In this document: positions 1 through 64,000 of the stretch, piece after piece
Numbering within the stretch: position 1 is the stretch's first letter
How the letters are laid out: each line of letters starts with the position of its first letter
Source: Squalus acanthias
Taxonomy: Eukaryota
DNA: 64,000 bases
NCBI GenBank assembly: GCA_030390025.1
Contig: CM059432.1
Location: 93,312,001 to 93,376,000 of the forward strand
Reading direction: 5' to 3'
The notes under the pieces: generated by a model
Told to the model about the DNA's origin: nothing
Seen by the model: the letters and a program-made list of their open reading frames with translations, nothing else
Database searches by the model: none
Translations under genes and position numbers: made by a program

Positions 1-1539
1 GAGGAAAGCCTGAGAGCAACAGTGGGTGTAGAAACAAAAACCCAAAAATGTGGGGAGAGGAAGAAAAGAGAGCTCGAGGGCCACGTTGAAAGGGGAAAAG
101 AGTGGACAAGAGCAGTGTTCAGGAAGGAGGCACCAGAAGAGCGAGGATGGGAACCTGTGCGATGAGGAGTGCGACAGCTTGAAACTGGCCAGGGGGTAGG
201 AGTGTGACAGCATGAATTGAGGGGGAAGAGAAAAAAGAGTGCTATTATGAACTTGTGGGGTTGGAGGGGAAAGAGTGTCTCAGTGAATTAAGGGGGTGGA
301 GGGGCAGACAGTGTCTGTGAGCTGGGAGTGGTCTTAGAGGGGTAAAAAGTGTCTTTGAAGTAGGGGTGGTGTTGGAGAGAATGGTGTTAAAAATTAACCG
401 CAATGTAAAAATTTTATTGTAAAAATTCAAAATTTTGCAGGTGAATATGCCCCACATGGCATGGGAGTGGGGGCAGTATTTGGAAAGTTGAGTATAATTC
501 TGAATTTAAAGCTATGTTCAATAACAACAGGTTCAAATTCCCTATTACACTATTTTAATGTTTTAAATAAGAAAATTAGCTAAAACTTGTTTTCTCCCGA
601 TAACAGATTGTCTGTTATTACTAGGTTTTAAAATATATGAAGAAAAACAATAAATTCCCAAATGACAAAGAGAGTAGTTTGCAGTACAATTGAGTAAAAG
701 TCTCTTCAATTTTAGATTCAAAAAATACAGAACGCATGTTCATTGTAGAACCAAAATGCTGGAAAATGCATCAAACAATCTGTCAAAAAAAAATCTAAAT
801 TTGCTTGAGGGATGCCCTCAGAACATCCTAGAAAATAAATATTGCCTTCAACACATATATTCCTCTTCAGGCTTTCATGTACCTGAGTTAATTTCCTCCA
901 ATACGAGTGAATTTTTTTTATATATACCTACAACTTAAATTACATGGCTGTGTCCACTGCACTTTCAGTTTAATTACTTCTTTTTATATATCGGCGGTTT
1001 ATAGTCAGGGCGATTTCAGAGCCATCAGTCTTTTTGGGGCTGAGCCAGCTTTTTTGAGTCCATTGGTTGGTATATTGAGCTATCAGTTGGATTGGTATGT
1101 GGTGGTCAATCTCCGTTCCCTTGTGCAAGATGATTGACAATTCTTTGCTTGTTTTATTGTCTTTGCTTTTTTTTGTTCTGCATCTTTTTCCTATTTTGCT
1201 CCTTTGTCCATTTCATAGTTCATTTATTTACCCAATTCTTCTTATTTTAAAAGCAGCTGGGTTATTGTTATGAGTTAGGCTTTGGATTATTAATCATAAT
1301 TAGGCTGTGGATTACTGAAAGTGCAGAGTACCATCCATGTATTGTTCAAAATGGATGGAGAAGACTCCCACATAGATGGATATTCATTTGGATATTTCAC
1401 AAAACGAAACAGGTGCTTCTTGGAGTATTTTGTTATCTACGTGCTCAGATTTTTGGTTTTAAGTATCTATCTTTGAACTAGATATTGTAAATACTTCTTG
1501 TACACTACCCACCTCTGACATCCTGTCTAACCATAAAGA

Positions 1540-1635
1540 TGATGAAAGGTCATCGACCTGAAACGTTAACTCTGTTTCTCTCTCAACAGATGCTGCCTGA
1601 CCTGCTGAGTATTTCCAGCATTTTCTGTTTTTATT
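1540..1635 (+). mobile_element. Penelope-like (PLE) short terminal fragment, truncated within the hammerhead motif
   Basis: TGATGAAAGGTCATCGACCTGAAACGTTAACTCTGTTTCTCTCTC... same family as 2329, 16738, 55607 and 63133. Confidence 0.7.
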
Positions 1636-1714
1636 ATAAAAATAATGGTTACTGGGCTGAGAAAAATATGTATTATCTAATGTACTGCTTATTTTAATAG
1701 GGTGACTCTCCTAC

Positions 1715-1962
1715 CTTGCACAGGGCACATCAATGTTTGAAGAAACAACTTTTCTTTTCTGATCTGAAACAACGGCAACAGGGCGCATGTGATCCTTCTC
1801 GTGATCCTGAATCCAGCTGATCTTTTTAGTTTCCAGTATTTTCATAGCTTCAATCTTTCTCACTAGGGGTAGCTGCTGCTCCAACACCTTCTGGTGGTTC
1901 TCAGTGTGGCTTTGATCATGTAATAGCACAACAGAAGATGTGTCTCGGCCATTGCAATTCAG
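1715..1962 (-). CDS. ZNF704: Zinc finger protein 704, second coding exon (LNCNGRD...[18 protein letters not shown])
   Basis: [13 protein letters not shown] matches the remembered mammalian ZNF704 motif [18 protein letters not shown]. Acceptor ttgttcctgcag at 1963-1964 (phase 0). Donor AG|GTAG at 1715/1714 (phase 2). Confidence 0.9.
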
Positions 1963-2328
1963 CTGCAGGAACAAGGCACAACATCCAATTTATTCAAATG
2001 TCAAATACATTTTTTGGCCATCTGCAAAATCTCTCTGAAACACCCGTAGAAGATATACTGTACAGGATAGATTTTTTAAATATCACAGAATGGTAGAGTT
2101 TTTTGCTACGTGATACAATATTGTGGAGAACTTTCATTGTAAACTTCTTCCTGCCATTTGATGTAGAAATAAGAATACACTGAATATATTAATAAAAATA
2201 ACAAAATAAAATGTCAATTTTTCTCCAGTGCACCCTAACATGGACCAAAGCCACTGGTACATCCTGAGGAACCGTTATCAAGCAAAGTTCCGGAATATTC
2301 ATCTATCCTCATATCTCAATTATTCAAT

Positions 2329-2533
2329 AGCAAAATACTGCGGATGCTGGAAAACTGAAATAACAACAGAAAGCGCTGGAAAAACTCAGCAGGCCAGGCA
2401 ACATCTGTGGAGAGAGAAACAGAGTTAACGTTTCAGGTCGAAGACAAAGGGTCTTCGACCTGAAACGTTAACTCTGTTTCTCTCTCCACGGATGTTGCCT
2501 GGCCTGCTGAGTTTTTCCAGCGCTTTCTGTTGT
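2329..2533. mobile_element. Palindromic PLE-derived element with a 17-bp target-site duplication
   Basis: Inverted arms of about 85 bp. Perfect direct repeat TATCTCAATTATTCAAT at 2312-2328 and 2534-2550. Confidence 0.8.
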
Positions 2534-2928
2534 TATCTCAATTATTCAATCCTGGCCAGCTGTCCTCGACATACAACATTCCTCACACACAGAATATTAG
2601 GACCAATGTATCCCGTAGAATATTTACTCATTTTAATCATTAAGAAAATAAACCCAAATTATTCAAATAAATGCAATTATCTAAATTTAGCTTCCTTTCC
2701 TCACTGAAACAAACAGATTCAGCACAGACCACTAGCATTCTCTTGAAAAGACCATTATCATAGACTCAACAACATCCGTTGACAATGAGAGGCTCTGCAG
2801 CCATTGGCAACTATTCAGAAATTAAAGTTATATATCCTGTACATAACCTGTTATAATAGATTGGTATATGTGATCTTATCTTCTGTCCATTGCACTTCCG
2901 GTGTCACACATCTCTGTTGTTAAAAAAA

Positions 2929-3012
2929 AATTGCATTTCTATAGTGTCTTTCACGACCACCGGATGTCCCAAAGCGCTTTACAGACAATGAAGTACTTTT
3001 TGAAGTGTAGTT
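2929..3012 (-). mobile_element. 3' tail of Deu-domain SINE
   Basis: Reverse complement of the tail of the copies at 29500 and 49214. Confidence 0.7.
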
Positions 3013-3632
3013 AATTAAATTCATTCAATTATAGGCAAATTTATTCAAGGGAAGCTTCCCGTTGCTGATTGGCTCATACACAAATTTCTTCCAACAAGCT
3101 TTTAAAAAATGAGGAAGAAAGTCAGTCATTTGAAATGTACAGAAAAACTTCCTCCAACAGCGAATACCATATTAACACAGGAGTCAGAAGGGTAGATTTT
3201 CCAATCAGTTATGTCCAGTAATCAACCGCAAAATGGGCGTAACCAATCAGAAAAAGAGCAGCGATCCATAACAATGAATCTTTGCCTATTTAGTGCCATG
3301 TCCAATTCTGCAATCCGATCTTTCAGTACTCCAGGACGCACCTGCCTATTTTCCATCAGATACATGTAAATGAATCTGCAATGACACAATGCATTGTTCA
3401 TGCAATTTCCTGGTATTCATAGTTGCATAGTGCTGTTATTCTACCCATCCATGTAAGATAGGCACCCACTGCTGCTAGGGTCTAAGCTGTTTATGGAAGT
3501 GGATTTAAAAAGCCCTATAGAAGATTGGCATGAGCATTTTGAGTCCATTGCTATGCCTTTTTCCTTTTTTTTGTGTTTCCAATCAGGTGGTCAAGAGCCT
3601 TTGTACTAACTGTAGTGTCATGTCCACAATAA

Positions 3633-3908
3633 GGGTACGGTAGCATAATGGTTATGTTACTGGACTAGTAATCCAGAGACCTGGACTAATAACCCAAAGA
3701 CGTGAGTTCAAATCCCACCATCCAATTAAATAAATCTGGAATAAAAAGCTAGTATCAGTAATGGTGACCATGAAATTGTCGTAAAACCCCATCTGGTTCA
3801 CTAATGTCCTTTAAATCTGCTGCCCTTACCTGGTCTGGCCTATATGTGACTCCAGACCCACAGCAATGTGGTTGACTCTTAACTGCCCTCTGTGGTTCAA
3901 GGGCAATA
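3633..3908 (+). mobile_element. tRNA-derived SINE (family shared with 16282 and 62538)
   Basis: A/B-box-like head (GGTAGCATAATGG...GAGTTCAAATCC) and a body shared with two other copies. Confidence 0.7.
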
Positions 3909-4421
3909 GGTTCTCTGCGCCCATCCACAGTACACTCACACCCATATCTAAAGGCAGAGATTCACAAAGCAGATAGATACCTGTGGAGGCACTGATTCAC
4001 AAGGGAGGTTGCTACATTGTTGACTATCTTTTTTGTCCCCTTCCCCTTGGACAACCAGCAGCACCACTGGACTGGGATGCTCAAAGATCCAGATTGGGTG
4101 AGATTGTATCCCCATGGCTATACCCTAGGGAGCGCAATGCCACGACGTACATGAATCAGAAACGACTCTCTGAATGTTCAGCTTGTCTGCAACCCTCAGA
4201 ACCAGATTATGCAAGTCAATGCTCACTTCCCAGGCAGTTGTCAAGAATATACCGTTCCATCAATACTTGACCCACAAAGGCAAGTCAGAGTGATTTCTAG
4301 GCAGCTACCCTCTGCAATCATGCCAGCTCTAAACAGTTATAATGAGGCAGTAATCTACTAGAGTAATCATAGAGCAGGGTCCGCCACATTATGATAATGA
4401 GGCGGACCCTGTAAACACATT

Positions 4422-5258
4422 GGGCTGGATTTTGTCTTGGGGTCGGGTTGGGGTCGTGTAATCCGCATTTCGTGTTTCCCCCCCGACTCCAGATTAATGT
4501 GGATGAATGATGCAATTTTCACTTAATTGGGCAATTGAGTTCCAGCATGTGGGAACCCATGAAACAATTAGTGGTTTCAGTCTGAAAGTCGCCTCTGATG
4601 ATGTCATCATTGCTGACTGCCTAGTCTGAGAGACTGTTGGTGAGAGTGGACCTGGATGCAAAATATGGGGGATGGGGGATGGGGGATGGGGGGTGGGATG
4701 GGGGATGGGGGATGGGGGTGGGATGGGGGATGGGATGGGGGGATGGGGGATGGGGGATGGGGGGGGGGGGGGGAGAAAGAGAAACAGAGACAGAGACAGA
4801 GAATTTTTTTTGCATCCAAGTCCTCTCACAGCAAAGGCCAGGCAGTCTCTGAACACATTCAATGCAGCAGCGGCGACTTTCAGACCTAATACTACTACTA
4901 CCTTCATCACATCTCCGTTGTAATAGTGGACCTGCAGCTGATAGTCAGCTGTCCACTTGTGCTCCCGCCAGGTTTCACTGGAGTGTTTCACACCAGGCGT
5001 ACTTCACGTCAGAAAAGGGTTAAACTAGCTAAAACGTTTCAAAATGGCATTACAGAGCCAATTTAGAGCTTGTTAAGGGCTTTAATGGCCTCTCCCGCCT
5101 CTTGGAGGTGGGACGGAGTCGGGAACCCCACGACTGATTTTGTCAAAATTGCGTGGAGGCAGGATGGAGTCGGGATGGGGTCGGAAACCCCGACCCCGCA
5201 AATTTAACCCCCCACACGCCTCCAAACCCGACTCCATGGGTCATTCAAAATCCAGCCC
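4422..5258. mobile_element. Non-autonomous PIF/Harbinger element
   Basis: 13-bp TIR GGGCTGGATTTTG / CAAAATCCAGCCC, identical to the element at 21211-25883. Flanking trimers ATT/AAT. Confidence 0.8.
4666..4800. repeat. (GGGGGAT)n-type G-rich simple repeat followed by (GAGACA)n
   Basis: Directly visible; dense G-runs. Confidence 0.9.
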
Positions 5259-5281
5259 AATGGGTCAGCACACAAAGGATA

Positions 5282-5635
5282 CATAAGAACATAAATAGGA
5301 GCAAGAGTAGGCCATTCGGCCCTTCGAGCCTGCTCCACCATTCAATAAGATCATGGCTGATCTTCTAACTCAACTCCACCTTACCGCACTATCCCCATAT
5401 CCCTTGGTTCCCTTAGTATCCAAAAATCCATCGATCTAGTCTTGAACATACTCAACGACTGAGCATCCACAGCTCTCTGGATTCCAAAGATTCACAACCT
5501 TTTGAGTGAAGACATTTCTCCTCATCTCAGTCATAAATGGTCAACCCCTTATTCTGAGACTGTGACCCCTGATTCTAGACTCTCCAGCCAGGGGAAACAA
5601 CCTCCCAGCATCTATATATGTTTCAATGAGATAGA
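5282..5635 (-). mobile_element. CR1 LINE 3' end
   Basis: CATAAGAA tail and 3' UTR matching the other CR1 copies (45712, 55193). Confidence 0.8.
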
Positions 5636-5700
5636 AAGTTTAGAAAATGGAGTAAGCATTACGAGGGGGGAAATGTAATCACTGCGACAGACAGCGTAGT

Positions 5701-5775
5701 TGGTCAGTACGTGGGATTGAACCCGCGACCTTGCCGTTATTAGCACCGCGCTCTAACCATCTGAGCTAACCAGCA
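5701..5775 (-). pseudogene. tRNA-Ile(AAT) pseudogene or tRNA-derived relic
   Basis: Minus strand reads TGCTGGTTAGCTCAGATGGTTAGAGCGCGGTGCTAATAACGGCAAGGTCGCGGGTTCAATCCCACGTACTGACCA, close to vertebrate tRNA-Ile-AAT. Acceptor and anticodon stems carry mismatches and the T stem has an extra A. Confidence 0.8.
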
Positions 5776-6091
5776 CCCGCTGGATCACAAAGATGCTCTT
5801 GCCACACCACCCGATTTCCAGTTAAGCAAATACCCAACTGGAAAATCTGTGCTAGAGTGTCTGTAGCTACGAGTTATTTTTTTAAACCGTACCAATTACA
5901 CTTAAAAATGACAGACATTTTATCTAAGTTGCTGCCTGAAGAGAAATTAAATTGACCTCATCCAGCACAATTCCCTCATCAAACAATTAAACTATCACTG
6001 GCTTGAGGCTCTGCTTACTTAACAACAATTAGATTTGTAGTCTAAAGTGACATAGCTCCACCTTAGAAGCAGAAGAACACATTGTGTATTA

Positions 6092-6340
6092 CAGTAAACT
6101 CTTCCATATCCGGCACCTACGGGACCAGGATGGTGCCGGTTGATGAAAAATTCTGGATAACAGAGAGGTAGGCAATTTTTAACAAAAAAAATAAAAACCA
6201 CTGACTAACTCAGCCACCGCGGGAAACTCAGACTCGGAAAAACGAGTGCTGGATGGATTCGGCAAGATTACCGGTTATCTATTTTGCCAGTTATTAAAGA
6301 ATTCCGGATGATTAAGTGCCGTTTAAACAAGAGTTTACTG
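6092..6340. mobile_element. Tc1/mariner (pogo/Tigger-like) MITE
   Basis: TA|CAGTAAACTCTT ... AAGAGTTTACTG|TA: 12-bp perfect TIR and TA target duplication. Confidence 0.8.
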
Positions 6341-8079
6341 TATATAGTACAACATTCCCTGTCATTACAAAATAACATATCAACTTACCGTGAGCCATCC
6401 CACGGCACATCCACTAGTACATGTATTTTGCGACATGTCCAGCACACCTCAAGTGTCATATTTAAAAACATATATAAAAAGAAAGGAAACCAGTCATTTC
6501 CTGCAGGTTTCTTCTGACCTGAGTTTGGGATTTTACACACACACACGGCCTATATATATAGTATATATATAAAAAGAGAGAGCGCAATTAGATTTTGTGG
6601 CCTTAAAGGAACAGGCCTAATTACACATAAATTCATCTTAGCAGCAGAATAATACGTTCTGTGTAAATGTTCCTATATAACAGTGCATCATCCAACTCAC
6701 ACTGAGCCATGCCATGGAAGACCCGCTAGTATTCTACAAAACAGCACTGGCCCTGGTGAGTTTCCAGCTGTCACACTACCAGGGATTTTGCTAACGAAAT
6801 TAGTCTTACCAATTTTTTGTGTCATCATCAGAACCCTTCAATTTTTCTACAGCTTTGCAACACGCTATTTAGGCTGACAACGTCCTTCATATTTCTCATG
6901 CTCTCTATAAGGGTTACATGATCAAATTTTGAATTTACTTTAAACTTTTTCTTCCATAGTCTACTGCTGCCTAAATTGATTTCAGAGCCAAAGCAATTTT
7001 TTTTAATTTAAGTGAACCCTACCCATAAAATTAGAACTTGATTGACCAGGTGTAATTTATAAACATCCCTAAAGACGCTCAGCTAGTTATCAGTGGATCC
7101 TTAAACTAAACTTTTAATAACCTATGAGAAACCTGTTAATTTCTACGCTACTTGCTTCCAGGGCCTTTTTTTAAGTTGGCTGCTTCAATTGTACCTGTAG
7201 GTGTCAAATAGTCTGAGGCAAATATATTAACTGTGAGACCTCCAGTCTTTTTTCTCTGCAGGAATCGGGCAATTATGAGCTGTTGATATTTCAACAAGTA
7301 AAATAAAACAGGATCATTAACATCGGTGCTCCAACAAGTCACAAGTTAAGAGAATGTCTCAGAAAATTGCCATTCCCTCATTCTACCACCCAAGAATTGC
7401 TGCCGTTTGAGTTCGGTACATAATCTTGCAGCAGTGAACACTGTGGTCAAAGATAAAGTAAGTTTCACGTGCATGATATTAAAAAGTTAAAAAAACACTA
7501 CATTTAAAGAGCTGATTTGTTGCTTTGTCATCATGCACAAGCATCATGAGGACACGGAGTCATGTCAACCATGTGTACACATCACTCTGGAAGTATAACT
7601 CCCTATAAAAAGCGATGGAGTGGCAGGAGTGCAACTCCACCACAAATAAATTTTTACAATTTTCTTCCACACTTATTGTACATTTTCATTGGTAAATTGC
7701 TGGTAGCAGGATAACAATATTTACTGACAATGGACAGAAAATGTCGAGTTTGAAGATCAGTGAATTCTCTGCATAGCAACAACCAAATGTTAAATATTTC
7801 AATAGTACTTATGCTAGATTCCTGTATTGCATGAGAAGCAAACAGCTTATCAGATTCAAAAATAGAGCCCTTATGACATTATCATTTACTCAAGCTTGTT
7901 TCACTTTATCTATTCCCAATCCCATTCATCAGTAAAAGATAATTAGCCCCGTTCACTCACTAAGAGTGGTGCAGTCCTCTAGGTTACGACAGAGTAAGTT
8001 GTTCACTTACAAAATAAATACAGATTAGAGAGGTCATTCTTTGTACATCCATCCTGAAAAAATATTACATTTTACATCA

Positions 8080-10120
8080 AGCCATCAAACTGTATCTTGA
8101 ATAAATTTAAGGATTACCCCTCCACTACCATAAATAGAAGATCATTCCAAGTTTTGATCATGCTACATGAAGAATTTCTTCTTGATGTATGTCCTAAATT
8201 GTTTATTTTAGCAGTTTCAGTCTGTGCCCCTTGTTCTGGTATCTTGACTTACCTTGAAGTAATGCTCTGGATTCGCCTTATCTTGCATACTCCCCTTGCA
8301 GGCACCTCCTGTCAAGGCTAAAGAGCCGCAGATTTTCCTTGTAGCTCAATTCATTGACACCAGGGATTAGCCTCATGACCCTACTCTGATTGCCTCCAAT
8401 GCTTGATGGCCAAAACTGAACACAATACTCAAGGTGCAATCTGTCTGGTGTACTGTACAATTTTACTCTCCGATCCTCCTTAGCAATATAATTCAGCATT
8501 CTATTTGTGTTGTTTAGTGTTGCTTGACAGAGAATTGACATTAGGTGCCAACTCTTCTCTCGACCCCAGATCCTTTTTATTGCACTTAAGGTATTTCTAT
8601 ATTATCTATACTGTATATATGGCATCAATTTTACCTTCCAATGTACAGCACTTGTCTGTATTAAAATTCATTTGCCAATGTTCTATACATTTGCTGATTT
8701 TATCTAACCCCATGTGTAGTTCCCAACTGCATCCTTTGCCTTAACCGATCCTCCCTTCAACCAGTTTAGTATCATCTGCAAATCTAACTAGATTGTATTA
8801 GGTTTATGAACCTAAATTATTAATGTAGACTAGGAACAGTAGGGGCCCCAACACCAGCCATGAGGAACTCCACTTAGTACTTCCCCCTACAAATGATATC
8901 ATCCTATTAACAAATACCCACTGCTTTCTTTCCTGCAATCAATTTCACCAAAAATTCCCATTGCTTTCAGTTCCAGTAGCAGTATTTCATGTAGAACTTT
9001 ATCAAAGATTTTCTGGAAACCTACAAACACCATGCCATATAAACTTATATTCATCAATTACAGGTGCCGACTCCTCCTGGGGTCCTTGTCCCACAGGCGC
9101 TAACTCTCCCTGGAGTACAGGCCCCATGGACGCCAACTCTTCCTGGAGTACAGGCCCCATGGACGCCAACTCTTCCTGGAGTACAGGCCCCATGGACGCC
9201 AACTCTTCCTGGAGTACAGGCCCCATGGACGCCAACTCTTCCTGGAGTACAGGCCCCATGGACGCCAACTCTTCCTGGAGTACAGGCCCCATGGACGCCA
9301 ACTCTCCCTGGAGTACAGGCCCCATGGACGCCAACTCTTCCTGAGGTATGGGTCCCACAGGCGCTAACTCTCCCTGGGTATGGGTCGCATGGGCACTAAC
9401 TCTCCCTGGGGTGCGGGACCCACAGCTGCCAACTCCCCCTGCGATACAGGTCTCACGGGTGCTAACTCTCCCTGCGATACAGGTCCCACGGGTGCTAACT
9501 CTCCCTGGGGTAAGGGTCCCATGGGTGCTAACTCTCCCTGGGGTAAGGATCCCACAGGAGCGAACACTCCCTGGGGTGCAGGACCCACGGGTGCCGACTT
9601 CCCCTGTGATACAGGTCCCACAGGTGCCAACACCCCTGGGGTACAGGTCCCACGGGCGCTAACTCTCCCTGGGCTTTGGAACCCACGGGTGACGACTCCC
9701 ACTGCGATACAGGTCCCACAGGTGCCAACTCCCCTAGGGTATGGGTCCCACGGGTGCTAACTCCCGCTAGAGTATGGGTCCTAGAAGCGCCAACACTCCC
9801 TGGGGTGTGGGACCCATGGGTGCCAACTCCTCCTGGGGTATGGGTCCCACGGGTGCCGACTCCCCCTGCGATACAGGTCCCACGGGTCCTACCTCTCCCT
9901 GGAGTATGGGTCCCATGGGGTTCAACTCTCCCTGGTGGATGGGACCCACGGGTGCCAACTCTCCCTGGTACATGGGACCCACGACTGCCGATTCTCCCTA
10001 GGGTACGGGTCCCACAGTTCATTTGAGATGTCACTTCCTCAAAAAAGTCATGGAGGTTGGTGAGGCAAGATTTTTCCCTTCTTAAGCAATTTTGGAAGTT
10101 ATTTAGCAGATCCAACAATT
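8080..10120 (-). mobile_element. Old CR1 LINE RT fragment interrupted by a 33-bp minisatellite
   Basis: Peptides SCLTNLHDFFEEVTS (about 10030-10075) and HLEYCVQFW (about 8410-8440). FADDTKL-like region near 8765-8785. Confidence 0.75.
9060..10017. repeat. 33-bp minisatellite (GAGTACAGGCCCCATGGACGCCAACTCTTCCTG-type), about 29 units
   Basis: 11-aa periodic ORFs in several frames. Near-identical units at about 9112-9345, diverged units elsewhere. Confidence 0.95.
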
Positions 10121-11149
10121 GATACTACAGTTTTTCCTCATCTTCCCTCCCTCCCCCACCAAAGTAGTATCCACCTCATCCATGAGATACCACACCCAGC
10201 AGCCCAGGTGAAAAATTACAAAATTGATGAATGTGAATGTCAAGAAGTTCTGGGGCTTAAACTCACAACCATGTGATTTGAAGCTTCTAATCTCTGGTCT
10301 GCTAGAACATCGACCACATTCAGTTTTTTTTAAACTGAGAAACTTAAGTGAAGGACCAATTGCAGGATGTCACCAAGGTCAAAAGTAGGGGATAAGTAAA
10401 GATAGTGTAAAGTATTGACTCGGCAACACCAAGCTTGAGTTTTACAAGCCTGTAGATTGTAGAAAGAAGGAAAATCTAAGGATGATGAGGAGTTCCATTG
10501 TTTCGGGAGTCCTGGAAAAAAATGAGTTGGAGTAGTAGATTGTGAAAACGAACACAGCTCTGTCCCAGTTCATCTATGTAGCATTATACAAAACATTCAA
10601 AGAACAATTCCAGCCTACCCATTATTTGGTTAAGCCAAAAAGTCATTCTCATTATACTGTACAAGAGTGTGTAATTGAGCTAAGCTGACCATGGCTTAGT
10701 CTGCACATTACTACCCAGTAACTCACCCAGTCTTTGGGCATCAGGAGGGAAGTCACTATCATTTTTCTGTATGATGCCTATACATGACTTCTTATGGTAG
10801 AAAGAAAATCTATTTTTTTCCTTAATACTTGATAAAGTTTATGCAAATATATATATATACACACACACACACACACTGAGAAAATGTAAATCTATATATT
10901 TTTTTAAATAGCATATTTTGAATTGGCTATTCCCAAGATAGAAAGTAATGCAACTTTCCAGGTATGGCTTTGAATAAGGAAAATATGGTCGTCTTGTGTC
11001 TGAAACTTGTCCAGAATATTTGTAAACAAGGAGAGTGGAAAAATACATTTATAAGGGAATTTTGCAGAGGGAGTATGAAAACAACAATCATGATGAACAT
11101 GACAGAAGAACAACATAATTTGACACATGGTGATATTTTGTGACACAAA

Positions 11150-13709
11150 GGGCTGGATTTTCCCCGAGGAGGCGGGATGGTGTCGGGAGAGCTGGTTGGC
11201 GGGTTCCAGTCCCGCTCCCTTCTGCAGCCGCTCTCTGAAAATGATTTTCCGTAGATTGGCCTTGTTAAGCCCGCCCTGCAGGGTTCCTGGCCAATTAACA
11301 GGAAGCGGGTCTAATGACGTAATTTGATGGACACGTCATCAGCCGGTTTCCTTAAAGTGACCACGGCCACACTGATTTTGACAGTTGTGCTGTCAGTGTT
11401 CTGCAGCATTGAGGTGCTGCAACCACCGACAAGCACGGCACAAAGGTGGACGCTTGCACCCAGGCTCACGCATGACTCCCTCCATATGCTTATCGAGGGA
11501 GTCACAGCACGCAGGGACATTCTCTTCCCTTCCCATGGGCGGAACAGACATCCCCAGGAGATCAACGCAGTCTGGTTGCATTTGCACAGTAGGACATAAG
11601 CAGGGATGTCGTCAGGTGTCCCTGGCTGCAGTGGCGCAAACCTTTCAATGATCTCAGTAGATCACGAAATGTTACTGCAAAGCCACACTCAAACGCACCT
11701 TGCTGTGCCACTCATCACATACCCATCACTCTGCCTTCCCTACCCTACTCCTGCACATCCTTAATCATACCAACTTACCTTGCACCTCCACCCATCCCTA
11801 TCTACATTATCACTTCCCCATCTCACTAGCCACCCCTCACACTCACCATCATCCTACTGCAAGCATACCAACTAACAACACACAAGGGTAGGCACTTGAG
11901 TGGTTTAGCCAATGTTCATGTGAAGTTTCTGGCAATGTATTGTCAAACATTGAAATCTATATTTTCAACACTTCACCTTATTGGACAGATCTGTGCCCAC
12001 CTTGAGAAATGTCTTAGTGAGTTCCAGTGAATGTTGAGACATAACTTCCCCCTCCCACCCCGCTATTGTGATGAGTGTGAAAGGAATGGCTTGGACATTG
12101 TAGGGATGCTTTATGGTGCTGGTGTGGGATTGTGTCAACCTGGCGCATCATGTGGTAGCCAGGGTGTACAACGTCAAGTGAAGCGTCCCGGGCAGCAATG
12201 TTGTCAGGTGCTGATGCCCTGTGTCCTGTGCAGCATCAGGTAATGGCAGAGAAGGTTGGTGATGTTAGGGCTGATCGTGGAAGGATTCAGAGGACCAAGG
12301 TGAAATTTTTTCAAGGGCACCAATGTTACTGGAATAGATGGCAGCTGCAGTTGAGGTGACAGAAGCGATCTGTCAATGATGAGAGAGGTTGTTCCAATGA
12401 GGTGCCACTGGAAAGAAAGTTGGCTCTAAACACTTGCAAGCTACAGAAAGCTCTATGGGGGAAAATTTGGTTGATTAGCGCCTCCCGTTAGCGTCCTAAG
12501 AGGGCGCTAATGGGGTGCAAAGCAACTAGCGCCCAGGCGCAGAGATGTTTGCGCTGCTCGCGAAATTGACCAGACATTTTGCGGCGGCGCTAAACACTAC
12601 TGCCACGATCTCCTGCGCCCACAGATCGTGACCTCAGTTGAGCATGCAACGCCCCGGTAGCGCCCCGGACCGGATATTGAGTGGCGCCCCCTGCCATTCC
12701 GCCTGCCGCTAGCAACGACAAGTAGAGGGGAATGTTTTGCTGTCGGGAAGGGACTGGGGGAGCGCTATTTAAAGGCGGCTGCTTCCTGCCTTTTTTTGTC
12801 GGCGACATTTGTGCACCACGCATTCTGAGAGAGAGAAAGAGACTTCTGGAGAGATTCAATGCTGTGTGAAGGAGTTTTGGGTACTGAGCAGCACTTTGCA
12901 GGTTAATTTTGATTTGACCTTCCTTGCATCGATTTAGAAGAGACTATGGGGGCTGCACTCTGAGCTCTTTCCAGCAGAATTGATGTACAGGTCTCTCCAG
13001 GCCGAGATTCAAGGCTGCAATGAGCAGGGTGTGGCTGGAGAGCAAGATCGACCCTCCCCTTTAAGAACTGGCCGGCGCCAGTCTGTCTGTGTTCCATTGC
13101 TAACTGACATCACATGAGCTTCGCCAGCGCTCTGAGGTAGCACCTCGCTCCTCGGCGTTAGCGCCTTGAGAGGTGTGTAGCGCCTGATTTAGCGCTCAAA
13201 TCACCTCCGGGGCGATAGAGGCCAAGTTTGCAGTCGGAGGCGATAATTAGCGCCAGGCCGATAACTGTGCCCCAAACGGGGCGATACCGAATTTCTCCCC
13301 CTATATGTCTTACAAATGCAGTAACCAACAGTTTCTGAGCTCTGAAACTGAACAGCTGCAACATGGCATCCTTTATACCACTTCTGCAGCTGTCAGGTTA
13401 TCAGATAAATCAAAGCAGACTCAACTCACGCCAGGGTGAGCTGGCGTGTTCCCCGAGCAACGGGTAACCCGTGGGGTAGCACGTAAAATTGCAAGGTAGC
13501 CTCAAAATAGCATTAAATTGGCTGTTAACAACCCATTTAATGATATAAATTGTCTCCCCCGCCGCCTGGTGTCAGGTCAGTTCTGCGTAGACAGACCCGA
13601 CACCTAGGAGACTCGTGTGGAGGCGGGTTTCCTACCCGGTCAATCTTTGCTATTTTGACAGCGGACCCGCCTCCAAACCTGCCCTCTGAGCGCCAGCAAA
13701 ATTCAGTCC
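11150..13709 (+). mobile_element. Deleted PIF/Harbinger element with a Myb/SANT exon-1 relic
   Basis: TIR GGGCTGGATTTT / AAAATTCAGTCC. Relic APRLTHDSLHMLIEGVTARRDILFP...W at about 11455-11670 is homologous to the Myb exons at 21482 and 56602. Confidence 0.75.
12457..13301. mobile_element. Harbinger-like MITE nested in the 11150-13709 element
   Basis: TIR GGGGGAAAATTTGG / CCGAATTTCTCCCCC and 3-bp TSD TAT. Left arm is homologous to 63908-64000. Confidence 0.75.
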
Positions 13710-13920
13710 AATGTTTTTCAATGCAAATCACATTACAAAAATAAAGCTTTCCCAAATTAACTTAAGTGGTGACAATCTTCCTTTAAGCTAGGGGTGAGGT
13801 TCTTGATGGGTGAATCCATGGACAAAGAGTAACCAGCAAATCCATATAGGAGGGAACCAGTAGCTGAGAAAAATGATATTAAAATTCACAATTATATGAA
13901 TTTGAAGTTGGCTAAAGTTT

Positions 13921-13926
13921 CAGCCT

Positions 13927-13962
<36 letters not shown>

Positions 13963-15822
13963 AGGTTGTGGGTTCAAGTTCCACTCCAGAGACTTGTACC
14001 CATAATTTAGGCTGACTGAGGGAGTGCTGCACCGTCAGAGGTGCCATCTTTCAGATGAGATGTTAAACCGAGGCCCTGTCTGCCCTCTCAGGTGGTCATA
14101 AAAGATCCCATGACACTATTCTAAGAGATGGGGCATTTTCTTCCGTGTCTAGGGAATTTTGGAAGTTGCATTGGTTGTGATCTTCCAAAATTCCCTAGAT
14201 TCTAGAATGGTCCCAGCAGATTGGAAGGTAGCAAATGTGACCCCGCTATTCAAGAAAGGAGAGAGAGATAAAATGGGGAACTACAGGCAAATTAGCCTGA
14301 CATCAGTTGTCGGGAAAATGCTGGAATCCATTATCAAGGAAGTGGTAACAGGGCACTTAGAAAATCATAATATGATTAGGCAGAGTCAACATGGTTTTAT
14401 GAAAGGGAAACTGTGTTTAACAAATTTATTAGAGATTTTTGAAGATGTAACTAGTAGGATAGATAAAGGGGAACCAGTGGATATAGTATATTTAGATTTC
14501 CAAAAGACATTCGATAAGGTGCCACATAAAAGGTTGTTATGCAAGATAAGGGCTCATGGGGTTGGGGGTAATATATTAGCATGGATAGAGGATTGGTTAA
14601 CAGACAGAAAACAGAGAGTAGGGATAATAGGTCATTTTCCGGTTGGCAGGCTGTAACTAGTGGGGTGCCGCAAGGATCAGTGCTTGGGCCTCAGCTATTT
14701 ACAATCTATATTAATGACCTAGATGAAGGGACTGAGTGCAATGTATCCAAGTTTGCTGACGATACAAAACTAGATGGGAAAGTAAGCTGTAAGGAGGACA
14801 AAAAGAGCCTGCAAAGGGATATAGACTGGTTAAGTGAGTGGGCAATAAGGTGGTAGATGGAGTATAATGTGAGGAAATGTGAGATTATTCAATTTGGTAG
14901 GAAGAATAGAAAAACAGAATATTTTTTTAAATGGTGAGAAACTATTAAATGTTGGTGTTCAGAAAGATTTAGGTGTCCTCGTACAGGAAACAGAGCGTTA
15001 GCATGCAGGTACAGCAAGCAATTAGGCAAATGGCATGTTGGCCTTTATTTCAAGGGGGTTGGAGTACAAGAGTAAGGAAGTCTTACTACAATTGTACAGG
15101 GCTTTGGTGAGACTACACCTGGAGTACTGTGCACAGTTTTGGTCTACTTATCTGAGGATGGACATACTTGCTTTAGAGGCGGTGTAATGAAGGTTCACTA
15201 GATTGATCCCTGGGATCCCTGAGGTTGTCCTATGAGGAGAGATTGAGTAGATTGGGCCTATACTCTCTGGAGTTTAGAAGAATGAGAAGTGATCTCAATG
15301 AAACATAGAAGATTCTGAGGAGGATTGACAGGCTAGACACTGGGGCATAGTCTCGGGATAAGGGATCAGCCATTTAAGACTGAGATGGAGGAATTTCTTC
15401 ACTCAGAGGGCTGTGAATCTTTGGAATTCTCTACCCCAAAGTGCTGTGGATGCTGAGTCATTGAGTATATTCAAGGCTGAGATAGATAGATTTTTGGACT
15501 CTGGGGGAATCAAGGGATATGGAGATCGGGCAGGAAAGTGGAGTTGAGGTCAAAGATCAGCCATGATCTTACTGAATGGTGGAGCAGGCTCAAAGGGCCG
15601 TATGGCCTACTCCTGCTCCTAATTCTTATGTTCTTACATTCTTGTGTGTCCTGGCCAGTATTTATCCCTCAGCCAACATCACGAAAACAGATTACCTAGT
15701 CATTATCTCGTTGTTATCTGTGCACAAATTACTGCAGAGTTTCCTACATTACAACAGTGACAACATTTCAAAAGTAAAGTTGTAAAGTGCTGTGGGGTGT
15801 CATGAAAGGTGCTATATAAATT
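13921..15822 (+). mobile_element. Deu-domain SINE (SacSINE1/AmnSINE1-like) split by a CR1 insertion
   Basis: SINE 5' part 13921-14150 and 3' part 15646-15822 together align with the copy at 49214-49680. Confidence 0.85.
14151..15643 (+). mobile_element. 5'-truncated CR1 LINE (RT domain, frameshifted, plus 3' UTR)
   Basis: ORFs with [37 protein letters not shown] and KFADDTKL. Ends in a TTCTTATG-type tail. GTGTC on both sides. Confidence 0.95.
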
Positions 15823-16281
15823 AATACAATTAAGTGTATCTTTACTATGTACTAATTTTTCAAACTTTTTTTTTAATGTTTACCACCCACTGCTGAAATA
15901 TCAGACACCCTGCAGCTCCCCAATAGTCTGCTGCAAATGTAATAAGATTATAGCTGATTAAAAAAGGAAATAAGTTTCTAAGCAAATAAAAATACTGACA
16001 AATGAACAACTTTACAATATTGACACTTCCCCTTGTAGTGTTTGGCGAATGAAAAAATAATTGCTTTCCTGCAGCTTCGGTGACAAGAAGTTACTGTGGA
16101 ATCTTGCTATATTCAATAGGTTGGAAGTGACAAATTAAATTTAAAAGATTTAAATTTAAGCAGATTTACAAAAAATAGAGGTGAATTTCTTCAGAGCTGT
16201 TCCTGCTGCCAAGAAATTCCAAGCCAATGTTTACTACACATAAGGAATGATTGAACATTTGAAGATTTGACTGAAGTTATT

Positions 16282-16565
16282 GGGTATAGTGGTGTAGTGG
16301 TTATGCCCAAGGATGTGAGCAAATCCCACCATGGCAAATTGGTAAATTGAATTAATTAAATCTGGTAATTTGTGGGCTGGCACCAGATAAAATGACTGAC
16401 AATAAAAGCTGCTGGATTGATGTAAAAACCCAACTGATTCACTAATGTCCTTCTGGGAAGGGAACCTGCCACTCCGACCTGGTCTGGCCTACATGTGGCT
16501 CCAGTACCACATTACACGGTTGGCTCTTAATGCCCTCAGAGCAACTAGGGATAAATGCAGCCTCG
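16282..16565 (+). mobile_element. tRNA-derived SINE, diverged (family of 3633)
   Basis: Shares TTCACTAATGTCCTT and CCTGGTCTGGCCTA blocks with 3633-3908. Confidence 0.6.
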
Positions 16566-16737
16566 AGAACAAATATAAAAAGTAATGCCTCGAGACTGAA
16601 AATCACTAAGCACAGAAATATAGAAGAAATCTACACAAACTGTGAAGTATAGTTGCTTGTTACTATTAAACTCTCAACCATAATCACCGATGGAACTTTC
16701 TTTACAATTTCCAGAGCAACAACCCATTTGCTGATAC

Positions 16738-16972
16738 AAAAGCAAAATGCTGCGGATGCTGGAAATCTGAAATAAAAACAGAAAACGCTGGAAATCCTCA
16801 GCAGGTCAGGCAGCATCTGTGGAGAGAGAAACAGAGTTAACGTTTCAGGTCGATGACTCTTCGTCAGAACTTCTGGTCTGACGAAGGGTCATCGACCTGA
16901 AACGTTAACTCTGTTTCTCTCTCCACAGATGCTGCCTGACCTGCTGAGTATTTCCAGCATTTTCTGTTTTTA
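16738..16972. mobile_element. Palindromic PLE-derived element with a hammerhead motif on each strand
   Basis: Inverted arms of about 95 bp around a short spacer. CTGACGA...GAAACGTT on plus (16874-16910) and on minus (16835-16871). Confidence 0.8.
16835..16871 (-). ncRNA. Minimal type I hammerhead ribozyme motif (predicted)
   Basis: AGTT CTGACGA A GAGTC ATC GACCT GAA ACGT T AACT. Core and 4-bp stem I intact, one mismatch in stem II. Confidence 0.5.
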
Positions 16973-17711
16973 AGCCATAAGATGCTGTTTTGAATGGTGC
17001 TATTAAATATTATAGAAATACAGTTAAACATTTTGCTCAATCCTATATTTATTCAAAAATTTTTTTTTTTTTAAACTATCAGCTGGTTAAGGTAATGAGC
17101 AGCTAATCCACACAGACCAATTTACAACCCCAGTTTGTGCTGAGTTAGCTGATCTGAACTGGGGCAGAGTCGAGTGCTACTATTGGTCTCAGTTCCCCAG
17201 AACTAGGAAATAGAAAATCGTCCAGATTTCCCATTCTGATCTCTATCCAGCAAGCTCTGATGGAACTGAATAGATGTAGACATCCAGGCGGTACAGCGCA
17301 GTGCAGATTCATGCAGTATGTCATAGCATTGTAGGATGCGGTTTCACATCTGCAATTCCTCACAGTAAGATTTCACATCAAAATAAGATTATGAGTGAAG
17401 GTCTAGGATTTTTCTACACGAAGAAAGGGGGGAAAATTCTAGGGTGGACTGTCTTGGATTGATCGTAGCCAAATACAAGAATGTAAGAATGGTAAGAGCA
17501 TGAAAATGCCATTTGGATTATTAAATTCACTCCTATAACAAATCGTACAAATCACTAACATAAACTTCACCAACCCAGTTAATTTTCTACTGTTCTGCAA
17601 ATTTCCTTCTTCCCATCCAAAGGTAAGTCAGGCCAAACTTCAAAATAACTCACAAATTTTTAAAGCAAAACAAGAACTTGTATTTACATAATGCTTTAAA
17701 GAGGTCTTTCC

Positions 17712-18031
17712 CCATACTATCTCTGTAACCTCCTCCAGCCTTTCAACCCTCAGAGATCTCTGCGTTCCTCCAATTCTGGCCTCTTGCGCATCCCCGATTT
17801 TCATCGCTCCACCATTGGTGGCCGTGCCTTCGGCTGCCTAGGCCCTAAAGTCTGGAATTCCCTCCCTAAACCTCTCCAACTCTCTCTCCTCCTTTAAGAC
17901 ATTCCTTAAAACCTACCTCCTGTCCTAATACCTCATGTGATTCGGTGTCAAATTTTGTTTGATAACGCTCGAAGTGGCTTGGAACGTTTTACTACATTAA
18001 AGGCGTTATATAAATCCAAAGTATTGTTGTT
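17712..18031 (+). mobile_element. L2-clade LINE 3' end
   Basis: Matches the reverse complement of 36462-36830 and 44166-44520. Ends TTAAAGGCGTTATATAAAT...TTGTTGTT. Confidence 0.8.
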
Positions 18032-18574
18032 AACATGGAAAAAGTTCCATGGCACTTTACACTGCTCATGATACAAATACTCTATCATGTAGTTCTGGCC
18101 TAATCTATGATGGTCAATGTGGTTTTAGCACGGCCACTCTAGTGGTGATTTTGTAGGCAATCCCTTGGTCACTGCTAGCCTCCAAGCTCTACCTATTAGA
18201 ATCTTTCTTGGTGTTCTCTGTTTTATGGTGAATCCTGCTATGAACTGTCCTCTCTTGCTTGTTCTAAGCTCTAAATACACCATCTTACTTGCTTTTCCTC
18301 CTCCCGACATCTCCACTGTGCAAAATCAAGACTCATCACATAGTCTGTAACTCTAACTCATTCTTTCCTAAGACACGTGGAACTCCTTGCCACTCTCAAT
18401 ATTTCCTTCTTCCCAAAATCTTCAGTCCTTTAAATCCAGGCTTGGCATAACCTAATCACTACATCCTGATTTACCTCATTTCCTGCACAATTGGTGTGGA
18501 CCCTTCATCTTGGTTTCTCAATTTTACAAAACTAACTGCATTTATGCACTGCACCTAAACTGAGGGCCTTTCTA

Positions 18575-19458
18575 AGGTCTAGATTTACACTGGTGATGAG
18601 ACGAAAGTCAGCATCCAAATTCCATGTCCCTGATATTTGCGGGGAGGGCAAAAACAGCCAGGGAACACATTGAGACCGGGAACACAGAGATGCTGACTAA
18701 TTTAACGCCAGAACTTCATTATAATTTTTTTCTTCTGTTTCCCACTCGGCAGCCGGCCAAACTAACAGGCTGGCCAGTTACTGGGTTGGAAACCCAGCAG
18801 CAGGAGGCCACAGCCTGGGCCCCTTGGGAACGGTCCCCGGCAATCGGATGGGGGGTTGGGGAGAAAGCTGGAGATTGGAGGGGGGGAGGGGAAGAGAGAG
18901 CGGTAATGGGGGGTTGGGGGGGGGGGGGGAGAGAGAGAAATGGCGGATATCGGCGGGGGTCGGGGGCGGGGTTAGCCATGATCGCGGCATGGAGAGGACA
19001 TCAATGCTTGCAGGGGGAGGTCTGCAATTGTGGCAGGAGGGAACAGTCAGGTCTGTGATCGGCAGAGGGGGAGGCCGAAGGCTTACTTGAAAGGCTTGGG
19101 GGGAGCACTCCTGCTCCTCAAGGCCCACATGGAGTGCTGTAAAAGGCACTTACCTTCCGGAGCTGGCAGCTCCCACCTCGCTTTTACTGTTGGGTTTCCT
19201 GAGCCCTGGGATACCCACGCGGCAACTGTTAAATTTAAATCAGACTCCCAATTGCACTGTGGGAGCTTGATTTAAATATGTTAATGACATGTCCAGTCTC
19301 TCCACGGTGAGATACTCACACGCCATGAAACCCGCCGCCGTGAATATGGGGGCATGCGCATATGCAGTGAGTTGGGGTCGTGTTCCCCATTTTTCACATT
19401 TTTAATCCCCCTCCTCGCACTCTCTCCCGCCTGCCGTTGGGGGTTGATATCGAGGCCC
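18575..19458. mobile_element. Degenerate Harbinger-like MITE
   Basis: Weak TIR (AGGTCTAGATTT vs ATATCGAGGCCC). Internal block GCACTCCTGCTCCTC..GGCCCAC is similar to one inside 33098-33688. Confidence 0.45.
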
Positions 19459-20581
19459 ATGAAACTGACATTCAAAAAATGTTTTTCCAAATTTGCACTG
19501 TGGATGGCAATGGACAATCAGAAACTTTTGTGCACAGCATATCCAGCTACCTGAACCAGAGACACAAACTCAAGATACACTGCAAATTGGCGTTAATGTA
19601 ACATTAGTCACTATTCAGAATAAAAATGATGACCTGGTCACTCACCGGGTATGTGTTCAGGAAGGGCCCACAGCAGCAGGAAACATATCTCTGGAGCGAG
19701 TGTTTTTATGATATTAGGAGACCACAGTACACAATTCACAAGGCCTATGCTGCGATTTTGTTTCAAAATACAGTCTAAATATAAATATCCCTGTGTAAAG
19801 ATGGAATTAGATTCAACTATTTGGAGTACATTTCAAGATGCTGAACTGACTAATAAAGTTGCATTATCCCACAATATGTGACTAAAAATCCCATAAAAGA
19901 CATTAATTGAAATCTATAAATGTTTAAAACAAGTCAAAAAATATTTATTGTAGAATTGTAATATTAGCTATACTATACCAACTGTGCCATACTGAATGAG
20001 AACTTACTGTGTGGGTAGGGGGTAGGTAATCTAAATTACCTCCCATCATAAATAGTGTAAAATAAATTAATTTATTATGTCTCTTATCTGAGCAGTAATA
20101 CCACATTTTCACTGTCAAAAGCAGCCTGCTGGAAATTCACCATAGTGGGTCTTAAGTGTTACTTAACTGATTTACATGCTGAACCAAGATCGTCATCCTG
20201 CCCATTCTGCATTCTAATACTGTTGCTTCAATGCAATTTCAAAGCTCTGTACAACCAAGTGGCCCTTGTGATTCACCTCCGTCTCACCTGTGCTCCTCAG
20301 CAGTCCTGCTACTCCATGTGCCTCTGTACCTCAGTTCATATCCCACCAAAGACTGAGAGAGCAGGATTCATGAAAGGGACTAAGGTAGAGGACAAAAAGA
20401 ATTTTTTTAAATCCTTAGAAGTAAAAAAAGCACATAAAGTGGATTGATGTCTTTAAGAGTAGCCAGTGAGCAAGTTACCACTCAGGATCTTGGCAAAAGC
20501 TGGTGAGTATCCCAAATCTTTAAAATGGTTGCAGCTAGTCAGAATATGCAAAGTTCAAAATCAAGCGTTGTGTGGTGTGAC

Positions 20582-20732
20582 CAATGTTCCCGTAATTTTT
20601 TTTTGGGTGCTCGGCCCCTTTCAGGGGCTGCTCGGCTCATTAAAAATACCGCGCATGCGCAGTTTTTCCCGTTTAAAAGCCGGTGAGCCGGCTGTGCAGG
20701 AGCTCCAGCCGCGCAGCTTAAAGGGAACATTG
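20582..20732. mobile_element. hAT-type MITE
   Basis: 10-bp perfect TIR CAATGTTCCC / GGGAACATTG. 8-bp flanks GGTGTGAC / TGCGTGAC (6 of 8 identical). Confidence 0.7.
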
Positions 20733-21481
20733 TGCGTGACATTTTCACAATGCTATTATGGGGGGCGGAGAGGGTAACTGTGATGACAACTTGTAACAGG
20801 CTACTAAAAGCAACAAAAGTTTCTAACTTAGTGGTAGGTTTTAAGTAATCTTCTCAGTACTGATTTTAAAGAGCTCAAAAAGGTGCCCCTGCATTCTGTA
20901 GAAGCTGGTTTTAAGAACGCACTGTTGAAATTCTTCGAAAACAGTGCTACTGAAAAGACCAGCAGCAGTCTTGTATTCAACAAACAAATCAGCTGCTGCC
21001 AAGTGGGTGGGTTGTTTACAAGTCAACAATACCAGTACTGTAGAAAATGCACACCTCCTAAATGCTTTATATGCATGATATTATACAAGATTATGTATCA
21101 ATCTTCTACTCAGAGATTAAACTCTTCTGGACAATTCCAGGATCTTTTCTAATTTATTTTATTATTTCTATCTGCAAAACACCTTCCCCAACTGAGAAGA
21201 CAGACACCAAGGGCTGGATTTTGTCATTGGGGGCGGGTCAGGTGGTCGGCAGGTCCCGCCCCCGCCTCCGATGTGAGGCGGGATAATTTGGCGATTTTGC
21301 CCTAATTGGGCACTTGATTTCCAGCGTGTAGGAAGCCCTGGCCCAATGAGTCTTTTGGTCCTGAAGCTCGCCTCTGATGACGTCATCTATGCAGCTGCAT
21401 TTAAGGCCTGCAAGCAGCCTTGGTTCATTTTCTGCCTTACAACTTTTTTGCTGAGACTTCTGAGGGATTAGTGGTGCAAAC

Positions 21482-23439
21482 ATGGCAAGCTCAAGGCCCA
21501 AGTGCGCACCCCGCTTTGATGAGGACTCCCTCCAAGCTCTGGTGGAGGGAGCCTGAGCTCAGAAGGAAGTGTTGTTTCCTTCATCTGGGAGGAAAAAGCC
21601 TCCCCAGCAGACCAAAGCTGTGTGGCTACAAGTGGCACAGGAGGTGAGTGCCATCTCAATGTGCAGCAGAACCTGGCTGCAGTGCAGAAAGAGGTTTCAT
21701 GACCTTCTCCGCACAGGAAAAGTGAGTATTACATCACCATGGCCCTCAATCTGCCCTCCATCGCCTCTCATCACCAGCACTCTTCATTGTCAACCTCCTC
21801 CTCCACATCCCACTTGACCCTTACATCCCTGCACCCTTAACCATTCCCTCTCTCTCTATGTTCACATTCACTTAACTATTCGACTATGTAGCTCTCGCAC
21901 TCCCTATCACTGTTATGCTATGACAGCTTACAACACACAGGGAGGACCCTTGGTCTTGGGACCTCACTCCATCTTTGTGTCCTTCTAAGCATCTATGCTG
22001 TGGATTCTCTACACTCACTCCTTCATTCTCACTCAAACTCCACTTGTGTCCCTCATTGCAGGAAAAGAGAGCCCACAATAAGAGGGAAAGGGCGAAGACA
22101 GGAGGAGGGCCACCCTCAATAGCCCAGCTCACCAACGCAGAGGAGGCGGCCCTCGAGATCGTGGAGTCGAGGAGGATGCGCAAGTGGGGGACGGACAGAC
22201 GGGCGCATCAGAGCAAGCTGGTGACAGAATAGTTTTTCATCTCTCTCATTGACATTGCATGAATGACTGATACTGATTCTGATGCTCTAACAGACTGACT
22301 TATGATCATCTGCACAATTCCATGTGCATGCAACGTTTATCTCACATGTCTAACTCTTTCCTTTACTCCCCCACAGGACCATCGATAGCCCCCATCCCCA
22401 CTGTCCAGGAGGAACAGCCTCAGCCACAAGACGCCTCAGAGGAAGCTGCAACCTCTGAGGGCGCAGCATCACCAGAATTAAGCGCACCCAGCATCAGCGC
22501 AGATACTCACACCTCGGTGGGACCTTCGGGATATAGAGTAGTGTTGTCACCTGGTGTATCACAGCTCACAAGTGAGCATCAGCAGATGGTGGAGACAGGG
22601 ACAGCAGTGGAGAGTCCTCGTCAGAGGACTCAGGGCGCTCCCAACTCGGCTCAGCTGCATGTCGACCCTGTGCCTCAGGGTCCATCCAGAAGGAGAGCGG
22701 TGCTGGAACTCCAGGAACAGGTGCAGGAGTCTCTGGCAGTTTTTGTCTCCAGTGTCACTGCGAGTGTGGAGCGGATGGAGGAGTCCATCGCTAACATGAG
22801 CAGAGCCTTTGTGGAGGCGTTGGCGCATGAACGCATCACCACAGAAAGGATGACAACCTCCGTGGAAAGGATGGCTGCAGTAGAGGAGAGGATGGCTACC
22901 GCCATGGAGGAGCTAAGTCGCCAGAGTGTTGAAAACATGGTCATTGTTCAGAATAGACTGACATCTCTGGAGGAACGATGGACAGCTATTGAGCAGAGAA
23001 ACCAGAGCTTCATGGAAGTCCTCTGGAGTAGGACTGCCAGTGCAGAAACAGGTCCTCATGGCCCCCCTGAAGTGCAGCAAGGTGCTGTCAAGCCACTTGC
23101 TAGCTCTAAATTGGGGCTGACCCATGAGAGGGATGTTGGTGGCAGACAACAAGTGGGGGCTCCTCTCCAAGCGCTCACACTTCCATGCCACTGCAGAGCC
23201 CTCGGTCAGAGCCCCACCAGAGTCCTCACCCAACTGAGATGGGCGTCTCATCCCCTGCACAGCCACAGGAGCAGCAGACTATTGGCGAGCCCTCACAGGT
23301 TCGCAACCCCAGAGCATGCCCGCCAAAGGTGTCGAGGCAGGAGCAGCATGAAAGTGAGCAAGGGGCCTCCACATCTGCTGAAGCCACAGGGGAAGCACCA
23401 CGTAGGAGCACGCGTAAGAGGAAGATAAAGCACAAGTAG
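21482..23439 (+). pseudogene. Harbinger Myb/SANT-like DNA-binding protein, 3 exons (21482-21721, 22062-22220, 22377-23439)
   Basis: APRF...W...RTWLQCRKRFHDL then spliced EKRAHNKRERAKTGGGPP. GT-AG junctions. Heptad xERMxxx coiled coil and basic C-terminus RRSTRKRKIKHK. In-frame TGA at 21554 and frameshifts. Confidence 0.85.
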
Positions 23440-23697
23440 TCACAAGAGTAGTCACTTTGGTGTTCTGTTGTGTTTAATTGTGAAATGCCATCCGTGAATT
23501 AATGTTATAAATTGACTTGATGGCAAACTGTTGAAGTTGTGGGCTGTGTCATTTCGCAAATGGGACTTCCACATTGAGGGCTCAGGGCGACTTGGAATTG
23601 TCAGTATGGTGGTCAGAGTGATAGGAAGCCGCAGGTTCTTGTCCATTGTCGATGGTGTGGTAAGAAGGTGCGAGCCAAATGTGTTTGATTGGGCAGC

Positions 23698-25359
23698 CTA
23701 AGCAAATCTGGCCAAGATCAGTGCATCCCTTGCATCCCAGGCAGCAACGTTCTCATGTGCTGCTGCCGCTGGTTGATGCGCCTCCGCAAGCTGTTCGTTG
23801 TCGCTCTCCTCCTCCTCCTCCTCGGAGGCTATGCAATGAGCCACTTGTACCTCAGGCAGCTGTAAGCCACGATGCTGTGCCATGTTGTGAAGTGCACAGC
23901 AGACCACGACGATTCTGGAGACCCTGGCTGCTGAGTACTGCAGGGCTCCACCTGATCTATCAAGGCATCTGAATTGCATCTTCAGCAAGCCGATGGCTCG
24001 ATAATGGATCTGGTGGAAATGTGGCTGGAGTTGAAGCGCTCCTCATCTTCGTTGTATGGCCTCCTCAACGGCGTCATTAGCCACGTCTTCAGGGGATAGT
24101 CCTTGTCTGCAAGTAGCCATCCGCATAGTTGGTCTGGCGGACTGAAGAGCGGAGGCACACTAGACTGTCACAGGATGAAGGAGTCATGGCAACTGCCAGG
24201 GTACTTGGTGCAAACATACAAAATTTCCTATTGTGGTTACACACCAGCTGCACGTTGAGGGAGTGGAAACCCTTGCAGTTGACAAAAACACCTGGATTGT
24301 GATGGGGTGCCTTAAGGGCCACGTGTGCAGTCTACGATGCCCTGCACCCTTGGAAAGCCTGCCAGATTAGCAAATCCAACCGCTCACGTGGTTACATTTG
24401 CTTGACCCTTGGAGAAGTTGATGTAATTGTGCGCGTTGGCAAAGAGGGCATCGATTACCTGCGTGATGCAAGTGTGTGTGGCCGCCTGGCAGATGCCGTT
24501 GGGGCAACACGGTGGCATAGTGGTTAGCACTGGTGCCTCACAGCGCCAGAGACCCGGGTTCGAATCTGACCTCGGGTGACTGTCTGTGTGGAGTTTGCAC
24601 ATTCTCCCCGTGTCTGCGTGGGTTTCCTCCGGGTGCTCCGGTTTCCTCCCACAGTCCAAAAATGTGTGGGTTAGGTTGATTTGGCTATGATAAATTGACC
24701 CTTAGTGTTAGGGGGGATTAAATATGTGGGGTTATGGGGATAGGATGGGATATGTTAGGGGGAATTAAATACGTGGGGTTACGGGGGTAGGGTGGGATTT
24801 GTGTACTGTGGGGATTAAAGCAGGGACAGGGTACTGGATTTGGATGATCAGCCATGATCGTATTGAATGGCGGAGCAGGCTCGACGGGCCGAATGGCCTA
24901 CTCCTGCTCCTAGAATCTATGTTTCTATGTTTCTATATCTGCTGTTGATCCCTGGAATGAGCCTCAAGCAAAAAAGTTGAGTGCGGTGGTGACTTTGACG
25001 GCCACTGGTAAGGGGTGTCCACCCGCTCCTCTGGGCTCCAGGTCTTGCTGCAGCATTGCGCAGATGTCACCCACTACCTCTCGCGAAAGTCTGCGCCTCC
25101 TTTGGCACTGCTGCTCAGTCATGTTGAGGTAGCTCATCCTCTGTCTGTAAACCTTGTTTTGGAGGTATCGCCTGCGGCGACGTCCTTCCCTGCATTGGCG
25201 CCTTTTGGCCTGTGCAGCTTCAGGTGGGTGAGCAGCAGGTTGGCGCCCCTGTTGTTGCTCCTGCTGGTGGTGCTGCTGTTGTTCCGGGTTCTGCTGCTGC
25301 CGCGGCTGGTCTTCGTCCGAATCTGAGGTCCAGGAGAAAAGGAAATAAATGGTTCCCAT
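23698..25359 (-). pseudogene. HARBI1-like DDE transposase, disrupted by a stop, frameshifts and a SINE
   Basis: Motifs [55 protein letters not shown] and VCCALHN. Confidence 0.92.
24501..24935 (+). mobile_element. HE1-like V-domain SINE inserted in the transposase
   Basis: tRNA-like head, V-domain GTGTGGAGTTTGCACATTCTCCCCGTGTCTGCGTGGGTTTCCTCCGGGTGCTCCGG, and a 3' tail matching the CR1 3' ends at 55917 and 60447. Confidence 0.9.
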
Positions 25360-27722
25360 GCTGCAGGTATATACCTCAGTTGAGGAAGCGCTCAGTCAAG
25401 GTGGGGAGAGGAGTTTCCCAGGAGGTCACAGAGGAGACGGATCTCAGCTTCAAAACTTCCAAAATCAGTAAACCTGCAAAAAGTTCTCCCAGACCGGAGA
25501 AAAGAAAGTTCTGCCACCTGCAAATGATCATTGTGGAAAATGCCTTTTTTATGGTGGAGCTGCAGCTGTTAGTAAGCCATCCACTTGTGAGCCCGCCAAG
25601 ATTAACTGGCGTGTTCCAGGGGAGATATGCAGCACGCGGGAAATGTGTTAAACTCTGAAAGGCCTCTCAAAATGGCATTATAGAGGCACGTAAGTGGTTA
25701 AGTGCCTTAAGGGCCTATCCCGCCTCCAAGAGGCAGGACCGAAACAGGGTCTGAAAGCCCGCATTTGGGAAAGTTGCTCAGAGGCGGGTTGGAGGCAGGA
25801 TCAGAGCCCGACGCCATTTTTGGCAACTTTCCCACCTGACCCGCCTTCAAACCCGCCTCCTCGGACCTGGCAAAATCCAGCCCCAAGTGTCCACCAGTAC
25901 TGTTCTACACTCCAGATCCAGCCGATAAATGGTGTGCCAGAGCAACCTGGGACAACTGCCCCTTCAAATTACCCTCCTACCTCTAGGAGGCACTTTGAGC
26001 TTTTTGAGCATGGAACTATGTCGTGCAGAATCATAAGCACAAATCTCCATCCTACCACTCAATGGCACAACTCATTGAAGCTTCAACACATTTAACCACT
26101 ATACTGCATCCACAGCACAATTCCCCTATTTTCTACAATTGCTTTTCAGTATAAATCCTGTACATTACACTGATGTTCAAGTCATTCCAGATATCAAAAT
26201 AACACAAATTCATGCACGAAAGATAGTAGAGACAAAAACATTGGGGTTATTCAGAATAGGTCTGGTTGCTGTGATGGGAGAGTTAATTAATTGGAGAGTT
26301 GAACTTTGATGGCCTTTTTCAGTCCTTAACGTTTCTCATGTTTACATGAATTACGGTCAGGAATTTTAAGAGTATGGTCCCAAAACACTAAAAGCAAACA
26401 ACATACAGTATTCTTAAATAATAAATTACAATATTGGTATCAAACATAATTAAACAGGAAAGGTACATCAACTACGTATCTCAAAAGTCCCTTTTGCTCC
26501 CAGCAAGCCCTAGGATAATTTTCATAAGACATCTATCTTTGTTACAGCTAGCTCCAACTGCATACTTTTATGCTAATGCAGCTGCATTAATATTGATCAA
26601 AACCGGCACCCTATACATTGCACTGTTCCGTGTGTGCTATGTTTTTATTAAATTTTCTTGTAGAAGTATTTCCGTTCCGTGATTAAACAAACACATTCCT
26701 TGATTGCAACAGCGAACAATTTACCACACGGCTCCAAGGAGTATAAACTGACAGAAACAGGAGGAGAGGCGGAGCCCAGGGCCATGCCCTTTGCTTGTGC
26801 CCAGGCCAAGAGACCATGAATGCTGGGCATCGCATATTCAATTATTTTAGTGTATGAGGCCCTTCCTTCCTCGTTCTCCTGGGTTGGGTCGGGGACGGTA
26901 CTTTCAGAAGGATCAGTAAAACACACCCGCGCCCAAGGTTGATTGTCTTTCATTCAATCAAGGTTTGATTGATTGGAGCGCTTAATTACAGCCCCAGTAA
27001 ACAAGCACTCCTCCACACACTGCTGCTGATCTACAATAACCCCAGCATGCTAAATGGAGAAACCTCTCCCTTCACAGAATTTTGGCGCGAATTTTCTGGG
27101 ATTTGCGATGGGTGTTTATTTATTTGTTTGTGTTGCTGTTTTCTGATGTGTGTGTGTGTGTATAGTGCCGGCGCTGAGCTGATGTTGCTGCACTTTCTCG
27201 GAGGGCTGGCTCCTGGGTCCACTGCTCCATTGCACAGGTGGGCAGCCCAAGAGGGCAAAACATTGCAAACCTGACCCCAGCTTTCTACTCTCTTGCGTGT
27301 ATTTAAGATGCTGATTACTTTAACATTTTACACCTCGATTGCGACAAAAACGACCCCGGCATAAAATTTAAATTCTAATATTTCAAAAAAGACTGGTGAA
27401 AATGATTTAGAACAAAGATGAAGGGGGGAAAAAACCCAGCAGCAGATAGGTGAGGATTAGGGTCCAGCTATTACACGGAGGTCGGTGATGGGTGAAGGGA
27501 TTTAACCTTTCCAAATAACTAGCTGGGGTCATGATGGGAATGAATGATCCGCCCTCCTCCTCGACACTGAGATCCACAAGGGAGCGGGTGGGGTTGGGGG
27601 TTGGACCCTCCGGATTGACCGGGCGGGGTGAGGAGGGGGCGGCTGGGCTGCAGATGGTGTTGGTGTGAATCTCTGCCCCTTGTTGGCGGTGTGGCAGCAC
27701 TGGGATGCACACGATCGCGCAG

Positions 27723-27747
27723 ACACACACACACACACACACACACA
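27723..27747. repeat. (CA)n microsatellite next to the ZNF704 splice donor
   Basis: Directly visible, about 30 nt into the intron. Confidence 0.95.
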
Positions 27748-27774
27748 AGCCTATTCACACATGCAGTTACACAC

Positions 27775-28035
27775 CTTCTCTCTGCATTTCAGCTGCACTT
27801 TGTTGCCGTGGTTGTGGAAGCCGGGTCCCACCACCACGATCTCCTCCTCGGGGTATTCCCTCAGGGTCCCATCCTCCAGCATCACCGTGTAGAGGTTGCA
27901 TCGCCCCCCGGACTCCTTGTTCTCCGATTTGAGCGCCTGGATCACCCCGGGGATGAGCTGCCCATCCCCGGCCGGACTCGGAGCGCAAACCCGGCTTCCC
28001 AAAATCGATCTCTTTGCAGAACGGCGAGCTTGCAT
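27775..28035 (-). CDS. ZNF704: Zinc finger protein 704, first coding exon (MQARRSAKRSILGSRVCA...QLKCREK)
   Basis: ATG at 28035. N-terminus resembles mouse Zfp704 MQARRLAKR and ZNF395 RRLGKRSLLGARV (recalled). 87 codons then donor AAG|GTGTGT, phase 0, matching the phase 0 acceptor at 1962. CpG-rich context. Confidence 0.85.
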
Positions 28036-28102
28036 CGCGAGCTTTCCCCCCCGCCCCCCTTCGCTTGCTTTTATTGTAAGAAATTAAATGCAAAAGATGC
28101 AA
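28036..28102 (-). other. ZNF704: Putative 5' UTR part of the first coding exon, opened by a splice acceptor
   Basis: On the minus strand a T-rich tract then ttattttgcag|TTG (AG at 28104-28103), 67 nt upstream of the ATG. Confidence 0.5.
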
Positions 28103-28560
28103 CTGCAAAATAACTAGATTTTAATAATTAAAAAAAACAAAACCAAGCCGCAAACCGCCCGGCGTTCAGAGCAGAGTTGTTTGTTTTTGTAGCGTTCGCA
28201 AAGCTGACATTGCAACTTGCAAAATTAGGAGTGGACTTCTGCAAAAACAGCGGAATGACTGCCTGTTCATGACTTTAAAACTACAATGATTCTTTTTAAC
28301 GACACATCCAGGAACAGTGAAATTAAAACTATAAAGTGAGGACTGAATGTCAGATAGCTGTGATATTCTTCCCGAATAATTGTAATACGTAGAACCAAAG
28401 AGGGTAATTTGAATGGAAAATTAAAAAAGAGATCATTTGGCTTCTCGAATTCCTTCCCTCCTAGTAAAATAACTTTTAAATATACTTTTTTTGCCCCCAT
28501 ATTATTTAAACCCATTTAATGATCACTTGAACATTTCAGCTGGTGGAAGTAAATACTCAC

Positions 28561-28860
28561 AGCCGTGCACAAAGACGGGTAAAGCCTGATTCATTTGCAG
28601 ATTATTAAAACGCAATTTGGGTCCACAGTTGGGTGTTTCTCTTCAGTCATTCCGACTAATAGCCTGGCCTCCCCTTTCCGAGTCTGGTCGCCCGATCCTG
28701 ACTCCGGTGAGATTTTTTCCATGCTTTCCTTGAGATTCCCCACTGTACCGGCGGAATGCTCTCCGCCCCCTCAGTGTAAACATGTGCTGCTCCAGGTGGT
28801 GCCCGAGCCCATTGGCTGCAGCAACGCACGCCTCCAGCAGTAACTCAATGGTTGGTAGCT
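28561..28860 (-). promoter_or_regulatory. Candidate ZNF704 promoter and non-coding first exon
   Basis: CpG-enriched. CCAAT on minus (28811-28815), forkhead-like GTAAACA (28776-28782), GC box (28761-28770), and donor CT|GTGAGT at 28561/28560 that could splice to the acceptor at 28102. Confidence 0.45.
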
Positions 28861-29499
28861 GTCAAAAGCTACACACGGACCAGCGGCAAAGACCTCCTTC
28901 CGCACTCACAGCCATGTAGGGGATATTCAGCCCGGTGGTAGGGGGTGTTGCAGTCAGTCTCAATACCCTGGGAGTAGGGAGGACAAACATCAGCCGGGGT
29001 TCCTGAACTTGACCACTAGCCAGTGACTCCTTGTGAAAAGCACGTGTGTGTGTGTGTGTGTGTCTGCTGCAGACCGATTGGGCCTTGATACTCCCATGTT
29101 AGAATAGGCTGCCAAAATTCATTGTTCTAGTTCAAACAAGACAAATGGTTTCTGAGGAAGGCGCCAGAAAGCTGTTGGGACATGTAGAACCATATTCCAG
29201 CATGAATCAAAATTGGGGGGAAGAAAAGAAAGGATACTGTCTAAGAAGTAGTTGAATTTCATATTTACCTCGGTGCAGGAGACCACACTCCTGATTTATA
29301 CAGGGCTACTTCACTGGTGCATACCTTCAACATATGTTAAACAAATTCAGAATCAGTGTTCCATTTAGGGATTGTACATTCAAGATTTTGAGTTATTTTA
29401 TTAAAATATATACTTACATTTCAGTAAAGGAAGGTGATTTTTTTCTATGGCAGGACAGAAAACTAAGGTAGCAACGCAAAAACTTCTCTGAATGAACAG

Positions 29500-29925
29500 T
29501 GTCAGCTGTGGCTCAGTTGGTAGCACACTTTGCCTCTGAGTCAGAAGGTTGTGGGTTCATAGTCCCACTCCAGGGACTCCAGGAACTTGAGCACATAAAG
29601 CTCGGCTGACACTCCAGTACAGTGTGGCCCCGTCCGCTCTCTTAGGTGGACGTAAAAGATCCCTTGGCACTATTTCGAAGAAGAGTAGGGGAGTTATCCC
29701 CAATGTCCTGGCCAATAATTATCCCTCAACCAACATAACAAAAACAGATTATCTGGTCATTATGGTCATTATCACATTGCTGTTTGTGGGACCATGCTGT
29801 GTGCAAATTGGCTGCCGCGTTTCCTACATTACAACAGTGACTCCACTTCAAAAGTACTTCATTGGCTGTAAAGCGCTTTGAGACGTCCGGTGGTCATGAA
29901 AGGCACTACATAAATGCAAGTCTTT
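29500..29925 (+). mobile_element. Deu-domain SINE with an internal deletion
   Basis: Aligns to 49214-49680 with a gap near 29625. Confidence 0.85.
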
Positions 29926-30985
29926 TGCTCTTTAAAGTCACCATATGGTATTGAGCTAGTTTTTGCTGCTTTGGCAATAAGGATTTTTATAATTGACCCA
30001 GTAAACCCATTTAGAAATATGCATGTGGTGATGCGAAGTGAAGAGAAGATGGGGTTTGATTGTGATACTACCCATGGTCAGATCACATTCTTCCGATCTG
30101 GATTCACAGATGAAGAATGGTGATTTAAGCAAGATACCAGAGACCTGCCAATGTTCTGGACTTGCCTCCCACAAATCATCACCTTCAGGAGTGGAGGAAC
30201 AGGAGAGTCCTTTCTAAATCCAAAAATCTGAAGTAGTGCTGCAAAATATTCAGCAACCGTCAGCATTATGGTGTATATGATGCTATCATTTGGTTGGTAG
30301 TGGTTGAAGAGGATGCAGTGAATGGGGTGTGTATCCCTGCTGGTTTTTAGTAAATGGTACGGATTTTTGCTTCACTCAATTTTATTTGTTTGTTTTAGAA
30401 TTGGTTTTGGTAGGCAATTAAAAGTATATTGTTTTAATTGTTTATATCAATAGGTGGCTTTATCATTTAATTATGATGGGTAATTAAAGTGGTGGTGATA
30501 TGGAGGATACTGGGAGCAAGTAACACAACGTTTGAGAGTATTTCGTTTCAGTCATTTAGCACAGGCATAATTTATTTGTGGTACTGATAACTTCATCAGA
30601 GCTTTTTGTGGTAATAGTGGGAGTTGCTATGGCTAAACTGGTAGCTCCTGATACTGAGGAGAGGCACACAGTTATTTTTCTAAATGGAGATGGCTCACAG
30701 GAAAGCAGTTTCATTTGGGCTTTTATAATAAAGTAACTGTTAATAAATTCTATATCCTATGCATATGAGGCAGCAATCATTTATCACACAATGTGATTGG
30801 TAAGGCTGTATGTTTATCATGGGCTGTATTTGCTGCAGGGGGTCCCTGATGGCCTTTGAAGTTGGGGTTGATTCTAAGGGCAGGATCAACCAGGTCGTTG
30901 CACCAAATGATAGCAGAAAGTGGATGCAACTGAGCCTTGCCAGGGAAGTGACAGTAACACAGCTTCATTATCATACAAAATATAC

Positions 30986-32300
30986 AACTACAACTTACAT
31001 TTATATAGTGCCATTAATGTAGGAAAACATCACAAGGCACTTCGCAGGAACATAATGTCAAAAATTGATATCGAGCCAAAGAAGGAGATATTAGGACAGG
31101 TGATTAAAAGTTCAGTCAGAGGTAAGTTTTAAGGAGCGTCTTAAAGGAGGAGAGAGGTGGAGAGACTGAGAGGTTAAGGGAGTGAATTCCATAGCTTAGG
31201 GTCTAGACTACATCCTCCTCTCTAGCCATTGTCTGAGGCTGAATTGGACTGTTCGCAACCTCACGTCCTATTTGACCTCATATCCTCTCCATCATCATGA
31301 CCGCCTACTTTCAACTCTGTAATAGCTCCGTTCTCCACCCCTGCCTCAGTTCATCTACTGCTGAAACTCTCATCCATGCCTTTGTTACCTCAAGAGTCAA
31401 CTATTCCAATGCTCTCCGAGCCAAACTCCCACCTTCTACTCTCTGTAAACTTGAGCTCATCCAAAATTCTGCTGCCAATATCCTAACTCGCACCAAATCT
31501 CGTTCACCCACCTAGTCCAGCAACAACATCATTTTAAAATTCTCATCCTTGTGTTCAAATCTCTCTGGCGGGGACAAGCAGGCCGACAAAACTGAGGCAG
31601 TGAAGGGGTCGAGAGAGGTGGTGATGAGATGGAGCTGGGTGTCACCAGCGTACATGTGCAACCTGTTGTCATGTCTTCGGTTGATGTTGCCGAGGGGCAG
31701 CATGAAGATGAGAAATAGGAGGGGGCCAAGGATAGATCCTTGGGGGACCCGAGAGGTAGGTGCGGGGGTGAGATGAGAAGCCATGCAGGAGATTCTCTGG
31801 CTACAACTGGATAGGTAAGAGTTGAACCAGGTGAGAGCAGTCCCACTCAGATGGACAACGGAGAGGGTTTGGAGGAGGATGGTGTGGTCAAACATGTCAA
31901 AGGCTGCAGAGAGGTCGAGATGGATGAGGCAGGATAGTGTACTATGGTCACAGTCACAGAGGATGTCATTTGTGACATTGATAATGGCCGTTTCAGTGCT
32001 GTGGCAGATACCTGATTGGGGAGATTCAAACATGGTGTTGTGGGAAAGACGGGCACGGATTTGGGAGGCGACAACACGTTAAAGAACTTTGGAGAGGAAA
32101 GGCAGGCTGGAGATGGGGTGGTAGCTTACAAGGACAGAGGGGTTAAGAGTAGGTTTTTTGAGGAAGGGGATGATGACAGAAGATTTGAAGCAAAGGGAGA
32201 CAGTACCGGAGGGGAGGAAACCATTTACAATGTCAGCTAGCATGTGGGGCAGGAAGGGAAATTGGATGGTCAGCAGTTTAGTGGGAATAGGGTAAAGAGA
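30986..32300 (-). mobile_element. L2-clade LINE fragment with an internally inverted segment (about 31211-31565 on plus)
   Basis: RT motifs HSTETA, LDLSAAFD, VPQGSILGPLLF and MYAGDTQL on minus. AETLIHAFVTSR on plus. 3' tail on minus at 30986. Confidence 0.85.
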
Positions 32301-33097
32301 ACAAAAAAAGAGGGACAAGACCAATTGGTCACCACCATGGTGCCACCTATGTGCATCATCAATCCACCCACAGCCATGCAGTCTCATGGAAGAGGCAAAA
32401 AAAATCAGAGGAAATACCATAGGCCAATTTAGGAAAAAAACTCTGGGGAATTCCTCTCTATTCCTCAAAGATAAGCAAGTTCCAGGAGACTGCAGTAACC
32501 GATAACACTAGTCACTACTTGCCCCACCTACCTTCTATAACTTGAATTGTCTTCTATTTACATGTACTTGACAGGCTTCCTCAGAAGGTCTATAAGGAAT
32601 CCATACTCACTGTACTTTCTGGCAATCTACTCCAGATGTTGCTGACCCTTTGTGAAAAGAAGTGTGGAGGGGTGAATTAATTAGTTTCCCTCGATCCAAT
32701 TGTTAACCTCTCTCAGGCAATCATGGTGTGACGTTGCTGGTAGTCAGAGAATAATTAGTTTGCGAGCCCTTCCAGCCAACTAACAACTCCCCATGGAAAC
32801 TAAAGTTCAACAGAGAGTAGACGAAAAACTGAGTTGTTTATTTTCCCAAAAATTTACAAACCAAAGTATTGATTTGCAGGACTGCTCTTTCTGACATCAG
32901 TTAACAGCTAATGAGGGGTAGGTGATCATTATTTTCACCAGGAAAAAGAGCTGATATTGCATTCGTGACCCTCTCATTCACTGTTCGTTCACTCTCACTA
33001 CCAGCTCTTCTTCTCCGAGTGGTTCCCCATTCAACTGTTTCAGATGCAATACCTGTTCCTTTGTTTCTTCTGCACAGTTGTCCATGGCCCAAACACT

Positions 33098-33688
33098 AGC
33101 CCAGAAATTAATGCGCCCAGTATTGGACATGCCTGAATGGTGAGGCCTGAGACCCCCAGAGCCTGCCCGTGAAAAGTAGTGCTAGCATCGCAGCGGCCCT
33201 CAGGTAATTGGGTCCTGGGTTGGAGGACATAGCCGGGTCTAGATCGAGGGTCCAGGAATCGGGGGGCTGGAGCAGGGTGGTTAGGGGGCTGGGAGTGTGG
33301 GGGTTGGGCGAGCTGGCGCTGGGAGCAATCGGTTGGTTTCTTTAATTGGTCCCTTTAATGTGGGCTCAGGAAGAGTACTTCTGCTCCTCCTGGCTCCACA
33401 TTTAGGTAAGTTACTTACCTTCTTGGATGAGCCTAGCAGGCGATCCCTAGGCCTGGTTTCCTTGAGTGCACCGGCTGTCTCAGGACAAATCAATCTTGGA
33501 TAGGAGACCTGAAATAGGCATTGGGCCCCTTATTTCCATATGTTTCAGACTTGAATAAAGGACACATATTTTATGTCTTTACCTAATATGGACAGAAATG
33601 TGCACATGCTTCCTCTTTGCCATATTGGGGCCTCAGTAGTCCGAGTAGCACCCAAACAACCGCCGCTACACGGACCAATTTCTAGGCC
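33098..33688. mobile_element. Harbinger-like MITE
   Basis: TIR AGCCCAGAAATT / AATTTCTAGGCC (10 of 12) and 3-bp TSD ACT on both sides. Confidence 0.7.
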
Positions 33689-33865
33689 ACTATATCTACA
33701 TATGGCAGCAATTTTGGACCCAATTAGTGCCAGCAATTCCACCTATCAGTTTCAGGTGAAGGTCATGATGAGATACTCATATAATGGAAGGAGGTCATTT
33801 CAAGGCATGGGAAAAAAATTCATTGTTAACTTGCCTTTTGAATTTTTTGATCAATCAAAGTGAAT

Positions 33866-35100
33866 CATAGAAATTTACAGCACAGAAGGAGACCATTCAG
33901 CCCATCGTGTCTGTGCCGGCCGAAAAAGAGCTATCCAGCCTAACCCACTTTCCAGCTCTTGGTCCGTAGCCTTGTAGCTTACAGCACTTTAAGTGCATAT
34001 CCAAGTACTTTTTAAATATGATGAGGGTTTCTGCCTCTACCACCCTTTCAGGCTGTGAGTTCCAGACCCCCACCACCCTCTGGGTGAATAAAGTTCTCCT
34101 CAACTCCCCTCTAATCCTTCTACCAATTACTTTAACTCTATGCCCCCTGGTTATTGACATCTCTGCTAAGGGAAATAGGTCCTTCCTATCCACTCTATCC
34201 AGGCCCCTCATAATTTTACACACATCAATTAGGTATCCCCTCAGCTTCCTCTGTTCCAAAGAAAACAACCCCAGCCTATCCAATCTTTCCTCATAGCTAA
34301 AATTCTCCAGTCCTAGCAACATCCTCGTAAATTTCGTCTGTACCCTCTCTAGTGCAATCACATCTTTCCTGTAATGTGATAACCAGAACTGTACACATTA
34401 CTCTAGCTGTGGCCTAACTCGTGTTTTATACAGTTCAAGCATAACCTCCCTGTTCTTATATTCTATGCCTCAACTTAATGAAGGAAAGTATCCCATATGC
34501 CTTCTCAACTACCTTATCTACCTGTCCTGCTACCTTCAGGGATCTGTAGACATGCACTCCAAGGTCTCACTGTTCCTCTACACTTCTCAATATCCTACCA
34601 TTTATTGTGTATTCCCTTGCCTTGTTAGCCCTCCCCAAATGCATTGTCTCACACTTCTCCAGATTGAATTCCATTTGCCACTTTTCTGTCCATCTGATCA
34701 GTCCATTGATATCTTCCTGCAGTCTACAGCTTTCTTCTTCACTGTCAACCACACAGCCAATTGTTGTATCATCTGCAAACTTCTTAATCATGCCCCTTAC
34801 ATCAAAGTCTAAATCATTGATATATACCACAAAAAGCAAGGGACCGAGTACTGAGCCCTGTGGAACCCCACTGGAAACAACATTCCAGTCACAAGAACAC
34901 CCGTCGACCATTACCCTTTTCTTCCTGCCACTGAGCCAATTTTGGATCCAACTTGCCACTTTCCCTTGGATCCCATGGGCTTTTACTTTTCTGACCAACC
35001 TGCCACATGGGACCTTGTCAAAGACCTTGCTAAAATCCATGTAGACTACATCAAACGTACTACCCTCATCGAACCTCCTTGTTACCTCCTCAAAAAATTC
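33866..35100 (-). mobile_element. CR1 LINE RT and 3' end
   Basis: ORFs 34567-35169 and 33897-34361 with [28 protein letters not shown] and FTQRVVGVWN. Confidence 0.95.
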
Positions 35101-36160
35101 AAAGCGAAATCTTAAATGTTGCTGCACTATATTTTCCTTCATTTTGCTCTTGTCCATGTAATCTTTCATTCCTTTTTGTTATTTTTTAATGTTATCTGAA
35201 TTTAACTGCTTTCGGAAATTTTTCTTTAAATCTAGCCTGTGTTTTTATCCTGGGGCTTCAGGAGAAGAGTGACCTGTACAAGCACTCTCCGAGTGCAGTT
35301 GTGCACAGGCCCCATCAAAAAATTGTAACATTTTCAAGGAAAACAATAATTTTCTTCAGGCAGTTCTCCAACCATCTCTTTCTCCCTCTGCGTTGGCCCT
35401 TTTAATGGCCCCATTTTAATAGAGTTCAGAAATATTAGCCCCAATTTTAACATGGGACGACATGCAGGGGCAGGCGCCCATGACGGCTTCGGTATGAGGC
35501 CCTGGTTTTTTTTTTAACGGCTGGGCCTCATTACCATGCTGCAGCATAGATACCCAACTAAAATAATGAGGAGGCCAGCAGGCGGGAGTTGGATTTAGCG
35601 TGGCAGGAGTTGGATTTAGCTGGAGACCTGAAGGAATGGTCCTTGGCACTAAGGTAAATGTTGAGGAAGGGGGTCCAGAGGTGATCGCGGTCAGGGAAGG
35701 GGAAGGGAAACCTGGGGCAAGGGAGGCCCAAGGTGTCCTTGTGGGGCCTGGAGGAGCACTTGAACTTGGTGTGTTTTGGTAGGAAGAATAAGGAGGCCAC
35801 ATACTGCCTGGATAATAAGTGTGAAAATGGGGTAGAGGAGCAAAGGGATCTAAGGATACAGATACACAAATCACTAAAAGTAGCGACGCAGTTTAATATG
35901 GCCATAAAAAAAGCAAACAAAGCACTGGGTTTCATTTCTAGAAGGATAGAATTGAAAAGCAGAGAAGTTATATTAAACTTGTATAGAACCTTGGTTAGAT
36001 CACCCTTAGAGTACTGTACACAGTTCTGATCTTCATAATTGTAAAAAGGATATAGATGCACTGGAGAAGATGCAAAAAAGATTTACAAGGATGATACCAG
36101 AACTGAGAGGTTATAACTATCAGGAGAGATTGAACAGGCTGGGGGCTCTTTGCTAAGGGG

Positions 36161-37326
36161 TGTAAGAGATTCCGAAGGAGACCAAACCAATATGGTGTGG
36201 AGTGGGTATATTTTATTAATAGATTAAAAAGAACACACAGCAGTCACAGAGTCAACAAGCTGACTCACTAGCAAAACACAAATTACAGTGATTAATACAA
36301 CAGACACGATACTACCAGGTTCTGCTGCAAGGAATGTTGTCGTCAGGACTCTCTTTATGTGGAACTTCTTGTACTGTTTTATATCTTGCCTTATCTTGTT
36401 CATATTCTTTTTAGTCTAGCTATTGTGGGAGATTGATAGATCTAATCAAGGACTTGCCCCTCATCAACAACAACAGCAACAACCTGTATTTATATAGCAC
36501 CTTTAACGTAGTAAAATGTCCCAAGGCGCTTCACAGGAGCGTTATCAAACAAAATTTGACACCGAGCCATATAAGGAGTATTAGGGCAGATGATCAAAAG
36601 GTCAAAGAGGTAGGTTTTAAGGAGCGTCTTAAAGGAGGAAAGAGGTAGAGAGGCAGAGTGGTTTAGGGAGGGAATTCCAGAGCTTAATGCCTAGGCAGCT
36701 GAAGGGATGGACACCAATGGTGGAGCGATTAAAATTGGGGATGCTCAAGAGGCCAGGATTAGAAGAGCGCAGATATCTCGGAGGGTTGTGGGCTGGAGGA
36801 GATTACAGAGATAGCCATGGAGGGATTTGAAAACAAAGATGAGAATTTTAAAATCGAGGCATTGCTTAACTGGGAGCCAATGTAGGTCAGCGAGCACAGG
36901 GGTGATGGATGAACGGGACTTGGTGCAAGTTAGGACACAGGCAGCAGAGTTTCGAATGACCTCAAGTTTACGGAGGGTAGAAAGTGGTTGGCCAGCCAGG
37001 AGTGCATTGGAATAGTCAAGTCTAGAGGTAACAAAGGCAGGGATGAGGGTTTCAGCAGCAGATGAGCTGAGGCAGGGGCAGAGTCGAGTAATGTTCCGGA
37101 AATGGAAATAAGCAGTCTTAGTGATGGCGCTGATATGTGGTCGGAAGCTCATATCAGGGTCAAATATGACACTTATTATTCACAGCCCGTTCGTCTGGGT
37201 ATTGTGGGAGATCGATAGTTGCTAGATCTCATCAAGGGCATGGAACAGCATGCTGGGATACGTAGCTTTTCCAATACATAACATATCTAAATAAGCATGT
37301 ATAGGCGTTCTAGGGTATATCTTACA
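36161..37326 (-). mobile_element. Solo LTR (TG...CA, 4-bp TSD) containing an L2 insertion
   Basis: TGTAAGA ... TCTTACA termini, TSD GGGG (36157-36160, 37327-37330), AATAAA on minus near 36212-36217. Confidence 0.8.
36462..37172 (-). mobile_element. L2-clade LINE 3' fragment
   Basis: ORF 36745-37152 (AFVTSRLDYSN, LHWLPV) and (TTG)n tail. Confidence 0.9.
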
Positions 37327-39984
37327 GGGGTGACCTGATAGAGGTCTTTAAGATTATGAAAGGGTTTAATAGGGCACATGTAAATAAGTTGATTCCACTT
37401 GTGGTGTAGACCAAAACTAGGGGACTATAAATATAAGACAGTCACTAATAAATCCAAAAGGAAATTCAGGAGAAACTTCTTTACCCAGAGAGTGGTTAGA
37501 ATGTGAAACAAGGAGGAGCTAAGGCAAATAGCATAGATATTCTGGTGAGTGGGAAAGGAAGGGTATGCTGATAGGGTTAGATAAAGAAGGGATGGAGGAG
37601 GCTCGTGTGGAGCATAAACATCGGCATAGACCAGTTGGGCCGAATGACCTGTTTCTGTGCTGTACATTCTATGTAATTCTATGTAACTTACTTGGGCCCC
37701 TTCTGGCCACAGTCCTGCCTGCTACCAGGTTTCAATGGTGGGCCTGGCACCAAGCTCGCTGCTGCGATCGGCTGTTAAAAAGCACATCGGGGTCCAAATG
37801 ACATAATTTATGAGGCCCTTGCCTGCCTGTAGCACGATGGTGCTTTAACCCGGCAGTTAAAATGGCGGTGGGCGAAAATGCTTTGGGAATGCACCAGGAA
37901 GCGCCCGGCCACCATTTTAATCACCCGCCCACCTTTCCCGCCAAGCGGGCAGGGTTAAAATTGAGCCTATTTCGTTGAATGTCCCAATACCTCTGTAGTT
38001 AGAGACTTTTATGCAAGTTATAACATTTTGTATTTGTGGTTTAGAAATTAATAAAAAATCTCTTGGGATTGGACGATTAGCTTTATGCAACAGCAGCTAA
38101 AATCTTTCCGGAGAGATGTAGAACGGGGGGCTGCTCCGATATTGCCCGTTTTATACTAGTGCCCAAACTCAAAATTACCCGCATTGGCTTGTTGGCTCTA
38201 TTATTGCATTTTTGTTTTATAAAACCCCGTCATGATATCTGCATATTTAGTGAGAAATCTATTCGAGTCCAAAAGGACTCCTTTTAGGCTATTCACTGAG
38301 AGAAATCTCGAATGAGGAAATTCACTGCTACTGCAGTATATGTTTTTTGGCTAGGTATTATTTTTCTGCTGCAGCAAAGGGCCTTTGAAGGAGGCCATAG
38401 CAAAAACAGTACAGTATCTCTTATTAATCTGGTTAATTTGTAGCTAGTAAATTTGTACTTTTTAGTACTGAAACCTAAAGGACTTCCTTGTAAATTGGCC
38501 CTGTTCCATCTGTCTTATATAGTTGTGTTGTAGCGCTTCCAAATAATTTGTACGTTAAGTAAATAATTGGCTTGAAAACCTACCTCAGTGTAGTTAATTG
38601 GGACATAAAATGCTGGTATTGGTTTTGGCTTGCTCATACATTTCTAACATAGTTAAATATAAAGACTAATGTTTAACATCTATGGGAAATAGTAATGCAA
38701 TATCAGTGGGAACAACAGCAGTTACTGCTGTTGGAATATTACAGTAAAGGCAGCAACCCGATTCTGTTGTCGACCTGATGCAAGATTTGGTAGGTAAACA
38801 GACGCAGAGATACACAAAGATGGAGAGGCAGGCAGACAGAGACACACACAAAGAGAGACAGATCCAGAGAGAGACTGACAGAGATTCCAAAATGGACAGC
38901 CACAGTTTTTTCTATTTTTTGTAATCCATAAGCAATGCCATTGGCAATCAACTATACTTAATGCAAGTGATTTGGTGCAGCAAATTTGCCAAAATTCCGA
39001 GACAGCTATAAGAAAATGGGAAAGGTTTCCTGCAGCCACAGTAGATACTTTTCTCACGGTTTTTCTCCTCATCAGCACTTCGATTTTAATCATCAGTATA
39101 TTTAAAAAATGTCTATGGTCTGCCTCACCCAGCCTGCCTAAAACGTTTCCAGCTGGTTACAGTAACAGTTGGCTAGACAATTGCAAATGCTTAGTTCACC
39201 GGCAATGTTTAAAATCAAAGTTTGGATTACATTGGCAGTAAGCGGAATGCACACTGAAAGTACGAGTAAACAACTGGCTACCTTCTTCACTCTTGCGTAG
39301 ATTAAGAGAGGCAGAACACCGTCTCTTTAAAACATACCACTGATTAAAATTAAAGTGCTGGTGAGTAGAGAAAATGATAGGGAAAGTTCCACTTTAGGAT
39401 GAAAAGAAGAAGATTTGTTCCAGGATATTACACTACAACAATTCACTTGCTTTAACTAGAATATATTTTACGTTCCATGGTATAACACTCCTGTTATCAT
39501 AAAAGAGCATATCCCCTGAGCAATACCACAGGAGATCTGTTAATTAATTTAACAAATGGAACGCAGGTATTAATGTCACGTCTGAGATAGTTCCTGTGTC
39601 CCACTTAAACATCTTGGTGTAAGTCCCCAACCCCCGACTCTGCTCCCCCCTTATGCCAATCACCTTGTTTGGGGTGGACACAAAAGCCTGACAACTACAG
39701 CGCAACGGCAGGACCTGGAGTATCTGGGTCCCTGTTTAGATTGTGGCTGACACCTACTACGGAGGAGTATGCGGGAAGGGCTGCAGATTTTGAACGCCCC
39801 CAGATGTCTACATCCAACAGATACATCTTGCACATTATGTTGCTGTGTATTCACAGCTTTGAAAATGGTAAGAGAAAAAAACGAAATACACTAATTTATC
39901 ACCTGTGGGTTGCACACAGACAGTCAAGACCAAGTGCATTATTTAGGTCAAGCATGGTTAAAAGGTAAGGGAATAATTGGACCC

Positions 39985-40450
39985 AAGCAAGAGAAGGGGG
40001 AGGAGGGAGGAAAGAGGAAGAGGCGGATTGGGGGAGAAGAGGAGGAGAGGGGGAGAGTAAGATGGGGGGACAGGAGATGGGATGGGTATGGGAGAGACAA
40101 ATTGTAGGGGAGAGGAGATGGGGAGATGGGAAAAGAAAAGAGAGTATGAAGAAAAGAGGAGAGGAAAGGGAGGAGAAGAGGGATACAAAGGGGGGTAGCT
40201 AGAGGATGGGGAGGTGAGCATAAGGGAGAAAGGAAGGCAAGTGAGGAGAAGTGGAAGAACAGGAAAGGAGGAGGCGGGAGAGTGAAAAGGAAGAAAGGGG
40301 AGCAGGAGGGGAGAGGGAAGGGAGGAAAGGTTAGGGGTGTGGGGGAAAGGAGAGGGGGAGAGTAAAGACAGAGGAAGGGGCAGGGGAGGGAAGTGCAGAG
40401 GGGGGTGGAGAGAGAAGAAGAGAGAAGGTTAAGGATTAGGGGTGGAAGAA
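39985..40450. repeat. Polypurine (GA-rich) low-complexity tract
   Basis: About 460 bp almost entirely G/A on plus. Confidence 0.85.
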
Positions 40451-42420
40451 TGTGGTAGGGCATCGGGGGAGGAGTCAGGGTGGGTGCACAAGGAGTCAGG
40501 GCAAGTAAAGGCAGGAAACTATGTCATCAGGGAGGTTGTGATGTGCTTCCCCAATCCTAGACATGTCCCACTTGTGGCGGGGGGGCGGGGGGGGAAGCAG
40601 AAAGCTGTGATTTCCACCCCGTTATGTCAATATCTTCCTTGCAGTCGGGGGGAGGGGGGTGTGGAGTAGTGAGGGGCTACATGTTCCCTTCCCAACTGCT
40701 CCCAAAATTTGTTTCCTCGAAGGGAGGAGAAAAATCAAAATCTAGCTTTCCTCCTGCCTTGGTGACGGAGCTGGGTTTGTGGGGGGGGTGGGTGGGGGTG
40801 CAGAATTGAGGCCCACAAATGCCTCTCAATGGGATTGTGCTTAGGATCACTTTCCCTTCCACTCTGTTCCCGAAATGCCCCTCACTGGTGGAGGGGGCCA
40901 AATTCTTTCCCATCCATGCCCCGAAATTATTCTTAATTGTTGGGGGGGGGGGGGTGGGGGCGGTGGTGGTTTGTCAAGTCGAACACTACTCCTGAGTAGA
41001 GAGGAGTGTCAAGGTGCTCATTGCTGCTTTGTGGGGAAGAGGAGTTGACAGAAATGCTGCTCATTGTGGGGAGGTAAAAGAAAGTGAAAGTAGTATAGGA
41101 GAGAACTGTACAGTGAGGGAGAAGTAACATTTATAGTATTGTCTTACGATAGCATATCCAGTGTTCGGCTGGCTTCACCAAAGGCATACCATGCTGGCGG
41201 CACTGAGGGTGTAGCAGTACTTATGTGCGAGACGTGCACTTAAGGCAAGGAAGGCCTAGAGAGCTACAATATCATGAAAAGTGCTTCATCTTCGGCTTTG
41301 TGCATGGGGCGGAGGACCAGGTGTCACGGGTGCAGTGTGTCGCTTAACCAGTGGGAGGAGGGGGTGGCACGATGGTAAGGGACAACCCTCTCCTAGCGAT
41401 GCAAAGGAAATAGTTGAACACATTTGTTTTAGCAATAAGGTAAGTTTAGATTTCACATGGAGATTTTCTTACCTTTTACTTAGCACAGATTCTCCAGCAA
41501 GATAGGAAGACCTCAGTTCATGCCACAATCCATCCAGCAATTGCAGGTAGGCTTAAGGCAGTGCTTTTTGCCATTAGACAATATATACTGCAACTATATA
41601 AATCAAGTATAAAGAGTTAGGCTGTCACATAACATTTGCTAAATAGCAATGCCCTTCCTATCACAGCACCATCAGCAAGTGTAACTGCCACTGCATCTTA
41701 ACATTGACATATGATTTTCCCATTGACAAAGCCTTACATAGGAATTTTCAATGCATTTTGAAATGGAATGTTATGAACTACTGATCGATTTTAATATATA
41801 ATAGATGTAGGCAAAGGAATATATATATAAATAAAATAAAGACCATTCGTTTACAAGTTGTGGAAATCAATTCCCAAAGCACCAGTAAAGTAAAATCCCA
41901 GAACATTATTGAATGAAAATGGAATTTAACTTATTCAGTCACTGTGGCCCTCATGCTTTGCCCTACAGGACATAAACAGCCCTTTAGTTATAAAAAGGCA
42001 ATTCCTCTGACTTACTGTGAGCAATGCCATAAGAGATCAACCTGTTTAACAAAAGTGGTGAATATAGTGTGCATTTCCTGTACATCCAACACATTTCTTG
42101 TGTTACACTTTCAAGTCACCTTATAGACAATTTTCTTGCAGCTGATTGGCTCAAATTAAATTTTCATAAAATAGCAAAAAAAATACAAGCAGGACTGAAA
42201 TTCCAATTTTACCAATAAAAGTAACAATTATAATGCAACAAATCCATAAAAAATTAGACAATTCAAAATAAAATTATTAGTGTTACTTATAGAATTTCCT
42301 GTACAGTGTTCTATATCTCTGCAAGACATTTTCTTCATGAGTCCTCCTCTTCACTTGGTAACCAAGGCTCAAACGACAGTTGCTTTCCTTCTACACCGGC
42401 CCAACTGTATCCCAACAAAG

Positions 42421-43603
42421 CCCTACTCCTTCCTCACAATACAGTACCTTCCCACTTGGCCCAACTCCTTCCTCACAATACAGTGCCTTCCTGCTTGGCC
42501 CAACTCCTTCCTCACAATACAGTGCCTTCCCACTTGGCCCAACTCCTTCCTCACAATACAGTACCTTCCCACTTGGCCCAACTCCTTCCTCACAATACAG
42601 TGCCTTCCCACTTGGCCCAACTCCTTCCTCACAATACAGTACCTTCCCACTTGGCCCAACTCCTTCCTCACAATACAGTGCCTTCCTGCTTGGCCCAACT
42701 CCTTCCTCACAATACAGTGCCTTCCCACTTGGCCCAACTCCTTCCTCACAATACAGTACCTTCCCACTTGGCCCAACTCCTTCCTCACAATACAGTGCCT
42801 TCCTGCTTGGCCCAACTCCTTCCTCACAATACAGTGCCTTCCTGCTTGGCCCAACTCCTTCCTCACAATACAGTGCCTTCCCACTTGGCCCAACTCCTTC
42901 CTCACAATACAGTACCTTCCCACTTGGCCCAACTCCTTCCTCACAATACAGTGCCTTCCTGCTTGGCCCAACTCCTTCCTCACAATACAGTACCTTCCCA
43001 CTTGGCCCAACTCCTTCCTCACAATACAGTGCCTTCCCACTTGGCCCAACTCCTTCCTCACAATACAGTGCCTTCCTGCTTGGCCCAACTCCTTCCTCAC
43101 AATACAGTGCCTTCCCACTTGGCCCAACTCCTTCCTCACAATACAGTGCCTTCCCACTTGGCCCAACTCCTTCCTCACAATACAGTGCCTTCCCACTTGG
43201 CCCAACTCCTTCCTCACAATACAGTGCCTTCCTACTTGGCCCAACTCCTTCCTCACAATACAGTGCCTTCCTGCTTGGCCCAACTCCTTCCTCACAATAC
43301 AGTGCCTTCCTACTTGGCCCAACTCCTTCCTCACAATACAGTGCCTTCCCGCTTGGCCCAACTCCTTCCTCACAATACAGTGCCTTCCCACTTGGCCCAA
43401 CTCCTTCCTCACAATACAGTGCCTTCCCGCTTGGCCCAACTCCTTCCTCACAATACAGTGCCTTCCCGCTTGGCCCAACTCCTTCCTCACAATACAGTGC
43501 CTTCCTGCTTGGCCCAACTCCTTCCTCACAATACAGTGCCTTCCCGCTTGGCCCAACTCCTTCCTCACAATACAGTGCCTTCCCACTTGGCCCAACTCCT
43601 TCT
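42421..43603. repeat. 39-bp minisatellite, 30 units (CCCAACTCCTTCCTCACAATACAGTRCCTTCYRCTTGG-type)
   Basis: 13-aa periodic ORFs in five frames. 30 repeats counted from the translation. Confidence 0.97.
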
Positions 43604-44165
43604 TCACCATCCAACGTCTTTCTTGCAGCCACAACTCCACCCCTACCCCCTACTTTGCCACCCAGCACATTTTCCGCCACCCAACTTTCTTCCTGCCCAG
43701 GCACATGTCCTTTTTAGCCTTGGATCCTTTCCCATAGCAAGATTATCCTAACTTGGAAAAAAAAGTCTTATGCTTTAATTACAGTAATCGTTTCTTTAAA
43801 ATCTTTCAATCAACTCATAATGACAGGGATCCCAAGTTTGAGTTTTTTCTAGTTAACATTATGTTTGGAAGTGAATTTTTCTCCTGCCTTGTTGCAATTT
43901 TCAACATACTGTTCAGATTATTTTTCTCAATATCTTTGGCCAATGCAAGAACAATTTCCTATTCTCTGAAAGAGATTAGTTAACTTTGTTGAAATCACAT
44001 GCTGTATAAGATGGCATGTATATAGGATGTGCTAGTTGTGAAATACAATTAAACAATACTACTGCACTGGCGTACTCACTCAGCAATGCATGAATTATAC
44101 ATACAATGTGCATCTGCAACATATTAGTATAAAGAAGAAACATAATAATTTAACATTTATGAGTA

Positions 44166-44786
44166 AACAACAACTTGCATTTATATAGCGCCTTTAACAA
44201 AGTAAAATGTCCCATGGCACTTCACAGGAGCGAATATCAAACAAAAATTGATACCAAGCCACATAAGGAGATATTTGGACAGATGACCAAAAGCTTGGTC
44301 AAAGAGGCAGATTTTAAGGAGCCTCTTAAAGGAGAAGAGAAAAGTAGAGAGGCAGAACGGTTTAGGGAGAGAATTCCAGATCTTAGGGTCTAGGCAGCTG
44401 AAGGCACGGTCACCAATGATGGAGCAAAGAAAATCGGGGATATGCAAGAGGCCATTATTGGAGGAGTGCTTAGATCTCTGAAGGTTGTAGGGCTGGAGGA
44501 GGTTACAGAGATAGGGAGGGGCGAGGCTATGGCGGGATTTGAAAACAAGGATGAGAATTTTAAAATCGAGATGTTGCCAGACCAGGAGCCAATGTAGGCC
44601 AGTGAGCATAGGGTTGATGTGTGAACTGGACTTGGTGCGAGTTAGGATATGGGCAGCAAAGATTTGGATGAGCTCAAGCTTACGGAGGGTGCAAGGTGGG
44701 AGGCTGGACCGGAGAGCATTGGAATAGTTGAGTCGCGAGGTAACAAAGGCATGGATGAGGGTTTCAGCAGCGGATGAACTGAGGCA
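44166..44786 (-). mobile_element. L2-clade LINE 3' fragment
   Basis: LHWLLV..DFKILILVFKS..APPYL and tail AAAGGCGCTATATAAATGCAAGTTGTTG. Confidence 0.9.
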
Positions 44787-45463
44787 TTAAACAGTAAATA
44801 AATGACAAATGGCTAGGCTTGGAACTTCTGTTCCACCTATTATATCACTCCAACTGGTGCAAAACAGGGTATCCTCCAAGTCATTGTGAGCGATGCCATA
44901 GGAGATCTATTAGAAAATGCAGATGTTGAGATGTCACACTTCAACTTTCTGTATCACACTTTTTAAAAATGTATTAAAAAGGAGAAAGGAAGCCAGCCAT
45001 ATCCTGCTGATTTATTCTGACCTTGGGGAAGAGCCAGGGTTACAAGCAAATATCACTTTACAGAAAAACTCCCCCAGCAATTAGTCTCTAATTGAGCATA
45101 AGACAAACTTATTTTATAGCAATTAAACCTTGTGGCCTTAAAGAGACATGTTGTATTATATTGCTGCACCTTAGTACCAGAATAATTCATAATGTTCTAG
45201 CCTTTATTATACAGTGTATCTTCTGACTTAGCAATTTCACAGGAGATCTACTAGTATAATTGAAATTCATTTATGTGATGTCTATTACACTTTAAATCTG
45301 AATGTCACACTTTGAAATCAGTGGGAATGAAAGTCAGGAGGTTTCTATAATGCTCAGCTGATCCACAATGTCAGCTTTAAACCCAGGCAGCAAGTTGAAA
45401 ATCTACCCGTCTATTGATTACTATGTTATTCTACATGTGTGTTATCAATAAGTAAAAGTGAAT

Positions 45464-48397
45464 GGCCTGGAATTTGCGGTCCCGATGCCAGTGAACTGCC
45501 AGCGTTCGCCGTCATTTTGCCGTTGAAACTGACCGCAACTTCAGGATTTAGCGCATGCGCAGGCTTACGCCTAAATGCTGAAGTTGCAGCCTGTCATTCA
45601 CTGCTCCTCCACAGGCTGTGCTGTGCCCCCTCCCCCCACAGAGCCAGCGCAATCAGTGAAATCTCTCAAATCAGGGAAACTGATGAAAACTTTGGATCTT
45701 CTGTAGTAATAAGAACATAAGAACATAAGAAATAGGAGCAGGAATAGGCCACTTGGCCCCTAGAGCCTGCTCCACCATTCAATAAGATCATGGCTGATCT
45801 TGGGCTTAAAGCCACTTCCCTGCCCGCTCCCCATAACCCTTCACTTCCTTATCTTGCAAAAATATGTCTATCTCCACCTTAAATGCATTTAATGACCCAG
45901 CCTCCACAGCTCTCTGGGGCAGAGAATTCCAAAGATTTACGATCCTCTGAGAGAAGAAATTCCTCCTCATCTCAGTTCTAAAAGGGTGACCCTTTATTCT
46001 GAAACTATGCCCCCGAGTTCTAGATTCCCCCACGAGGGGAAACATCCTCTCTGCATCTACCTTGTCGAGCCCCCTCAGTATCTTATATGTTTCAATAAGA
46101 TCACCTCTCATTCTTCTAAATTCCAATGAGTATAGGCCCAGCCTGCTCAACCTTTCCTCATAAGTCAACCCCCTCTACTCTGGAATTAACCTAGTGAATC
46201 ATCTCTGAACTGCCTCCAATGCAAGTATATCCTTCCTTAAATAAGGAGACCAAAACTGTACGCAGTACTCAAGGTGTGGTCTCACCAATACCCTGTACAG
46301 TTGTAGCAGGACTTCCCTGCTTTTATACTCCAGCCCCCTTGAAATAAAGGCCAACATTCCATTTGCCTTTTTGATTACTTGCTGTATCTGCATGCTAACT
46401 TTTTGTGTTTCATGCACAAGGACCCCCAGGTCCCTCTGAACTGTAGCATTTTGTAATCTCTTTCCATTTAAATAATAGTTTGCTTTTTTATTTTTCCTGC
46501 CAAAGTGGATAACCTCGCACTTTTCCACATTATACTCCATCTGCCAAATGTTTGCCCACTCATTTAGCCTGTCTATATCCCTTTGCAGATTCTTTGAGTC
46601 CTCTGCACAACTTGCTTTCCCACCCATATTTGTATCATCCGCAAACTTGGCTACATTACACTCGGCCCCTTCATCCAAGTCATTAATGTAGATTGTACAT
46701 AGTTGAGGCCCCAGCACCGATTCCTGTGGCACCCCACTAGTTACCGTTTGCCAACTAGAAAATGACCCATTTATCCCGACTCTCTGCTTTCTGTTAGTTA
46801 GCCAATTCTCTATCCACGCTAACATATTACCCCCAATTCCGTGAGCTCTTATCTTATGCAGTAACCTTTTATGTGGCACCTTATCGAATGCCTTCTGGAA
46901 ATCCAAATACACCACATCCACTAGCTCACCTTTGTCCACCCTACTCGTTACATCCTCAAAGAACTCCAACAAATTTGTTAAACATGATTTCCCTTTCATA
47001 AAACCATGCTGACTCTGCTCGACTGCAATATGATTTTCCAAATGCCCTGCTACTGCTTCCTTAATGAAGGACTCCAGCATTTTCCCAATGACAGATGTTA
47101 GGCTAACTCATCCATAGTTTCCTGCTTTCTGTCTCCCTCCTTTCTTAAATAGGGGTGTTACATTTGCAGTTTTCCAATCCGCTGGGACCTCTCCAGAGTC
47201 CAGGGAATTTTGGTATATTGCAACCAATGCATCCACTATCTCTGAAGCCACTTCTTTTAAGACCCTGGGATGCAGGCCATCTGGTCCAGGGGACTTGTCG
47301 TCTTTTAGTCCCATTATTTTACCAAGTACTATTTCCTTAGTGATAGTGATTGTCTTTAGTTCCCCCCCCCCCCCTCCCTGTGGCCCCTTGATTATCCATT
47401 ATTGGGATGTTGTTAGTGTCTTCTACCATGAAGACAGATACAAAATATTTGTTCAGAGTCTCTGCCATTTCCCCATTCCCCATTATTAATTCCCCAGTCT
47501 CATCCTCTAAGGGACCAACGTTTACTTTAGCTACTCTCTTCCTTTTTATATACCTGTAGAAGCTCTTACTATCTGTTTTAATATTTCTTGACAGTTTACT
47601 CTCATAATTCATCTTCTCTCTATTATTTTTTTTAGTTATCCTTTGCTGGTTTTTAAAAATTTCCCAATCCTCTGGTCTCCCACCAATCTTGGCAACATTG
47701 TATGCCTTCATTTCAATTTGATACCATCCTTTACTTCCTTAGTTAGCCACAGATGGTGCACCCATCTCTTAAAATCTTTCTTTCTCACTGGAATATATTT
47801 TTGTTGAGAGTTATGAAATATCTTCTTAAATGTCCGCCACTGCATTTCAACTGTCTTACCCTTTAATTTATTTTTCCAGTCCACTTTAGCCAGTTCTGCC
47901 CTCATGCCATTGTAATTGCCTTTGTTTAAGATCAGGACACTGGTTTGAGATACAACTTTCTCACCTTAATACCGCTGTTAAATTCCGCACTAAAAGTTAG
48001 ACTCAAAAGGATTAGATGTAACTGGGGTTTTAACATTGTATTGAATGCTAAACAAAAGTTATGGGCCTGAAAAACTAATTTTAATTTTGTGCAGTGTCAA
48101 ATTTATCCATTTTAATAAAAAATAAAACTAAGAATTTTTTTTAAAGTTTTAATTTGAAGAGCTTACCCACATCCTGGTTTGCTGTCTGTGAGAATTCTAC
48201 GTTTTGATTGGCTGCTTAGACAGTTTGTTGATGTCACAGTAGCTCGCACTATGGGATTCCCACTATACGCCCTTGATTTAAATTATACATCAGAAAACCC
48301 AAACTTCGACACAGAGATCGCGAGATCTTTGTACAAAGCTTACTTCGGGGCCAGCGGCGAACGCCTTTGTTTCACCGTTGACCGCAAATTCCGGGCC
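45464..48397. mobile_element. Non-autonomous TIR DNA element hosting a CR1
   Basis: TIR GGCCTGGAATTTGCGGTC / GACCGCAAATTCCGGGCC (17 of 18). Flanked by AGTGAAT on both sides. Confidence 0.8.
45712..47965 (-). mobile_element. 5'-truncated CR1 LINE, ORF2 RT in several broken ORFs
   Basis: KSPGPDGLHPRVLKE, SQHGFMKGKSCLTNL, KFADDT and [13 protein letters not shown]. (CATAAGAA)n tail at about 45712-45731. Confidence 0.97.
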
Positions 48398-48705
48398 AGT
48401 GAATCTTATAACCACATGTTTGGTTGGCCTGGTCTGTTTACAATGAGTGGGTGTCTGTAGACTAGATCAGACTTAATTAAGTGGTGTTCAGCAAGTGATC
48501 ACTGTTTTAATCAGAAAGCCTGACACAACAATTATTGAGAACAAACCGTTTTATTCTCAAAATATGGTTACAATCTTAGAAAGTAGGGATCAAAACTTAG
48601 ATTATGAGGGAATTAACAACCAATAGGATCTTCGGTTAGATTATATCCATTTTGATTTCTTAAATTTGAAGCTCTTATTACTTGAAAGGTTCAGGCATAG
48701 ATATT

Positions 48706-49940
48706 GGCCCATAATTTGCTGTCAAAATAATGATGAAGCTAATGACGCTCTCCGTTATTTATGCGTAAATGCTACAGTAACTTCAGGCAAGGGCAGATGC
48801 GAGGTTAAACGCGGAAATCCAAAAGTTGCTGCCCCGGCACACTGCTCTGCCGTTAGCTTTGTGAAAACGGCATCTCACTGTTTACCTCACCATTGATATG
48901 CATTGAACGGCATGAAGTTGCTGCATTTGCACGGCAGATATGAAGTAAACTCACCACAGAAAGTTAAGTCAAGTCATTTCAAGTCTAAGTACCCTTTTAA
49001 CGATGTGACAAGTGTTAATTACTGTCAATCAACCTCTCTGGCACCGAAAATTAACTATTACAAGTGTGGAGTCTCATTCCTTCAGGTTTTAATTGTGGTT
49101 GGAGATTTAAAAAATGTAAAATGTAAAATTTTTAATTTTCTTACTTTTCTTTTCTGTCTCTTTTTTTCTCTCTCTCTTAATCCAATATTTCGTTCCCTCT
49201 CTATTTCTTTTTCTGTCAACTATGGCTCAGTTGGTAGCACTCTCGCCTCTGAGTCAGCAGGTTGTGGGTTCAAGTCCCACTCTAGAGACTTGAGCACAAA
49301 ATCTAGGCTGACACTCCAGTGCAGTACTGAGGGAGCGCTGCACTGTCAGAGGTGCCGTCTTTCGGATGAGACGTTAAATCGAGGCTCGTCTGCTCTCTCA
49401 GGTGGACGTAAAAGATCCCATGGCATTATTTTGAAGAAGGGCAGTGGAGTAATCCCCAGTGTCCGGGCCAATATTTATCCCTCAATCAACATAACAAAAA
49501 CAGATTATCTGGTCATTATCACATTGGTTTGTGGGAGCTTGCTGTGCGCAATTGGCTGCCGCGTTTCCTACATTGCAACAGTGACTACATTCCAAAAGTA
49601 CTTTATTGGCAGTAAAGCACTTTGGGACGACCTGAGGTCATGAAAGGCGCTATATAAATGTAAGTCTTTCTTTCTTTCTGTACCTGATTTGAAATTGAAT
49701 TCACCCACTTTAATTTACACTTCCTTCTCAGTCCTTATGCCGTTAATTTCACAATCCTTCAATCTGATTGATTTAGGAGATACACAGTTGCTTGCCCTTT
49801 TCACTCAGGTCCCAGATGTCCTGTTTCCCTTGCTGCGACGTTATCAGCTCGCACTTCCAGCAACTTGCCACGCAAAAATTTTAAAAACCTAAACTAACGG
49901 CAGGCGCTGTTAGATGCCCTGCTCCAGCAAGTTATGGCCC
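48706..49940. mobile_element. Harbinger-like MITE hosting a Deu-SINE
   Basis: TIR GGCCCATAATTTGCTG / CAGCAAGTTATGGCCC (14 of 16). Flanking trimers ATT/AAT. Confidence 0.7.
49214..49680 (+). mobile_element. Full-length Deu-domain SINE (SacSINE1/AmnSINE1-like)
   Basis: tRNA-like head, Deu core GGTGCCGTCTTTCGGATGAGACGTTAAA...GGTGGACGTAAAAGATCCCATGGC, and tail GAAAGGCGCTATATAAATG..(TCTT)n. Confidence 0.9.
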
Positions 49941-50406
49941 AATATACCACAGATGTCAAAGCAATATTATTAGATTTGTGGAGAACTGGAAGATAGCATT
50001 GGCAGTGATTCCTGTTTCTGGAACATGACAATACTGTAGAGATACTGCTCATATGTTGCGATGGACAAGATTCCATTTCCTTATCACTTTAGTGGGAGGT
50101 CACGAAGTCAGATTTTAAACTACCGGTTGTTACAGATTTCAGTTCTTACTTTTTTGTAAGATAAACTTCTGAAAGTCTGTATGACCAGTCCCAGCCAACA
50201 AAAACAAAAGTGAAGTCTGCTAATGAGTTTTGCTTCCCATTTCAGAAAATAAAAAGTGGAGGAGTTTCCTGAATTTTGTTGTGCTGGTCTGGTAATCTCA
50301 CCAGCAGATTCCAACCAGCTGCCTAGACTATTGCAAGTACCAGCAATCACCCTCATGCCTTTTAATTTGCATTAAAAAAAATATAGCATTTTTTTCCCCA
50401 CTCCAG

Positions 50407-50536
50407 GGGGTAGATCTTGACCTTGTGCGATAGTGTAAAACAGGTGATAGCAGCCAGCAGCCGAGAGAGATGTAAAACGGGCTGCTGACTTACCATCACC
50501 CGTTTTACACTATCGTGTAAAGTCAAAATCTGCCCC
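50407..50536. mobile_element. Short palindromic MITE
   Basis: Arms GGGGTAGATCTTGACCTT..GATAGTGTAAAAC and GTTTTACACTATCG..AAGTCAAAATCTGCCCC form an imperfect hairpin. Related fragment near 38110-38180. Confidence 0.7.
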
Positions 50537-52675
50537 ACCCCCCACCACCCTCCAAAGCTTAGCTAGGGGGGAGGTTCTGTGGCAGCACAAAGGCACCCAT
50601 CACATTGGAGCGCATTCCTCCACAGAGAGATAGGTTACAGGTTTACCCCTACAGTAAAGTTGCCATTATCTCCCACTAGATTAGCGTATTGAGAACTAAT
50701 TATAAGCACCAGCTTTCATTTGTAGGACAGAAGTGAGGAGCTGAAATGGGTAAAACATCGACAGAGATAATCTATAAGCAACCACAACAATTTAGACTTT
50801 GTATTTTGCAAAACCAAAATTTGGATCTGACTCTAGATTGTAAGTTATGTATATTGCACGAACAGGCAGAGCCCTGCACTCAGTCGGGACTCCGACCCAA
50901 ACAATCCTCCTGGCCCCATAAATATCTTCCGGCACGCTGTTGGTCCTACTGTGTTTTCCCCTCCCCCCACTTTAAGTGCACAATTTCAGCTCGGCTCCGC
51001 GGGGAAGCTGACAGGTTTCCCATGTTCCGATTGGCGAGCCGCTCTGTCCGCACTCGTCGAGCGCCGGCAGCCTGTAAATGTTATGCAGATGAGACCCGAG
51101 CATCAAAATGGTTCAGGCCTCCTACTGGTGCTTTAGGCGATAGCCTCGCCCACCGCCCGCTCGTTTTGCACCACAGTTGAAAATGGTCCCCAGTATTATC
51201 TGAGGCGCATGTTTTGTGTTGGTAGGTTGTTCTTTTGCTTTACATTAGGAGGAGAGAATTTTCTATTCCAGTATAAGGACTTGAATTTATTTAAAAATTA
51301 GTTGAGGATAAAAATGCTTCCTAAAAAAAAACTATTCGGCAGCGCGCCGACTGAGGAGGTTGGTGGGAAATTCGGCAGTACCTCCACAGAGCCAAGCCCA
51401 AAATTTATGTTGGGGAGGGGGGTGGGGCAGGGAGGGTGCATGGAAGGATCTGCAGCAAACAGAGATTTTTCTGGGGCCAGGAGGATTGTTTGTGTCCTCA
51501 TTTCTACCGGGTTTCTTCACTCTGATTGCACAATCTGCCAATAGGATCCCACAAATCGATTAAAATGCCTTCTGAGGTGTTTTTTTCTCAGTAACTGAAA
51601 TATCTATGTCTAAAATTTAAACAAAATAAAATATATATATATATTTCACAATAACAAGATTACATTTATTCATTGAATTGTCTTTTAATGTCTTCATTAA
51701 TGTTTTTACTTCAAGGCCTCAGCCACTCCCAAAATCCTGCAACGGGGACTGCAGTGCTAGCTGTGGCAGTTGCTTTCAGGTTTTGGTGCAGGAGGTGACA
51801 CAACTCTGTGACAGCTTCCATGGAGAAGCTCCTCAAAAAACTGTAGGCATGTTGTCCTGAGCCTATAAACTCTGTTGGGAGGGTAAGGATTCGTGTGAGC
51901 ACACCTCCTTCTATTTGCTCCCCCTGCAGCTGTAGCTCTGTTTCCTCCTTCCTCCAGCTGTTGTGGCTCCTGCTCCTCCTTCTCCTCTTGTCAGCCTGGA
52001 ATTCCCAGAAGGACGCTCATGAAGAAAAAAGTGTGTTGCCAGAAACTTAAGAGTTCATAACATTCTACAGCAACTAAAAGCACTTTAAAATTGTCTAAGT
52101 AGCAAAAAGAAAACCCACATTTTAATACAAGCAAGTGCCTCCCAAAACTTTCTAGAGTTTTACCTGAGAGCTGAGGATCCCATTAAATATCAGTGGAAAT
52201 GTCCATCCCCTGACTCGTACTGCGCACGGCCTGTGCGCTGATGCAGGAACTGGTGGTAGCCACATGGACAGTAATGAAAATGGTATTGGCGGGGTGGGGG
52301 GTTTATAAGTTGACCCCAATTTTCAGCGGGTGCTGTGGGAGCAGTAGATCGAGGTCGGCTCAAAAATCGGAATTGGCAGAAACCAATCGGCAAGTCGCCG
52401 CTTCAACTGTATGTGCAATTTGGGTTCCGTTTTTAAGTGCAAAAGTGACACAAAAATCCCCCACATTATGTTTACTCTTCAATTATAGGCTTCAAAGATT
52501 ACGTGCGTATACTCAGTATACCCTCAATTACTTGCAAGCAAAAATGTGCATACCCCTGTCTCCAAACATAAGAGAGTAAATAGTTTTACTTCAGCACCTG
52601 GGTTTAAATCCCGATTAATACAGGAGATTAAAGAGAAAAGTGCAAGTAGTTTCAATGTAGTTCTTAGAGGACCAC

Positions 52676-53175
52676 AGCCCCCAACACCAACATTACTGGA
52701 GCCCCCAACACCAACATTACTGGAGCCCCCAACACAAACATTACTGGAGCCCCCAACACAAACATTACTGGAGCCCCCAACACAAACATTACTGGAGCCC
52801 CCAACACCAACATTACTGGAGCCCCCAACACCAACATTACTGGAGCCCCCAACACCAACATTACTGGAGCCCCCAACACCAACATTACTGGAGCCCCCAA
52901 CACCAACATTACTGGAGCCCCCAACACCAACATTACTGGAGCCCCCAACACAAACATTACTGGAGCCCCCAACACCAACATTACTGGAGCCCCCAACACC
53001 AACATTACTGGAGCCCCCAACACCAACATTACTGGAGCCCCCAACACCAACATTACTGGAGCCCCCAACACCAACATTACTGGAGCCCCCAACACCAACA
53101 TTACTGGAGCCCCCAACACCAACATTACTGGAGCCCCCAACACAAACATTACTGGAGCCCCCAACACAAACATTA
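52676..53175. repeat. 24-bp minisatellite, left block, about 21 units (CCCCCAACACMAACATTACTGGAG)
   Basis: 8-aa periodic ORFs. Confidence 0.97.
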
Positions 53176-53176
53176 A

Positions 53177-54459
53177 TGTGAAGGGATAATTACTAGTCCG
53201 AGCCCCTTTAGGGCTACCCTGGATCAGGCGTTTATCCCAGACGTTCACTTTCAACTAAAGTTTGAGGTAGCCGAATCCTAAATACGCTTAATTGGGTCTA
53301 AAGGTCCAGACCATCTCTCCCTAAAGGAAAGGAACAACCTGAAGATGTTACCGTCCTCCAGATAGCACTTTTAATAAGTTTAGCTAGACTCTAACGTTCC
53401 GGATATTATGAGGGTCCGGAAAACTCCCCCAGAATTCTGCAACTCCTCACCAAAGAGCGTACAGAGATTGAGTTCGTGAGTTTGATACAGAAGTATTATG
53501 TGAGACAATTCTAAAAATATATAGATTTATTAAAGAACCGACATGTAATTTACTGTTGGTGATTCAATCACAACATTAACAGTTCCAAAAACAGAAATCT
53601 TACAATTCTATTATCAGAGATCCTTATTCTCAAATCTTATCTTCGCTACATTTTTACAGTTCTTAGTCTTATTCCAGGATATCCACCAAAATCAAATACA
53701 GTACAATACCTTGATCCCCGAGGTACAAAGAGTTGTAGACTTACAGAGCTTGCCTCTGAAGCCAAGAATCGCTTTGCCCCTTTACAGTGAATCTATCATC
53801 CCATTTGAAAGTTCAATATTTATATCCTTTTTCAGTGGTATGTCCTTTGAAGTTTTCTGCTGATGTAAGCTAATTATCTCTAGTCATTTTTCTGCTGACC
53901 CCTGCTATTCTTACAGTCAGTTCAGCTGGTAGCAATGCAGACTCGTGTCTCTCCTTTAAGTGTTCGAAGCTTATCATAAAAACGATGTAACAGCAAGTGC
54001 ATCTATTTGATGTCATTCTTACCAAGGTCTTCTGTTTGTGTTTTTTTACGATGTGTAAATTAAAACACCTCAACCAGGTGCACCATTGTCTTCTTAGTTA
54101 CCTCAGCTGGTTGCAACACAGAATCGTGTCTCCTGTGTTTCATTTGATGTCATTTTTATGAAGGCATATGTTTCTTAATTTTCTGTGTTTCTTTCCGAAG
54201 TGTAATTTAGGACACCTTAACAGGGTGTACCATTGTGTTCTTTCCAAAGCTTCAGACTTCAGGAGCTTCCAACCTCCTGTTTCAATAAGGTTATTGATTC
54301 AGTGTCAACAACTTATCTTATCTCAATAGCCTGTATGCTGTTTACAGCTTTAGATTGTTGAGGCTTCCAGATTTCCAAACCCAGTTTGTCATGTTTTAAT
54401 AAGGCCAGAATTATTTCATAGAATGGTGTATTTTTCTGAATATGGCTTATTCCTTCACA
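53177..54459 (-). mobile_element. Solo LTR-like element inserted in the 24-bp minisatellite
   Basis: TGTGAAGGGATAA / TTATTCCTTCACA termini (12 of 13). On minus, TATAAA near 53819-53824 and AATAAA near 53526-53531. Diverged internal direct repeat at about 53918-54240. No clean TSD. Confidence 0.7.
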
Positions 54460-54929
54460 ACTGGAGCCTCCAACACACACATTACTGGAGCCCCCAACAC
54501 ACACATTACTGGAGCCCCCAACACATACATTACTGGAGCCCCCAACACAAACATTACTGGAGCCCCCAACACAAACATTACTGGAGCCCCCAACACAAAC
54601 ATTACTGGAGCCCCCAACACCAACATTACTGGAGCCCCCAACACCAACATTACTGGAGCCCCCAACACCAACATTACTGGAGCCCCCAACACATACATTA
54701 CTGGAGCCCCCAACACCAACATTACTGGAGCCCCCAACACCAACATTACTGGAGCCCCCAACACCAACATTACTGGAGCCCCCAACACCAACATTACTGG
54801 AGCCCCCAACACATACATTACTGGAGCCCCCAACACAAACATTACTGGAGCCCCCAACACAAACATTACTGGAGCCCCCAACACAAACATTACTGGAGCC
54901 CTCAGCCCCCAACACAAACATTACTGGAG
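54460..54929. repeat. 24-bp minisatellite, right block, about 19 units
   Basis: Same unit as 52676-53175. Confidence 0.97.
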
Positions 54930-55192
54930 GTCATCACAAAGCTTGGAGTTTCATTCAAACAGGTCATTGAAATGCAGGTGTGTGAAATAAAAATGTCACC
55001 TTAGGTGCAAAAGAAGGTGTAGCTTTGAGGCCTAGTTTAAGGTACATTTTGCCAAGGCAAATAGAGCATTATGCTGCATCAAACCTGAATGATACTTAAC
55101 CTGAAAGTGCTTGATGATGATATTGAGTGGAAAATTGTTGTAATCTTAGTCATGGTGTTCCTCATATTGATGAGCACAACATTCAGGAATAT

Positions 55193-55850
55193 ATAAGAAC
55201 AGGAGTAGGCCATTCAGTCCCTTGAGCCTGTTCCGCCATTCAATTAGATTATGGCTGATCTGTGTCTTAACTCCATCTACTCACTTTGGTTTCTTAACTC
55301 TTAATAGCCTTGCCTAACAAAAATCTATCAATCTCAGTTTTGAAATTTTCAATTAACCTAGCCTCAGCAGCTTTTTGGGGAAGAAAGTTCCAGATTTCCA
55401 CTACCCTTTACACAAAGAAGCGCTCTCTGACATCACCCTTGAACGGCCTAGCTCTAATTTTAAGGTTATGCCCTCTTGCTCTGGACTCCCCCGCCAGAGG
55501 AAATAAGTTTCTCTCCATCTACCCTATCAACTCCTTTGATCATCTTAAACACCTCAATTAAATCACCTCTTAATCTTCTATATTCAAGGGAATACAATCC
55601 TAGTCTTCTGACGAAAGGTGATCGACGTGAAACGTCAACTCTGTTTCTCTCTCCACAGATGTTGCTTGACCAGCTGAGTATTTCCAGCATTCTGTGTTTT
55701 TTTTTCAGATTTCCAGCATCCACAGTATTTTGCTTTTGTACAAGCCTAGTCTATGCAACCGGTCTTCATAATTTAACCCTTTTAGCCCTGTTATCATTCT
55801 GGTGAATTTCATTGCACTCCCTCCAAGGCCAACATATCCTTCCTGAGGTG
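55193..55850 (-). mobile_element. CR1 3' fragment interrupted by a PLE-derived element
   Basis: RLGLYSLEYRRLRGDLIEVFK peptide and CR1 3' UTR. Confidence 0.85.
55607..55738 (+). mobile_element. PLE-derived monomer with a 14-bp TSD, starting at the hammerhead core
   Basis: TACAATCCTAGTCT (55593-55606) / TACAAGCCTAGTCT (55739-55752). Insert begins TCTGACGAAAGGTGATCGACGTGAAACGTCAACT. Confidence 0.8.
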
Positions 55851-55916
55851 CATTTTGTTTTAAAAAGGACATCTGTGATAATTGATGATTTGGCATAACT
55901 TCCTTCAGCTCATATG

Positions 55917-56070
55917 ATGAGATAGATTTTTGGACTCTAGGGGAACCAAGGGATATGGAGATCGGGCGGGAAAGTGGAGTTGAGGTCGATGATCAGCCAT
56001 GATCTTATTGAATGGCGGAGCAGGCTCGAGGGGCCGTATGGCCTACTCCTGCTCCTATTTCTTATGTTCA
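55917..56070 (+). mobile_element. CR1 3' end
   Basis: Near-identical to 15478-15632 and 60715-60870. Confidence 0.85.
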
Positions 56071-56601
56071 GGGCTTTAAAGTTCTTCAGCTCTTAAATTG
56101 GGGTGTTCAGGGTTGTGGAGTTCTTAGCAGATATGATGGGTGTTCAGGAATGTTCAATTTTTCCTTCAGCTAGAATGATTGAGTGGTCAGGGCTGTAGAT
56201 TCCCACCTTGGCTGCCTTCAAACGTATCTGTGACTCTCACTACTGCAGTCAGGACAGGTCCCGAAAGTTTTTCTCTGCTGCTATGTAATCCTTCATATAA
56301 AACTCACACAAGAGCCGGAACTTTTACCTGCCGATGCGCTGGCAGAGGGGTAGCCCTGAATCAGCGGGGGAGCCCTGGATCGTGTGGGGAACACGGAAGT
56401 TTCAGCGGCGCGTTTGTCAATGGCTTTTTAACGAAGCCACTGCATTTGCATCTGACTTCCGAGTTTCCCGACCAATTAACGCGAGTGGGCGTGATGACAT
56501 CACGCACGGGTCCAATTCAGCGGAGGTATTTAAAGGAACACTGCAAAGATGACACTTGACAGTTTGTGGAGGTTGGAGAAACATTGCTTGGAGAGAAAGA
56601 A

Positions 56602-58632
56602 ATGCAGTCGCAGCGTACAAAAGCTGCCCCTCACTTCAGTGATGCCTCCCTGGACCTCCTGCTGCAAGGTGTTGGGGCCCGCAGGGAGGCGATATTCCCT
56701 GCTGACGGGAGGAAAAAGTCAGCCTCAGAGACCAAGAAGGCATGGCGGGAGATTGCGGCGGAGGTGAGCAGCAGGAATGTGGTAACACGGTCCTGGATAC
56801 AGTACAGGAAGAGAATTAATGACCGCATGAGGTCAGGAAAGGTGAGTACAATGCTACATTCAACTACATCCTGATGTGTGTGTCACCCCAACCCCCTCAC
56901 TCCACCTTCCCAAACCTACTCAAGCTACTTGGAAAATAAAGAATCCAAATGGGGTAGAAGAGCAAAGGGATCTGGGAGTACAAATACACAAATCACTAAA
57001 AGTTGCGGCACAGGTTAACAAGGCCATAAAAAAGCAAACCAAGCACTAGGGTTTATTTCTAGAGGTATAAAATTGAAAAGTAAAGAATTTGTGCTAAACT
57101 TGTATTGAATCTTGGTTAGGCCACACTTGGAGTACTGTGTACAGTTCTGGTCGCCATATTATAAAAAGGATATAGAGGCACTGGAGAGGGTGCAAAAAAG
57201 ATTTACAAGGATGATACCAGAAATGTGAGGTATAACTATCAGGAAAGGATGAACTGTCTGGGTCTCTTTTCTCCTGAAAAGAGAAGGCTGAGGGTTGACC
57301 TAATAGAGGTCTTTAAAATTATGAAAGGTTTTGATAAAGTAGACAGAGAGGGAGTGTTTTCACTTGTGGGGAAGAGCAAAACTAAAGGCCATCAATATAA
57401 GATAGTCACCAAGAAATCAAATAGGGAATTCAGAAGAAACGATTTTACACAGAGAGTGGTGGGAATGTGGAACTCACTTCCACAGGGAGTGGTAGAAGCG
57501 AATAGTATAGATGCATTTACGGGAAGGATAGATAAACATATGAGGGGGAAGGGAATAGAGGGTTATGCTGATAGAGTTAGATGAGGAAAGAAGGGAGGAG
57601 GCTCGAGTGGAGCATAAACGCCAGCATGGACAGGTTGGGCTGAATGGCCTGTTTCTGTGCTGTATATCCTATGTAATTTATGTACTTCTGCACATCACTC
57701 CTCACACCAACGTACCTTTCAAGTGCACCCATCCCTCTCTGTCTATGCACTTCCTTACATTCCCATCTGATGATCCACCACTGGCACTCACCCTCATCTT
57801 AATGCAATGCCTCTCGCTCATAGTCACCCTCTACAGATGTTGCCCATCCCTGCGTTCCACTCATTCCATGACTCTCATTCAAAGGTCTCTTGTTTCCCTC
57901 CTTGCAGGAGAAGAGGACACAGAACAGCTGGGAGAGGCAGAGAACAGGAGGTGGCCCTCCAGTCATCGCCACGCTGACTGCTGCAGAGGAGGCGGCACTG
58001 GAGCTAACTGGAGTATCGGCGTTGATGGCGGTGCGAGATGGAGAAAGGGGAGCTCCCAGCTACCTGGTGACAGAATTAAATAGCACATATTGTCGTCGTC
58101 GGAGGGTTCAGGACACTTCAAGCTCTGCTCAGCTAGACGCAGATACTGAACCTCAGGGGCCGTCAACAAAAAGGATGATTCTGGAGGAGCAGCAGAAAAT
58201 GGGCGAGGCTCTGGCAGGATTTCCAGCCGCAATAAAAACCTAGATTTGGCCGTTCATCGCCCCACTGATGTGCAGCAAAGCGCTCTCCAGCTCATTGCTA
58301 GCAGGGAAGTACGGGTGGTACATGGGAGGGATGATGGCGAAAGGGGACTCTGCTCAAAGCGCTTCCACTTCTCACCCATTCCACCCGCCCCCACCGTCCC
58401 AGTCAGTGCCCCACATGCTGACTCCTGTCCCAATGGCCAAATCTGCCCCTGCACAGGTGCCGGTAGAGTAGTCTTTGGCGGGGCCCTCACGAGCTCCAAA
58501 ACCCAGAGGACGTCGGCCAAAAGCACCTGAGCAGTCAGAGCAGCGAGTGAGCAGCCGGCTTCCACCTCTGCTGAAGCCACGGAGGTTGCACGACGTAGAA
58601 GTGGTAGGAAGAGGAAGAGGAAAGAATTCTAG
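56602..58632 (+). pseudogene. Harbinger Myb/SANT-like protein (exon 1 56602-56841, exon 2 57908-58066, partly deleted exon 3)
   Basis: APHFSDASLDLL...AWREIA...RSWIQYRKRINDR|EKRTQNSWERQRTGGGPP. Exon 1 is 240 nt as in copy 1. Basic C-terminus RRSGRKRKRKEF. Confidence 0.85.
56928..57685 (+). mobile_element. CR1 3' fragment in the Myb intron
   Basis: ORF 57225-57584 (DLIEVFKIMKG, FTQRVVGMWNSLP). Confidence 0.9.
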
Positions 58633-58940
58633 GTGCACAAGGGTATGCTCATGGGTGTGTTAGGCAATGTTTCACTGTGAAGGTTATTTTTAAATTTTGA
58701 GGCACATAAAATTATTTCTTTGCACCACTTTCCCGTCTTGCCCATTTTTGCCTGCTGTCTGGCAAGCGGCCTTCTCACCTGTAATGAATGGTAAGACATG
58801 ACTTAACTGCAAGCAATGGGTGTCTGTGAAAGGAATGGTTTGGTCATTGTATGACTGCTTTGTGGTTGGGGGGATGGGGGGGGAGGCGGGAAAGTGGGTG
58901 CAGCATCTGGGTGCCTGATGGGTGCACTGGTGCAAGCTAA

Positions 58941-60089
58941 CTAAATCATGCCATTATGAGGCCATCCCAGGCAGCAATGTGCCACGTCCACATCAAGTTC
59001 CTCCTCCTCCTCTGAAGAGGCTGTGCACTCTGCGCCTAGCTCCACCTGCAGCTCCAATCCTCGCTGCTGCACTATGTTGTGCAGAGCGCAACATACCATG
59101 ATGATTCTGGAGACCCTGGCTAGTGCGTATTGAAGGGCTCCTCCAGATCTGTCCGGGCATCTGAAGCTCATCTTCAGCATCCCGATTGCTTGCTCTGTTA
59201 CACATCTCGTCGTCATTTGGCTTTGATTGTAGTGCTCTTCGGCCTCATTGCTTGAGCTCCTCAAGGGTGTCATCAGCCACATCTTCAGTGGATACTCCTT
59301 GTCTCCAAGCAGCCAACCAGTAAATCTGGTTGGAGGTGCAAAGAGCTGAGGGAGGGTGGACTGGTGCAGGAGGAATGAATCATGGCAGCTCCCTGAGAAT
59401 CTGGCACACACCTGAATGATGATCTTTTTGTGATTGCAGACGAGCTGCACATTGATGGAGTAGTAGTGCCTATGGTTTACAAACACTCCTGGGTGATCTG
59501 GGGGTGCCTTGATCGCCACATGTGTGCAGTCGATGATGCCTTGCACCTGTGGGAAGCCAGCCAGAGCCGCAAACCCAAGCGCCCGCTCATTCTGACTGGC
59601 TTCATCGGTGGTAAAGTGTACATAATCGCCTGCTCTAGCAAACATGGCATCGGTCACCTGGGTGATGCATTTGTGGGCGGCCGACTGCAAAATCCTGCAA
59701 ATATCTCCTGCAGATCCCTGGAAGCAGCCTGATGCGAATAAGTTGAGGGCGGTGGTCACTGACAGCCACTGGTAACGCGTGTCCACCAGGTCCACTTGGC
59801 AGCAGGTCTTCTTCCAGCAGGCTACAAATGTCTGCCACGACCTAACGCGATACCTGAGCCTCCTGAGGCACTGCTGTTCAGTCATGTCCAGGAAGCTGAT
59901 CCTCTGCCTATATACCCTGTACTGGGGGTATCGCCTCCAGCAAGTTGCACTCCTGTGCTCATCAACTCTCTCCTGTGGAGCAGCAGGTCGGTGAGGAGAA
60001 GGCTGCTGCTGCTCCTACTGGTGTTGATGCTGGTGCTCATCTTGGTCCTCATCTGAGGTCCAAGGTGAAACAGCATAAGTGGCACCCAT
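58941..60089 (-). pseudogene. HARBI1-like DDE transposase with an N-terminal stop and frameshifts
   Basis: ATG at 60089 (MGATYAVSPWTSDED). Open catalytic region with GIIDCTH, GSCHDS, LLGDKEYP, TEQAIGMLK and CCALHN. Confidence 0.93.
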
Positions 60090-60446
60090 GCTGAGCTGAT
60101 AGATGACAGATATAAGTGCAGATCAGACGCACAATCCTCCAAAGTAGTGAGAGTCACCTCCAAAGTTGTAGAAATCACCTGTAAAGTACTGAAAGCAAAG
60201 TCTCAGAACAAGTCCTGTGAGCCTTTCACTTAGGCAAGGAAGCAGGTGTGAGGTCTCAGTATTTATGCAATTTTTTGCCTCTCATTTTCAGCCCCCTTAA
60301 TTGCCGCTGTGCTCTCGCCTTGTTTTCACTGGTGAGGTCCAGGAATCTCGGGAATCCCATGCACACACAGTTAAACTTGAAAACCCATGTAAAAAAGGCT
60401 CTTTATAGTCTCCTAACTACCGATTAATAGGTTTAAATTGGATACC

Positions 60447-60875
60447 TGCTTCTCTCTATTGAGTAGACCAGGCCTATATTCTCTAGAGTTTACAAGAATG
60501 AGGGGTGATCTCATTGAAACATACAAAATTCTTACAGGACTTGACAAGGTAGATGCCTGGCTCCCTGGCTGAGGAGTCTAGAACCAGGGGTCACAGTCTC
60601 AGAATAAGAGGACTGAGATGAGGAGAAATTTCTTCACTCAGAGGGTGATGAATCTTTGGAATTCTCTACCCCAGAGGGCTGTGAAGGCTCAGTCGTTGAG
60701 TATATTCAAGACAGAGATCAATAGATTTTTGGATATTAAGGGAATCAAGGGATATGGGGATAGTGCAGGAAAGTGGAGCTGAGGTAGAAGATCAGCCATG
60801 ATCTTATTGAATGGCGGAGCAGGCTCCAGGGACCGAATGGCCTACTCCTGCTCCTATTTCTTATGTTCTTATGTT
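60447..60875 (+). mobile_element. CR1 3' end inside the Harbinger right arm
   Basis: CR1 C-terminal coding relic, 3' UTR and (TTCTTATG)n tail. Confidence 0.9.
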
Positions 60876-62537
60876 CCCGAGGGGGTTTATCGTTCACAGC
60901 CGAACACACGCAAGTGAAATGCGAAAACCGGCGTGTTGAGGCCAGTTTCCCGACGCGCTGTCAATTTCAGCGCATTTAACCACCCACCCGCTCCCAAACC
61001 CACTCACTCTTTCCTGTTACAATTCCAGCCAAGAACTCTTAACTCCCCACTCAAGGTAGGGGAGCTTGGTTGACACTCAAAGCTGGGTATCCAACTCATA
61101 TTCTCCTGAATAAATGTCCAATATCAGGCGGCCCCAATGAATGTCTTGATTTTGCAACCCTTCTTTTTTTTTAAAAAGAATCCCTTTTCTTTAGGCCTTC
61201 AAAAATACCCTGGTATGACTCACCCTCAGACCCTCACTTTGGGAAAGCACCTGGTTTCCATTTGATATTCCCCATGATTGAGATTGCTATTCAGAGAATT
61301 GTAGGACTTGTTTATAATTGCAATAGGACAAAACCAGCTGATAGCACGATGGAACACTACAACACAACACTGCAGATACATTTTTATAGTGCAATCAATG
61401 AAAAAGTACAGAGAGGTCACATTGTTCATGCTCCAGTCTTACAGTGCAAGCTGTGATTCAGGGAGTACTTCGTTTCCTTTTATTATCTTGCCACGAGCTT
61501 CAAATAATTCCATTTTATCTTGAAAGCTTACAATTCTAACACAAGCTCAGTTTAAATAACAAATCCCGCACACTTCTACTGATTGCATAAATCATTTTGC
61601 AAAAGGTATTGCTACAAGTGCTAGTTTTATTCCCTTCATAAATATGGTCATAATAATTTAAGTAAGGATTCAAAATGCAAAGCTACCGGAAAAATCTTGA
61701 AGAATGCTGTCTCTGGCTGTGACTGCAGCGATTTCTAATATTAAGTATTATGTAGCATAGGGACAGAAGGAAATAGGAACCAGATTCACAAAAATCATCG
61801 TATGCCTTTTCTACAAAAAATTCCTTTTATTGCTTTTTAGTTAACATATTGATCTACGATCTGGCTGAGACGGTTCCACAGGAGAGGAAGTAAAAAAGAA
61901 ACTTTCCTTACCATTTCTTCAGTGACGTCCCTCAGTCCCTGTAGAACTGGAAAAACGCACGCTCCCAACTAGTTTTTCCACAAGGCGCAGGACCCTTCTT
62001 TGCATATTTAAGTTGATCCAATGCTGCTTCCACGCAACTGCCAGGGAGGCCTAAAAACAGCAAGGACCAATATGGTGGCGGCCATGCCGCTGGTGCAGAT
62101 TGGACACAAGACCTCGCGGCCAGAAGTATACGTTGCGCCCATTTTACACCCGGAAAACGTATACCAACTTCTACCCCAATATAACTAATGCCTCCATCAT
62201 CGTTGGTCCAAAACAAAGAACATAAATCCTCTGTTTTTCACCCAGTCATCTTGGGAGAACTGTTCCAGCTATTGTCAGACTGAAGTTCAGCAGTAATCTG
62301 AAAATTACACCACGTTCCAAATAGTAAGTCTAAAGTGCTACTCTTTTAAGGTGTCCAAACTGAGAATGTGTGTGTCACATCACTGTTTAGGTTTTATACT
62401 ATGTATAGGAAAAACTTTGAATTGTCACTATAATATGATCTCTAAATGCAGTCATCCAGCAATCCAGTTTGTTTGAAAAAAGTGAATGTTATTTAAACCA
62501 GTAGCTTTTCTGATGCTCGCTGAGCTTGTGCAGTATG

Positions 62538-62970
62538 TTTTGTTTAATTCATTCATGGGATGTGGGCATCGCTGGCAAGGCCAGCATTTATTGCCCATCC
62601 CCAGTTGCCCTTGAGAAGGTGGTGGCGCCTTCTTGAACTGCTGCAGTCCATGTGTTGATACTTTGTAGCAGTTTTTTTTGGTACAATGGAGTGGCTTGCT
62701 AGGCCAATTCAGAGGGCAGTTAAGGGTCAACCACATTGCTGTGGGTCTGGAGTCACATACAAGAAAGACTGGGTAAGGACAACAGAGTTCCTTCCCTAAA
62801 GGACATTAGTGAACCAGATGGGTGTTTATGACAATCCAGTAGATTCATGGTCACCATTATTGATACTAGCTTTTTATTCCAGATTTATTTTAATTAATCC
62901 ATCGTGGGATTTGAACTCATGTCTCCGGATCATTAGTCCAGGCCTCTAGGATTACTAGTCCAGTAACCAT
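62538..62970 (-). mobile_element. tRNA-derived SINE (family of 3633), with 3' tail
   Basis: Reverse complement matches 3633-3908. Confidence 0.75.
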
Positions 62971-63132
62971 TCCCCATAGGCACAACCATACTCATCTCTT
63001 CATAATAGCTTTATTACATTAAGGAATGTTATACCACAATGCAGTATAACAGATGGGGTTGTATAAACAACTGGGAAATATAATATTTACACAATCCACC
63101 TTTTCTTCACATTTAACAAGGAGTATGGCGAT

Positions 63133-63384
63133 AGCAAAACAAATACGTTGTGAAATAAAAACAGAAAATGTTGGAAATACTCAGCAGGTCAGACAGCATC
63201 TGTAGAGAGAGAAACAGAGTTAACGTTTCAGGTCGATGACCTTTCGTCAGAACTGGAAAAAGCTGGAGATGTAACAGTTTTTTAAGCAAGTGTAGGGGCA
63301 GGGAAAGGGGGGAGGGGAGGAAAGAACAAAAGGGAAGGTCTGTGATAGGATGGAAGGCAGGAGAGATTAAGAGACAAAAGGGAT
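63133..63384 (-). mobile_element. PLE 3'-terminal fragment, longer than the other copies
   Basis: Shares the terminal unit and extends about 130 bp beyond the hammerhead motif. Confidence 0.75.
63218..63254 (-). ncRNA. Minimal type I hammerhead ribozyme motif (best copy, predicted)
   Basis: AGTT CTGACGA A AGGTC ATC GACCT GAA ACGT T AACT. Perfect 4-bp stem I, perfect 5-bp stem II, conserved CUGANGA and GAAA boxes, palindromic ACGU in place of stem III. Confidence 0.65.
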
Positions 63385-63720
63385 ATAGGCATCAACGATA
63401 TAGGTAAAAAACGGGATGAGGTCCTAAAAGCAGAATATAGGGAGTTAGGAGGTAAATTAAAAAAGAGGACCTCAAAGGTAGTAATCTCAGGATTGCTACC
63501 AGTGCCACGTGCTAGTCAGAGTAGAAATAGGAGGATATTTCAAATGAATACGTGGCTAGAGGAATGGTGCAAGGGGGAGGGATTCAAATTCCTTGGACAT
63601 TGGAACTGGTTCTGGGGGAGGTGGGACCAGTACAAACGGGACGGTCTGCACCTGGGCAGGGCCGGGACCGATGTCCTAGGGGGAGTGTTTGCTAGTGCTG
63701 TTGGGGAGGGTTTAAACTAA
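63385..63720 (+). pseudogene. CR1 ORF1 fragment, SGNH/GDSL esterase domain
   Basis: In-frame IGINDIG...VVISGLLPVP...RDGLHL...GEGLN*, with GxND and DxxH motifs typical of CR1 ORF1 esterases. Confidence 0.85.
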
Positions 63721-63907
63721 AGTGGCAGGGGGTTGGGAACCTGAGCAGGGAGACAGAGGAAAGGGAAATAAGGATAAAAGCTAAAGACAGGAAGGAGAAA
63801 AACAAAAGTAGAAGGCAAAGAACTCAACGGTTTAAATCAAACATGGTCACAGTAAATAATAATTCATATAGGTCTGAGAGCGTTAAAAAAACAAGCCTGA
63901 AGGCTTT

Positions 63908-64000
63908 GGGGTAAAAATTCACTTGGTTGCGCCACCCGTTAGCGCCTTAAGAGGGCGCTAATGGGGCGCAAAGCCGCTAACGCCCGGGCGCAGCGATGTT
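63908..64000. mobile_element. Left end of a Harbinger-like MITE (family of 12457), running off the window
   Basis: CCCGTTAGCGCCTTAAGAGGGCGCTAATGGGGCGCAAAGC aligns with about 12485-12550. Confidence 0.8.

What the first reader, a model, noticed from the sequence alone, without database searches (positions are those of the whole stretch)
63218..63254. Minimal hammerhead ribozyme in a shark Penelope-derived repeat family
Seen: the minus strand reads AGUU-CUGACGA-A-AGGUC-AUC-GACCU-GAA-ACGU-U-AACU. That gives both catalytic boxes, a perfect stem I, a perfect stem II and a palindromic ACGU where stem III should be. Related motifs occur in four other inserts (1540, 2329, 16738, 55607). Established: Penelope-like elements carry minimal type I hammerheads with a palindromic rudimentary helix III thought to work as dimers. 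Inference: here helix III has no loop at all, so cleavage would require a dimer paired through ACGU. Five inserts in 64 kb suggest a very large genome-wide family.
Basis: partly seen in the sequence, partly recalled or inferred. Interest (0 to 1): 0.72.

Follow-up and report, generated by a model that had tools for sequence, protein, structure and literature searches.

The report
Penelope-type minimal hammerhead in shark repeat
The 37-base motif is real, but it is the stripped-down self-cutting RNA motif already described in the ends of Penelope-like jumping genes, here in a lone, truncated copy in a shark genome, so the catch is correct and ordinary.

Summary
The motif at 63254-63218 (minus strand) is as described and beats chance (1 full match; none in 30 shuffles). 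It has a 4-bp stem I, both core boxes, a 5-bp stem II and ACGU with no loop. The missing loop is not a twist: it defines the 'min-HHR' of Penelope-like elements (PLEs) in PMC4209133, where 15 of 56 listed motifs share this GAAA-C-G-U-U end. The window holds 7 copies at 5 sites; only this one is intact. They show PLE hallmarks: an optional ~33-nt tail, head-to-head pairs with the tail at one end, and 13-17-bp target duplications. No PLE reading frame could be tied to the family, and no compensatory covariation was seen in 7 copies. The family is very large in three related organisms. A ZNF704 exon supports a shark. One useful detail: short copies start at the ribozyme's 5' edge, not at the cut site, which suggests uncleaved RNA templates. 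The scan has already reported this kind of motif on other shark DNA (29 notes). Verdict: new member of a known kind.

The parts
63218..63254 (-). Minimal type I hammerhead motif. Stem I 63254-63251 with 63221-63218; core CUGACGA 63250-63244; extra nucleotide 63243; stem II 63242-63238 with 63234-63230; GAAA 63229-63226; C-G-U-U 63225-63222; predicted cut between 63222 and 63221.
   Evidence: Sequence, descriptor scan with shuffles, compared by eye with the consensus in Fig. S3 of PMC4209133.
63151..63384 (-). 5'-truncated copy of the terminal repeat (pseudo-LTR-like region) that carries the motif; about 130 nt upstream and 67 nt downstream of it.
   Evidence: Family contigs cover this span. 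Loose ends behind 63384 share one consensus in three runs (agreement 0.66-0.78), so the family continues upstream and this copy is cut there.
63133..63150 (-). Possible decayed remnant of the optional tail; weak.
   Evidence: Local alignment score 18 against 68-72 for true tails; depth over 1000-fold below the adjoining bin.
63253..63266 (-). Pyrimidine run ending in CAG that overlaps the first bases of stem I: candidate 3' splice acceptor or initiator-like start. Many short copies begin at its 3' edge.
   Evidence: Sequence; loose ends with unrelated flanks at 63253 in runs X1 (192 contigs) and X8 (288). Splicing or initiation not shown.
63385..63669 (+). GDSL-esterase-like fragment abutting the copy's 5' end; a different repeat (LINE ORF1 of CR1/L2 type is my recalled label).
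   Evidence: Pfam Lipase_GDSL_2, E=7.5e-09, residues 13-107 of the frame 63349-63717; high repeat depth.
1540..1635 (+). Short copy without tail; starts at U4 of the core.
   Evidence: no target duplication found.
2329..2533 (.). Head-to-head pair: tailed copy on minus, tail-less copy on plus; both hammerheads cut.
   Evidence: folds as one long hairpin, -173 kcal/mol.
2312..2328 (.). Left copy of a perfect 17-bp target-site duplication (right copy 2534-2550).
   Evidence: best score in 400 control sites outside tandem arrays was 9 against 17 here.
16737..16972 (.). Head-to-head pair: tailed copy on minus (starts 16869-16871), tail-less copy on plus (starts 16877).
   Evidence: hairpin -177 kcal/mol; no target duplication found.
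55606..55738 (+). Short tailed copy starting 2 nt before C3, stem II broken; 13-14-bp target duplication with one mismatch (55593-55605/6 and 55739-55751/2).
27754..28083 (-). Context: reading frame holding the first coding exon of ZNF704 (Met at residue 17), about 35 kb downstream of the motif on the same strand.

Best explanation
The motif is the min-HHR in the terminal repeat of an endonuclease-bearing Penelope-like retrotransposon family that amplified hugely in sharks. The window holds only dead, truncated end-pieces. In the parent element (inferred, not seen) the repeat flanks an RT + GIY-YIG frame. The element's protein nicks AT-rich DNA and starts reverse transcription at one of two sites about 33 nt apart, which gives tailed and tail-less 3' ends. 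Priming on both strands gives the head-to-head pairs. The hammerhead cannot close helix III alone; it would cut after GUU only when two motifs pair through ACGU or when the element's protein folds it, and slowly. The short copies cross the cut site and stop at the 5' edge of the motif, so their templates were most likely uncleaved RNAs whose 5' end (start site or exon boundary) lies there, or on which the RT stalls there. Shown: motif, family, tail, inversions, duplications, end positions. Inferred: parent ORF, cleavage, template history. This copy most likely has no function.
For: Motif fits the published min-HHR consensus. Tail of 30-34 nt in 3 of 7 copies, absent in 3, doubtful in 1. In three DNA runs, loose ends at 63151 give the tail consensus and those at 63153-63154 give unrelated flanks with an A-rich consensus. 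[quoted passage not shown] Two RT start sites, both-strand priming, AT-rich targets, protein-assisted cleavage and use of uncleaved RNA were shown for the anole PLE (PMC11167929 main text parts 1-2). Of the 40 variant rows shown, the 4 inside the motif fall at 3 tolerated positions: N7 (21-27% C to U), loop II (8-17%) and 10.1 A to G (25-45%, keeps pairing with U). 5' ends: by alignment 5 of 6 short copies start at positions 63248-63254 and 1 at 63240; 0 of 7 start at the cut site.
Against: No RT or GIY-YIG of PLE type tied to the family: 150 of 186 non-tandem frames >=75 aa scanned gave only LINE-type RVT_1, DDE, Myb, GDSL and ZNF704 hits above Pfam's cut-offs ('LINE-type' is my reading). Protein searches gave no annotated PLE. 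No two-sided covariation in 7 copies; stem II is 85.7% paired with 2 of 5 pairs broken in some copies. Variation inside the motif (4 of 23 columns) is not clearly lower than downstream (18 of 64). One search hid 94 variant rows, so core invariance is not established. G10.1-C11.1 is absent. Target duplications found for only 2 of 5 inserts. The monomer's best fold buries the core (-9.1 against -5.9 kcal/mol for stems I+II), and two monomers co-fold into a non-catalytic duplex.
Confidence: 0.85

Rival explanations
1. The ~100-135-nt copies are a self-propagating, SINE-like mini-element with its own master copies. It begins at the hammerhead and borrows PLE proteins, instead of being a by-product of full-length PLE RNAs.
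For: 6 of 7 copies are short and start at or inside the motif. Loose ends with unrelated flanks pile at 63253 in 2 of 3 DNA runs' displayed rows. Summed contig depth peaks over the motif and is 2-7 times the upstream maximum (the tool warns depth is not copy number). Non-autonomous PLE derivatives are described (bioRxiv 10.64898/2026.07.22.740005, parts 1-3).
Against: 5' ends scatter over 63240-63254 and 5 of the 6 short copies lack stem I or part of the core, so they would pass on a broken ribozyme. Short copies are as alike to the long copy (75-84 of 87 nt) as to each other (71-85 of 87), with no diagnostic set seen. Run-off from the 5' pseudo-LTR of full-length RNA explains the same ends.
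Confidence: 0.12
2. Non-LTR retrozyme: tandem units with hammerheads that are cut to monomers, circularised and reinserted.
For: Retrozymes were reported in the one chondrichthyan sampled, mean consensus 363 bp. A circular template would also let copies cross the cut site.
Against: No head-to-tail tandem of this unit in the window; the pairs are inverted. Classical animal retrozymes carry canonical type I motifs in tandem repeats (PMC7229834 passages). One 'goes back' joint appears among 15 shown of 164.
Confidence: 0.05
3. The motif is a catalytically dead relic or a protein-binding or splicing signal: the shape is kept for the element's RNP assembly, not for cutting.
For: Published min-HHRs cut poorly even as dimers, and the authors leave other functions open. 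Catalytic mutants did not impair insertion in vitro and no RNA reads ended at the cut site in anole. Folding favours inactive forms and ACGU pairing is worth only about -1.7 kcal/mol. GUU is a weaker triplet than GUC (recalled).
Against: The displayed family variants spare every catalytic base, including G8 of a CpG whose partner C7 varies in 21-27% (partial table). The anole motif does cut, depends on C3-G8 and is partly rescued by the double mutant.
Confidence: 0.2
4. The copy has been co-opted to cut or regulate ZNF704 transcripts, like intronic hammerheads of amniotes.
For: It is the only intact copy of 7, and lies on the ZNF704 strand about 35 kb upstream of the first coding exon.
Against: No helix III, no nearby same-strand partner, and private changes just downstream (63171, 63193, 63204 differ from 82-98% of family depth) as in a decaying copy. 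In its 252-nt context stem I pairing probability is under 0.01. Whether it is inside the transcript is unknown.
Confidence: 0.03

Closest known systems
Minimal hammerheads (min-HHR) in pseudo-LTRs of metazoan Penelope-like elements (Cervera and de la Pena 2014, PMC4209133; main text parts 1-2 of 4 and supplement parts 1-2 of 3 read)
   Same: Type I layout, no loop 3, palindromic 15.2-16.2, extra nucleotide after A9, short helix I, mostly single dispersed copies, opposite-strand pairs 100-700 bp apart. 15 of 56 rows of Fig. S3 end in GAAA-C-G-U-U (my count).
   Different: No chondrichthyan among the 56 rows. Closing pair is A-U or G-U, not G-C (A-U occurs in 3 of 56 rows by my count). Helix II is 5 bp with a 3-nt loop. 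Density in this window (about 1 insert per 13 kb) is far above the published counts of about 4,000 (coelacanth) and 9,000 (Xenopus) per genome, but only 1 of 7 copies here is intact.
PAc, Poseidon-type PLE of Anolis carolinensis (Frangieh et al. 2024, PMC11167929; main text parts 1-2 of 4, supplement 1 read)
   Same: Hammerhead a short way upstream of an optional 30-40-bp tail; two 3' ends; AT-rich targets; templates apparently uncleaved.
   Different: PAc is intact and tested. Here no ORF is in hand and the clade is not established.
Penelope of Drosophila virilis (Schostak et al. 2008, PMC2377424, passages; PMC4209133)
   Same: An AG acceptor lies just 5' of the core (intron ends at 491, C3 at 496); here a CAG ends 2 nt before C3. 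A 34-bp terminal repeat is close in size to the tail here.
   Different: The Drosophila motif has a looped helix III and a 2-bp helix I, and its intron is proven. Splicing here is only a sequence resemblance.
Non-LTR retrozymes of animals (PMC7229834, passages; bioRxiv 10.64898/2026.07.22.740005, parts 1-3 of 5)
   Same: Non-coding, hammerhead-bearing, linked to PLE ends, reported in one chondrichthyan.
   Different: Retrozymes are head-to-tail tandems; these copies are single or inverted.

Membership tests
min-HHR (PMC4209133) | Core boxes CUGANGA and GAAA, then N-N-U-H | tested here: met
min-HHR (PMC4209133) | No helix III loop; palindromic 15.2-16.2 | tested here: met
   ACGU, loop length 0; definition.
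min-HHR (PMC4209133) | Helix I and helix II closing a type I motif; extra nucleotide between 9 and 10.1 | tested here: met
   4 bp and 5 bp; extra A at 63243; stem II pairing probability >=0.98 in the 37-mer.
min-HHR (PMC4209133) | G10.1-C11.1 pair (a frequent trait, not in the descriptor) | tested here: not met
   A-U here, G-U in 25-45% of family depth; both types occur in the published alignment, so this does not exclude membership.
min-HHR (PMC4209133) | Compensatory changes within the family | tested here: inconclusive
   0 two-sided changes in 7 close copies; one-sided A-U/G-U only; one search shows 40 of 134 rows and no phase.
min-HHR (PMC4209133) | Self-cleavage as dimer or with protein | not testable with these tools
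   Needs bench assay; folding alone favours inactive forms.
Penelope-like element (EN+) | RT + GIY-YIG ORF linked to the repeat | tested here: inconclusive
   None in the window; no assembly held. One unnamed Logan frame (P0005) has, upstream of the repeat-derived peptide, a stretch that by eye resembles Neptune-type endonuclease ends in Fig. S2 of PMC8557442; no tool scored it.
Penelope-like element (EN+) | Optional 30-40-bp tail | tested here: met
   30-34 nt in 3 of 7 copies; tail consensus in loose ends of all 4 runs; feature stated.
Penelope-like element (EN+) | 5' truncation with inverted adjacent copy, tail at one end | tested here: met
   2 of 5 inserts; opposite-strand joints in the family.
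Penelope-like element (EN+) | Partial tandem forming two pseudo-LTRs around the ORF | not testable with these tools
   Needs full-length copies; none in window, no genome.
Penelope-like element (EN+) | Intron in the pseudo-LTR ending near helix I (some PLEs) | tested here: inconclusive
   Acceptor-like CAG at 63255-63253; no GT-AG skip among 15 of 164 joints shown.
Non-LTR retrozyme | Head-to-tail tandem units each with a hammerhead | tested here: not met
   within this window only.
Rfam hammerhead families | Match to a curated covariance model | tested here: not met
   No hammerhead among 18 matches at E<=10.

The most novel reading that the evidence does not exclude
Shark genomes carry, at 10^5 scale, a ~100-135-nt mini-element that begins at the first base of the hammerhead's helix I and has its own master copies. 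Its ends would be an in vivo record that PLE reverse transcription starts at the 5'-proximal tail and runs off an uncleaved RNA, so the ribozyme would act as an off-switch or RNP checkpoint, not as the maker of the template.
Probability: 0.15. Interest if true: 0.55.

Novelty: new member of a known kind. Interest (0 to 1): 0.25.

Why it matters
As it stands it extends a motif class described in 2014 to a shark family; I found no paper on shark PLE hammerheads in the held library, which lacks most subscription journals and repeat databases. The role of PLE hammerheads in vivo is still open. A family this large gives thousands of insertion ends and variants from which selection on the core and the cleaved or uncleaved state of templates could be read directly. 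This single copy adds little.

Tried and rejected
Own-genome search: no assembly held. Motif patterns in metagenome, viral and prokaryote (33) contigs: 0 matches each. Plasmid blastn: none. Motif text in papers: 0; in the PMC8557442 supplement: 0. Rfam: only hairpin-shaped chance matches below gathering scores. Idea that the open frame across the copy (92 aa) is a PLE protein start: no longer homologue; 3 weak unnamed singletons, no Pfam; treated as a spurious frame in pyrimidine-rich DNA. Tracing P0005 to a PLE: no hit. Expression: no RNA holder listed as RNA (22); one guessed-RNA run holds 3,111 family contigs but nothing on the unique flank, so nothing can be said on this locus. The flank 62980-63131 had no depth in any of 4 runs, so presence or absence of the insert could not be tested. 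Target duplications not found for 3 of 5 inserts; the first control included tandem arrays (10 of 300 scored >=19) and was redone without them (0 of 400 above 9). Other hammerhead families in the window: none with stem I >=3 bp, also with one core mismatch. The bacterial promoter scan (74) does not apply to a eukaryote. PMC5785218 (dimer cleavage of PLE hammerheads) is not held; I saw only its title in a reference list. Figures, a GenBank supplement of PMC11167929 and the bioRxiv supplements were not seen and may list shark families. An early note called the branch-point-like variant upstream of the motif a family majority; it is frequent only (22-56% and 43-71% at the two positions).

Full report
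Observation. The minus strand 63254-63218 carries the motif exactly as written: stem I 4 bp, CUGACGA, one extra A, stem II 5 bp with loop AUC, GAAA, C-G-U-U. A descriptor scan of both strands found it as the only full match; 30 shuffles gave none. Without the stem I requirement 4 sites matched against a shuffle mean of 0.2; two of the 4 belong to this family. Rfam has no model that picks it up.

Family in the window. BLAST and alignment show 7 copies at 5 sites, 71-85 of 87 nt identical over the shared part. Two inserts are head-to-head pairs (2329-2533 and about 16737-16972), each with a tailed copy on the minus strand and a tail-less copy on the plus strand; if transcribed they fold into hairpins of -173 and -177 kcal/mol that leave no room for a hammerhead. 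The tail is 30-34 nt and is present in 3 copies, absent in 3 and doubtful in the 63250 copy. Target duplications of 17 bp (perfect) and 13-14 bp (one mismatch) flank 2 of 5 inserts, above a control maximum score of 9 in 400 sites. Only the 63250 copy keeps both stems and the whole core. It extends upstream to 63384, where it abuts a GDSL-esterase-like repeat fragment on the other strand.

Family elsewhere. No assembly is held. Of 24 runs listed I laid 4 on 62980-63520. They gave 42,820, 79,000 and 63,410 contigs in DNA or unlabelled runs of three organisms and 3,111 in a guessed-RNA run; these counts include the adjoining esterase repeat and are not copy numbers. Loose ends (24 of 1,715 rows shown) mark two 3' ends, at 63153-63154 with unrelated flanks and at 63151 continuing into the tail; a 5' pile-up at 63253 with unrelated flanks in two runs; and a shared upstream continuation at 63384. 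Of 40 variant rows shown (94 hidden), 4 lie in the motif, at N7, loop II and 10.1, all tolerated. This fits selection on the core in master copies but is partial. In the 7 window copies there is no two-sided covariation and no clear excess conservation (4 of 23 against 18 of 64 variable columns). Five inserts in 64 kb would extrapolate to roughly 25-180 per Mb (Poisson range, my arithmetic, one window).

Host. A frame at 27754-28083 holds the first coding exon of ZNF704, 92-93% identical to sawshark, basking shark and horn shark proteins, 87-90% to two other sharks and two rays, and 58% to elephant shark. An elasmobranch, most likely a shark, is supported.

What is known. PMC4209133 (main text parts 1-2 of 4; supplement parts 1-2 of 3) defined the min-HHR by reasoning that no helix III loop is needed if two motifs pair, found it in PLE terminal repeats and widely as single copies, and measured no monomer and low dimer cleavage. 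In its Fig. S3, 15 of 56 motifs end in GAAA-C-G-U-U and none is from a cartilaginous fish (my count). PMC8557442 (passages; supplement searches and one part) lists the tail and inverted truncated copies as PLE features. PMC11167929 (parts 1-2 of 4) showed two internal RT start sites that explain the tail, priming on both strands, AT-rich targets, protein-assisted hammerhead cleavage, and insertion from uncleaved RNA. PMC2377424 (passages) places the Penelope start site and intron in the pseudo-LTR, with the intron ending just before the hammerhead core. A 2026 preprint (parts 1-3 of 5) reports retrozymes in one chondrichthyan and derives them from PLE ends. PMC6155905, PMC7229834 and PMC6765202 were seen as passages only.

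How it most likely works. Parent element (inferred): terminal repeat, ORF, terminal repeat. Its protein primes cDNA at the tail or about 33 nt inside it. Most products are short. By alignment 5 of the 6 short copies start within 63248-63254 and one at 63240; none of 7 starts at the cut site 63221. Templates were therefore uncut, or cut and religated. The clustering at the first bases of helix I coincides with a CAG that reads both as a splice acceptor and as an initiator-like element (consensus recalled); I cannot tell these from an RT stall. My preferred reading is run-off from the 5' repeat of full-length RNA (about even odds). Cleavage: C15.2 and G16.2 are adjacent, so helix III cannot close in one molecule; pairing through ACGU is worth about -1.7 kcal/mol, the monomer prefers a fold that buries the core (-9.1 against -5.9), and two monomers co-fold non-catalytically. 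Slow, dimer- or protein-dependent cutting is the expectation. The 63250 copy has no same-strand partner within 46 kb downstream; only 750 bases upstream are visible.

The gap. I could not tie the family to an RT/GIY-YIG frame. 150 of 186 non-tandem frames of 75 aa or more gave none. A spurious read-through peptide found three unnamed contig frames; one, P0005, has upstream of the repeat-derived part a stretch that by eye resembles Neptune-type endonuclease ends in a published alignment, but four searches did not score it. It is a lead only. Other notes of this scan report intact PLEs with min-HHRs in the same genome; I could not check whether they are this family.

Verdict. Observation confirmed; interpretation right in kind, wrong in implying novelty, unproven on ORF link, covariation and activity. 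The scan has 29 earlier notes matching these words, 8 of which I saw. New member of a known kind; interest 0.25.

Noticed in passing
window 63200-63225 (-) and about 63151-63170 (-): Two further acceptor-like stretches lie downstream of the cut site; the first has a branch-point-like word overlapping stem I, a pyrimidine run and (in the other six copies) CAG, followed in five of them directly by ATG. Splicing not tested.
   Followed up: no
window 16870-16876: Seven bases ending in AAG join the two inverted copies; they could be untemplated or the end of a short upstream exon. Single case.
   Followed up: no
window 21200-25300 and 56500-60050: Two decayed elements with Myb/SANT and DDE_Tnp_4 frames (Harbinger-type is my recalled label).
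   Followed up: partly
window 42420-43607; 52676-53175; 54460-54901; 9076-10015: Minisatellites of 39, 24, 24 and 33 bp; the two 24-bp arrays share a unit and lie 1.3 kb apart.
   Followed up: no
window 50407-50536: Imperfect 130-bp palindrome (74%), MITE-like, no hammerhead core.
   Followed up: partly
window 3640-3719, 5701-5775: Weak tRNA-like matches below the gathering score, probably SINE heads.
   Followed up: no
window 55593-55752: The 55606 copy sits inside an older LINE-like repeat that resumes after the target duplication.
   Followed up: partly
window 63904-64000 and 12453-12549: Shared 97-bp repeat end (83%) that interrupts the esterase-bearing fragment.
   Followed up: no
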